A DNA stretch of 49,584 bases from NCBI GenBank assembly GCA_030647965.1, contig JAUSIT010000028.1:1-49584 (forward strand). The letters are read 5' to 3'. The position numbers were made by a program, and so were the translations under genes. Position 1 is the first letter of the stretch. Every line of letters starts with the position of its first letter. This DNA is from Nanobdellota archaeon. Lineage in GTDB: Archaea; Nanobdellota; Nanobdellia; Pacearchaeales; GW2011-AR1. The notes under the pieces are model-generated. The model was not told the DNA's origin, did not search any database, and was given only the letters and a program-made list of their open reading frames with translations. Below, piece after piece: positions 1 through 49,584 of this stretch.

Positions 1-100
1 GAAGTATTGCAAAAAGCTCTGCATCACTTAGTGCTTCTGGTCCAAGTTTAAGAAATCTTTCCCTAGGCCTGTTTTCTTTCGGGATGTCAAGGATTTTCAT
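1..100 (-). CDS. radC: RadC/UPF0758 (JAB-domain) family protein, N-terminal part (runs off window)
   Basis: Manual translation of reverse strand from ATG at 100: [33 protein letters not shown], the RPRE...GxxALSDAELLAIL signature. Confidence 0.9.
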
Positions 101-165
101 AACTATTATAAACATTTAATAATTATAAACGTTATCAAAAATGGAGAGATAAAACTTAAACACAA

Positions 166-585
166 ATGAAAAATAGAAGATTTAACAAACCTCAAAATAA
201 GAATAGTATTCCTCTGAAAGGAAAATTTTCTTCCTATGGAATTATTATTATTGGATTAATTTTCTTAATTGTTTCAATATCTTTCCCAGATGTTAAACCT
301 CAATATGGAAGAATAATTGGAATTTTAGCAGGGGTGTATTGCCTATATTTAGGAATAAAAGGAATAAGAAAACCAGAACCTAATCCTCAACAGGTAATAA
401 AACCTCAAAGAAATGTTATTCGGGTAAAAAGTGGATTTTTTCCACTGATTGTTGGACTGCTTTTCTTGGTTGTTGGAATTTTTGTAACAACTGGCATTTC
501 TCCGCAAAATATTTTTTGGAGAATTATTTGTTTAGTAACTGGATTATTTATGATTTATATTGGAATAAAAGCAATAATCCAATAA
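166..585 (+). CDS. Small membrane protein, ~4 TM, internal two-fold repeat
   Basis: Two similar hydrophobic hairpins (IIGLIFLIV...RIIGILAG..YLGIKGI vs IVGLLFLVV...RIICLVTG..YIGIKAI). Confidence 0.7.
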   Translation: MKNRRFNKPQNKNSIPLKGKFSSYGIIIIGLIFLIVSISFPDVKPQYGRIIGILAGVYCLYLGIKGIRKPEPNPQQVIKPQRNVIRVKSGFFPLIVGLLFLVVGIFVTTGISPQNIFWRIICLVTGLFMIYIGIKAIIQ

Positions 586-735
586 AAAATCCCAATCACA
601 GTAAACTGTGGGGTATTTTTTAAACCTCCAAATGGGAACGTAAAAAGATAAGAACAAAAGTTTTTGGGTATAAGACCCATTTGCAGTAATCAAAACAAAA
701 TCTTAATTAATTTTCCAGCAATTTAATAACCCCCG

Positions 736-875
736 TCCCACCGCATCCACAAAACCTTTTAATCTTCTTGAAATTAGTGAGTATATCATGTTGAAAAATC
801 TTAATAAATATCAAGCAGGTAAAACCCTTATTTATCTTGTGCGTCACGGCGAGAGAATACATATTCCTAGAACTC
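736..875 (+). repeat. Direct repeat copy 1 (promoter region + 5' end of histidine phosphatase gene)
   Basis: Aligns with 4501-4641 with about nine differences by eye. Confidence 0.95.
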
Positions 876-973
876 GCCCCTACAGATCATTAGACCATTA
901 CCTTACCCATATTAATATCAAAACAACAGAATGCAAAGCTTTAAATATTACTATCATTATAATGATAGTATGA
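788..973 (+). pseudogene. Truncated 5' duplicate of the histidine phosphatase gene
   Basis: First ~29 aa match 4554..5138 (YLVRHGERIHIP), then unrelated sequence. Confidence 0.85.
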
Positions 974-1608
974 GAATTGAGTTATTGAACCAGTATGTGA
1001 TAAAGATTTTGATTTCATGCAGGAAAGAAGATAGCATTAGCGCTATTTCAGAGAGAATTGGTTTATCTTATGGGTGGACTCATAAATGGGCGGAGGAATT
1101 AATTAAAGAAGGAGTTTTAAAAGAAAAATGGAGAGGAATTATTTTGCAGGATCAGAATCAATCTTACAAAAGAATAATCAAGTTTATTAAAGAAAATTTG
1201 AATGATGTAGTGTTTTATTATTCTGCATTGCAATTATTCGGAATAAACTACTGCTTGACAAAAACCGATGCAGTTTATTTATGGACAGAAGGAAGATATA
1301 ATATTGCCAGATACAAAAATTTTTATCCAATTTTTATTAAGATTAAAGAAGAAGACCATGCTTTATTTTTAGAATATTGCAAAAAATTAAACTTAAAGAT
1401 TAATTCAAAAAAAGGAATTTTCTATTTTCCTGAAATTGTTAAAAAGTTGGAATGCACCAAGAAAAATAATGTACCTGTTGAAACATTAGATAATACTATA
1501 GAATTTATGAAAGATAATATTTATAACTTTCAGCCAGCTTTAGAAATGATAAGTGAGATGTATCATAAAAAATTAGATATTCAATATAAAGAGGTAAATA
1601 ATTTATAA
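970..1608 (+). CDS. Winged-HTH protein, putative antitoxin partner (AbiEi-like organisation)
   Basis: N-terminal HTH-like SISAISERIGLSYGWTHKWAEELIKEG; directly upstream of an NTase gene; ATG at 970 preferred over 931. Confidence 0.65.
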   Translation: MRIELLNQYVIKILISCRKEDSISAISERIGLSYGWTHKWAEELIKEGVLKEKWRGIILQDQNQSYKRIIKFIKENLNDVVFYYSALQLFGINYCLTKTDAVYLWTEGRYNIARYKNFYPIFIKIKEEDHALFLEYCKKLNLKINSKKGIFYFPEIVKKLECTKKNNVPVETLDNTIEFMKDNIYNFQPALEMISEMYHKKLDIQYKEVNNL

Positions 1609-1610
1609 AA

Positions 1611-1742
1611 ATCAAAAAAACCCTTTTGATTATTCATATGGTTTTTAGGATGAAGGAAATTCGCTCGAATTTCCTGCCCTGAAAATTAAATCAATTTTCA
1701 GTGATCCAAAATTTAACTAAATGATAAAAAATTTATAGACAT
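1611..1742 (+). repeat. AT-bounded four-hairpin palindromic element
   Basis: ATCAAAAAA...GACAT; hairpins ggaaattc/gaatttcc and ctgaaaatt/aattttcag; collinear with reverse complement of 6039-6159. Confidence 0.8.
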
Positions 1743-2424
1743 GAAAGAACTTATAAAAAAGGAAAATAGCATATTTGAAATATTGCAGAAATTTATTGAT
1801 TCTTCCTTAAATTTTATTATTGTTGGAGGTTATGCAGTCTCATCTTTTAGGCATAGATTTTCTGTTGATGCAGATATGGTCATAAAAAACCAAGATTTAG
1901 AAGAATTTGAAATTATTTTGAGAAAAGAGGGTTTTAAAAAAATAATAAGTAAAGAATTAGAGAATATTTACTCTTCGAGATTTGTAAGATATAGTAAAAA
2001 TACGGCTAGCATTGACTTAATGATAGATGCTTTAGCTTCAAGAACAACAACTGCTTCATTTAGTTATGATATATTGTCAAATAACTCTTCTAAAAGAAAA
2101 ATAATCGGAATTGAAAAAGAAATAACTGCATTTGTTCCAGACAAAGAAATCTTAATAGTAACAAAAATTCATTCAGGAAGATTAACTGATTTTAGAGATA
2201 TTGCTGCTTTAGCAAAAGATTCTGACTTAAATAAAATACAGAAATTTCTGTTTATAGGAGATATAAATGAGGTCAATAAGAATTTAAGGGAGTTAAATAA
2301 AATTGTTAATGATAAAAAATTTATAGATTCATTTAAAGGAGTATTTATGGAAAAGAAATTTGACATTGATTTAAAACAGGTTAAAAAAATAAGTGAAATA
2401 AAAAATAACTTTAGAAAAGGATGA
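1741..2424 (+). CDS. Pol-beta superfamily nucleotidyltransferase (AbiEii/DUF6036-like putative toxin)
   Basis: VGGYAV...RFSVDADMV motif; later K..SGR..DFRD motif. Confidence 0.8.
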   Translation: MKELIKKENSIFEILQKFIDSSLNFIIVGGYAVSSFRHRFSVDADMVIKNQDLEEFEIILRKEGFKKIISKELENIYSSRFVRYSKNTASIDLMIDALASRTTTASFSYDILSNNSSKRKIIGIEKEITAFVPDKEILIVTKIHSGRLTDFRDIAALAKDSDLNKIQKFLFIGDINEVNKNLRELNKIVNDKKFIDSFKGVFMEKKFDIDLKQVKKISEIKNNFRKG

Positions 2425-2431
2425 TCTATTC

Positions 2432-2511
2432 AAAAAAGCATAACGAACCCTATCTAATTGTCCTGAGCTCAATCCTGAACCGTCATTCGTTCAATAGGAC
2501 TTACTCGTTAT
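2432..2511 (-). ncRNA. Candidate ~80 nt small structured RNA
   Basis: Minus-strand BRE/TATA at 2540-2533, three nested stems, closing T6 tract at 2437-2432. Confidence 0.5.
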
Positions 2512-2595
2512 AATAGTTATAGTATCGCTCATTATTTAAACTTTTGTAATAGGTTAAGTGTTAAATATTAAAACAGGTATTTCCTCTTAAAAAAT

Positions 2596-4497
2596 ATGAC
2601 TCAAAAGGAACCAATAAAATTAAATAAAGAACAGCAAGAAGCAGTTAATACTATAGATGGAAATCTTCTGATTATTGCAAGTGCTGGAACAGGTAAAACT
2701 ACAACTATAATTGAAAGGTATGTAAATCTAGTGCAAAATCACCAATATAAACCAAATGAGATAATGATGACTACTTTCACGAATAAAGCTTCAAAGGATA
2801 TGATTAGGAAGATTGTTGAAAGAACAGGTTCTGAACCGCCTTATATGGGAACAATGCACTCGCTTTTTTTAAAAATACTAAGGAGTCATGCCAGGAGTAT
2901 ATCTCTTGATCCAGAATTTACTTTAATCCATGATGAATATGACAAAAGAAAAATAATGAAAAAAATAATTATTGGGGAAGGAATTCCTAATAAACCAGAT
3001 AATGTTAATTATTTCTTATTTTGGATTAGTAAATTCAAGAATCGAGGAGTTTTAGCAGAAGATTTATCTGAAAAATCTACACTAGATGATAATATAAAAC
3101 AAGGAGTTATAGAAGAGATCTTAGATGATGATATTATTCAAGTAGATCCTAATTTAAGAAAATATGTTAATAAAATATATAAGATATATGAACAAGAACT
3201 TAAAAAAATAAATTCAATAGATTTAGATGACATTTTACTACTAACCTTTAAAATATTGGATAAAAATCCAGAAATAAAAGAAAGATATTCTCATAAATTT
3301 AAGGCAATTATGGTTGATGAAGCTCAAGATCTAAATGTTGTTCAGATTAATATTTTAGAATTATTAAAAAATAATAATATCTGTTTAATCGGAGATGATT
3401 GCCAAAATATTTATGAGTGGAGGGGGTCTTCAAATAAACTTGTTTTTGAATTTGATAAAACTGCTAAAAAAGTAATATTAAAAGAAAATTATAGATCTAC
3501 TAAAAAGATAATTACAGCAGTTAATAAAACAATAAATTCTTTTACAATTAAAATTGATAAAAATTTGATTTGCACTAGGGAAAGTGGAAAAGAGATATTA
3601 GTTGAATCATTTCATACTTTTGATTATGAAATAAAGTTTATTGTTCATGAAATTAAAAAATTAATAAAAAATAATATTCAAAAAGAAGATATTGCAGTTT
3701 TATTTAGAACAAACAATATGGGGAAACAAATAGAAAAAGAATTTAGAAGAAATAAAATCCTGTGTCACCTCTCTAAATCTAGAAGTTTTTTTGAAAGAGA
3801 AGAAGTAAGAGACATTATTTCATTATTAAAACTTAAACAAAATTATAATTCCCTTTATGACTTTGAAAGAATAATTAATTTACTTCCAAATTTCGGAGAA
3901 TCAAAAATACATAAATTAAAAGAGATATCAATAAATTATAAATGTTCTCTTGTAAACTCTTTAGATTATTCAGATGAACTAAAACTAAATGAGGATGGAA
4001 AATATAACTTAAATTTATTAAAGGATCTTTTATCAAGTAAGGAAAATCCTCTAAAACTATTTCTTAAAACTTTTAATTATCTGGGTAAGATTATTAATAA
4101 ATATAAAGATGATCCTGAAAAACTAGAAGATAAATTAGAAAATATTAAATTAATTGAAGGATTATTTGAAGAATATTCCCCTGATTTAGAAGGAATAAAA
4201 AATTTCTTAGATAGTTTAATAGAATTAGAGAAAAAAGAAAAAGATAGGGATAAAATAGTATTAACCACAATCCATAGTGCTAAAGGGTTAGAATGGAAAT
4301 ATGTATTTCTTGCAGGATGTAATGAAAAAATATTACCGTTTTATGTGCGGTCATTAACTCCTTTAAAGAGAGATAGTGAGTTAAGATTATTTTATGTGGC
4401 CATATCTAGAGCTAAGGATTTTCTTATTATAACTTATTCAGATAATCATCATTGGAAAGAACTAGATCCATCCCACTTTATAGAGATTATTAATTAA
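2596..4497 (+). CDS. uvrD: SF1A UvrD/Rep/PcrA DNA helicase
   Basis: LNKEQQEAV, ASAGTGKT, TFTNKA, VDEAQD, GDDCQNIYEWRG, ENYRS, TIHSAKGLEW, RLFYVAISRA. Confidence 0.95.
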   Translation: MTQKEPIKLNKEQQEAVNTIDGNLLIIASAGTGKTTTIIERYVNLVQNHQYKPNEIMMTTFTNKASKDMIRKIVERTGSEPPYMGTMHSLFLKILRSHARSISLDPEFTLIHDEYDKRKIMKKIIIGEGIPNKPDNVNYFLFWISKFKNRGVLAEDLSEKSTLDDNIKQGVIEEILDDDIIQVDPNLRKYVNKIYKIYEQELKKINSIDLDDILLLTFKILDKNPEIKERYSHKFKAIMVDEAQDLNVVQINILELLKNNNICLIGDDCQNIYEWRGSSNKLVFEFDKTAKKVILKENYRSTKKIITAVNKTINSFTIKIDKNLICTRESGKEILVESFHTFDYEIKFIVHEIKKLIKNNIQKEDIAVLFRTNNMGKQIEKEFRRNKILCHLSKSRSFFEREEVRDIISLLKLKQNYNSLYDFERIINLLPNFGESKIHKLKEISINYKCSLVNSLDYSDELKLNEDGKYNLNLLKDLLSSKENPLKLFLKTFNYLGKIINKYKDDPEKLEDKLENIKLIEGLFEEYSPDLEGIKNFLDSLIELEKKEKDRDKIVLTTIHSAKGLEWKYVFLAGCNEKILPFYVRSLTPLKRDSELRLFYVAISRAKDFLIITYSDNHHWKELDPSHFIEIIN

Positions 4498-4500
4498 TCT

Positions 4501-4641
4501 TCCCACCGCATCCCCAAAACCTTTTTAATCTTCTTGAAATTAGTGAGTATATCATGTTAAAACATCCTAATAAATATCAAACAGGTAAAACCATTATTTA
4601 TCTTGTGCGTCACGGTGAGAGAATACATATTCCTGGAACTC
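4501..4641 (+). repeat. Direct repeat copy 2
   Basis: Matches 736-875; belongs to the intact gene. Confidence 0.95.
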
Positions 4642-5138
4642 CCCCACCACATGATTTTGGCTTGAGCAAAAAGGGAATAAAACAAGCCAAAGATGTTGCT
4701 AAGAAATTTGTTAAAATAAAGGAGGAAGTTGATGCTCTTTATACTAGCCCAATGAAAAGAGCATTTGAAACAGCTGTTGAAATTGGTAAGAAAATAAATA
4801 AAAAACCAATAGTTATTAAGGGTTTAGAAGAGATTACTAAAATACTTGAAAAACCTAAACTTTTTAATAAAAACTATTGGGGGCAGAGAATAAAGTTTAG
4901 AAAAAAACAAAAAATATTTAATGAGCTTCTTAAAAATAATAAAGGCAAGGTAATAATCTTAGTAGCTCATGGAAGATTAAATAGGATGCTTCTTGGAAAA
5001 AAGCTTGGGCTTTCGCATAAAGCCAGCAATGTTTTTGATTCACATAACTGCCACATAACTATTGCTAGTTTTAAGGGTCAAAAGTTAGATTATATTCATT
5101 GTGTTAATAGTAAAGAGCTGATTAACATACAAGATTAA
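4554..5138 (+). CDS. Histidine phosphatase (phosphoglycerate mutase-like) family protein
   Basis: LVRHGE, LSKKGIKQA, SPMKRAFETA, LVAHG motifs. Confidence 0.9.
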   Translation: MLKHPNKYQTGKTIIYLVRHGERIHIPGTPPPHDFGLSKKGIKQAKDVAKKFVKIKEEVDALYTSPMKRAFETAVEIGKKINKKPIVIKGLEEITKILEKPKLFNKNYWGQRIKFRKKQKIFNELLKNNKGKVIILVAHGRLNRMLLGKKLGLSHKASNVFDSHNCHITIASFKGQKLDYIHCVNSKELINIQD

Positions 5139-5148
5139 GGATTTAATG

Positions 5149-5310
5149 TTACTTTTTCTTCTTTAATTTTATTTCGCCTTTTTTTATCTCTGCTTCTAGT
5201 TCATATCCTTCTAAACCAGATTCTTTAACATACATTGGAGGAATAATAACTGCATACTTATAGTATTTCTTATTTTTTCTCTTATTTGAAAGTTGTTTCT
5301 GAATCCTCAT
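5149..5310 (-). CDS. Small AbrB/MazE-like DNA-binding protein (53 aa, absent from ORF track)
   Basis: Manual translation MRIQKQLSNKRKNKKYYKYAVIIPPMYVKESGLEGYELEAEIKKGEIKLKKKK; VIIP..V...GL....L pattern. Confidence 0.7.
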   Translation of the reverse strand: MRIQKQLSNKRKNKKYYKYAVIIPPMYVKESGLEGYELEAEIKKGEIKLKKKK

Positions 5311-5371
5311 ATAATTAATAATAAACTAAAGGCTTTTTTATACTTGTCGGAACCTACTACTTTAAAGTTAC

Positions 5372-5389
5372 TATGTAGGTACCTACATA
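5372..5389. promoter_or_regulatory. Perfect 18 bp palindrome, putative operator
   Basis: TATGTAGGTACCTACATA abutting TATA-like TTTATAA (5390-5396) between divergent genes. Confidence 0.7.
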
Positions 5390-5418
5390 TTTATAAGCTT
5401 GTTTTCATATAAATCTTT

Positions 5419-5622
5419 ATGAAAAATAAATTTCTTGGAGTAGGCTGGAAGAGCAAAATTATCCTAAAAAGGGCTACTGCTTATATTTCAATAAATAAAC
5501 TTGTGGTAGATGGATGTTGCCTAGAAAAAGGGCAGGAATTATATTCTTATCTTGCTGAAGATAAAAAAGGGAGAAAAATAATAATTACTTATCTCGACGG
5601 AAAAAAGAAAGCTAAAAGTTGA
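5419..5622 (+). CDS. Small protein, possible AbrB-like swapped-hairpin fold
   Basis: TAYISINKLVVDGCCLEKGQEL resembles the AbrB pattern; TATA upstream. Confidence 0.55.
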   Translation: MKNKFLGVGWKSKIILKRATAYISINKLVVDGCCLEKGQELYSYLAEDKKGRKIIITYLDGKKKAKS

Positions 5623-5687
5623 AGTTTTTGCTTACGCAAAAACTTACACATTAATTATTTAAGTTTTATAAAGTTTTAAGATATACA

Positions 5688-6032
5688 ATGAGCGAGAGCC
5701 AATCAAGATATAGTATTGTAGAAAGATTAACTCAAAAGAAACTGGATATTATTTCTCAAAAGTTAGAATTAGCTGAAGATTTAAAACTTAAACAACAGAA
5801 AGTTGAACAATTAAAAAAAGAGATTGAAGATTGGGAAGATGATATTCAGCAAGATATTGAAAGAACAAGAAGATTAAAAAAAAGAGAAACAGAAAAATCT
5901 GAAATTGGAAGTGAAAATGCAAAACAAAGAATGGCGGCAAAAGAAGCTGCACTTGATGAAAAAATTAAAGCAATTGATAAAGCATTAGAAAGAATAGAAG
6001 AAATTAGCAAAACCTCTCCAACAAATCAATAG
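5688..6032 (+). CDS. Coiled-coil hypothetical protein
   Basis: 114 aa, E/K/Q-rich heptad pattern. Confidence 0.7.
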   Translation: MSESQSRYSIVERLTQKKLDIISQKLELAEDLKLKQQKVEQLKKEIEDWEDDIQQDIERTRRLKKRETEKSEIGSENAKQRMAAKEAALDEKIKAIDKALERIEEISKTSPTNQ

Positions 6033-6038
6033 ATTATA

Positions 6039-6159
6039 ATGTCAGAAATGAAAATTTCTGAGCACAAGAAAATCACTGATTTTCTGTGCCGAAAATTCCT
6101 TTATGGAATTTTCTTGCATCCCAAAAACCCAACAATAAAACCAAAGGGGTTTTTATGAT
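6039..6159 (-). repeat. AT-bounded four-hairpin palindromic element
   Basis: Reverse complement ATCATAAAAACCCC...TTTCTGACAT; same module order as 1611-1742. Confidence 0.8.
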
Positions 6160-6318
6160 CTCGAAAAAACAAAACTGGCCATGTGCCTGAGATGTAAACT
6201 GGAAAAAAATATGCAATGCCATGTTGCTGCATCCTTGCAGATTCAATTCTGCTAATAAAGGTTAAAAGTTTAATAATATAATTGCCTGCATAACCTGCGG
6301 GCATTTATCTTTAAAAAT

Positions 6319-6540
6319 ATGAACATGAAAAGCACAATAAAATATAAAATTGTTAATAAAAAAAGAAGACCTTTATGTGATTACTATGGAACTTGCAAAA
6401 ATCTTGCGTTCAAAGAAGTTTATCCTGATTTAGGAAAAAAGAAAAAAGGTGATGCGGGCTGGAGTTATTTATGTAGAAAACATCTTATGCAGGAACTAAA
6501 AAGATTAAAAGGAAAATTGCCATATTGCAACATAAATTAA
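6319..6540 (+). CDS. Small basic Cys/His (putative Zn-binding) protein
   Basis: CDYYGTC...WSYLCRKH. Confidence 0.6.
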   Translation: MNMKSTIKYKIVNKKRRPLCDYYGTCKNLAFKEVYPDLGKKKKGDAGWSYLCRKHLMQELKRLKGKLPYCNIN

Positions 6541-6590
6541 CTTATTGAAAATACCCAAATAAATTTAAAGTTTAAAGGATTAATAATAAA

Positions 6591-7067
6591 ATGGAAGAGG
6601 ATACAACAAATATAGCCATATTTAATGGAAAAACAATAAGAAGAAAGCTTGTTGGAGATAAATGGTTTTTTTCTGTGATTGATGTAGTTTATGCCCTAAC
6701 AGATAGTACTATTCCTAAAAGATACTGGGCAGATTTAAAGGCAAAATTAATAGAAGAAGGATTTGAAGCGTACGATAAAATCGTACTGTTGAAATTAATA
6801 GCAGAAGATGATAAATTAAGAGAAACGGATTGTGCAGACACAGAAGGCATATTTAGAATAATTCAATCAATTCCCTCCAAAAAGGCAGAGCCATTTAAAA
6901 GATGGCTTGCTAAAATTGGTTACCTCAAAAATCTTCATGAATTTAGATTTCTGATGGTCCAAAAATTCCAAACAAATACTCAAGAATTTTTTGATGAAAG
7001 AATACAGGAGATAGAAAATCCTGAACTTGCACAAGAAAGGATGAAAAATTCAATTGAATTATGTTAG
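6591..7067 (+). pseudogene. Bro-N (phage antirepressor-like) protein, with in-frame insertion and probable C-terminal truncation
   Basis: WFFSVIDVV..LTDS..P.RYW.DLK, ETDCAD...FRIIQSIPSKKAEPFKRWLAK; stops soon after ELAQERMK. Confidence 0.75.
6922..6995 (-). repeat. Two-hairpin element inserted in frame (72 nt) in the Bro-N gene
   Basis: Splits conserved GY|ERIQEIENPE; reverse complement begins ATCAAAAAA. Confidence 0.75.
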
Positions 7068-7104
7068 TTAGTTATCCTCTTTCCAACCCTTAGCCCGCCC
7101 CCAT

Positions 7105-7120
7105 CAATAACCTTTATAAA
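7105..7120 (+). promoter_or_regulatory. BRE/TATA promoter of the ribosomal protein operon
   Basis: caataaccTTTATAAA about 220 nt upstream of rpl3. Confidence 0.55.
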
Positions 7121-7338
7121 GTCTTTTTTTCTCTAGAAACTATCACGAGCTTAGAACTTAACTGTCTAGGCGGTAGAATCCTAAGTTAAGAAACAGAGAA
7201 CAAGTATGGGCGACTGCTAATTGCCTGTTAGTGTTTGAAGTTTGACCATTTGGAAATGTAAATTTCCGAAGATAAAACTATAAATAAATGGAATATTAAT
7301 CCAAAAATAAATAGAAAATAACATAAAAATAATACAAA

Positions 7339-8289
7339 ATGCCACCACATAAAACAAAAGATGGAAGCTTGCAAATCTGGCCTAGAAAAAGGGCAGAAAA
7401 GATTTTACCTGGTGTGAACTGGAAAGAAATTGGCAAGACTTCTAATAAAAAAGGTCTTCAGGGTTTTATTGGATATAAAGTTGGAATGACTTCTGTTTTT
7501 GTTAAAGATAATACAAATCATTCAATGACAAAAGGAAAAAAGATTACTGTTCCTGCAACAATTATTGAATGCCCTGCAATGAAAATTTATTCTGTTAGAT
7601 TTTACAAAGAAGGCGTTGTAGCAAAAGATGTTATTGTTGGCTTTGATGATGAATTAAAAAATAAATTAAAAAAACCAAAAAAAATTGAAGGAAAAATAGA
7701 GGATGAAAAAGATTTTGAGGATGTGAGAATTATTGTTTATTCTAATGTAAAAACAACTAGTGTAAAAAAAACACCTGATTTAATTGAACTTGCTTTGGCT
7801 GGAACAAATGAAGAAAAAATAAAATTCATAAAAGAAAAAATAGGAAAAGAAATTTTTATTTCAGATGTATTTCAAGAAGGATTAGTTGATGTAAGGGGAG
7901 TTACAACAGGTTATGGATTTCAAGGTCCAATGAGAAGATTTGGAATTGGATTAAAAAGCCATAAGTCTGAAAAAGGAAGAAGAAGACCAGGAAGCTTGGC
8001 CCCATGGCATCCAGCAAGAGTAACTTTTAGAACAGCAATGGCAGGACAGACAGGATTTTTCACAAGAATTGTTTATAATAATTTAATATTGCAAATAGGA
8101 AAAATAAAAGATAATAATATTAACCAAAGTGGCGGATTTCATAAATATGGAAATATTAAAACAGACTTTATTATTTTAAGAGGATCTGTACAAGGATCTA
8201 CAAAAAGACCATTATTAATGACTCCTGCAATAAGGCCAACAAAAGAACAATCTAAAAAGAAATTTGAGGTAATTGAATTAAGACCATGA
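7339..8289 (+). CDS. rpl3: 50S ribosomal protein L3 (uL3)
   Basis: GSLQIWPRKRA, GYKVGMT, GFQGPMRRFG, AGQTG. Confidence 0.97.
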   Translation: MPPHKTKDGSLQIWPRKRAEKILPGVNWKEIGKTSNKKGLQGFIGYKVGMTSVFVKDNTNHSMTKGKKITVPATIIECPAMKIYSVRFYKEGVVAKDVIVGFDDELKNKLKKPKKIEGKIEDEKDFEDVRIIVYSNVKTTSVKKTPDLIELALAGTNEEKIKFIKEKIGKEIFISDVFQEGLVDVRGVTTGYGFQGPMRRFGIGLKSHKSEKGRRRPGSLAPWHPARVTFRTAMAGQTGFFTRIVYNNLILQIGKIKDNNINQSGGFHKYGNIKTDFIILRGSVQGSTKRPLLMTPAIRPTKEQSKKKFEVIELRP

Positions 8290-9068
8290 AAGCAAAAATA
8301 TATGATAAAACAGGGAATGCAATTAAAGAAATAGAATTACCTGTAAATTTTTCTTCTCCAATGAGATATGATATTTTACAAAAAACATTTGAAGCTAAAA
8401 AAGTAAAACAAGCAATGGGTAATTTCCCATGGGCAGGAATGCTTTATTCTGCTTCTGGTATTTTAAAACATAGAAGACATGCTTGGAAAACAGCATATGG
8501 GAAAGGAATTTCAAGAATACCAAGAAAAATAATGTCAAGAAGCGGAGATAGCTTTAATTGGGTTGGAGCAACTGTTGCAAACACAAGAGGTGGAAGACAA
8601 GCACATCCTCCAAAAGCAGAAGAAAATCAATTTAGAAAAATAAACAAAAAAGAAATGACAATTGCATTTAATTCAGCATTTACAGGAACAGCAAATAACA
8701 AATATATTGAAGAAAAATACAAAATAAAAACAGATATCTTGCCTGTAATTTTTAATTCTGAAATTTTAAATTTAAAAACAAAAGAATTTTTAGGTGTTTT
8801 AAGAAAAATTTTCAAAGATGCATCTGAAAAAATTCTAAAGAAAAGAGCAGTAAGAGCAGGAAAAGGAAAAACAAGAGGAAGAAAATACAAAAGAAATGCA
8901 GGATTGCTTTTTGTAATTGCATCTGACGAAGAAATGAAAAGAACAGGAATTGATGTTGTTAAAGTAAAAGATTTGCAATTAAGAAATCTTGCTCCAAACG
9001 GACAGCCAGGAAGATTTGCAGGATATACTGAAAAAGCAATAAAAGAAATAGGAGAAAAATTCAAATGA
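8286..9068 (+). CDS. rpl4: 50S ribosomal protein L4 (uL4)
   Basis: GKGISRIPR, TRGGRQAHPPK, RAGKGKTRGRKY, LAPNGQPGR. Confidence 0.96.
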   Translation: MKAKIYDKTGNAIKEIELPVNFSSPMRYDILQKTFEAKKVKQAMGNFPWAGMLYSASGILKHRRHAWKTAYGKGISRIPRKIMSRSGDSFNWVGATVANTRGGRQAHPPKAEENQFRKINKKEMTIAFNSAFTGTANNKYIEEKYKIKTDILPVIFNSEILNLKTKEFLGVLRKIFKDASEKILKKRAVRAGKGKTRGRKYKRNAGLLFVIASDEEMKRTGIDVVKVKDLQLRNLAPNGQPGRFAGYTEKAIKEIGEKFK

Positions 9069-9310
9069 TAATCCAAAAAATAAAATCAACAGAAAAAATT
9101 GTAAGAATGATTGAAACAACAAACACTCTTGCTTTTGAAACAGACAGGCAATTTAAAAAACCAGAAATAAAAGCAGAAATTGAAAAAATGTTTAGTGTAA
9201 AAGTTGAATCTGTAAATTCACACAACAGAAAAAACAAAAAAATAGTATATGTTAAATTAAAACCTGAATTTCAGGCAGTTGATATCGCAACTAAATTGGG
9301 GTTAATCTAA
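9065..9310 (+). CDS. rpl23: 50S ribosomal protein L23 (uL23)
   Basis: TEK..., KPEIKAEIEKMFSVKVESVN, A.DIATKLG; synteny. Confidence 0.95.
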   Translation: MIIQKIKSTEKIVRMIETTNTLAFETDRQFKKPEIKAEIEKMFSVKVESVNSHNRKNKKIVYVKLKPEFQAVDIATKLGLI

Positions 9311-10005
9311 TGGGAAAGAGAATTATTCAACAGGCAAGAGGGCATGGAGGCCCTGTTTATAGAGTTAGAAGAAAAGCTTTTAGCATAAAGCCCTCATATT
9401 TAACAAACTTATCAGGGGAATTTGAAATTGTAAAATTAATACTTTCAGCAGGACACTCTGCACCAATTATAAAATTAAAAGCAGGAGACAAAGTATTTTA
9501 TAACTTGGCTGCAAATGGATTATACCAAGGACAAAAAATAAAAATCGGCGGAACAGAAAACGGAGATATTACTGAATTAAAAAATTTAAAAAATGGAACA
9601 TTTGTTTTTAATGTCGAAAATAGATCAAAAGATGGTGGGAAATTTATAAGAACAGGTGGAAACTCAGGAATTATAGTTAATCAAGGACCAGGTTATGTAG
9701 GTATAAAAATGCCTTCAAAGCAAGAAAGAAAATTTAATCCAGATTGCAGAGCAACTATTGGAATTATTGCTGGCGACGGAAGACAGGAAAAACCAATTGT
9801 AAAAGCTGGCAAGAACTTTTATATTAAAGGAGCTAAATCAAAACTTTGGCCTAGAACATCTGCAATTAAGATGAATGCAATTGACCATCCATTTGGGGGC
9901 GGTAGAGGAAAGAGAATCAAGAGCAAGATTTGCAAGACAAACTCACCTCCAGGAGCAAAGGTTGGATTGTTAAGACCAAGAAGAACAGGAAGGAAGAAAA
10001 AGTAA
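9310..10005 (+). CDS. rpl2: 50S ribosomal protein L2 (uL2)
   Basis: [29 protein letters not shown]. Confidence 0.97.
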
Positions 10006-10006
10006 A

Positions 10007-10426
10007 ATGGAAATAGAAAATAAAAACCCTGCAATGGAACAGAAAAAACAGAAATTGTTTAAAGGTAAGCCTATGGACGAATGGAAAAAGGTAGATGTAA
10101 GAGAATTTGCAAAATATTTGAAATCAAGACCAAGAAGAGCAATTTTGAGAAATTCAGATGTTATAAATAATTTTGTAAAAAGAACTGAAAAAAAGATTGC
10201 AAGAAACAAGCAAATAAAAACTCATAGAAGAGATATTGTTATTGTTCCTGCTTTAGTCGGATTAGCTATTCAAATTCACAACGGAAAAGAATTTGCTCCA
10301 GTAGTAATTACTGAAGAAATGGTAGGACATAGATTAGGAGAATTCGCACTTACAAGAAAAGCTGTTAAACATGGTGCAGCAGGTATTGGAGCAACTAAAT
10401 CAAGTTCAGCACTGTCTGTTAAATAA
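10007..10426 (+). CDS. rps19: 30S ribosomal protein S19 (uS19)
   Basis: [35 protein letters not shown]. Confidence 0.97.
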
Positions 10427-11058
10427 TGGTAGAAAAAATTAAAGAAAATAAAATGAAGAAAGAAGAAATTAAAAATGAAAAGATAGTTGAAGCTAAAGTT
10501 GAAAATAAAGAAGTTAAAACAGAAACAAACAAAGAAACAAAAGTTGAAGAAAATAAAACTGATAAAAAAACTGAAGAAAAAAAGACAGACGATAAAAAAG
10601 AAGGAAAAAAAGAAACTCCAAAAAAACAAGAAGTAAAACCAAAAGAAATAGCAATTGTTCAAGGAATTTCATTAAGAATAAGCCCAAAATATTCATGGGC
10701 AATATGCAGAGCAATTAAATGGAAATCAACTGAAAATGCAATTGCATTTTTAGAAGATGTTATAAGAAAGAAAAAAGCAGTTCGAATGAATAATTTAGAA
10801 ATTGGACATAGAAAAGGAAAAGGAATGATGGCTGGAAGGTATCCTTTAAATGCATCAAAAGAATTTATATTATTATTAAAACAATTAAAAGCAAATGCTT
10901 CTGTTAATGGAATAGACAACCCAGTAATAACTTTAATAAAAGCAAACAGAGCTTCAAGACCTCATAAAAGAGAAGGAAAGAGAGGAAAAAGAACTCATGT
11001 TTATATAGAAGCAAAAGACAGAACTAAATTCAATAGAGAAAGAAAAGGAAAGAAATAA
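10426..11058 (+). CDS. rpl22: 50S ribosomal protein L22 (uL22) with K/E-rich N-terminal extension
   Basis: ISPKYSWAICRAIK, GRYP, NA..NG; first ~70 aa low complexity. Confidence 0.95.
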   Translation: MVEKIKENKMKKEEIKNEKIVEAKVENKEVKTETNKETKVEENKTDKKTEEKKTDDKKEGKKETPKKQEVKPKEIAIVQGISLRISPKYSWAICRAIKWKSTENAIAFLEDVIRKKKAVRMNNLEIGHRKGKGMMAGRYPLNASKEFILLLKQLKANASVNGIDNPVITLIKANRASRPHKREGKRGKRTHVYIEAKDRTKFNRERKGKK

Positions 11059-11059
11059 A

Positions 11060-11740
11060 ATGGAAGAACAAAAATTCGTAAATGTTAGAAAGGACGAATA
11101 CAACTTAAAGCAATTTGTAAAAAAAACATTTGGAAAAGGAAAAGTAAGTAGAGTTAAAATAGAATATACTCCTGTTGGAGAAAAAATTATAATTTCAACA
11201 CACAGACCTGGATTAATCATCGGAAAAAGTGGAGAAAGCATTGCAAAACTTACAGAAGTACTTAAAAAAAGTTTTAAGATGGAAAATCCACATGTAGATA
11301 TAAATGAAATAAAATATCCTGAATTTGATGCTCAAATTATTGCAGATGAAATTGCTTTATTATTAGAAAGATTTGGTTCAATGAGATTTAAATCAATCAG
11401 CTATAAAATGCTAATGAGAATCAAAAAAGCAGGAGCTTTAGGATGTGAAATTAAAACTTCTGGAAAATTACCAAGTGATAGAGCAAAATCATGGAGATTT
11501 GCATTTGGTTATTTGAAAAAAACAGGAGATTGTTCAAAAGTTGTAGACAGAGCAATGAGTGTTGCAGAAACAAAACAAGGAGTTATTGGAATTAAAGTAG
11601 CAATTCTTGCACCTGATGCAAAGATTCACGATAAAATTGAATTAAATGAAGATTTATTAAATCAAATTAAAAGAAATGCAGCATTTACAGAAGAAGTTGT
11701 AGTAGTTAAAAAATCTAAAAAGAAAAAAATAATAAAGTAA
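11060..11740 (+). CDS. rps3: 30S ribosomal protein S3 (uS3)
   Basis: TPVGEKI, RPGLIIGKSG, GALGCEI..SGKL, GVIGIKV. Confidence 0.97.
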   Translation: MEEQKFVNVRKDEYNLKQFVKKTFGKGKVSRVKIEYTPVGEKIIISTHRPGLIIGKSGESIAKLTEVLKKSFKMENPHVDINEIKYPEFDAQIIADEIALLLERFGSMRFKSISYKMLMRIKKAGALGCEIKTSGKLPSDRAKSWRFAFGYLKKTGDCSKVVDRAMSVAETKQGVIGIKVAILAPDAKIHDKIELNEDLLNQIKRNAAFTEEVVVVKKSKKKKIIK

Positions 11741-11741
11741 C

Positions 11742-11912
11742 ATGGCAAAACAAAAAACAAATTTAAGTGAAAAAGAAATTGAAAGTAAATTAGAAGAATT
11801 AAAAATAGAACAATTAAAAAATCCAACTAAAAAGAAAAAGATTAAAAGGGAAATAGCAAGATTATTAACTATAAAATCAACTAAAATTGCGGAGAAAACT
11901 AAAAATAAATGA
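11742..11912 (+). CDS. rpl29: 50S ribosomal protein L29 (uL29), 56 aa, absent from ORF track
   Basis: Manual translation ...EIESKLEELKIEQLKNPTKKKKIKREIARLLTI...; canonical position; ATGA overlap with next gene. Confidence 0.9.
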   Translation: MAKQKTNLSEKEIESKLEELKIEQLKNPTKKKKIKREIARLLTIKSTKIAEKTKNK

Positions 11913-12205
11913 ACATATGTCCAAAGTGTGGTTTGCCTGTACAAGCCTGTGTTTGTGAAGAAATAGCAAAGACAAATCAACAAATTGTTGTTCAAACAGA
12001 GAAAAGGGCGTTTGGCAAAATATCCACAATAATAAGCGGATTAAAAAACGTTGACATTAAAGAAATCGCAAAAAATCTGAAAACAGAATTGGCTTGCGGT
12101 GGAACAATGAAAAACGACGTGATTGTCCTTCAAGGAAATCATAGGGGAAAAATAAAACCTGTATTAATGAGGATGGGTTTTGACGCATCCCAAATAAGAG
12201 AGTAA
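11909..12205 (+). CDS. sui1: Translation initiation factor aIF1 (SUI1)
   Basis: CPKCGLP..CVCEEIAK, LKTELACGGT, LQGNHR. Confidence 0.95.
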   Translation: MNICPKCGLPVQACVCEEIAKTNQQIVVQTEKRAFGKISTIISGLKNVDIKEIAKNLKTELACGGTMKNDVIVLQGNHRGKIKPVLMRMGFDASQIRE

Positions 12206-12219
12206 AAATAAAAAATAAA

Positions 12220-12594
12220 ATGGCAAAACAAAAAACAGAAACAAAGGAAAAGGAAAAAGCAGTTGTAAAAACTGGCAAAACTAGCTGTGCTGATAAATTA
12301 TGTCCATTCCATGGAATAGAACCTGTAAAATTAAGAGGAAGAATCTTTGAAGGAGAAATAATTAAAAAATTTCCAGGAAGAGTTGTTATTCAATTTGAAA
12401 GAATGTTATATGTTCCAAAATATGAAAGATATGAAAAAAGAAAAACAAAATTACATGCAAGATTGCCTGACTGCTTAAAAGATACAATGCAAGTTGGAGA
12501 TTATATAAAAATTGCAGAATGCAGACCATTGAGCAAAATTATACATTGCATTGCAACTGAAAAAATAAGAAGTAAAGGAGGAAAATTAACATGA
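12220..12594 (+). CDS. rps17: 30S ribosomal protein S17 (uS17)
   Basis: CPFHG, RGRIFEG, PKYERYEKR, ECRPLSK. Confidence 0.97.
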   Translation: MAKQKTETKEKEKAVVKTGKTSCADKLCPFHGIEPVKLRGRIFEGEIIKKFPGRVVIQFERMLYVPKYERYEKRKTKLHARLPDCLKDTMQVGDYIKIAECRPLSKIIHCIATEKIRSKGGKLT

Positions 12595-12992
12595 AAGCAA
12601 TAAGCGCAAGAACAACACGAGGATTAAATTTAGGAAGTGTAGTTGATGCAGCAGATAACAGCGGAGCAAGAAAAGTAAGAATAGTTTCTGTAAAACATGG
12701 AAAAGGAACAAAAGGAAGACAAATAGCTGCAAAAGTTGCTGATTGGGTTAAAGTATCTGTAAGAAAAGGAGATCCAAAAATGAAAGGCGAAGTATTTGAT
12801 GCAGTTGTTGTAAGACAAAGAAGAACATGGAAAAGAAACACAGGAGAAACAGTTGGATTCATGGATAATGCTGTTGTTTTATTAAAAGACGATAAAGGAA
12901 ATCCAAAAGGCACACAGATTAAAGGACCTGTTGCAAGAGAAGTTCAGGAAAGATGGAAGGAAGTAGCTAAACTAGCTACAGTGGTGTATTAA
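12591..12992 (+). CDS. rpl14: 50S ribosomal protein L14 (uL14)
   Basis: ADNSGA, AVVVRQR, DNAVVL, PKGTQIKGPVARE. Confidence 0.97.
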   Translation: MKAISARTTRGLNLGSVVDAADNSGARKVRIVSVKHGKGTKGRQIAAKVADWVKVSVRKGDPKMKGEVFDAVVVRQRRTWKRNTGETVGFMDNAVVLLKDDKGNPKGTQIKGPVAREVQERWKEVAKLATVVY

Positions 12993-12993
12993 T

Positions 12994-13052
12994 ATGAAAA
13001 ATAAAAATTTTTCAAATACTCGCTTGTGGAGGACAAGCTTCGTATAATGAAA
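12994..13052 (+). repeat. Two-hairpin element at the rpl24 start codon
   Basis: 24 nt identical to 15329-15352; bounded by ATGAAA direct repeats. Confidence 0.9.
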
Positions 13053-13538
13053 CAAAAATTCAGTATGAAATGGAGATCAAGCAAGCAACCTCGAAAACAG
13101 AGGAAATTCATAGCAAATGCTCCAATGCATATTAAAAGAAAAATGTTAACAGTTACTCTTGAAAAAGAATTAAGAAAAAAATATGGAAGAAGAAATATTG
13201 AAGTAAGAAAAAATGATGAAGTAAAAATCATGACAGGAAAATTCAAGAAAAAACAAGGAAAAGTTATTGAAGTTAATGTAAAAAAAATGAAAATATATAT
13301 TGAAGGAATACAAATTACAAAAAAAGAAGGAACAAAAGTGGGAGTAGGAATCCATCCTTCAAACCTGAAGATTATTTCATTAAATACAGACGATAAAAAA
13401 AGAATGAAACAAAGAAATGAGAAGAAAACAGGAGAAAAGACTGAAAATAAAAACGAAAAGAAAATGGAAAATAAAATAAAAACAGAAAAAACTCAAACTA
13501 AACAAACTGGAGAACAAAATGCACCTAAAAAGAAATAA
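13047..13538 (+). CDS. rpl24: 50S ribosomal protein L24 (uL24) with K/E-rich C-tail
   Basis: SKQPRKQRK...NAP.H, LRKKYG, IHPSNL; ATG 13047 preferred. Confidence 0.96.
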   Translation: MKQKFSMKWRSSKQPRKQRKFIANAPMHIKRKMLTVTLEKELRKKYGRRNIEVRKNDEVKIMTGKFKKKQGKVIEVNVKKMKIYIEGIQITKKEGTKVGVGIHPSNLKIISLNTDDKKRMKQRNEKKTGEKTENKNEKKMENKIKTEKTQTKQTGEQNAPKKK

Positions 13539-14169
13539 AATGCCTATTGTTTGGCCAATAAGAAGGAAAGGAACAAAATACATAGCAGTAGCTAGTCATT
13601 CAAGAACAAAATCAATCCCAGTATTATTTATTCTTAGAGACATGCTTGGACTTGTTCAAACAAGAAAAGAAGCAAAATATTTTGTTTTAAATGGAAATGT
13701 AAAAATAAATAATAAAATAAGAAAAGATGAAAAATTCCCTGTTTTATTTTTTGATACTTTAAGTTTTGAAAAAACAAAGAAAAATTACAGATTAGAAATT
13801 GTAAACAAAAAATACAAATTAAAAGAAATTTCCGATGCAGAAGCAAACAAAAAAATTGTAAAAATCATTGGCAAAAAAATTATTGATAAAAATAAAATAC
13901 AAATGAATTTAGAAGACGGACAAAATTTCTTTATGAAAGAAAAATTCGCTTTAGGAGATTCTGTTATAGTAGATACAAAACAAAATAAAGTTGAAAAAAT
14001 ACTTGAACTTAAAATTGGAGCAAAATTATTAATTATTGGTGGAAAACATCTTGGAGAATCTGGAAAATTAAAAGAAATTATTCCATTTGAAAGAGAGAAA
14101 AAATATAAAATTCAATTAAAAGATAAGGAAGTAATTCTTCCTGGGAAAACCTTTTTGGTTGTAGATTAA
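13519..14169 (+). CDS. rps4e: 30S ribosomal protein S4e (eS4)
   Basis: MHLKR...W.I.RK, LRDMLG, GGKHLG. Confidence 0.95.
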   Translation: MHLKRNKMPIVWPIRRKGTKYIAVASHSRTKSIPVLFILRDMLGLVQTRKEAKYFVLNGNVKINNKIRKDEKFPVLFFDTLSFEKTKKNYRLEIVNKKYKLKEISDAEANKKIVKIIGKKIIDKNKIQMNLEDGQNFFMKEKFALGDSVIVDTKQNKVEKILELKIGAKLLIIGGKHLGESGKLKEIIPFEREKKYKIQLKDKEVILPGKTFLVVD

Positions 14170-14170
14170 A

Positions 14171-14692
14171 ATGAAAGAAAATTCAATGAGGGACGTTAAA
14201 ATAGAAAAAGTGATTTTAAATGTAGGCGGGACTGGAGATAAACTTGAAAAAGGATTTATTTTACTTCAAACACTATCTGGAAAAAAACCAATAAAAATCA
14301 AAGCAAAAAAAAGAATTCCTACTTGGGGAGTAAGACCTGGATTAGAAGTTGGAACTAAGATTACTTTAAGAGGAGAAGATGCTGAAAAGATGATTAACAA
14401 AGTATTGCCTGCAATTGATAATGTATTAAAAGAAAGACAAATCAAAGATAATTTTGTTTCTTTTGGAATACCTGAATATATTGAAATTCCTGGAATGGAA
14501 TATATCAGAGAAGTTGGAATTATGGGTTTTGAAATTACTATTGTTTTCACAAGATCTGGAAAAAGAATTGAAAGAAAGAAAATAAAGAGAGGCGATGCAA
14601 AAAGACAAAAAGTAAGTGCAGAAGAAATTAAAAAAATTATGATAGATAAGTTTAAAACTAAAATTATAGCTAAGGGAGGAAGAGAACAATGA
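14171..14692 (+). CDS. rpl5: 50S ribosomal protein L5 (uL5)
   Basis: [29 protein letters not shown]. Confidence 0.97.
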
Positions 14693-14919
14693 CTGCAAGT
14701 GATTGGAATAAAGTAACTAAGCAGTTGAAAAACAAACCAGTTATATTAAAGAAATTTACAAAACATAATAAACCAAAAGTAAGAAAATTTGGAATCTCTT
14801 CAAAAAAATGCGAAAATTGCGGAAGATTCGGAGCCCATGTGGGACAATATGGATTAAATTTATGCAGGCAGTGTTTTAGAGAGCTTGCAGTTGAACTAGG
14901 GTTCAAGAAATATAGTTAG
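14689..14919 (+). CDS. rps14: 30S ribosomal protein S14 (uS14, Zn-type)
   Basis: CENCG...[18 protein letters not shown]. Confidence 0.97.
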
Positions 14920-14927
14920 GAGTCAAA

Positions 14928-15299
14928 ATGTCACATGATGTAATTGCTGATGCGCTAAACCAAATAATGAATGCTAAGAAAGTAGAACATAAAGAAGTTC
15001 AAATTAAAATGTTTTCCAAACCACTTATAGAACTATTAACTATAATGAAAAAAAGAGGGCATATTGATTTTACAAAAGAAGACGACAAAATTACAATTAA
15101 AATATTAAATGTAAATGAATGCAAGGCAATAAAACCAAGATATTTTGTAAGAGTAGTTGATATTGACAAATACTTAAAGAGATTTTTGCCTTCAAGAAAT
15201 TTTGGAACAATGATTATTTCTACAAACAAAGGTTTAATGGACCAATTTCAAGCTGAAGAAAATAAATTAGGAGGAAGCTTAATTGCTTATTTCTATTAA
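14928..15299 (+). CDS. rps8: 30S ribosomal protein S8 (uS8)
   Basis: D.IADAL, IKPRY, FLPSRNFG..IISTNKGLM, GG.LIAYFY. Confidence 0.97.
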   Translation: MSHDVIADALNQIMNAKKVEHKEVQIKMFSKPLIELLTIMKKRGHIDFTKEDDKITIKILNVNECKAIKPRYFVRVVDIDKYLKRFLPSRNFGTMIISTNKGLMDQFQAEENKLGGSLIAYFY

Positions 15300-15303
15300 G
15301 AAT

Positions 15304-15364
15304 ATGAAAATTTCATTAAATTTTCAATTACTCGCTTGTGGAGGACAAGCTTTGTACCATGAAA
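15304..15364 (+). repeat. Two-hairpin element at the rpl6 start codon
   Basis: Second copy of the 12994-13052 element. Confidence 0.9.
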
Positions 15365-15904
15365 CGAGATATTGAAGAAATTATAGAAATCCCAGAAGGC
15401 ATTGAACTTAGTTTGAACAATTTTGAAATAATTGTAAAATCAAAGGGTAAAGAATCAAAAAAAGCATTTGTTTTGCCTAATACAATTAAAATTGTAAAAG
15501 ACAATAAAATATTAAAATTAATTGCAAAAAATTCAACAAAAAGAGAATCAAAACTAATTGGAACAACTGTTGCACATATAGAAAATATGATTAATGGAAT
15601 GAATGAAGAATTTGAATATAAATTAGAAATATGTAATGTACACTTTCCAATGAATGTCAAAGTTGAAGGAAATAGAATGATAATTAAGAATTTTTTAGGC
15701 GAAAAAGTTGACAGAATTGCAAAAATACTGCCTGGAGTTAAAGTAGAAGTTAAAGGAAACAAAGTAGATATAACTTCACATAATAGAGAAGCTGCAGGAC
15801 AAACAGCTGCAAATGTTGAAACAGCAACAAAAGTTAGAGGAAGAGATAGAAGAATTTTCCAAGATGGAATATTTTTAACAGAAAAATGTGGGAGGAAGAT
15901 ATAA
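15359..15904 (+). CDS. rpl6: 50S ribosomal protein L6 (uL6)
   Basis: AHIENMING, HFPM, NFLGEK, GQTAAN, DRRIFQDGI. Confidence 0.97.
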   Translation: MKRDIEEIIEIPEGIELSLNNFEIIVKSKGKESKKAFVLPNTIKIVKDNKILKLIAKNSTKRESKLIGTTVAHIENMINGMNEEFEYKLEICNVHFPMNVKVEGNRMIIKNFLGEKVDRIAKILPGVKVEVKGNKVDITSHNREAAGQTAANVETATKVRGRDRRIFQDGIFLTEKCGRKI

Positions 15905-16287
15905 TGGCCATTAAAAGAAAAAAACCAAAATTTTTCAGAAAAGATTGGAATAAAAAATTAAGATTAGGATCAAAACAAAAGAGCAAAAGAAAATGGAAAG
16001 CTGCAAAAGGTGGAGACAATAAAATAAGATTAAAGAGAAGAGGATATGCACAAAAAGTTGCAATTGGCTGGGGCGCTGACAAAAAAATAAAAGGAAAAGT
16101 TGAAGGATTTAATGTGGCTTATATCAGTGTATTAAAAGAAGTTGAAAATGTGAAAAAAGGAGAAGCAATAATTATAAATAAAAATATGGGCAAAAGAAAA
16201 AGAAAAGAAATAATTGACAAAGCAAATCAAAAAGGAATTAAAATTTTAAATAAATACAGGAAAAAAAACGATGCAATTAGCAAATAA
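15904..16287 (+). CDS. rpl32e: 50S ribosomal protein L32e (eL32)
   Basis: KPKFFR.D, W...KG.DNK.R, IG.G, I..LN; synteny. Confidence 0.93.
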   Translation: MAIKRKKPKFFRKDWNKKLRLGSKQKSKRKWKAAKGGDNKIRLKRRGYAQKVAIGWGADKKIKGKVEGFNVAYISVLKEVENVKKGEAIIINKNMGKRKRKEIIDKANQKGIKILNKYRKKNDAISK

Positions 16288-16675
16288 AAAAGCATTGGCT
16301 GCAAAAGTATTGAAAGTTGGAAAGTATAGAATTATCTTTATGGAAGAAAGTCTAAATGAAATAAAAGAAGCAATAACAAGACAAGATATTTCAGATTTAT
16401 ACAAGTCAGGGGCAATAAAAATAAGAGAAATTAGAGGAAGAAGAAAAGCAGTAAAAAGAAAACATAGAAGAGGCGTTGGAAAAGTAAAGAAAAAAGTCAA
16501 AAATTCAAAACAAGAATATGTAAAATTAACAAGAAAATTAAGAACATATGCAAAATTTTTGGTAAAAACTAAAAAAATAAATCCTGAAAAATACAGAAAA
16601 ATAAGAAAAATGATTAAAGCAAAAAGATTCAAGAGCAAAAGACATTTAAATGAAGGTTTAGGAGAAATTCAATGA
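16271..16675 (+). CDS. rpl19e: 50S ribosomal protein L19e (eL19)
   Basis: LAAKVLKVG, AITRQDI, RRGVG; synteny. Confidence 0.94.
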   Translation: MQLANKKALAAKVLKVGKYRIIFMEESLNEIKEAITRQDISDLYKSGAIKIREIRGRRKAVKRKHRRGVGKVKKKVKNSKQEYVKLTRKLRTYAKFLVKTKKINPEKYRKIRKMIKAKRFKSKRHLNEGLGEIQ

Positions 16676-17166
16676 GCTTAAGAACACTAAAGAGAAGAAG
16701 ATTGGAAAAGAAAACTGACTACAAGTTAAGAATGGGATTACTAAAATCAAAAAACCCAAGAATTGTAATTAGAAAAACAAACAAATATATTATTCTTCAG
16801 GTAGTTGAAAGCAAAGAATCTCAAGATAAAATTTCAACAGGAGTTACATCAAAAGACTTATTGGAAAATGGATGGGATAAAAAATATGAAGGTTCATTAA
16901 AATCAATACCTGCAGCATATTTAACAGGATTATTATTAGCTAAAAAAGTTGGAAAAGGCAAATTTATAATTGATATGGGTATGTTAAAGAATATTGCAGG
17001 TTCAAGAATTTATGCTGCTGCAAAAGGATTAGTTGATGGCGGATTAGATATAAACATTAATGAATCTGTATTTCCTCCTGAAGAAAGATTAAACGGCGAA
17101 CACTTAAAAGATGAATTAAAATCTCTAATTAAAAAAGTTAAGGATAAATTGAAAAATGGAAAATGA
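16672..17166 (+). CDS. rpl18: 50S ribosomal protein L18 (uL18)
   Basis: RRR.EKKTDY..R, RKTNK, PAAYLTGLL, KG.VDGGL. Confidence 0.96.
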   Translation: MSLRTLKRRRLEKKTDYKLRMGLLKSKNPRIVIRKTNKYIILQVVESKESQDKISTGVTSKDLLENGWDKKYEGSLKSIPAAYLTGLLLAKKVGKGKFIIDMGMLKNIAGSRIYAAAKGLVDGGLDININESVFPPEERLNGEHLKDELKSLIKKVKDKLKNGK

Positions 17167-17944
17167 AACTGAACCTTTGCTTATAGAACCTAAAGCTATA
17201 CTTGCAGAAGACAAAGAAGTACATAGAAGAAGAGACTCTAGAGGTAGAGATTCAAGAGGTAGAAATAAAGAAAGTTATAAAAGATTTGATGAAGAAAAAA
17301 ATTTAGATGGCTGGATTCCAAAAACAGAATTAGGTAAAGATGTAAAGGCAGGAAAAATAAAAAGCGTAGATGAAATTTTTGAATCAGGAAGAAAAATTCT
17401 TGAAGCAGAAATTGTAGATAGTTTATTAGATTTAAAATCAGATTTATTAAATGTTGGGCAGTCAAAAGGCAAATTTGGCGGCGGAAAAAGAAGAGCTTTT
17501 AAACAAACTCAGAAAAAAACTAAAGAAGGAAATGTACCTACTTTTTCTGTTCTTGCAGTTGTTGGAAATGAACAAGGCTATATTGGAATGGCTTATGGAA
17601 GAGCAAAAGAAACTTTACCTGCAAGAGAAAAAGCAATAAGAAAAGCAAAATTAAATATTCAAAAAATACAAAGAGGATGTGGAAGTTATGATTGTTCATG
17701 CAAAGAACCACATAGTATTCCTATGAGAGTTCAGGGAAAATGTTCAAGTGTAACTGTAAAATTAATGCCTGCACCTCAGGGAACAGGATTAGTTGCAGGA
17801 GATCAATTGAAAAAAATATTAAAATTAGTAGGAATAAAAGATATTTATACAAAAACTTCTGGCACAGTAAGAACAACATTAAATACTGCAAAAGCTTGTG
17901 TAGATGCATTAGAAAAATTAAATGATGTACAATTCAAAAAATAA
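17156..17944 (+). CDS. rps5: 30S ribosomal protein S5 (uS5)
   Basis: W.PKT.LG..V, VVGN..G.IG, RGCGS.DC.C..PHS, PAPQGTGL. Confidence 0.97.
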   Translation: MENETEPLLIEPKAILAEDKEVHRRRDSRGRDSRGRNKESYKRFDEEKNLDGWIPKTELGKDVKAGKIKSVDEIFESGRKILEAEIVDSLLDLKSDLLNVGQSKGKFGGGKRRAFKQTQKKTKEGNVPTFSVLAVVGNEQGYIGMAYGRAKETLPAREKAIRKAKLNIQKIQRGCGSYDCSCKEPHSIPMRVQGKCSSVTVKLMPAPQGTGLVAGDQLKKILKLVGIKDIYTKTSGTVRTTLNTAKACVDALEKLNDVQFKK

Positions 17945-17945
17945 C

Positions 17946-18362
17946 ATGATAGCAATAATAAGAATTCATGGTAGAGTCGGAGTAGACAAAGATATAGATG
18001 AAACTTTATTTAGATTGAAAATAAGAAAAAAATTAGCATGCACTTTAATTGATGAAAAAGATAAAGTAGATTTTGGAATGTTGCAAAAAATAAGACATTA
18101 TGTTGCTTTTGGAAATGTTAGTGATGATGTAATGAAACAATTAATTGAAAAAAGAGGAGAAACACTAACAGGAAAAAGAATAGATAAAAAAGAAGTTGAT
18201 AAAATTTTAGATGAAATCAAAAAAGGAAACTGGAAGATAAAAGGATTTTTCAGATTGCATCCACCAATTGGCGGATTTAAAAAATCAACAAAACTTTCAT
18301 ATCCAAAAGGAATTATAGGAAAACATGAAGATATATCTAAATTATTATTGAGGATGCTATGA
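17946..18362 (+). CDS. rpl30: 50S ribosomal protein L30 (uL30)
   Basis: AIIRIHG, GML.KI, FRLHPP.GG, I..LL.RML. Confidence 0.95.
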   Translation: MIAIIRIHGRVGVDKDIDETLFRLKIRKKLACTLIDEKDKVDFGMLQKIRHYVAFGNVSDDVMKQLIEKRGETLTGKRIDKKEVDKILDEIKKGNWKIKGFFRLHPPIGGFKKSTKLSYPKGIIGKHEDISKLLLRML

Positions 18363-18943
18363 AGCTTAAAAAAAGAACAAAAAGGTCTAGACTAAGAGGA
18401 GCTGAAACTTGCGGCTGGGGCTTTAGACAAAAGCACAGAGGAAGTGGACACAAAGGCGGAGTTGGAATGGCTGGTTCTGGAAGACATAAAAAACAAATGG
18501 CATTAAATATGGCAGATGGTGGAAAATATTTTGGTAGAAGAGGATTTACAAGCAAGCCAACTGCAAAAAAAATAAATAAAGTTTTAAATTTACAAGAAAT
18601 AAAAAATAATTATTCAACTAAAGAAATTAATTTAAAAGATTATAAAATTTTAGGCAAGGGCGAAGGATTTAATGCAATTATAACTGCAGAATCTGCTTCA
18701 AAAAGCGCAATTGAAAAAATGGAAAAAGCAGGCGGAAAAATAATTGTTAGTAAAGTAGCAAAGGTAAAAAAAGTAAAATTAGCACCTGTTGTAAAAGAAA
18801 AAGATAAGGCAAAAGATAAAGCAAAAGCTGAAAAAGCAAAAGAAAATAAAGGGAAGTTGAAGCCACAAGAAACCGAAGGTGTCTTAGGCAAAGAAGTGAA
18901 AGCTGAAAAGCCAATAAAAAAAGAAAAAGCAAAAAAAGAGTAA
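18359..18943 (+). CDS. rpl15: 50S ribosomal protein L15 (uL15) with K/E-rich C-tail
   Basis: RG..TCGWG...HRGSG.KGG.GMAG, KILGKG, KAGG. Confidence 0.96.
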   Translation: MKLKKRTKRSRLRGAETCGWGFRQKHRGSGHKGGVGMAGSGRHKKQMALNMADGGKYFGRRGFTSKPTAKKINKVLNLQEIKNNYSTKEINLKDYKILGKGEGFNAIITAESASKSAIEKMEKAGGKIIVSKVAKVKKVKLAPVVKEKDKAKDKAKAEKAKENKGKLKPQETEGVLGKEVKAEKPIKKEKAKKE

Positions 18944-18996
18944 TTAGGTAAGCTTTAAAAATACTTTTTGTTTCAATTTATCAGAGGAATAATGAA

Positions 18997-20382
18997 ATGA
19001 ATTTAAAAGATATACTACATAATCTGCCTGAAATTCAGGGGCCAACTGAAAAAAAATTAGGTTTTAATGTTAAGCTTAAATGGACAATTATAATTTTAGT
19101 TGCGTTTTTTGTTTTAGCAAATATTCCATTATACGGACTTTCTGAGAATAATTTATCCAGATTCAAATATCTAGCTATTTTACTTGGAACTGAATTTGGT
19201 TCAATTATTTCTTTAGGTATTGGACCAATTGTTATGGCTTCTATTATTTTACAATTACTTGTTGGAGCAAAAATTTTAGAAATTGAAACAAGCACTCCTG
19301 AAGGAAAAAGATATTTTCAGGGTTTGCAGAAATTATTAGTTTTTGCATTTATAATTTTTGAAGCAATGGTTTATGTTTTAATGAAAGGACTTACTTCAAA
19401 TTCTATTTTAGGAATTTATGGTCCAATAATTTTAATAGTTCAGCTCTGTCTCGGCGGGCTGTTAATTGTTTTTATGGATGAAGTTGTTCATAAATGGGGA
19501 TTTGGTTCTGGAGTTAGTTTATTTATCGCAGCAGGAGTTGGCTGGAGATTATTTGCATCATTATTTCAATTTTTAGGACCTGAAAAAACACTTGAACCTT
19601 CTGGAAAGGTTTTGGTTTTAATTTCGTCTTTAATAAATTCAGATCCAACAGGAGCTACAAAAGCTCTTGGTGCGATTATTATAACTGCAATAATATTTTT
19701 AGTTGTTGTATGGGCTCAATCACTAAAAGTTGAAATTCCATTATCATTTGACAGAATGAGGGGATTTGGAATGAGATGGCCATTACAATTTTTTTATGCT
19801 TCGGTTATTCCAGTTATTTTAGTTTCTGCTCTTGCAGCTAATTTGCAATTATTTGCAAGTTTAATTGAAAATTGGGTGGGGCATGCAACATTTTTAGGAG
19901 GATTTTCTGCAGAAGGAACTCCGCTTTCAGGAATATCATTTTGGATTCATTCAACTCCTTTGCTAGATGCTATTCTTACTGGAAGTTTTAGATGGGTTTA
20001 TTTATTGCAGGGATTAGGTCATATTTTATTTTATACTATATTTTCAATTTTATTTGCATTTTTTTGGGTTAATACTTCTGGAATGGATGCTGCTTCACAG
20101 GCAAAAAATATAATGAAATCAGGATTGCAAATTCCTGGATTTAGAAAAGATGAAAGAGTTTTAGAGTCTATATTAAAGAGATATATTGCTCCACTAACAA
20201 TCATGGGTGGTGCTGCAATTGGCCTTTTAGCCTCAATTGCAGACTTATTAGGAGCATTAATTGGAGGAACATCAATATTGCTTGCAGTTATGATTTTATA
20301 TCAATTATACCAAAACATTGCTCAACAACATGCACTTGATATGCATCCTGCATTAAAAGGGGTTTTTGGAGGAAATTCATAA
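18997..20382 (+). CDS. secY: Protein translocase subunit SecY (Sec61-alpha)
   Basis: LGIGPIVMASIILQLL, WGFGSGVSLFIAAG, QIPGFR, GGTSILL. Confidence 0.98.
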   Translation: MNLKDILHNLPEIQGPTEKKLGFNVKLKWTIIILVAFFVLANIPLYGLSENNLSRFKYLAILLGTEFGSIISLGIGPIVMASIILQLLVGAKILEIETSTPEGKRYFQGLQKLLVFAFIIFEAMVYVLMKGLTSNSILGIYGPIILIVQLCLGGLLIVFMDEVVHKWGFGSGVSLFIAAGVGWRLFASLFQFLGPEKTLEPSGKVLVLISSLINSDPTGATKALGAIIITAIIFLVVVWAQSLKVEIPLSFDRMRGFGMRWPLQFFYASVIPVILVSALAANLQLFASLIENWVGHATFLGGFSAEGTPLSGISFWIHSTPLLDAILTGSFRWVYLLQGLGHILFYTIFSILFAFFWVNTSGMDAASQAKNIMKSGLQIPGFRKDERVLESILKRYIAPLTIMGGAAIGLLASIADLLGALIGGTSILLAVMILYQLYQNIAQQHALDMHPALKGVFGGNS

Positions 20383-20386
20383 TAAT

Positions 20387-20800
20387 ATGACTATTTCAGA
20401 ACTTATAATTTCTTATCCAATTTATGCAATTATAATAATTTCATTTATTGCAACTTTTGTATCTACATTAATAACAAAATGGCTTGTTAATCAGGAAAAC
20501 TTAAAAAATATTAAAAAAAGGCAAAAGGAAATTCAAACAGAATTAAAAAACTGCAAAGATGACTGCAAATTAAAAGAATTAAATGCTGAAATGATGCAGC
20601 TAACAGCATCAATGTTCAAAGATTCATTTAAACCATTAATAATAACTATGGTTCCATTTTTAATTTTATTTTATTGGATGAGCAGTGAATTTGCACCTTT
20701 AATTTCAGGAAAATTTTTATTTCCAATGTGGATTTGGTATTATTTAGGGGCAAGCATAGTTGCAAGTATTCTTTATAGAAAGTTATTGAAGATGGCGTGA
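20387..20800 (+). CDS. DUF106 / EMC3-TMCO1 (Oxa1 superfamily) membrane protein
   Basis: TM, coiled coil, SFKPLIITMVP, W..YY; position after secY. Confidence 0.85.
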   Translation: MTISELIISYPIYAIIIISFIATFVSTLITKWLVNQENLKNIKKRQKEIQTELKNCKDDCKLKELNAEMMQLTASMFKDSFKPLIITMVPFLILFYWMSSEFAPLISGKFLFPMWIWYYLGASIVASILYRKLLKMA

Positions 20801-20845
20801 AGTTTCTCTTTTAGGAAAAGAGAAGCTCTCAGGTAAGAGAAAACT
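20801..20845. terminator. Hairpin between convergent genes
   Basis: agtttctctttt-agg-aaaagagaagct. Confidence 0.4.
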
Positions 20846-20861
20846 ATTATTATAAAAAATT

Positions 20862-21251
20862 TTAGTGTTTATCCAACTCTTTATTCACAAGTAAATCTGC
20901 TTGTTCAATAAACTTGTTTTCTCGCTTGACATTTGCAAATTTTACTTTTCTATTATTTGTGAGAATATTGATTTTCTCATTTAGCTCTCTTAGATGCTCT
21001 TTGGTTATTTTATATTCGCCATTTAATTGTTTTACAACAAGCTCTGAATCAGAAAAAACTTCAACTTCATTGTCTTTAATATATTCAAGTGCTTTTATTA
21101 TTGCATTATACTCTGCTTCATTATTTGTTTTAATGCCTAAGAATTCAGAATATTTTTTTATTATTTCATTATTTTCAACAACAATAAAAGAGCATGCTGC
21201 TTTGCCAGGATTTCCTCTGCTTCCTCCATCGGTATAAATTTTTAAAACCAT
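20862..21251 (-). CDS. rnhA: Ribonuclease HI
   Basis: YTDGGSRGNPG, TNNEAEY, SDSELVVKQLNGEY, AD.L. Confidence 0.95.
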   Translation of the reverse strand: MVLKIYTDGGSRGNPGKAACSFIVVENNEIIKKYSEFLGIKTNNEAEYNAIIKALEYIKDNEVEVFSDSELVVKQLNGEYKITKEHLRELNEKINILTNNRKVKFANVKRENKFIEQADLLVNKELDKH

Positions 21252-21259
21252 TTTAATAT

Positions 21260-22072
21260 TTAAGAAAAATCCTTTAAATTTTGTTTTGCTTTTTTTATAA
21301 AATCGTTGTAATTTAAAATTCCAAACTCAGAAACAACTCCTGAAATAAATTTTTTTTCAACTAAATCAAATGCAGGATTTAAAACTTCAATATTTTTATT
21401 ATGTTTATTCCAGATTTCTTTTGCACTTCTAAATTCTATTTTTACTTTTTTAGCGTATTTTAAACTCATTCCGCAAGAATAAGCAGGAATTTTATGTAAA
21501 TGAGATATTTCAGCATACATATTTGTTCCAACTTTATTTACAACTCCTTTTTTCAAAAAAGCATCTGCTCCAAATAAAAATAAATCACATTTTTTCAAAG
21601 AGTAATCTACTGCACTATCTGGAACATGGATTACTTTTATTCCTGCTTTTGCCAAATCATTTGCAGTTTGTCTTCCCTGAAGCAGAGGTTCTGTTTCTGT
21701 ATTATAAACAACAAAATTTTTCTTTTGCTTTTTTGCTTGTTTTAATATATTTATTACAGAAGTTGAATGGCAGTGAGTAAAAACATTCATATCATTCTTT
21801 ATTAGATTTGAACCATATTTTGAAATTTTTTCATCTGAATTTTTTAAATAAGAAAATAATTTTTTAGCTGATTTTTTCTTATCTTTGAATTTTAATAAAA
21901 ATTTTATAGAATTTTGAAGCATGGGTTCTGTAGGCCTTGCTTTTAGAATTTTTTCTGCAGAGTTTCTGTCTGGCTGAAGCAAATATGCATTTATCCCTTC
22001 TCTAGCTATATTATTTGCACCTTGTATTTTAATATCTTTAATATCTTGAATAATCCTATCAAACCTCTCCAT
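21260..22072 (-). CDS. eIF2B alpha/beta/delta family protein, likely ribose-1,5-bisphosphate isomerase
   Basis: IQGA..IA, RPTEPM, THCHS, GADA, NKVGT, NPAFD. Confidence 0.8.
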   Translation of the reverse strand: MERFDRIIQDIKDIKIQGANNIAREGINAYLLQPDRNSAEKILKARPTEPMLQNSIKFLLKFKDKKKSAKKLFSYLKNSDEKISKYGSNLIKNDMNVFTHCHSTSVINILKQAKKQKKNFVVYNTETEPLLQGRQTANDLAKAGIKVIHVPDSAVDYSLKKCDLFLFGADAFLKKGVVNKVGTNMYAEISHLHKIPAYSCGMSLKYAKKVKIEFRSAKEIWNKHNKNIEVLNPAFDLVEKKFISGVVSEFGILNYNDFIKKAKQNLKDFS

Positions 22073-22103
22073 AAACAATATACTTCAAATAACTATAAAA
22101 GGT

Positions 22104-22289
22104 TTGCTGATGAAATGCTGAATTAAATATTCTATTAATGATGCTCGCATAATTTGCACTTCGTTAAGATATTAAGTCGCCTAGCTGCTCCTAACTTTTA
22201 TTAATGATAAATCATTTTCTCATTATTTGATACAGTATTAATTATCCACATTTGCCGCCAGGCAAATCCATTTATCCTTGCATCAGCAA
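22104..22289 (-). repeat. ~200 bp structured dispersed repeat (family A), copy 1
   Basis: Reverse complement attaataaaagttaggagcagctaggcgacttaatatcttaacgaagtgcaaattatgcgagc nearly matches ~28428-28491. Confidence 0.9.
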
Positions 22290-22348
22290 CATTATATACT
22301 CCAAAACGATTAGCCAACATTTAAAAATTAAATCAAACTTAAAGAAAG

Positions 22349-23206
22349 ATGATAGAGATGATAGTAAAGCCAAAAAGAGCTGAAAGAAGACCTTGGGAAA
22401 TGTTTTTTATAGGAATACTTTATGCATCTATTTCACTTTTGCTTGTAAGCTTTGTTTTTTCAAAAGATTCTGTTTTAAATCAATACGGGGGAATTTTAAT
22501 GATTACCTTTACTGTCATCTGTTCTCTACCATTTATGTATTATTTAATAAAATTAGAAGAAGGAAAAGATGTTGAAATTTCAAAAAGTGGGAGATTATTA
22601 AAAGAACATTCAAAAGCAATTAGTGCTTTAATTTGGCTTTTCATGGGTTTTGTTGTTGCATTTTCTTTTTGGTATTTGGTTTTGCCAGAATATACTCCTC
22701 AAAATTTTAATGCACAAATAAAAGTTTTTTGTGCAATTAATAATCCTGCTAATTTTGATTATTGCATACAACAACATGGAATTTCTTCTCCTGTAACAGG
22801 AAATGTTGCAAGACAGCAATTACTAATTAATATTTTTGCAAATAATATTTATGTTTTAATATTTACTGTTTTATTTTCATTAGCATTTGGAGCAGGGGCA
22901 ATTTTTGTTTTAGCATGGAATGCTTCTGTAATTGCTGCTGCAGTAGGTATTTTTGCAGAAAAAAGTTTAGTAAATCTACCTATTGGAATTTTAAGATATA
23001 TGATTCATGGAATACCTGAAATCGGAGCATATTTTATAGGGGCGTTGGCCGGAGGAATTATTTCAGTAGCAATAATTAGAAAAGACTTAGAAGGCGAAAG
23101 AATGTGGAGAATTTTACAAGATTCTTTATTACTTATGATAATTGCAATAGTAATATTATTTGTTGCAGCCTTAGTTGAAGTATATATTACTCCTAATTTC
23201 TTTTAG
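22349..23206 (+). CDS. SpoIIM/DUF95 family membrane protein
   Basis: IFANN, WNAS.I, HGIPEIGAY, AALVEVYIT. Confidence 0.85.
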   Translation: MIEMIVKPKRAERRPWEMFFIGILYASISLLLVSFVFSKDSVLNQYGGILMITFTVICSLPFMYYLIKLEEGKDVEISKSGRLLKEHSKAISALIWLFMGFVVAFSFWYLVLPEYTPQNFNAQIKVFCAINNPANFDYCIQQHGISSPVTGNVARQQLLINIFANNIYVLIFTVLFSLAFGAGAIFVLAWNASVIAAAVGIFAEKSLVNLPIGILRYMIHGIPEIGAYFIGALAGGIISVAIIRKDLEGERMWRILQDSLLLMIIAIVILFVAALVEVYITPNFF

Positions 23207-23250
23207 ATTTAGAATAAACTCCTATGAATTATTAATTTCTTGGGTCTTTA

Positions 23251-24243
23251 CTATCCTTCAATTCTTCTGTATGAACAGTTTCCTTTATTGTTTTCAGGCC
23301 TGTGACAAGGAAATTCCTCAAGAATTTTTTTGCTTAAATCAGATATTAAATCTCGTTTCATATTACCAACTATAGTTTCATTGCCTACACATGGGCTTAC
23401 ATCCCCGTTTCCATATATACACATATGCTCAACACACGGACTTGTTCTAAAATTACTATATATTGGGTGAATAAATCCATATTCAGAATCAACTCTTTTT
23501 ACTATCTCATTTATTCGATCAATTTCATTTTGATTTAAAACAAGACTTCTGTTAAAACTATCGCCAGTACATCTTCCTGCAGGTACATAAGTACAAAATA
23601 CAACCCAAAAATTATTATCCCGGCAATATCTTAATGTCTGTTCAACTTCATGCACATTTTTTTTGCTAACAACCATATCAAAACCTATTCTAGTTGTACC
23701 ATCTTCTTGAGTTTTATTAAAACCATGTTCAACTAGTTTTTTAATTGCTTCATTTCTTTGTTGAAAATATTTTCCAATTTTGTCTCCAACAAGCCAATTT
23801 TGATATTCAGAATTAAATAAACTGTCACATTTTGGGTATACGCTTGCACCAGAATCATATAATCTTTTTACAAATTCATCGTCTCTTAATTTTGTTGCGG
23901 CATCTGTAAATACAATCGGCACAAGGCCTGAATCTCTTGTATATTTCATTATTTCAAAAAAATTCTTATCGATTGTAGGCTCTCCTTCACCCAAATAATC
24001 AATTGCTTTTACATGAGACATTTTTGAAATCTGATTTATCGTATTTTTTATTTCACCAAAATCTAAAGTTCTTTTTTTCTTGTCAGTAAAACAATGAAAG
24101 CAATTATGAGGACATTCATGGGTCATTATTCTTGCATCTATTACTGAATTTGGCCCGAATTGCCATCCATTTAGGACTGCTCCAATTCCAATTGGAACCT
24201 TTCCTAATCCATAATATTCTTTTTCTGTAAGTTTTCTTTCCAT
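23251..24243 (-). CDS. Radical SAM protein with SPASM/twitch-like C-terminus
   Basis: CPHNCFHC, GEGEP, C...GDVSPC...C...C. Confidence 0.9.
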   Translation of the reverse strand: MERKLTEKEYYGLGKVPIGIGAVLNGWQFGPNSVIDARIMTHECPHNCFHCFTDKKKRTLDFGEIKNTINQISKMSHVKAIDYLGEGEPTIDKNFFEIMKYTRDSGLVPIVFTDAATKLRDDEFVKRLYDSGASVYPKCDSLFNSEYQNWLVGDKIGKYFQQRNEAIKKLVEHGFNKTQEDGTTRIGFDMVVSKKNVHEVEQTLRYCRDNNFWVVFCTYVPAGRCTGDSFNRSLVLNQNEIDRINEIVKRVDSEYGFIHPIYSNFRTSPCVEHMCIYGNGDVSPCVGNETIVGNMKRDLISDLSKKILEEFPCHRPENNKGNCSYRRIEG

Positions 24244-24353
24244 TTTATTTTTAATCCTATTTATTTGTTGGGCATAGAATTATAGATAAAACCTTGCTTG
24301 TAAATTTTTATCAAAATAACAAAATTTAAATACTAAATGTTACTATGATATAA

Positions 24354-25349
24354 ATGGTTTTAAAACTTGACACAAAAGATTTAAGGATTCTAGCAGAACT
24401 AGACAAAAACGCCAGACAGTCAAACCGCAAGATTGGAAAAAAAGTTGGTTTAAGCAAAGAAGTTGTGAAATATAGAATTGACAAACTTATTGAAAATAAA
24501 ATTATAGTAAGATTTCATACTATAACTAATTATTTCAAATTAGGAATAATGAAGTTCAAACTTTATCTAAGACTTACAAATATAAATAAAAAGAAAATAG
24601 AAGAAATTGCTAATTATTTTAAGAATAATAAAACAACTGAATGGGATGTTTTTTGCACAGGACGGTGGGATATAATTATAGGTTTCCTTGTGCATAATGT
24701 TAATGAATTCGATGATGAAATACAAAATGTAATGAATAAGTACTCAAAATATATTCAAGAAAAAGCAGTTACAACTACTCTTCATCTTGTTCATCAGGAA
24801 AGAGGATTTCTGGGCAAAGGAAAAAATCCCCCTATTTTTCATACATTAAAAGATAAAAAAGAAGATATTGATAATATAGATTTGGAAATATTAAAAATTC
24901 TTGCAAATAATGCGAGAATGCCTATAATAGATATAGCTGAAATAATAAAAACCACTCCAAGAATAGTCCAATATAAAATCAAGCAATTAGAAAAGAAAGG
25001 GATAATACTTGCATATAAAGCTCATCTTAATCCAAAGCAAATTGACAGGATTTTCTGCAAAGCAATTCTTTATCTTACGAATCTTACTCAAGAAAAAGAA
25101 AAAAAATTTATTTCTTATGCGTCTTCAATTCCTGATGTAGTCTGGCCTCAGAAAGTTTTAGGAGATTGGGATTTTGAGCTTGATTGTGAAGTTGAAAGTT
25201 ATGATCATTTTCAGAATATCTTACTTGACCTAAAAGAAAAATTTCCAGAGATCATAAAGGATTACGAATTCTGCATAGTTTCAGAAGAATACAAGCTTGA
25301 TTTTTTTCCCGGGGCTTACAGAGAGAAGTTAATTAATAAAGAACTTTAG
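24354..25349 (+). CDS. Lrp/AsnC regulator with tandem-duplicated HTH+RAM domains
   Basis: LDTKDLRILAELDKNARQS and IDNIDLEILKILANNARMP; G.WD in both halves. Confidence 0.9.
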   Translation: MVLKLDTKDLRILAELDKNARQSNRKIGKKVGLSKEVVKYRIDKLIENKIIVRFHTITNYFKLGIMKFKLYLRLTNINKKKIEEIANYFKNNKTTEWDVFCTGRWDIIIGFLVHNVNEFDDEIQNVMNKYSKYIQEKAVTTTLHLVHQERGFLGKGKNPPIFHTLKDKKEDIDNIDLEILKILANNARMPIIDIAEIIKTTPRIVQYKIKQLEKKGIILAYKAHLNPKQIDRIFCKAILYLTNLTQEKEKKFISYASSIPDVVWPQKVLGDWDFELDCEVESYDHFQNILLDLKEKFPEIIKDYEFCIVSEEYKLDFFPGAYREKLINKEL

Positions 25350-25408
25350 AAAAACGAGTTAAACTAAATCACCGAAACTATTTTAAATCAAACAATTTTG
25401 TATTTTTC

Positions 25409-25543
25409 ATGGCAAAATACAATTGCAGTACTTGCGGTTATTCTACAACAAGCGGCAGACAACCAAAAAAATGCCCTTATTGCAGCAGAGAAAACACAAT
25501 GGAAGAGGAAGAAAACGCAGAAGAAATTCTAAGCAGATCTTAA
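25409..25543 (+). CDS. 44 aa Zn-ribbon/rubredoxin-like protein (absent from ORF track)
   Basis: MAKYNCSTCGY...PKKCPYC...EEEENAEEIL; TATA-like TTTTAAAT ~25 nt upstream. Confidence 0.75.
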   Translation: MAKYNCSTCGYSTTSGRQPKKCPYCSRENTMEEEENAEEILSRS

Positions 25544-25582
25544 AATCCAGTGTTATTAAAATAGTACTAAAAACTTAGAGAA

Positions 25583-28327
25583 ATGGATAAACAAGAAAAT
25601 ATTATTGATGAGAGGAAAAAGAACTTTATTTCTTTTTTAAAAAAAGAATATGTTTGGGTAGGGATTTTATTAATTATTGCACTTATTCTTGGAATTTATA
25701 TAAGAGCCCTTCCAATGACAGACCACGGAGGAAATCCTGGCTTATGGGATATTACCACTAATAGCTGGACTTTAGGTCCTGATTTAGATCCGTTTTTATT
25801 TTTAAGATATGCAAAAATAATAGCAGAAACTGGCTCTTTGCCATCAATAGATATGTTTAGAAATGTTCCTTTAGGTTTTGATACTTCTTTAGAAACTCCT
25901 TTAATTTCCTATGGTATTTTTTGGTTATATTCTTTTTTACAAATTTTTGATTCACAAACTAGCATAGATTATGCAGCTGTTTTATTTCCAGTTATTATGT
26001 TTGGATTTACAATTATATTTTTCTTTTTGTTTGTAAGAGAAATTTTTACAAGAAAAGGAGAAAAAGAAGAAAATATTAAAGCAAATATTATTGCATTAAT
26101 TTCAACTTTTTTAATGATTGTTTCTCCTGCATTTTTATCAAGAACTGTTGCAGGAATTCCTGAAAAAGAATCAGCAGGTTTTATGTTTATGTTTTTAGCT
26201 TTTTATTTATTTATAAGTGCATGGAAATCTGAAAAATTAAGAAATACGATTATTTTAGGAGCTTTAGCAGGAATTGCAACTGCTTTAATGGGTTTATCCT
26301 GGGGGGGAGTTATGTATTTATTTATTGGAATTGGAATTGCAAGTTTAATTGCTTTTACACTAAATAAAATTCATAAAAAAGAGTTTATTGTTTATTCATT
26401 ATGGATGTTTTTTTCTTTTATAACAATATTATTATTTTCAAATAAATATCCAATAAGGTCTCTTTTAGAATCAATGGACACAGGTTTAGCATTTTTGGTT
26501 TTCTTTATACTTATTGTTCATTTTGCTTTATGGAATACTAAATTAAAAGATATTAATTTTATAAATAAAATTAAACTTCCAAAAAACATAGTTTCAGTTA
26601 TTATTGCTTTTATTTTATTATTTTTTGTTATTATTATTTTATTTGGGCCTTCATTTGTTTCTGATAAAATTAATGTAATTAATCAACTGATGTTTCAGCC
26701 AGTTACTGGAAGATGGAATACTACTGTTGCTGAAAATCGACAGCCATATTTTACAGAATGGGTTGGAAACTTTGGACCATTTTTAAAAAATATACCTGTT
26801 TTATTCTGGTTATTTGCAATTGGCTCTGTTGTTTTATTTAGAAAAATACTAAATAAAATAAATAAAAAAGATGCTTGGATTTTAACATCCTCTTATGTAT
26901 TTTTCTTTTTAGGAATGGTATTTTCAAGATATGCTGCTCATCCAAGTTTATTTGATGGAGATGGTTTATTGAGTAAATCATTTTTTTATATTTCTGCATT
27001 ATTGCTAATTGGTTTAGCAGTTTATTATTATTTAAAATATAATAAAGAAGAAAATAAGGGTTTGGAAAAAATAGATTTTGAATATATATTATTATTTTCA
27101 TTATTTATTTTATGTTTATTTACAGCAAGAAGTGCAGTTAGATTAATTATGACCTTATCCCCTATTGCAACAATTTTTGTTGGTTATCTTATAATAGAAT
27201 CTATTGACCAATTTAAAAAAGCAAAAGATAGCACCATGAAAACAATAATGGCAATAGCAGTTATAATTCTTTTATTATTAAGTATGTTTGTTTTTTGGAA
27301 TTTTTATAATTCTATAAAAGCAGAGTCTTATAATTTTGTTCCATCAGGATATACTCAACAATGGCAAAAAGCAATGGATTGGGTAAGAATAAACACTCCA
27401 ACAGATGCAGTATTTGCACACTGGTGGGATTATGGATATTGGGTTCAATCAATAGGAAATAGAGCAACTGTTACAGATGGAGGAAATGCCATTGCATACT
27501 GGAACTATTTAACAGGAAGATATGTTTTAACAGGAGATAATCAACATGATGCTTTAGAATTTTTACATACACATAATGCAACTTATTTATTAATTGATTC
27601 AACAGATATTGGAAAATATGGAGCTTATTCAAGTATTGGGAGTGATATAAATTTTGACAGATATTCATGGATACCTGTTATGGTTTCAAATCAAAATGAA
27701 ATACAAGAAACAAGTGAAGGAATTACAAGAGTTTATCAGAGCCCAAGTTATATTGATGAAGATATAAATTATAATTTAAATGGAACAAAAATATTCTTGC
27801 CTTCTGGAAAAGCTGCATTAATCGGAGTTATTTTAGAAATTAAAAATCAAAATGGTTCCATGGTTTTTAAGCAACCGGACGCAGTATTTTTTAATAATAA
27901 TCAGCAAATAAAAATTCCTTTAAGATATGTTCAGTATAAGGGGCAACTTTTTGATTATAAACAAGGATTAGAAGGAACATTTAGAGTAACTGAAAATATA
28001 ATACAAGGGCCACAAGGAGTTCAGGTAGATAGTAGTGGTGCAGGAATTTATATTTCACCAAGAATAATGAGGGGAATGTTTGCACAAATTTATCTTTTAA
28101 ATGATCCTTATAAAAAGTTTGACAGCCTTAAACTAGCTTATTCAGAACCAAGTCCTGTTGTTGCAAGTTTAAGATCCCAAGGAATGAAAGATATTGATGA
28201 TTTTGTTTATTTTAATGGAATCCAAGGACCTATAAAAATCTGGACAATTAATTATAAAGGCAATGAAGTTGTTAACCCAGAATATCTTTTAAGAGCACCC
28301 CCTGCAAATATTACTTGGCAGTTTTAA
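25583..28327 (+). CDS. aglB: Oligosaccharyltransferase AglB/STT3
   Basis: DLDP, R.VAG..EKE, TVAE, WWDYG, multi-TM N-half. Confidence 0.96.
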   Translation: MDKQENIIDERKKNFISFLKKEYVWVGILLIIALILGIYIRALPMTDHGGNPGLWDITTNSWTLGPDLDPFLFLRYAKIIAETGSLPSIDMFRNVPLGFDTSLETPLISYGIFWLYSFLQIFDSQTSIDYAAVLFPVIMFGFTIIFFFLFVREIFTRKGEKEENIKANIIALISTFLMIVSPAFLSRTVAGIPEKESAGFMFMFLAFYLFISAWKSEKLRNTIILGALAGIATALMGLSWGGVMYLFIGIGIASLIAFTLNKIHKKEFIVYSLWMFFSFITILLFSNKYPIRSLLESMDTGLAFLVFFILIVHFALWNTKLKDINFINKIKLPKNIVSVIIAFILLFFVIIILFGPSFVSDKINVINQLMFQPVTGRWNTTVAENRQPYFTEWVGNFGPFLKNIPVLFWLFAIGSVVLFRKILNKINKKDAWILTSSYVFFFLGMVFSRYAAHPSLFDGDGLLSKSFFYISALLLIGLAVYYYLKYNKEENKGLEKIDFEYILLFSLFILCLFTARSAVRLIMTLSPIATIFVGYLIIESIDQFKKAKDSTMKTIMAIAVIILLLLSMFVFWNFYNSIKAESYNFVPSGYTQQWQKAMDWVRINTPTDAVFAHWWDYGYWVQSIGNRATVTDGGNAIAYWNYLTGRYVLTGDNQHDALEFLHTHNATYLLIDSTDIGKYGAYSSIGSDINFDRYSWIPVMVSNQNEIQETSEGITRVYQSPSYIDEDINYNLNGTKIFLPSGKAALIGVILEIKNQNGSMVFKQPDAVFFNNNQQIKIPLRYVQYKGQLFDYKQGLEGTFRVTENIIQGPQGVQVDSSGAGIYISPRIMRGMFAQIYLLNDPYKKFDSLKLAYSEPSPVVASLRSQGMKDIDDFVYFNGIQGPIKIWTINYKGNEVVNPEYLLRAPPANITWQF

Positions 28328-28348
28328 GTTTTTAATCTTTCAGATATA

Positions 28349-28567
28349 GCGTGCTAAGGCAAGATATATGGAATTTCTTAGCAGAAATTACGATTTATTA
28401 ATATTGAAATGAAAATGATTTTAGAGAATTAATAAAAGTCTAGGAGCCGCGAGGCGACTTTATATTCTAACGAAGTGCAAATTATGCGAGCGAGCCGTAG
28501 CGAGCGAAAAAGTTTTGCTCTTCTATCTTGCGTTACTTATGCAAGAGCAAAACTTTTTGAGCATCAG
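28349..28567 (+). repeat. Family A repeat, copy 2, with nested 52 bp hairpin (28507-28558)
   Basis: Shares GGCAAGATATATG..AATTACGATTTATTAATA with the 43.7 kb copy and its 3' half with the 22.1 kb copy. Confidence 0.9.
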
Positions 28568-28603
28568 ATATAAATTTAAAAGCTATAAGTTATATTTTAA
28601 GAT

Positions 28604-29629
28604 ATGAATTCAATACTGTTTATATCAATATTAGTGAGCTTTATTGCAGCACTATTAATCATGCCAAGATGGATTAGAAAGTGCAATAAAATCGGGCTTT
28701 TATGGGAAGATATGAATAAATACAAACACCCTAAAAATGTTGCTGCTTCTGGAGGAATCGTAGTTGTAATGGCCTTTATTTTAGGAGTTTTATCTTATGT
28801 GGCAATAAGAACTTTTATTATTAATGATTTAAATGGAATAAGTTTGCAGATTTTTGCATTGCTTAGTGTTGTTTTAATTTTAGCAATTGTTGGCTTGACA
28901 GATGATTTACTTGGCTGGAAACATGGAGGATTATCTGCACAATTTAGAATTTTTTTAGTTTTATTTGCTTCTATTCCTTTAGTTGTAATAAATGCAGGAA
29001 CAAAGCTTATTGAAATTCCTTTTTTTGGAGAAATTGAATTAGGATTATTATATCCTTTAATAATTATTCCACTAGGAATAACTGGCGCAACAACGGTCTA
29101 TAATTTTTTAGCAGGTTTTAATGGACTAGAAGTTGGACAGGGAATTATAATTATTTCATTTTTATCATTTATATCCTATGTTATGGGTTCTGCATGGCTT
29201 TCTTTAGTTGGGCTATGTATGGTTGCTTCTTTGTTAGTTTTTTATTATTATAATAAACATCCTGCAAAAGTTTTTCCAGGCGATGTTTTAACATATTCTA
29301 TTGGAGCAGTAATTGCATGCATGGCCATTTTAGGAAACTTTGAGAGAATAGCTATTTTTGTGTTTATTCCATATATTATAGAATTTATATTAAAATCAAG
29401 AGGCAATTTAAAAAAACAATCTTTTGGAATTCCAAATAAAGATGGAAGTTTAGAAATGCCATATGATAAAATTTATGGACTAACCCATCTTTCAATTTTT
29501 ATATTGCAAAAATTTAAGAAAAAAGTTTATGAAAAAGATGTAACTTATTTGATATTTTCATTCCAAATAATAATCTGCTTGCTTGCTTTAGTAATCTTTA
29601 AAGAATCTTTATTTAATGTAGTTGTTTAA
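28604..29629 (+). CDS. aglH: UDP-GlcNAc:dolichol-phosphate GlcNAc-1-P transferase (AglH/Alg7, MraY family)
   Basis: DMNK, GLTDD, NFLAGFNGLE, PAKVFPGD. Confidence 0.9.
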   Translation: MNSILFISILVSFIAALLIMPRWIRKCNKIGLLWEDMNKYKHPKNVAASGGIVVVMAFILGVLSYVAIRTFIINDLNGISLQIFALLSVVLILAIVGLTDDLLGWKHGGLSAQFRIFLVLFASIPLVVINAGTKLIEIPFFGEIELGLLYPLIIIPLGITGATTVYNFLAGFNGLEVGQGIIIISFLSFISYVMGSAWLSLVGLCMVASLLVFYYYNKHPAKVFPGDVLTYSIGAVIACMAILGNFERIAIFVFIPYIIEFILKSRGNLKKQSFGIPNKDGSLEMPYDKIYGLTHLSIFILQKFKKKVYEKDVTYLIFSFQIIICLLALVIFKESLFNVVV

Positions 29630-29633
29630 AAAA

Positions 29634-30605
29634 ATGAAACTAAAAATTAAAAAATATCTTCCATTAGCAGGTATTGCTATTTTTATATATTTATTATTCA
29701 AAATAAATATCTTAAATGTTTTTTCTGAAATAGAAAAAGCAGATTTAACTCTTCTTTTTATTGCAATACTACTTACTTTTGTTTATGAGATATTTCAAAC
29801 ACTAAAATGGTTTTTAATTGCACGAAAGCAAAAAATTAGTGTTTCTTTTTTAGAAGCATTTAAAATTAATTTTATGACTAATTTTTATGGCTTTGTAACT
29901 CCTTCAAAAATTGGAACAATAATAAGGGCAGATTATTTGAAAAAATATACAAAAAATATTGGAAAAGGTATAAGCAATTTTACAATAGATAAGTTGCTTG
30001 ATTTAACCTCGCTGTTTGTATTGGTTGTGTTTTTTATTTTAGTTTTTAGAAACAAATTTAATTTTATTCCATTAAATTATGTATTCTTCTTTGGATTTGT
30101 TCTTTTAACTTTATTTTTAGTATTTTATAATAAAGAAAGAAGCAAATTTTTACTAAGAATTGTTTATAGAAAATTTGTGCCTAAAAGAATGCAGGAAAAA
30201 GCTAAATTAACTTTTGAATCATTTTATGAAGACTTACCTACAAAGAAATTTTTATTTTTGGTCTTTTTAGTTAATTTAATTGATTGGATTATTATTTATC
30301 TTGTAAACTATTTTGTAGGATTATCTCTTGGAATAAATCTTGATTTAATGTATTTCCTAGCAATATTGCCTATTGCAACCTTAATTGCCCAAATTCCAAT
30401 TACAATTAATGGGCTTGGAACAAGAGAGGCAACAATGATATATTTATTTGGTTTATTTGGAATTGAAGCTGCAAAAGTATTTTCAATGTCAATTTTAGTA
30501 TTATTAATCTCGGGCGTCTTGCCATCTATAATAGGAAGTTTTTTAACTTTCAAAAACAAGGATTCTAGTAATGGAGAAGCTAAGCATAATAATACCGGCA
30601 TATAA
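29634..30605 (+). CDS. Lysylphosphatidylglycerol-synthase-TM / UPF0104 flippase-like membrane protein
   Basis: KW, TPSKIG..R, DKL.D, IPITINGLGTRE. Confidence 0.85.
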   Translation: MKLKIKKYLPLAGIAIFIYLLFKINILNVFSEIEKADLTLLFIAILLTFVYEIFQTLKWFLIARKQKISVSFLEAFKINFMTNFYGFVTPSKIGTIIRADYLKKYTKNIGKGISNFTIDKLLDLTSLFVLVVFFILVFRNKFNFIPLNYVFFFGFVLLTLFLVFYNKERSKFLLRIVYRKFVPKRMQEKAKLTFESFYEDLPTKKFLFLVFLVNLIDWIIIYLVNYFVGLSLGINLDLMYFLAILPIATLIAQIPITINGLGTREATMIYLFGLFGIEAAKVFSMSILVLLISGVLPSIIGSFLTFKNKDSSNGEAKHNNTGI

Positions 30606-31356
30606 TGAAGAAGCAAGAATAGGTAGGACTTTAGAACAATACTTGGCTTTTTTTAAACAAAAGAAAAAACAAAAAATTGTTGATGTTGAGATTATAGTTG
30701 TTTTAAATGCATGTAAAGATAAAACTCTAGAAGTTTGCAATAAATTTAAATGTAAAGAGCTTAAAATTCTAAATTTTGAACAGGGCGGAAAGGGTTTTGC
30801 AGTTGTTGAAGGATTTAAAGAAGCATTAAAAGGAGATAGCAATTATATCGGATTTACAGATGCAGATATGTCTACTCCTCCCGAAGCATTTTACGATTTA
30901 TATGCAAATATAAAAGATGTAGATGGGGTAATTGCAAACAGATGGGATAAAAACAGCAAGATTAGTGTTGAACAAACTCTTTTAAGAAAAATTATGAGTA
31001 GAGGATTTAATGTTATTATAAGAACTTTATTTATTATACCTCATAGAGATACTCAGTGTGGTGCAAAATTGTTTAAAAGAGAAAAATTAATGATTGTTTT
31101 ACCAAAACTAGGTTCAAGTGAATGGAGTTTTGATGTTGATTTGCTTTTTTATATGAGAAGAGAAAAAGCAAAAATAAAATCAATTCCAACAACATGGAAT
31201 GATGAAAAAGGCTCTAAAATCAATATTAAAAAAACTCCAATAAAGATGTTTTTATCTGCAGTAAGATTAAGATTAGTGCACTCCCCATTAAAATTTATAG
31301 TAAGAGTTCATAATATAATGCCTGAAAAATTTAAGATACATAATTTGCTGAAGTGA
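30571..31356 (+). CDS. GT2 dolichyl-phosphate hexosyltransferase (Alg5-like)
   Basis: IIIPAYNEE, GKG.AV, DADMST, DTQCGAKLF, FDVDLL. Confidence 0.9.
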   Translation: MEKLSIIIPAYNEEARIGRTLEQYLAFFKQKKKQKIVDVEIIVVLNACKDKTLEVCNKFKCKELKILNFEQGGKGFAVVEGFKEALKGDSNYIGFTDADMSTPPEAFYDLYANIKDVDGVIANRWDKNSKISVEQTLLRKIMSRGFNVIIRTLFIIPHRDTQCGAKLFKREKLMIVLPKLGSSEWSFDVDLLFYMRREKAKIKSIPTTWNDEKGSKINIKKTPIKMFLSAVRLRLVHSPLKFIVRVHNIMPEKFKIHNLLK

Positions 31357-31418
31357 GTTTTTACAAGAATATAGCACCATATACAAATCTTTAAAATAGA
31401 TATTTTCTATCTTATTTA

Positions 31419-32348
31419 ATGATTAAATTTTCATTAATTATACCTGTAGCGCCAGATAGAAATGCAGAAATAATTGAATCAATAAGTCATATTGACTATC
31501 CTAAATCTAAGTTTCAAGTAATAGTTGTAAAAGGTAAAAATCCTTCTGAAAATAGAAATAAAGGGGCTGCTCAAGCAAAAGGAGAGTTTCTTGCTTTTTT
31601 AGACGATGATGCTGTTATTGACAAAGATATTTTAAAAAATGCAGAGAATTTTTTTGGAAATAATAAAAATATTGATATTGTTGGAGGACCTCAGCTAACT
31701 CCTAAAGATGAAAAAGGCTTTGCACTAAAATCAGGGTATGCTTTAAGTTCAAAATTTGGTGCTTGGAAAATGGCCAATAGATATAGTGGAACAAAAGAAG
31801 TTTATGATGTTGATGAAACAATGCTTACTTCTGCAAATTTATTCTGTAAAAAAAGAGTTTTTGACAAGATAAAATTTGACCCTAATTTATTCCCTGGTGA
31901 AGATCCAAAATTTATTGAAGATGCAAAAAAAGAAGGATATAAAGTAGCTTATTCTCCAAATTTAATTGTTTATCATAGAAGAAGAGCAACTCTAAAAGGT
32001 TTAATAAAACAAATTTTTAATTATGGAAAAACACGACCTAAAAAAGAATCTTTAATTAACACAATTAAAAAACCATTTTTTGTTATTCCAAGCTTATTTG
32101 TTTTATATTTAGTGGGTTTGATGATATTATCTTTTATAAGTTATTCTTATATTTGGTTTATACCTTTAGGGTTATATTTACTAATGGATTTTTTATTTTC
32201 AATTTATGAATCAGTTAAAAATAATTCATTTTATTCAATTTTCTACCTGATTTTTATATTCCCAATAATTCATATAAGCTATGGCCTTGGAATGATTTTG
32301 GGCAGTCTAACTAAATTAAAACCAAAAAAGAATACAAATACACAATGA
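31419..32348 (+). CDS. GT2 glycosyltransferase with C-terminal TM segments
   Basis: NRN.G, FLDDD, GED, YHRRR, Q.F.YG. Confidence 0.9.
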   Translation: MIKFSLIIPVAPDRNAEIIESISHIDYPKSKFQVIVVKGKNPSENRNKGAAQAKGEFLAFLDDDAVIDKDILKNAENFFGNNKNIDIVGGPQLTPKDEKGFALKSGYALSSKFGAWKMANRYSGTKEVYDVDETMLTSANLFCKKRVFDKIKFDPNLFPGEDPKFIEDAKKEGYKVAYSPNLIVYHRRRATLKGLIKQIFNYGKTRPKKESLINTIKKPFFVIPSLFVLYLVGLMILSFISYSYIWFIPLGLYLLMDFLFSIYESVKNNSFYSIFYLIFIFPIIHISYGLGMILGSLTKLKPKKNTNTQ

Positions 32349-33823
32349 AAATAATAATAGGTTATCCACCAACAGAATCTGCAAAAGGAACTGCATTGCT
32401 ATCACAAAATAGGCAGTTTCAGTGGTTTAGCAATCCAACTTATATATTTCCAGTAATACTTGCTTCTGCTGCAACTATTTTAAAAGCAAATGGAAATGAA
32501 GTAAAATGGATTGATTGTATTGCTGAAAAAATAAATAAAGAAAATTTTTTTGAAGAAATTGAAAGAGAAAAACCAGAATTATTTATTTTTGAAACAAAAA
32601 CTCCTGTAATAAAACAACACTGGAATTTAATAAATGAAATAAAAGAAAAATTTCCTGAATTAAAAATAGCTGTTTTAGGAGATCATGTTACATCTTTTCC
32701 AGAAGAAACAATGAAAAATTCAAAAGCAGATTTTGTTTTAACAGGGGGAGATTTTGATTTTCTCTCTTTAAACCTTGTTAATTTCTTAAGCAAAAATAAC
32801 AAGAAAGGCAAAAAAGTAAAAGAAAAATTAGATACAGGAATTTATTATAGAAAAGCTGGAAAAATTTTGAATACAGGAACTTTTCAATTGAAACATAATT
32901 TAGATGAAGCTCCATTTATAGACCGGGAATTAACAAAATGGAAGTTGTATGAAATTGAATATAATTTAATTGGAAGGCCATTTTTTTACATAATGTCTGG
33001 AAGAGATTGCTGGTGGGGGAAATGCAAGTTTTGTGCATGGCCAAGATTATTTCCAAAATTCAGATGCAGAAGTGTGAAAAATGTTTTAGATGAAATTGGA
33101 ATGTTAATTGACAAGTATGATGTTAAAGAAATATTTGATGATTCTGGGACTCTAATGGTTGGAGATTGGCTAAAAGAATTATGCAATGGATTAATTGAAA
33201 GAGGATATAATAAAAAAATAATATATTCGTGCAATATGAGATTTGGAACACTAAAGCAAGAAGATTATGATTTAATGAAAAAAGCAGGATTTAGGCTTTT
33301 AAAATTTGGATTAGAGTCTGCAAATCAGTCAACATTAGACCTATTAAATAAAGGAATTAAAGTTGAAGACATTAAAAATGGATGTGAAATGGCAAAAAAG
33401 GCAGGCTTAACTGTTCATTTAACAATGATTGTAGGTTATCCTTGGGAAACAAAAGAAGATGCCTTAAACACCTTTAAACTTGCAAAAGGGCTAATGCAAT
33501 CAGGAAGAGCAGACTTGCTTCAGGCAACTGTTTTAGTCCCATATCCAGGAACTCCTATATGGAAAGATGCTAAACAAAATGACTGGTTTTTATTTAATCC
33601 AATGGAATATGAAAGATATGATATGTCAGAACCAATTTTAAAAACAAAAGATTCAAATCCAGAAGAAATTGCAAAAATCTGTGGAAAAATTTATACAATA
33701 TTTTTAACTCCTCAGTATGTATTTGCAAGATTAAAAAGCATAAGAAGTGTTGATGATTTTAAATTTAACTTAAGAGGAGTCAAGGCAGTTGCAGGGCATT
33801 TGAAAGACTTTTTAGTTAGATAA
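32345..33823 (+). CDS. B12-binding-domain radical SAM protein
   Basis: N-terminal cobalamin-binding-like domain; RDCWWGKCKFC, FGLES, VGYPWET, PYPGT. Confidence 0.88.
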   Translation: MKIIIGYPPTESAKGTALLSQNRQFQWFSNPTYIFPVILASAATILKANGNEVKWIDCIAEKINKENFFEEIEREKPELFIFETKTPVIKQHWNLINEIKEKFPELKIAVLGDHVTSFPEETMKNSKADFVLTGGDFDFLSLNLVNFLSKNNKKGKKVKEKLDTGIYYRKAGKILNTGTFQLKHNLDEAPFIDRELTKWKLYEIEYNLIGRPFFYIMSGRDCWWGKCKFCAWPRLFPKFRCRSVKNVLDEIGMLIDKYDVKEIFDDSGTLMVGDWLKELCNGLIERGYNKKIIYSCNMRFGTLKQEDYDLMKKAGFRLLKFGLESANQSTLDLLNKGIKVEDIKNGCEMAKKAGLTVHLTMIVGYPWETKEDALNTFKLAKGLMQSGRADLLQATVLVPYPGTPIWKDAKQNDWFLFNPMEYERYDMSEPILKTKDSNPEEIAKICGKIYTIFLTPQYVFARLKSIRSVDDFKFNLRGVKAVAGHLKDFLVR

Positions 33824-33832
33824 AATAATAAG

Positions 33833-34975
33833 ATGGTAAAATATACTACTTCAGTAGAGGCTGATAAAAAAATTGAACAAGATTTAGAAATAATTAAAAA
33901 GATTATTCTTGAAAAATTTAAACCAATTTCAATAGTTATGTTTGGGGGCTTTGGGCATGGTGCAGGAAGCTTTAAGAAAATAAAAAATAAGATTATACCT
34001 TTAAATGATTATGATTTATATTTAATAACTGAAAATAAAATAAGTGATGAAGAGCTTGAAAAAGCAGGAGAAGAGTGTTCAAAAGCTCTTGGAAGAGGTG
34101 GAATAGAATTCGTTGAGAATTTTGAAAAAACATATGATGAAAATAATTTCTTTCATGTTGATTTGCACTGTTTAGAGTATAAAAAATTAAAAAAATTATA
34201 TCCTACTCAAAGAAGCTTTGATTTAAAGACAAGTTTAGTAATTTATGGGGACAAAGATATTTTAAATCAAATCCCTGAAATAAAAATATCAAAATCAGAT
34301 GCAATAAGGCTTTTATTTAATAAGCTTGACCATTTTGCAATTGCAGAAAATAATTCTGAGATTATCAAATCAATTTATGCTGTAAAAGGATTTAATGATT
34401 TATGCTCTGCAATTTTGATTTCAAAAGGAATTTATGTTTCTTCATATGAAGAAAGAGCTAAAATTTTTGAAAAATTAGATGATATGTCTGGAGAATTAAA
34501 AAAATTAGTAAAAAAAGCAACAGATTCTAAATTAAATAATGGTTATGAAATAAAAGATACAGATAAATTCTTTAATGAATCAAAAAAATGGGTTGAATGG
34601 ACTTTAAAAAAAATAATCAAAGAACATTTGAGGATTGATTCTGATGATTGGAATGAAATAGCAAAAATAATGTATAAAAAATTGCCTTATAGTTATTTTA
34701 ATGATTATCTGGGAAGCAAATACTTATTTTTTGGTCAGTATTACTTAAATATTAAATTCTTTTTATCAGCAATAAGAAAAAATGAATTTTTGCCAAAATC
34801 ACTTATTAGGTGGAGAGATTCGGGATTAATAATTGCAATTTCACTTATGTTATACTCTTTTAAACAAGAAAAAGGAGCTGAAAAATATCTTAAAAAATTA
34901 ACCCGCAAAACAAATCCATTAAGGGAGAGGATTCTTAAATTATACTCAATATATTATTTACAGAAATTGGTTTAA
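33833..34975 (+). CDS. Pol-beta-like nucleotidyltransferase domain protein
   Basis: MFGGFGHG...NDYDLY...VDL. Confidence 0.7.
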   Translation: MVKYTTSVEADKKIEQDLEIIKKIILEKFKPISIVMFGGFGHGAGSFKKIKNKIIPLNDYDLYLITENKISDEELEKAGEECSKALGRGGIEFVENFEKTYDENNFFHVDLHCLEYKKLKKLYPTQRSFDLKTSLVIYGDKDILNQIPEIKISKSDAIRLLFNKLDHFAIAENNSEIIKSIYAVKGFNDLCSAILISKGIYVSSYEERAKIFEKLDDMSGELKKLVKKATDSKLNNGYEIKDTDKFFNESKKWVEWTLKKIIKEHLRIDSDDWNEIAKIMYKKLPYSYFNDYLGSKYLFFGQYYLNIKFFLSAIRKNEFLPKSLIRWRDSGLIIAISLMLYSFKQEKGAEKYLKKLTRKTNPLRERILKLYSIYYLQKLV

Positions 34976-34991
34976 ATAAAATAAAAAACAA

Positions 34992-36104
34992 ATGAAAATA
35001 CTAATAACCGGAGCAACAGGATTTATTGGAAGCCATTTAGTTGAAGAGCTGAAAAAAGATAAGAAAAATAGTATAAGATGTCTTGTTTTGAAAAATAGCC
35101 CTATTTTTAAAAAAAATAGAGAAAAAAGAGAATTAGAGCTTAAAAATTTAGGTGTTGAAATATTTTATGGGGATTTACTTGATAAAGATTCTTTAATTAA
35201 TGCACTTAAGGGTGTTGAAAAAGTATATCACTTAGCTGCAATAAGCAGGCCTATGAATGTTGAAAAGCATGTTTATTATGATATTAATGTAATAGGAACA
35301 AAAAATTTATTTGAGGCTTGCAAAATAAAAAAAGTCAAGAAAATAATACATGTTTCTACAATGTCTGTTTTTGGATTTTCAAGAAATGGAAATCCTTTAA
35401 ATGAAAACTCCCCAAAACTTCCTGTAAGTGATTATGGAGAAAGTAAAAAACAGGCAGAGGATTTTGCTTTTGATTTTTGCAAAAAAAATAAAATTCAACT
35501 AGTTGTTATAAGACCTCCAATGGTTTTTGGGCCAAGAGATTTTCAATTTTTAAGATTGTTTAAATTAATTAATACTGGATTTTTTCCTTTATTAAAAAAA
35601 GGAAGAGCAAAATTAGAATTTTGTTATGTTAAAAATTTAGTTAATGGAATAATTCTTGCAGATAAATATGGTAAAAATCTAGAAGCTTATGATATTTCTG
35701 ATGGCCAGACATATACTATAAAAGAAGTTTTTGGAAAAATTGCAGAAGTAGAAGGGAAAAAATTATTTCCTTTTTCTGTTCCTGTTTTTTCTGTAAGAAT
35801 TATAGGATGGATATTTGAAAAAACATATGGCTTATTTGGTAAAAAAGCACCTTTTAATTCAGGAACAGGATTATGGATGAGTAAGGACAATGTAATGGAT
35901 ATTTCAAAAGCTAAAAAAGAGATTAAATATTCAAATAAAATTAATCTTGAAGAAAGTATAAAAGAAACAGTTAAATGGTATCAAAAAAACAATATGCTAC
36001 CTACACCTAAAGGCGGGAATTTAAAAAGCAGTAGCACTTGTTTTTTGGATGATCCGAAATTAAAACCAGTAAATTTCGGACATAAAAGTGAGGGTTTATT
36101 ATGA
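34992..36104 (+). CDS. NAD-dependent epimerase/dehydratase (extended SDR), with C-terminal in-frame insertion
   Basis: TGATGFIG, HLAA, YGESK, RPPMVFGP. Confidence 0.92.
   Translation: MKILITGATGFIGSHLVEELKKDKKNSIRCLVLKNSPIFKKNREKRELELKNLGVEIFYGDLLDKDSLINALKGVEKVYHLAAISRPMNVEKHVYYDINVIGTKNLFEACKIKKVKKIIHVSTMSVFGFSRNGNPLNENSPKLPVSDYGESKKQAEDFAFDFCKKNKIQLVVIRPPMVFGPRDFQFLRLFKLINTGFFPLLKKGRAKLEFCYVKNLVNGIILADKYGKNLEAYDISDGQTYTIKEVFGKIAEVEGKKLFPFSVPVFSVRIIGWIFEKTYGLFGKKAPFNSGTGLWMSKDNVMDISKAKKEIKYSNKINLEESIKETVKWYQKNNMLPTPKGGNLKSSSTCFLDDPKLKPVNFGHKSEGLL
35980..36083 (+). repeat. AT-bounded two-hairpin element inserted in frame (102 nt)
   Basis: ATCAAAAAAA...GGACAT; removal restores WYKSEGLL*. 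Confidence 0.75.
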
Positions 36105-37318
36105 AAACACTAATATTGTTTATTGATGCATTCAGCTTTACAGATTTAAATGAAAAAAATGCTCCTTTTATTTTTAATCTTGCAAAAAATGGAAGTTATG
36201 GGCCCTTAACAACAATTCCTGCAGGATACCATATTGAATATAGTATGCTTTCAGGTTCTCTTCCACTAAAACATAATGTATGGACATGGTATTATCTTAA
36301 AAAAAATTCTTCATTTTCAAAAATAAAATATATTAAGCCATTAATAAAATTACTGAACAAAAATGAAAAAATGCAAAGAAAATTAATTGATGTTTATATT
36401 AATCTATTAAGACTTTTATCAGGAAAAACAAGATTTTTAAAAACAAACAAGATTCCAATAAATTTGCTTGAAAAATTTGAAATTGCAGTTGACAAATCTT
36501 ATGTTGATCATAATCCATTGAATGTTCCAACACTATTTGATATTTTTAGAAAACAAAATATAAATTATGTTGCAATGGAATATCCAACAATATCAAATAA
36601 AAATAAAACATGGTTTTATTCTGGAAAAGATGATTTCAAACAGCTGGAAAAAACAGAAAAATTGCTTGAAAAATACGATGTTGTTTATAACCATATATGG
36701 AATTTAGATTCAATTGAACATAAATATGGCTTACATAGTGCTGAAGCATTAGAACATATTAAAAAAATTGATTCTTATGTTGAAAAAATAGTATTGAGTC
36801 AAAGAGAACCAATTAAAATAGTAATTTTTTCAGACCATGGCGGATGCAATGTTAATCAAACAAAAAATATACTAGATATTTTAAAAGGATTTAATGTAGA
36901 TTATTTTATTGGTTCAACAACATGCCAGATTTGGTTTAAAGAAGATAACTTAAAAGAAAAAGAGAGACTTAAAAATATTTTAAAAGATCATGATTATTTG
37001 ATTTATGATAAGAAAAATATTGAAAAAGAGCTAAAAATACCATATAAAAGAGAGTTTGTAGGGGATATTTTAGCCTGGGTAAAGCCAGGGGAGCAAATAT
37101 ACCCTGATTTTTTCAGAGATACAGATAAGGTTAAGTCAATGCATGGATATACTCAAAAAGTTCCTGAAATGGCAGGTATTTTTATTATGAATGGGTTTGA
37201 CAAAAAAGATAAAAAAAATAAAATAAAAGAAATGATGCTATATGATATCGCGCCTACAATTTTAAAAGGATTTAATATGGAGATTCCTAAAGAGTGGGAT
37301 GGAAAAGCGAGAGTTTAA
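36101..37318 (+). CDS. Alkaline phosphatase superfamily (nucleotide pyrophosphatase/phosphodiesterase-like) protein
   Basis: FIDA, D..EH.YG, FSDHG, MHGY, DIAPTIL. Confidence 0.85.
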   Translation: MKTLILFIDAFSFTDLNEKNAPFIFNLAKNGSYGPLTTIPAGYHIEYSMLSGSLPLKHNVWTWYYLKKNSSFSKIKYIKPLIKLLNKNEKMQRKLIDVYINLLRLLSGKTRFLKTNKIPINLLEKFEIAVDKSYVDHNPLNVPTLFDIFRKQNINYVAMEYPTISNKNKTWFYSGKDDFKQLEKTEKLLEKYDVVYNHIWNLDSIEHKYGLHSAEALEHIKKIDSYVEKIVLSQREPIKIVIFSDHGGCNVNQTKNILDILKGFNVDYFIGSTTCQIWFKEDNLKEKERLKNILKDHDYLIYDKKNIEKELKIPYKREFVGDILAWVKPGEQIYPDFFRDTDKVKSMHGYTQKVPEMAGIFIMNGFDKKDKKNKIKEMMLYDIAPTILKGFNMEIPKEWDGKARV

Positions 37319-37346
37319 GTTAGTATTTAATTGAATTTATTTTCAT

Positions 37347-38936
37347 TCAACCGCTTACACTTCTATTAAATTCATAAATTACTAAGACAGGAGATTGCTG
37401 GCCTTGTATTGTTTGACTATATGCTTGAACAGGGACTAGTAAATCTTGGTGATTTTGAGGGTATTCTAAAACCCATTGAGGATGACTTTCAAAAACAGAG
37501 AGTATGAAAAATCTTGGATTTAATTTTTCTAATCTATTAATTTCAAAATCAGATTCATTTACACCAAAATCATATGAAGACCTTTCTGAATAGTATTGAA
37601 TTTGAGGCATTGAAGCAGTTATTACAATATCTTGAGGATTTGAATTTTGTTTTAACCATAATCCTGCTTCTTTTACTTCTGCATAAGAAGTTAACTTATT
37701 GTCAATTAAGCCATTTCCAAAAGTATAGTTTGAATAAAATAAAAATATAACTAATACAAAAATAATAAATCCTGCAACTTTTTTGCTTTTAATAAATTTC
37801 TCAGACATATTTTCAAGGGTCATGATGGGGGAAAGTGCAATTAAAAATAAAAATGGAAGACAGGGAATAACATATCTTTGTTCAACATAATCTGTAATTC
37901 TTCCTAAAATTAAAAATGAAGCAACAATCCATACTAAAATAAATAATTTCTTTTGAAGCTCTTGATTTTGAAATATTTTATCAAAACCTAAGACTAAATC
38001 TGAAAAAAAGATGAAAATACCTAGAATAAATAAAATAAATATAATTGGGAACTTATCTGCAGAAAGAATATATGGAAGATTTTTGAAATAATCTAACATT
38101 GTTGAAAAAGATCTTTGATCAGCAGCAGTTTGTTCAATGCCTTGTTTTCCAAATCCAAAATAGTGAGCCATAATGTCTGTAACAGGATTTCCGAAATGCC
38201 CCCAGTATAAAAATAAAAGAGGAAGTAAAACAAGTGCGAAAATAGCTATAGAAATCCATAATTGCTTATTTTTAACAAATTTGAATTTTTCTTTTGTAAA
38301 AGCATAAACTAAAAAAGCAGGAGCAAACATTAAACTCTGCATTCTTGTTAAAGCAGCAAGGGCTAAAAATAATCCAAACAAGTAAATATACTTATTTCCC
38401 TGATTTTTAACATATCCTTTCCAAAAAAACAAAGTTGCTGTTAAAAGAAAAAAAGCAGCAGGAATTTCTGTTAAAGTTCTTCCTGTAAAAAATAAAATTG
38501 TCCAGGATAAAACCATGCCTATACTTACATATAAAGAAATTTTTTTATTAAACATTTCACTAATTAATAAATAGGTAACTAAAACCAATCCTGTTGAAAA
38601 TAAAACTGCTACAAATCTTATTCCTGTTTCTCCAAATCCTAATTTAAATAAAAATGCGCAAATTAAAGGAAATAAAAAACCCCTCCTATAGTACCATATA
38701 TCTAAAAGATTAAGACCAAGACCCCATTGTTTTGCAGTTGCTAAATAACTTGCCCCATCATACCATAGTGGCTGATTCATTGTTTTAAGAAAAATTAAAA
38801 ATCTAATGACAAAAGCTGCGATTAAAATTAAGATAAAAACTCTGGTATAAGGATCTTTAAACCATGAAGAAATTTTATCTTTAAATTTGTTTTTTCTCTG
38901 CTCAATTATTTCGTTAGATTCACTTGAATTTTCCAT
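37347..38936 (-). CDS. GT-C fold glycosyltransferase (PMT/ArnT-like)
   Basis: LWYDGASY, multi-TM, QRYVIP.LPF, soluble C-domain. Confidence 0.85.
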   Translation of the reverse strand: MENSSESNEIIEQRKNKFKDKISSWFKDPYTRVFILILIAAFVIRFLIFLKTMNQPLWYDGASYLATAKQWGLGLNLLDIWYYRRGFLFPLICAFLFKLGFGETGIRFVAVLFSTGLVLVTYLLISEMFNKKISLYVSIGMVLSWTILFFTGRTLTEIPAAFFLLTATLFFWKGYVKNQGNKYIYLFGLFLALAALTRMQSLMFAPAFLVYAFTKEKFKFVKNKQLWISIAIFALVLLPLLFLYWGHFGNPVTDIMAHYFGFGKQGIEQTAADQRSFSTMLDYFKNLPYILSADKFPIIFILFILGIFIFFSDLVLGFDKIFQNQELQKKLFILVWIVASFLILGRITDYVEQRYVIPCLPFLFLIALSPIMTLENMSEKFIKSKKVAGFIIFVLVIFLFYSNYTFGNGLIDNKLTSYAEVKEAGLWLKQNSNPQDIVITASMPQIQYYSERSSYDFGVNESDFEINRLEKLNPRFFILSVFESHPQWVLEYPQNHQDLLVPVQAYSQTIQGQQSPVLVIYEFNRSVSG

Positions 38937-39022
38937 TAATATTCTTGTATAATTGGGTTTTTATTTATTACTTATATGAGAAAAATTCATTTAAAAGAAT
39001 TTATGTAGGGGATTTTAGGTGA

Positions 39023-39910
39023 TTATTTTGTGCTTTCTACCCTATCCCATGCATCCACTTTATAGTCTTTTTTTACATATAATTTAAAGAAACTAACTAG
39101 CCAGATGTATAATCTAAAAGGAAATAAGCTTAGTGTCCAATAAAACTCTTTAAAACTTTTATGATATGAAAATATTTTATAGCTTTCAAGAATTTCATTT
39201 TTCAGTGTTTTCATTCTTGGAACATTTTTTAAATCTGCATATTGAGAAAGAGTTTCATGAGCTTTAGCTGTTCTCTTTTTTTGATCTAAAAAATCTTTTA
39301 AATTAGAGGGATATTTAACATAAACTTCTGCTTGAGGAACATATTTTATTTTATAGCCTTTTTGATAAAATAATATCGGGACAATTGTATCTTCTGCTGT
39401 TTCCTGAGGAATAGACTTAATAACATTATTTCTAAATGCCCATAAATAACCTGAACATTCTAAAAATTTTCCTTTTTTATTTCTGTCAAATCTTAATCTA
39501 TGAGCTGCATAGCATAATAAATGAGCCCAGTACCCATATTTATTATCTTTAGAATTTGATGGAACTGGCTGGCCTGTAACACATCCAACTTCTTTATTTT
39601 CAAATTCTTTTAAGATTTCATTTATTGAATTTTCAGATGCATAAACATCCCCATCAGTCAAAACAATTATATTTCCTTTTAACTTTGGCAATAGCAAATT
39701 TAAAGCAAAAGTTTTGCCTTTTCCAGGGTCTTGAAAAACCTTTATTTTTTTGTTCTTTTTTGCATAGCTTTTTGCAACATCTATTGTTTCTTTATCTGGA
39801 GCAGAAACTATTAATTCGTATTTTTCTTTAATATTCTGGCGTGTTATTGCAGATATTGCCTTGCCTATTGTTTCTGGCTCCTTATAGGAGGTTATGATTA
39901 TTGAGATCAT
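39023..39910 (-). CDS. GT2 glycosyltransferase
   Basis: GK..ALN, TDGD, AED, QKKR. Confidence 0.9.
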   Translation of the reverse strand: MISIIITSYKEPETIGKAISAITRQNIKEKYELIVSAPDKETIDVAKSYAKKNKKIKVFQDPGKGKTFALNLLLPKLKGNIIVLTDGDVYASENSINEILKEFENKEVGCVTGQPVPSNSKDNKYGYWAHLLCYAAHRLRFDRNKKGKFLECSGYLWAFRNNVIKSIPQETAEDTIVPILFYQKGYKIKYVPQAEVYVKYPSNLKDFLDQKKRTAKAHETLSQYADLKNVPRMKTLKNEILESYKIFSYHKSFKEFYWTLSLFPFRLYIWLVSFFKLYVKKDYKVDAWDRVESTK

Positions 39911-39960
39911 AATCAACAAACTACCGATAGATTTAAATATGTTTTTAGAAAGTTTATTTT

Positions 39961-40350
39961 ATGAAATACCCATTAGATGAGCTAATTGACAAGAAGTCAA
40001 TAATTCAGCTTAAAACAGAAAGAATTGAAGATAGTACTGACAGGGAAAGATTAAAGGGGGAGTTAAAAGATTATTCTCAAGCTATTGAAGAGTATATTCT
40101 AGGGGAGGTTTGCAATCCTGAACAAGTTCAAAATTGGTATAAAAGACTTTATGAAGCAAATGGAAAAACATGGGATTTAGAAGTAAATATAAGAAAAGGC
40201 CAGCTCGGGACAATGAGCTTAGAAGAAGTTGGAAGAACTGCAATTAAAATAAGAGAATCAAATGGAGTAAGAGTTAAAATAAAAAGTGAGATTGTAGAAG
40301 CAACAGGAATTGGATATAAAGATATTAAGATTAATCATGCTTCTCAATAG
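39961..40350 (+). CDS. Helical hypothetical protein (DUF6165/DUF4254-like)
   Basis: ELIDK.SI..LK.ERI, N...WDLE..IR, N..R...K..I pattern. Confidence 0.6.
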   Translation: MKYPLDELIDKKSIIQLKTERIEDSTDRERLKGELKDYSQAIEEYILGEVCNPEQVQNWYKRLYEANGKTWDLEVNIRKGQLGTMSLEEVGRTAIKIRESNGVRVKIKSEIVEATGIGYKDIKINHASQ

Positions 40351-41718
40351 TTATAGATCAAAACCATAAAGTTCTTTATCTGCTGTTTTTCTAAAATTTT
40401 TATACATTCTTGAATAAGTTTCATTTACTTCTTTGTTTGGAATTTCTAAAAGTTCAATTAATCTTTCTTGAGTATAGACTTCAGGATATTTAACTGCTAA
40501 TGCAAATAATTTCTGAAGATTTACTCTTTCATTTTTATTTGGAATTTCAATAACAGACTGATCAAAAAAATTATTTCCTATATCTGAAAAATCTCCTTTG
40601 TAAACTCCTTCCTTAACACATCTTTCACCTAATTCTGTTTTTGGATAGGGCTGAAATAAACTAACCCAAGAATAATTTGGCTGGCACTGCCTATTTAATT
40701 CTAAAGTTTCTAAATCATCTTCTAAACTAGTGAACGGCAAGCCGATTATATTTTGAAGCATTACTTTAATCCCTTTTTCTTTTAATTTTTTAACAGAATC
40801 TATTATTTGTTCATTAGTCATATTTCTATTTAATATATTTCTTCTTACATAGTCAGAGCCTGCTTCAGAAGCTATATGAACACTATAACATCCTGCATCT
40901 GAAAGAGAATTAATAATTTCATCATTTACTAAATTTGCTCTTAAGTGTGAATGAAATGGCAAATTTATTTTTTGTTTATATTTTTCTGAAAATTCTTTAA
41001 CCCATTCTTTATTTAAAATAAAAGTATCATCTTGAAAATAAATAAATTTTGTAGGAGATTCTTCAACTACTTGTTTAACTTCGTCTAAAAGATTATCAAC
41101 AGATCTAAATCTTACTCTTTTTCCTTTATCTTGATATATTTCTGAATAAGATGCATTAAAACAATAAGAACAATTAAATGGGCATCCCCTTGAAGCAATA
41201 AAATGTTTTATAGGCCCATCACCAATATTAGGATATTTAAAAACAAGTTCTCTATCTGGAAATGAAATTTCATCAAGATTAGCAATTAAATTTCTAGGAG
41301 GATTAGAATAAATTTTATTATCTTTTTTGACCCATAAATTTTGAATATTAGTAATATCCTGTTTTTTTTCAAGTTTATTACATAACTCTGAAAAAGAAAG
41401 TTCTCCTTCTCCAATATTTATTGCATCAAAACTTGAATCTTTAAACCATTCTGGAAAAAATGTAGGGTGAGGCCCCCCTGCAATTGAAAATTTATCATAT
41501 TTTTTTAGTTGGCGATTAGTATTATCAAAAAATTGATGGTCTCCTGTAATCAAGCTATAAGCCAGTATATCTGGAGAAAACTCTTCTACCTTATTTTCTA
41601 AATTTTCTGTTGTTAGTACTAAATCTGTTGAATGGCCCTGTTTTTTTAGTGAAGATGAAAGGTACATCACCCCTAAAGGTTCGATATTAAAAGGCTTTGA
41701 AATAAATAATACCTTCAT
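40351..41718 (-). CDS. B12-binding-domain radical SAM protein
   Basis: EPLG.MYL, GGPHPT, GEGE, SRGCPFNCSYC, DDTF. Confidence 0.92.
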   Translation of the reverse strand: MKVLFISKPFNIEPLGVMYLSSSLKKQGHSTDLVLTTENLENKVEEFSPDILAYSLITGDHQFFDNTNRQLKKYDKFSIAGGPHPTFFPEWFKDSSFDAINIGEGELSFSELCNKLEKKQDITNIQNLWVKKDNKIYSNPPRNLIANLDEISFPDRELVFKYPNIGDGPIKHFIASRGCPFNCSYCFNASYSEIYQDKGKRVRFRSVDNLLDEVKQVVEESPTKFIYFQDDTFILNKEWVKEFSEKYKQKINLPFHSHLRANLVNDEIINSLSDAGCYSVHIASEAGSDYVRRNILNRNMTNEQIIDSVKKLKEKGIKVMLQNIIGLPFTSLEDDLETLELNRQCQPNYSWVSLFQPYPKTELGERCVKEGVYKGDFSDIGNNFFDQSVIEIPNKNERVNLQKLFALAVKYPEVYTQERLIELLEIPNKEVNETYSRMYKNFRKTADKELYGFDL

Positions 41719-41793
41719 GCTAAATGCACAATAATAATGTTTATAAATTTAATAATCTATTTTCGTAATTGTATAAAGGTAACAAAATAACCA

Positions 41794-43671
41794 ATGAAAG
41801 CACTAATACTCGCTGGCGGAAGAGGAAGCCGGTTAAACGAATTAACAAAAGACAAAAACAAAAGCATGTTAGAACTATTTGAAAAACCCCTTATTGAGTA
41901 TAATTTAGGGCATGCTTTTGAAGCAGGTGTTGGCGAGATTATAATTGTTGTGGGTTATAAAAAAGAAGATATTATCAAATATGTAGGAAATAGCTATAAG
42001 GGGATAAAAGTCAGCTATGTTGTTCAAAAAGAGCAAAGAGGGGTTGTTAATGCTATTGAAAGTGCAAGAAAAGCAATTGGAAAAAGTGATTTTATTCTTA
42101 TGCTGGCTGATGAAATAGTTGTTGATGCAAAATTAAAAGAAATGGCTGAAAAATTTAAAAAACAAGAGCTTTTTGGAATTTGTGGAGTAACTTTTGAAAC
42201 AGATAAATCCAGCATTGGAAAGACTTATTCTTCAATGGTTAATGAAAAAGGAAGAGTTTTCAGGTTAATAGAAAAACCAAGATTCCCAATAAATAACATT
42301 AAAGGAACAGGGCATTGTATTTTGAAAAATGAAATTTTAGATTATATTGAAAGAACCCCTATAAATGCAAACAGGGGAGAAAGAGAGTTAGTTGATTTAA
42401 TTCAGTGTGCTGTTGATGAAGGAAAAAAAGTTTATGTTTATCCTATAACAAAAGCTTATGTTAATGCAAATACACAAGAAGATTTTGATTTAGCAAAAGA
42501 AATGATTAAAAAATCAAATCCAAGAGTTTTAATTGTTCATACTCAAATGAAATATTTAGGTGGAGCTGAATTGCTTATTGTAGAATTATGCAACTGGCTG
42601 ACAAAAAAAGGAGTAAAAAATGACATATTAGCTTTATCAAAATCAAAAGAAGTTGAAAATTCTCTAATTAATACAAATATAATTATCCCAAAGCACAATA
42701 TTGATTTGTCTCCCCCTGGATTTAAAAATTCTAAAGATATTTTAGATTTTATAAAAGTATATAGAGGAGAATTAAGAAAATTAGCAAAAGAATATGATGT
42801 TATTAATTTTCATAATTTTCCTGCAACTTGGACATTATTTCCAAGAAAAAAACCTTGTGTCTGGATGTTAAATGAACCTCCAAATTTATGGAGCAAGCCA
42901 AATGCAAGCTTTTCATTGAAAATGCTAAATAAAATAAGAAATTATGTAGATAGAGAAATTATTAGAAATTCAGTAGATATTATTTGTGTTGCAGACGATT
43001 TTAACAAAGAAAGAGCAAAAATAAGATATAAGAAAAATCCAAGACTTTTTTATTATGGTGTTAATTATGATTTTTTCTCTAAAGGAAATGCTGAAAAAGC
43101 AAGAAAAAAATTTAATTTAAAAAATAAATTTATAGTTATTCAATCTGGAATGCTTACTGAACAAAAAAATCAACTAGAAAGCATAAAAACAATTAACCAT
43201 GTAAAAAAAGAAATTCCAAATATCTTGCTAGTTTTAGCTGGAAAAGCAGATGAAGATTATAAGAAAAAATTAAATAATTATATTTTAAAAAATAATTTAG
43301 AAAAATATGTTTTATTTACAGATAATTTAAACAGAGAAGACTTAAGAGATTTATATGAGGCAAGTGATGTAGGTTTATTTCCTATTGGAAAGCAAGGAGG
43401 ATGGCTTGCACCATTTGAAATGCTTTGTTCTGAAAATCCAATAATTGTTTCAGAAGATTTAGGTGCTGCTTCTATAATTAAGAAAAATGAATTAGGTAGT
43501 GTAACAAATAATTATACAGATGCACTAATTAAAATTTATAAAAATAAACAAGAATATAAAGATCAGGCAAAAAAAGCTGCATTATGGATTAGTAAAAATC
43601 TTGGATGGAATGTTTTTGCAGACAAAATGATTAAGGCATATAAAGATGCATGGAAGATGCATCGGGGATAA
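41794..43671 (+). CDS. Sugar-phosphate nucleotidyltransferase fused to GT4 glycosyltransferase
   Basis: LAGGRGSRL..LT...K, EKP, RGE.ELVD; then GGAE, KNQ, PFE GT-B domain. Confidence 0.9.
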   Translation: MKALILAGGRGSRLNELTKDKNKSMLELFEKPLIEYNLGHAFEAGVGEIIIVVGYKKEDIIKYVGNSYKGIKVSYVVQKEQRGVVNAIESARKAIGKSDFILMLADEIVVDAKLKEMAEKFKKQELFGICGVTFETDKSSIGKTYSSMVNEKGRVFRLIEKPRFPINNIKGTGHCILKNEILDYIERTPINANRGERELVDLIQCAVDEGKKVYVYPITKAYVNANTQEDFDLAKEMIKKSNPRVLIVHTQMKYLGGAELLIVELCNWLTKKGVKNDILALSKSKEVENSLINTNIIIPKHNIDLSPPGFKNSKDILDFIKVYRGELRKLAKEYDVINFHNFPATWTLFPRKKPCVWMLNEPPNLWSKPNASFSLKMLNKIRNYVDREIIRNSVDIICVADDFNKERAKIRYKKNPRLFYYGVNYDFFSKGNAEKARKKFNLKNKFIVIQSGMLTEQKNQLESIKTINHVKKEIPNILLVLAGKADEDYKKKLNNYILKNNLEKYVLFTDNLNREDLRDLYEASDVGLFPIGKQGGWLAPFEMLCSENPIIVSEDLGAASIIKKNELGSVTNNYTDALIKIYKNKQEYKDQAKKAALWISKNLGWNVFADKMIKAYKDAWKMHRG

Positions 43672-43687
43672 AAATTTTCTAATAATT

Positions 43688-43910
43688 TGATGCTCGCTTC
43701 GCTCGCATATGATGTGCCTGATGGCAAGATATATGAAATTTTCTAGCAAAAATTACGATTTATTAATAATTCTGATACAGAATTTCTGGGTAGGATTTTT
43801 ACTAATAAATCGTTAGGAGACGCCAAAAAGTTTTACTCTTACAATAAGTAACGATAATAGAAGAGTAAAACTTTTTCAGTCGACTTAGTATTATCACAAA
43901 GTGCTAAATT
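43688..43910 (+). repeat. Family A repeat, copy 3, with nested 52 bp hairpin (43825-43876)
   Basis: Homologous to the 28.3 kb and 22.1 kb copies. Confidence 0.9.
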
Positions 43911-43914
43911 CTAG

Positions 43915-45054
43915 TCAATGATTTAATTTTTTACACTCACCTAATTCATAAGCAGGGCATAATGTGCATTGTTTTGGAACTTTGTTTTCTCTGATTAATT
44001 TTCTCATTTGCTTGTATTCATCTGAATACCAGATTTCTTTAAATGGTTTTTCAAAAACATTTCCCAGAGCAAGATTTTTCTGCCACTCTCTTGCATTTGC
44101 TTCATTTTGGCCACAGCAAGGAGTTACATGACCTGTAACAAAAATAAATGGCATTATGTACTCTTTACAATTTCTTATTGGAGGTTTGCATGAAAGGCCT
44201 TCTGCGTCTTGTTTTGCAGACATATTAACTGTTATTGGAATTTTGTATTGTGCAGCCCTTTCATTAATTTTTCTTACATATTCCTGATCAATTTTAACTT
44301 CATATTTTTTTGCTTCTTTATATCCATGAAGCAAAGGAGTTACTAGTATCTCTCCAACTTCTGTATCTAAAGAATGAACCATATCAATAAAATCTAGTAT
44401 TTCATCTTTTGATTTACTTGTAACAATATAATGAAAATTAATTATTGGAAATCTTTTTTTCATTTGTTTTTTCAACTGAACAAATGTTTTAAGATTTTTT
44501 ATTAATTTATCATAATCACTTCCAACACAAATTGATTCAAAAGATTTTTTTGAAGCACCATATACTGAAAGAAATTGAAAGTCAGGCCCAACTTCAATTA
44601 ATTCTTTTATTTGCTCATCATTTTTAAAATGAGAAAAGTGGTCAAAGACTTCTATTATTGTTCCTCTTGATTTTGCATAGGCCATCATTTTATGATAGTC
44701 TGGATTTAAATAAGAAGAACCTATTCCGGTTAAGCCCAACCATTTTGGTCTTCCAAAATCATCCATTATTTTTCTAAATTGTTCAAAAGTCATATTTTTT
44801 GAAGGCTCTTTCCAATAAGTATGCTCGCAGCACCGACAACGGAAATTACAAACTGTTGTTGGTTCTATTTCTAAAAAAGGAAGAAATAAATCAATTCCTA
44901 ATTTTGGAAAAAGTTTGTTTAATAAAAAAGAAGAGGATTTTCTATTCCACCATAATGGATAAACCCAAAACATATTATATATTTCTCTGAATTTTCGCTC
45001 TAATATAAAATTAGACAGCATTTTCATTTTATGTGTAAAAGACATTGATGGCAT
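43915..45054 (-). CDS. Radical SAM/SPASM protein
   Basis: EPTTVCNFRCRCC; C...GHVTPCC...LGNV...IW...CTLC. Confidence 0.92.
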   Translation of the reverse strand: MPSMSFTHKMKMLSNFILERKFREIYNMFWVYPLWWNRKSSSFLLNKLFPKLGIDLFLPFLEIEPTTVCNFRCRCCEHTYWKEPSKNMTFEQFRKIMDDFGRPKWLGLTGIGSSYLNPDYHKMMAYAKSRGTIIEVFDHFSHFKNDEQIKELIEVGPDFQFLSVYGASKKSFESICVGSDYDKLIKNLKTFVQLKKQMKKRFPIINFHYIVTSKSKDEILDFIDMVHSLDTEVGEILVTPLLHGYKEAKKYEVKIDQEYVRKINERAAQYKIPITVNMSAKQDAEGLSCKPPIRNCKEYIMPFIFVTGHVTPCCGQNEANAREWQKNLALGNVFEKPFKEIWYSDEYKQMRKLIRENKVPKQCTLCPAYELGECKKLNH

Positions 45055-45142
45055 AAAAGAAATAAAAAAAAGATGTTTATAAAGATAATTGAACTATTAT
45101 GAATATCTAAATATTTTTAAAGAGAAATATACATTTTTTTCC

Positions 45143-46189
45143 ATGGAAAATACACAATCTAATAAGGTTTTGGTAACTGGTGGATGTGGCTTTTTAGGAA
45201 GTCATATTTGTGAAATGTATATAAAAAAAGGCTGGGAAGTTATTGCTTATGACAACCTTGCTAAACATGAATTTGCAAGAAACACATATATGAAGCCAGA
45301 AGCAAGATATCATAATCAAAAGCTATTGGAAAAACTTGGTGTAAAAGTTGTTGTTGCAGATATAAGAGATAAAGAAACTTTAATGAAATGGGCTGAAGGA
45401 TGCAATTATATATGTCATACTGCTGCACAACCAACAATGACTATGTCTTGGGAAGATCCTGTTTTAGATTTTACAACAAATGTTGTTGGGACTTTTAATG
45501 TTTTAGAAGCAGCAAGAAAATTTAATATTCCAATTGCATCATGTAATTCTGTTCATTGTTATGGGCCTGATAAAATTAATTCTGAACTAACAGAAAAAGA
45601 AACAAGATATGTAAGAAACCCAGTTACAATAAATGAAAAAGAGCCTTTATTACAAGGAGTTGTTACACCACTTCATGCTTCAAAATCTTCTGCAGAGCAT
45701 TATATTCAGTGTTATATTGATACTTTTAAATTAAAAGCAGCTAGTTTTAGATTAACAGGAATTTATGGGCCAAATCAGTTTGGTGGAGAAGACCATGGAT
45801 GGGTTGCAAATTTTGCAATTAGAAATGTTTTAGATATGCCCTTGACAGTTTTTGGAACAGGAAAGCAATTAAGAGATATTCTTTATGCAACCGATGTTGC
45901 AGAAGCTTTTGATGCTTTTTATGAAAATCAAAAACCAGGAATTTATAATATTGGTGGCGGAGAAAAAACAATGATTTCCCTGATAGAATGTATTAAAATG
46001 ATTGATGAAATAACAGGCAAAAAATCAAATGTAATTTTTGATAAAGACAGATTTGGAGATTTAAGATATTATGTTTCAGATATAAGCAAAGCAAAAAAAG
46101 AGCTTGGATGGGAGCCAAAAGTTCTTCCAAGAGAAGGTATTGAAAATCTGATTAAATGGATTAATCAAAATAGAAATTTATTTATCTGA
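45143..46189 (+). CDS. NAD-dependent sugar epimerase, CDP-paratose 2-epimerase (RfbE)-like
   Basis: TGGCGFLG, HTAAQP, YGPNQFGGEDHGWVA, RDILY; note LHASK where YxxSK is usual. Confidence 0.85.
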   Translation: MENTQSNKVLVTGGCGFLGSHICEMYIKKGWEVIAYDNLAKHEFARNTYMKPEARYHNQKLLEKLGVKVVVADIRDKETLMKWAEGCNYICHTAAQPTMTMSWEDPVLDFTTNVVGTFNVLEAARKFNIPIASCNSVHCYGPDKINSELTEKETRYVRNPVTINEKEPLLQGVVTPLHASKSSAEHYIQCYIDTFKLKAASFRLTGIYGPNQFGGEDHGWVANFAIRNVLDMPLTVFGTGKQLRDILYATDVAEAFDAFYENQKPGIYNIGGGEKTMISLIECIKMIDEITGKKSNVIFDKDRFGDLRYYVSDISKAKKELGWEPKVLPREGIENLIKWINQNRNLFI

Positions 46190-46233
46190 ACTAAACCGGA
46201 TTAATTTATAAACTAAAAATTCTGAAATTATCT

Positions 46234-47613
46234 ATGGCTAAACTAGTGTTAGTAAATGCTGGCAAAAAATATGAATATGGGGTTCATGAACCATTGCACT
46301 TGTTAGGATTAGCTGCTTATGCAAAAAAGTTTGGACATGAAGTGCATATTCTTGACCAAATAGCAGGAGAAAATGTTTTTGAAAAAATTCAAAAACTAAA
46401 TCCTGATTTTGTAGGAATTACTGCAACAACTGCAGTTATAACTGATGCATATGAAATAGCAGATTGGTGCAAGAAAAATAATTTTAAAACAATTATTGGC
46501 GGAGTTCATGTAAGTGTTATGCCTGAAGAAGCAAAAGAACATGCTAATTTTGTAGTTAAAGGAGAAGGAGAAGAAGCCTTAGTAAGTATTATTTCTGGAA
46601 AAGAGAAAGAAGGAATAATTCCCGGAAGTTGTATTAAAGATTTAGATTCTTTGCCTAAAATAGATAGAGATTTAATAGACATGAAATACTATCAAAAAGG
46701 AAAAGATAGGACTCCTGGAACACATCTTCATTTTGTTCCACCAAATACAAAATTAAATTCAATAATTGGAACAAGAGGTTGTCCTTTTAATTGTATTTTT
46801 TGCCATAATAGCTGGAGGGGGCTTCCAGTAAGAATGAATTCTGCTAAACATATAATTGAAGAAATGAAAGAACTAGAAGAAAAATACCAAACAGAAGCTG
46901 TTTTTTTTATGGATGATGATTTTTTATTTAGCAAGCAAAGAGTAAATGAATTTTGTGATCTTTACAAAAAAGAAGGATTAAAAATAATTTGGGGATGCCA
47001 ATCAAGAGTAACTGCTGTTGATGAAGAAATTTTAAAAAAACTAAAAGAAGCAAATTGCAAACAAATTACATTTGGCTTAGAATCAGGTTCTCAAAGAATT
47101 CTTGGAATTTTAAAAAATAATAGAACAACTGTTGAACAAAATAAAAATGCAATAAAACTGGTAAAAGAAGCTGGAATTCTTGCTTGTGGATCATTTATGA
47201 TAGGAAATCCTGGAGAAACAGAAGAAGAAATTTTAGAAACTAAAAAATTCATTATTGAAAATGATTTAGATGGTTTTGGCGTAAGTGTTACAACCCCTTT
47301 CCCAGGAACTAAATTATGGGAAATGTGCAAAGAAAAAGGAATTATCCCTCAAAAAATTGATTGGGCTAATTTTAATCTTTCTAAGCTTACATTTGCACTA
47401 AATGATATTCCTCCTGAAAAAATGGAAAAAATAAACCAAGATTTTCTTAATCTTGTTTTAGAAAGAAATCCTGGAATGGCTCCAAAAAATATTTTAAAAG
47501 TTGCATTAAGACATCCTAAAAAAGCAATTACTAGGCTAATTAAAAATCCAAAAGCAGTTATAACTATTTTTAAAAGAATATTTAAGAAAAATGGAAAGAC
47601 TCAAACTAATTAA
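46234..47613 (+). CDS. B12-binding-domain radical SAM protein
   Basis: GGVH, GEGE, TRGCPFNCIFC, FGLESG, PFPGT. Confidence 0.92.
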   Translation: MAKLVLVNAGKKYEYGVHEPLHLLGLAAYAKKFGHEVHILDQIAGENVFEKIQKLNPDFVGITATTAVITDAYEIADWCKKNNFKTIIGGVHVSVMPEEAKEHANFVVKGEGEEALVSIISGKEKEGIIPGSCIKDLDSLPKIDRDLIDMKYYQKGKDRTPGTHLHFVPPNTKLNSIIGTRGCPFNCIFCHNSWRGLPVRMNSAKHIIEEMKELEEKYQTEAVFFMDDDFLFSKQRVNEFCDLYKKEGLKIIWGCQSRVTAVDEEILKKLKEANCKQITFGLESGSQRILGILKNNRTTVEQNKNAIKLVKEAGILACGSFMIGNPGETEEEILETKKFIIENDLDGFGVSVTTPFPGTKLWEMCKEKGIIPQKIDWANFNLSKLTFALNDIPPEKMEKINQDFLNLVLERNPGMAPKNILKVALRHPKKAITRLIKNPKAVITIFKRIFKKNGKTQTN

Positions 47614-48778
47614 AATTGCACACTGTTCACATTCTTACTTTTTAGGAGAAGGTGAAAGGGATTTGAAAAAACTTGTTTTAAATGATTGGTATGCAAAAAC
47701 TGCAAGGCAGATAAAAAAATATAATCCTGAAATAGAAATTGAATGCTGGGCTCCTGAAAAAATCTACAAAAAAGATGAAGAGTTCATTGATGCAGAGATA
47801 AAATATAGATTTTTTCCTGTAACTTTTTCTCCTGTTTATGCTCTTGATTTCTCAATACCTATGCTTAAAGAACTTAAAAAAGAAATAGAAAAAAGCAAAA
47901 AAGAAAATTATAAATTAATTATCCATATCCATGAAATCCATAATTTGCATGGGCTTTTAATTGCAAGTTTTTTTGGCAAAGAAAAATTGATTGTTCAGCA
48001 CCATGGTGGAAGCTGGCCCATGAAACATTTAATGCAAACAAAAAGATACAAACTGTTCTTTCCATTATTTATTTTAGGTCAGATTTGGGAAAATATTGTT
48101 TTAAAAAATATAAAATGCTTTTTTGTGCTAAGTAAGGATGAAATGAATTATCTAAACAAAGTTGCTCCTAAATCTAAAGTTATATTTCAAACAATGGGAA
48201 TTGAAGATGAATATTTTAAAACAATTGATAAAAAAACAGCAAGAAAAAAATTGCATTTAAAACAAGATAAAAAAATATTATTATTTCTAGGAAGAATTAA
48301 TCAGGTAAAGGGAGTTGGAACATTACTTGAAGCAATGCTTAAATTAAAAGATAAAAAAGATATTGAATTAAAAATTGCAGGATTTGGGCCAGAAGAAGAA
48401 AAATTCAAAAATTATGTTAAAGAAAATGAATTGAAAAATGTTGAATTTTTGGGCGGAGTTTTTGGAGATAAAAAGTTGTTATATTTAAGCGCAGCAGATG
48501 CTTTAGTTCTTCCTTCATCAAAAGAAGGTGCTCCTGTTTCTGTTATGGAAGCAATGGCTAAAAATCTGCCTTCAATTGCAACAAATGTTGGAGGAGTTTC
48601 TTTAATGATTGAAAATGGGCAAAATGGCCTAGTAATAAATCCAAGAAAACCTGATGAAATAGTTAATGCAGTAAATGAAATACTGGCTTGGAAAGGCAAA
48701 AACATAAGAAAATACGCTGAAAAATATAAATGGAAAGAAATTATAAAAAATACTGTTGAAAATTACAAGATCATATAG
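47591..48778 (+). CDS. GT4 glycosyltransferase
   Basis: LGRI..VKG, LPSSKEGAPVSVMEAMA, TNVGG. Confidence 0.92.
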   Translation: MERLKLIKIAHCSHSYFLGEGERDLKKLVLNDWYAKTARQIKKYNPEIEIECWAPEKIYKKDEEFIDAEIKYRFFPVTFSPVYALDFSIPMLKELKKEIEKSKKENYKLIIHIHEIHNLHGLLIASFFGKEKLIVQHHGGSWPMKHLMQTKRYKLFFPLFILGQIWENIVLKNIKCFFVLSKDEMNYLNKVAPKSKVIFQTMGIEDEYFKTIDKKTARKKLHLKQDKKILLFLGRINQVKGVGTLLEAMLKLKDKKDIELKIAGFGPEEEKFKNYVKENELKNVEFLGGVFGDKKLLYLSAADALVLPSSKEGAPVSVMEAMAKNLPSIATNVGGVSLMIENGQNGLVINPRKPDEIVNAVNEILAWKGKNIRKYAEKYKWKEIIKNTVENYKII

Positions 48779-48779
48779 A

Positions 48780-49584
48780 TTAATTAAAAAGCTTATTGAT
48801 AAATTCTTTTTTCAAGTTTTCTTCACTATACTCTTTTATAATAAATTTTCTTGATTCTAAAGAGATTTTTTTCTTTTGTTTTTCAGAAATTTCAAAGAAT
48901 TTTTTAATTTCATTATTCATGGATTCATAATTTAGTTTGCTTTTGATTGCAGATTCTAATGTTCTTAATGATTTAATATCAGAAACTAAGGTTGGAAGGC
49001 CACAAGACATTGCCTCTCTTGGAACAAATCCAAATGATTCTATTCTGCTTGGAAAAATACACAAATCAGCAGAATTATAATAATCTACAAGTTCTTCATG
49101 TTTTTTTGAATTTAAATGAATTAAATTCTGTAAATTCAAATTCTTAAAATGATTATCATTAATCTCTCCAATTAAAACAAAAATTTTGTTAGGATTATTT
49201 TTAATTAATTCTAATGATATATCAGAACCTTTCATATATTCTATTCTCCCAACATATAGAATAATTTCTTTATTTATGGGTAAACCTAATTTTTTTCTTG
49301 CTGTTTTTTTATCTTTTGGAACAAATAGTTTAGTATCTATTGTTAGAGGAAGATAATCTAAATTTTTAATTAAATAAGAAAAATTCTTTTTATAAAATTC
49401 ATAAATGTCTTTTGAACAAAATAAAATTTTTTTAGGTAAAAAGCTTAATGGTAAAAAAAACAAGGCTTCAAAAAAAGATTTTATTTTATATTTCTTATTG
49501 CTTACTTTAAAAGATTCAATAGGATCTCCTACTTGAAAACAAATAAAATCTCTTTTATTAAAAAGTGATGAAAAAGACATAGCA
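48780..49584 (-). CDS. GT4 glycosyltransferase (5' end probably outside window)
   Basis: VGRI..KG, PSRIESFGFVPREAMSCG. Confidence 0.9.
   Translation of the reverse strand, partial: AMSFSSLFNKRDFICFQVGDPIESFKVSNKKYKIKSFFEALFFLPLSFLPKKILFCSKDIYEFYKKNFSYLIKNLDYLPLTIDTKLFVPKDKKTARKKLGLPINKEIILYVGRIEYMKGSDISLELIKNNPNKIFVLIGEINDNHFKNLNLQNLIHLNSKKHEELVDYYNSADLCIFPSRIESFGFVPREAMSCGLPTLVSDIKSLRTLESAIKSKLNYESMNNEIKKFFEISEKQKKKISLESRKFIIKEYSEENLKKEFINKLFN

What the first reader, a model, noticed from the sequence alone, without database searches (positions are those of the whole stretch)
28507..43876. 52 bp perfect hairpin nested inside family A at two different sites and orientations
28507-28558 has arms AAAAAGTTTTGCTCTT/AAGAGCAAAACTTTTT. 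43825-43876 has AAAAAGTTTTACTCTT/AAGAGTAAAACTTTTT, a compensatory G-C to A-T change. The 20 nt loops are homologous (CGTTACTTAT) but inverted. One copy interrupts the terminal GAGC motif, the other the TAGGAG..CGACTT motif, and copy 1 of family A has none. This indicates independent insertions that prefer another repeat as target. A minimal look-alike is aagtttttgc-ttac-gcaaaaactt at 5622-5645.
Basis: seen in the sequence. Interest (0 to 1): 0.7.

Follow-up and report, generated by a model that had tools for sequence, protein, structure and literature searches.

The report
Mobile hairpin nested in other hairpins
The two 52-base hairpins belong to a family of about a hundred small mobile DNA hairpins in a tiny archaeal genome that preferentially land in the loops or at the feet of other repeated hairpins, much as some bacterial palindromic repeats do.

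Summary
Both 52-nt perfect hairpins are at the stated coordinates, and their 20-nt centres are reverse complements.

They are 2 of 96 full copies, plus 14 fragments, of one element ('E'). E has 16-bp arms and an asymmetric centre of about 21 nt. The host is a 0.98-Mb, 28% GC, 85%-complete archaeal MAG.

- 53 of 96 E copies interrupt the core modules of family A (M1, M2). Only 78 of 2000 random intergenic points do.
- 27 copies sit in one GNNA tetraloop of M2.
- All 50 empty M2 copies have an 11-nt stem-loop segment. With E removed, 22 of 29 filled copies have 12 nt.
- E copies there are 86% alike while their hosts are 66% alike, with no correlation (r = 0.02).
- Near-identical E copies occupy at least four kinds of site.

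One point fails: the 'compensatory' G-C to A-T change lies at an arm position that varies independently on the two sides.

E-like hairpins occur in 11 of 150 related genera and in metagenome contigs, with compensatory arm changes between genera. No transposase was found in this assembly.

Best reading: a non-autonomous REP/MITE-like foldback element with structure-directed insertion. This is a new archaeal variant of a kind known in bacteria.

The parts
28507..28558 (+). E copy, centre in the reference orientation (CTATCTTGCG...). It is inserted in the terminal GCGAGC-type motif ('M3') of family A copy 2.
   Evidence: It is 98% identical to the E copy at C34:37849, which sits in an M2 loop.
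43825..43876 (-). E copy, centre inverted. It is inserted in the GNNA tetraloop of module M2 of family A copy 3 (GCC|E|CA, one extra C).
28363..28400 (+). Module M1 of family A copy 2: a hairpin of about 7 bp with a TAGC loop; no E inserted.
   Evidence: nhmmer hit, fold, stem covariation.
28442..28480 (+). Module M2 of family A copy 2: a 3-bp covarying stem, a GCGA loop and flanking G.A/A.G positions; the loop is empty.
43728..43765 (+). Module M1 of family A copy 3; no E inserted.
43815..43906 (+). Module M2 of family A copy 3, split by the E copy at 43825-43876.
22154..22192 (-). Module M2 of family A copy 1; empty GCTA loop.
22239..22276 (-). Module M1 of family A copy 1; empty TGGC loop.
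631..665 (-). Truncated E: part of the centre plus one arm.
   Evidence: nhmmer partial hit; sequence.
5622..5645 (+). 10-bp hairpin with a TTAC loop just after a stop codon; not a member of the E family.
   Evidence: the E profile did not report it at E <= 1.

Best explanation
E is a small, non-coding, non-autonomous mobile DNA element of the foldback (REP/MITE-like) kind. It has 16-bp arms that must stay complementary and an asymmetric centre of about 21 nt carrying a conserved CTATCTT next to one arm.

It has spread to about 100 copies in this Woesearchaeota-like genome. It inserts preferentially into structured DNA, meaning the apical loops or the feet of other short hairpin repeats. The targets are family A modules M0, M1, M2 and M3, family B, and IS200-like end remnants.

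Insertion into the M2 tetraloop (G-C^T-A) usually adds E plus one extra C. Other sites show one extra G or C, no extra base, or the loss of one base. There is no fixed duplication of 2 bp or more. Orientation relative to the target hairpin is biased.

Shown here: multiplicity, exact empty and filled sites, target enrichment, independence from host-module divergence, local clustering of near-identical copies, and conservation of arm pairing across genera.

Inferred: the element moves through a single-stranded hairpin intermediate and is recognised by structure. An enzyme supplied in trans would do the work. A Y1 (HUH, IS200/RAYT-like) transposase is the leading candidate, at roughly 35-40%, but it is not present in the assembled 85% of this genome.
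For: Copy number and location
- 92 copies by regex; 96 full copies plus 14 fragments by profile. 87 of the 96 lie wholly between two ORFs of at least 60 aa, 5 lie at contig edges with an ORF on one side only, and 4 overlap short ORFs.

Target preference
- 51 of 96 insertion points lie in M1/M2 at model positions M2-9 (23 copies), M2-8/10/12 (7), M2-31 (6), M1-21/23 (12) and M1-0 (3).
- 53 of 96 are spanned by M1/M2 hits, against 78 of 2000 random intergenic points.

Empty versus filled sites
- 50 of 50 empty M2 copies have an 11-nt stem-loop segment. Of 29 filled copies, 22 have 12 nt, 5 have 10 and 2 have 11.
- Families B and D also have empty and filled copies.

Independence from the host repeat
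- E copies in M2 loops are 86% alike; their hosts are 66% alike; r = 0.02.
- E copies 96-100% identical lie in the M2 loop, the M2 tail, the M0/M1 junction and non-A sites. One identical pair sits 431 bp apart at different site types.
- For 15 of 96 copies the most similar E is on the same contig; the permuted mean is 4.9.

Orientation
- Relative to family A, 40 of 51 copies share one orientation; 23 of 27 do so in the M2 loop.

Other organisms
- The same sites recur in metagenome contigs.
- An E-like hairpin sits at the GGTTTAATA(C)^ site beside Y1 genes in two other genera.
- Arm pairing across genera: 95.6% of cells paired, 7 of 16 pairs changed on both sides, 0 of 500 shuffles reach the observed covariation score.
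- Y1 genes occur in 7 of 11 E-bearing relatives and in 40 of 139 others (Fisher p = 0.036). TnpB occurs in 2 of 11 and 9 of 139.
Against: - No transposase was found in this genome: no Y1, IS110 DEDD, DDE_Tnp_1 or rve hit, and no multi-copy protein family resembling a transposase.
- No longer element with the same arms carries an ORF; the longest is 180-235 bp.
- In relatives, the Y1 genes are flanked by a different hairpin (CCCCGCAGC-TTG-CTGCGGGG type), not by E on both sides.
- The Y1 co-occurrence is weak, and kin are not independent.
- There is no population-level empty/filled polymorphism at one orthologous site. The one orthologous intergenic region compared carries family A in opposite orientations.
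- Some E subfamilies are confined to one context. The family-B subfamily is one example (5 of 5 filled B1 copies). The AAAAGATTT-arm subfamily in M1 is another. This fits co-amplification for those copies.
- Junctions are not uniform (+1, 0 or -1 nt).
Confidence: 0.72

Rival explanations
1. Mosaic co-amplification, as in bacterial BIMEs. E is one module among several (M0, M1, M2, M3, B) that are shuffled and copied together as composites. The 'nesting' would then reflect spread and recombination of composites rather than targeted insertion of E.
For: - All five filled family-B1 copies carry the same E subfamily (TTCTTTTTGTGTTTCTATTAA centre), which was seen nowhere else.
- The AAAAGATTT-arm subfamily is seen only at the M1 TAGCGAC|..|GAATT site.
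- C10:17016 and C10:29368 are identical E copies in similar M2 hosts.
- Module content of family A copies varies. M3 occurs at either end, and other inserts lie in the central ATTAAT palindrome of window copies 2 and 3.
Against: - E distance and host distance are uncorrelated (r = 0.02), and E copies are far more alike than their hosts (86% against 66%).
- One E subfamily, differing by at most 2 nt, occupies four or more site types.
- Empty sites are exact (50 of 50).
- Filled M2 copies carry many different covarying stem variants.
Confidence: 0.15
2. A functional structured element kept by selection. Candidates are a bidirectional transcription stop (hairpin plus T5 on both strands), an RNA-stabilising hairpin, or a protein-binding DNA site. 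Multiplicity would then reflect function rather than mobility.
For: - Arms are conserved, with compensatory changes, across 11 other genera and metagenome contigs.
- A CTATCTT motif is conserved in the centre.
- Each strand ends in T5 after the stem.
- About ten copies lie 40-160 nt downstream of tRNA genes.
Against: - Distribution over tandem, divergent and convergent spacers (52, 20, 15) roughly follows spacer length (56.8, 32.4, 15.7 kb). 20 copies lie between divergent gene starts.
- Orientation relative to neighbouring genes is random (50 of 87).
- Arm positions 10 and 11 vary independently on the two sides. G.T and A.C cells are equally common (33 against 42), which gives no strand-specific signal.
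- No Rfam family matches.
- Most related genera searched lack E (139 of 150).
Confidence: 0.1
3. Chance, or crowding. Hairpins fall within family A only because intergenic space is scarce in a compact genome.
For: The genome is compact: about 88% lies in ORFs of at least 60 aa, and about 107 kb is non-ORF sequence once E is removed.
Against: M1/M2 hits cover only 3.9% of random intergenic points but 55% of E insertion points. 23 insertions share one phosphodiester position.
Confidence: 0.01

Closest known systems
Bacterial REP elements nested in other palindromes (Di Nocera et al. 2013, PMC3733652; passages read)
   Same: Both are short extragenic palindromic repeats in high copy number, regarded as miniature mobile DNA. 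That paper reports REP families regularly inserted within other small or long palindromes, for example inside CCGSSCC(n3,4)GGSSCGG. This is the same 'palindrome inside palindrome' pattern seen here.
   Different: - E is in an archaeon.
- E is AT-rich, with a 16-bp perfect stem and a long conserved centre of about 21 nt, whereas REPs are 20-40 bp imperfect palindromes.
- No GTAG or CGTC tag appears at its ends in the sequences printed.
- No flanking RAYT gene was found in this genome.
- E mostly occurs singly and in direct, not inverted, pairs.
MITEs (miniature inverted-repeat transposable elements), including the census that lists a Woesearchaea genome at 105 MITEs/Mb (PMC11602168; passage read)
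   Same: E has terminal inverted repeats, is small, non-coding, intergenic and multi-copy, and has subfamilies. Longer (180-235 bp) and internally deleted relatives share the same ends.
   Different: E has no fixed target-site duplication of 2 bp or more (+1, 0 or -1 nt). No parent insertion sequence with the same ends was found. At 52-54 bp it is at the lower size limit. Its targets are defined by structure.
Insertion sequences that target REP hairpins (Tobes & Pareja 2006, PMC1525189, abstract read; IS110-family ISPpu9/ISPpu10, search listings)
   Same: Repeated extragenic palindromes serve as specific, orientation-biased insertion targets.
   Different: Those are autonomous elements that encode their transposase, and for IS110 a guide RNA. 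E encodes nothing, and no IS110-type gene was found here.
IS200/IS605 elements and their ORF-less derivatives
   Same: Shared traits are recalled properties of that family: hairpin-based recognition, insertion without a duplication, and strand-specific orientation. Y1 genes are common in related genera (47 of 150). IS200-like end remnants ('family D') are present in this genome.
   Different: The hairpins flanking the Y1 genes in relatives are a different sequence family. E is a single symmetrical hairpin, not two distinct subterminal ends.
Very small dispersed repeats of cyanobacteria that insert into one another (Elhai et al. 2008; recalled, not held in the library, and its title was met only as a search term)
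   Same: Both are tiny mobile repeats found nested within other repeats.
   Different: The host domain, the sequences and the size differ. Details were not checked because the paper could not be read.

Membership tests
MITE | Terminal inverted repeats | tested here: met
   16-bp arms. 1264 of 1344 arm cells are Watson-Crick in 84 copies.
MITE | Target-site duplication of fixed length (2 bp or more) flanking each copy | tested here: not met
   In the M2 loop, E removal leaves +1 nt in 22 of 29 copies, -1 nt in 5 and 0 in 2. Family D shows 0. The M2 tail shows +1 G in the 6 copies read.
MITE | A parent autonomous element with the same ends | tested here: not met
   No arm pair flanks an ORF; the longest element with E arms is 180-235 bp. 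No transposase family was found in the 85%-complete assembly. Absence from an incomplete MAG is not proof.
MITE | Small, non-coding, multi-copy, intergenic | tested here: met
   96 copies of 52-63 bp. 87 lie wholly between two ORFs of at least 60 aa, 5 lie at contig edges and 4 overlap short ORFs.
REP / REPIN-RAYT system | Short extragenic palindrome in high copy number | tested here: met
   However, the stem is longer and more AT-rich, and the centre longer, than the 20-40 bp given for REPs in PMC3733652 (listing).
REP / REPIN-RAYT system | A single-copy RAYT (Y1) gene flanked by the same repeats | tested here: not met
   No PF01797 match in the genome itself. In two relatives an E-like hairpin lies on one side only of a Y1 gene, whose own flanking hairpins are of another type.
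REP / REPIN-RAYT system | Conserved GTAG (or CGTC) tag at one end | tested here: not met
   E ends are A5 and T5, and the flanks vary with the target. The tag definition comes from PMC3733652.
REP / REPIN-RAYT system | Inverted doublets (REPINs) or alternating arrays (BIMEs) | tested here: not met
   The five pairs of E copies within one family A copy are all in the same orientation: C14:4321/4408, C44:6784/6872, C10:29368/29478, C18:14434/14542 and C8:10706/10795.
IS200/IS605-derived ORF-less element | Ends homologous to the left and right subterminal hairpins of a Y1 element | tested here: not met
   The hairpins flanking the Y1 genes are CCCCGCAGC-TTG-CTGCGGGG-like and unrelated to E.
Known RNA family (Rfam) | Match at or above a family's gathering score | tested here: not met
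   Only sub-threshold generic hairpin matches.

The most novel reading that the evidence does not exclude
E and its host modules may record a structure-directed insertion pathway in DPANN archaea. In this reading, single-stranded hairpins are spliced into the loops or feet of other hairpins with at most one base gained or lost. The result is a set of recursive hairpin-in-hairpin mosaics: E in A, E in B, a B-like module inside long E, and long E in A.

The enzyme would be either an archaeal Y1/HUH transposase acting in trans or an unrecognised enzyme. As far as I recall, the first option would be the first REP/RAYT-like system described outside bacteria.
Probability: 0.3. Interest if true: 0.75.

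Novelty: new variant of a known kind. Interest (0 to 1): 0.52.

Why it matters
Small-genome DPANN archaea are usually described as streamlined. Yet about 5% of this genome's non-ORF DNA is one 53-bp hairpin element (5,159 nt beside 106,675 nt of other non-ORF sequence), and more consists of the hairpin modules that it invades.

The exact empty and filled sites, the one-base junction signature and the orientation bias give a concrete, testable footprint of how tiny palindromic repeats move. That question is still open even for bacterial REPs.

The element also explains several assembly breaks, since contigs end inside its long variant. It could serve as a lineage marker for this group in groundwater and sediment metagenomes.

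Tried and rejected
- Terminator or promoter role. Spacer-type distribution and orientation relative to genes are as expected by chance for E, M1 and M2.
- Strand-specific (for example RNA-level) selection on the E stem. G.T and A.C cells are symmetric, so there is no such signal.
- Bulge-helix-bulge intron idea. The E/M2 junction is a 2x3 internal loop next to a 16-bp helix, not two 3-nt bulges 4 bp apart (my reading). I dropped the idea.
- Replication-linked orientation. Adjacent copies share orientation in 41 of 66 pairs (p = 0.064). The GC-skew difference has p = 0.076. Neither is significant.
- Orthologous empty site. One relative contig (L013) shares both flanking genes with C13 but carries family A in the opposite orientation, so it is not informative.
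- Public runs. No RNA holder is listed. Contigs of four runs, laid on 21500-41000, break inside E and show no listed joint that skips exactly E. This gives no evidence either way.
- Viral contigs. No exact match to the pattern.
- The weak 'TnpB zinc-ribbon' hit is ribosomal protein L37ae.
- The three-copy protein families are a nucleotidyltransferase or have no Pfam match.
- Literature. One search was badly chosen and returned nothing relevant. Three further searches found no description of these hairpins in Woesearchaeota or DPANN. Supplementary tables of PMC11602168 were not opened and might list this genome's elements.


Full report
**The sequence**

Each has 16-nt arms and a 20-nt centre. 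The two centres are reverse complements, so the whole element is inverted between the two sites. As single-stranded DNA they fold at -14.8 and -11.6 kcal/mol, about six standard deviations better than shuffles.

**The organism**

The window is contig C16 of a 981,990-bp assembly of 45 contigs with 28.2% G+C. It carries archaeal SSU and LSU rRNA and is estimated 85% complete. The only other species genome with an exact match to the pattern is titled Candidatus Woesearchaeota.

**Census**

- A regex for the arms (up to 3 mismatches each) with a 10-40 nt centre finds 92 hairpins.
- A profile built from them finds 96 full copies and 14 fragments.
- All centres align in one orientation to a common consensus of about 21 nt. 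The element ('E') therefore has a polarity despite its symmetric arms.
- 87 of the 96 copies lie wholly between two ORFs of at least 60 aa. Five lie at contig edges with an ORF on one side only, and four overlap short ORFs by 23-52 nt.
- Copies fall in tandem, divergent and convergent spacers (52, 20, 15) roughly in proportion to spacer length (56.8, 32.4, 15.7 kb).
- Orientation relative to neighbouring genes is random (50 of 87).

**What family A is**

After removing E in silico, iterative profile searches resolve family A into short modules.
- M1 (61 hits) is a hairpin of about 7 bp with a TAGC or TGGC loop.
- M2 (84 hits) is a 3-bp stem with a GNNA tetraloop. It is flanked by nearly invariant G.A and A.G positions and followed by a conserved tail.
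- A small hairpin M0 lies upstream. An ATTAAT-centred palindrome lies between M1 and M2. A GCGAGC-type motif (M3) occurs at either end.
- The M1 and M2 stems covary. For M2 position 6-13 the pairs are CG 52, AT 14, TA 3 and GC 2 of 79. For M1 position 14-23 they are TA 26 and GC 18 of 49.

So E's targets are themselves conserved hairpins.

**Nesting is real and targeted**

- 51 of 96 insertion points lie in M1/M2 hits and pile up at a few model positions. These are M2-9 (23 copies, with 7 more at M2-8/10/12), M2-31 (6), M1-21/23 (12) and M1-0 (3).
- In a stricter test on joined flanks, 53 of 96 insertion points are spanned by an M1/M2 hit, 4 are within 5 nt and 8 are within 60 nt. Among 2000 random intergenic points, 78 are spanned, 24 are adjacent and 120 are near.
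- By eye, further 'unassigned' copies sit in degraded M1, M2 or M0 contexts.

**Empty and filled sites**

- In all 50 empty M2 copies the stem-loop segment is 11 nt long.
- After E removal, 22 of 29 filled copies have 12 nt. The extra base is a C next to the junction in 21 of them. Five have 10 nt and two have 11.
- At the M2 tail, the six filled copies read AACG|E|GAAGTGC against the empty AACGAAGTGC.
- Family B, a larger hairpin, has empty copies (TTTACAAACCACACC and CAAACCCACAC) and filled copies (TTTACAA|E|CCACACC and CAAAC|E|CCCACAC).
- An IS200-like end remnant ('family D') is empty as GGTTTAATACTCC and filled as GGTTTAATAC|E|TCC.

Junctions thus gain one base, lose one base or stay unchanged. 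There is no fixed duplication of 2 bp or more.

**Independent insertion rather than co-amplification**

- The 27 E copies in M2 loops are 86% identical pairwise (centres 73%). Their host modules are 66% identical, and the two distance sets are uncorrelated (r = 0.02).
- One E subfamily, differing by at most 2 of 53 nt, occupies the M2 loop, the M2 tail, the M0/M1 junction and a non-A site.
- Two identical copies lie 431 bp apart at different site types. The window's first copy (M3 site) is 98% identical to a copy in an M2 loop on another contig.
- For 15 of 96 copies the most similar E is on the same contig. Label permutation gives a mean of 4.9 and a maximum of 15 in 1000 trials. This suggests local movement or local duplication.

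Against this, a few subfamilies are confined to one context (family B1; the AAAAGATTT-arm subfamily in M1). Some composites probably also spread as units.

**Orientation**

Relative to family A, 40 of 51 E copies share one orientation; in the M2 loop, 23 of 27 do. Three metagenome copies in M2 loops have the same relative orientation (my reading). In family B the same subfamily occurs in both orientations at the same site.

**The 'compensatory' change**

At arm position 11 the 84 best copies show GC 34, AC 22, GT 21 and AT 7. This is close to the product of the marginal frequencies (36.7, 19.3, 18.3, 9.7; computed). Position 10 behaves the same way. These two positions form a CpG in the least-decayed copies, and CpG is strongly depleted genome-wide (observed/expected 0.34). 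The simplest reading is independent transitions after insertion.

Positions 5 and 6 do covary between subfamilies (GC 57, AT 19 and CG 4 of 84 at position 6). G.T and A.C cells are equally frequent (33 against 42), so there is no sign that one strand is selected as RNA.

**Longer relatives**

A 180-bp element at C28:18513-18692 has the same arms. Its interior contains a family-B-like stem. Truncated copies lie at two contig ends and one contig start. The complete copy and the two contig-end copies follow CTAG in an M2 loop; the contig-start copy is followed by the M2 right half. The E copies with a 31-nt centre are internal-deletion derivatives of this long form. Nesting is therefore reciprocal: E sits in B, and a B-like module sits in E.

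**Elsewhere**

- The exact pattern is absent from 40 nearest relatives.
- It is present in one other species genome and in 21 metagenome stretches with 28-39% G+C. It is absent from viral contigs.
- In the metagenome stretches, insertions recur in the M2 loop, near the M2 tail, in M3 and in M0.
- A covariance model finds E-like hairpins in 11 of 150 other genera of the family, several with many copies. At most 38 candidates per genome were scored.
- Between genera the arms differ by compensatory changes: 95.6% of cells are paired, 7 of 16 pairs are changed on both sides, and 0 of 500 shuffles reach the observed covariation score.
- The centre keeps CTATCTT next to one arm, and flanks are often C- or G-runs.

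**Who moves it**

- In this genome I found no Y1, IS110 DEDD, IS4/5-type DDE or rve match.
- There is no multi-copy transposase-like protein.
- There are only two tyrosine recombinases, one of them below the Pfam cut-off.
- Y1 genes are common in the family (47 of 150). They occur in 7 of 11 E-bearing relatives and in 40 of 139 others (p = 0.036; kin are not independent). TnpB shows no such link (2 of 11 against 9 of 139).
- In two relatives an E-like hairpin sits at the GGTTTAATA(C)^ site just outside the left hairpin of an IS200-like Y1 element. The same site is hit in this genome's ORF-less 'family D' copies.
- The Y1 genes' own flanking hairpins are a different family.

E is therefore a guest at that site rather than the cognate end. 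A Y1 enzyme acting in trans remains the best specific candidate only on general grounds: hairpin recognition, no duplication, strand bias. These are properties of that enzyme family as I recall them.

**Comparison with known systems**

- Bacterial REPs are reported to lie inside other palindromes, including small CCGSSCC(n3,4)GGSSCGG palindromes (PMC3733652; passages read).
- REPs are known targets of insertion sequences (PMC1525189; abstract read).
- A MITE census notes a Woesearchaea genome at 105 MITEs/Mb (PMC11602168; passage read).
- Searches for MITE with DPANN, for Woesearchae with MITE, and for nested/MITEs/hairpin/archaea/intergenic repeats found no description of these hairpins.

E fails the strict tests for MITE (no fixed duplication, no parent element) and for REP/RAYT (no tag, no flanking RAYT, no inverted doublets). 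I file it as a new archaeal variant of the small palindromic mobile repeat, not as a member of either family.

**Verdict**

The compensatory-change detail is rejected. The mechanism is partly shown (insertion footprint, targeting, independence) and partly inferred (single-stranded hairpin intermediate, enzyme supplied in trans).

Noticed in passing
window 2441-2510 (-): Rfam match to DUF3800-X RNA (58.4 bits against a gathering score of 38.2).
   Followed up: no
window 751-879 and 4517-4645: A 129-nt direct repeat, 92% identical, with copies 3.8 kb apart.
   Followed up: no
G000 C18:16676-16737 (L001): A weak E-like hairpin with a 30-nt centre starts at the base after the 3' end of the 16S rRNA match, upstream of the spacer tRNA.
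   Followed up: no
whole genome G000: The tRNA covariance model finds 32 tRNA genes, many spanning 90-150 nt and so probably carrying large introns. ARAGORN finds only 21, including three 'tRNA-Stop(tta)' and one 'tRNA-Pyl(cta)' calls with introns, which are probably mis-assigned anticodons. About ten E copies lie 40-160 nt downstream of tRNA genes, next to palindromes that resemble the T-arm.
   Followed up: partly
M2 module, e.g. window 28442-28480: The covarying 3-bp stem and GNNA loop are flanked by nearly invariant G.A (76 of 76) and A.G (71 of 78) positions. At the innermost pair, T.G occurs 10 times and C.A twice. This hints that the hairpin forms on one particular strand.
   Followed up: partly
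G000 C22:7358, C19:42574, C29:4504, C31:29805: ORF-less copies of sequences that flank IS200-like Y1 genes in related genera (GGTTTAATAC + CCGCAGCTTGCTGCG hairpins) are present, although no Y1 gene is in the assembly.
   Followed up: partly
whole genome G000: CpG is strongly depleted (observed/expected 0.34) while GpC is enriched (1.39). The hypervariable E arm positions form a CpG.
   Followed up: no
G000 C19 end, C37 end, C33 start: Three contigs end or begin inside the long (about 235-bp) E variant, so this repeat caused assembly breaks.
   Followed up: partly
window 28404-28440 and 43766-43810: Family A copies 2 and 3 carry unrelated extra inserts in the centre of the ATTAAT palindrome between M1 and M2. 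Compact copies elsewhere lack them.
   Followed up: no
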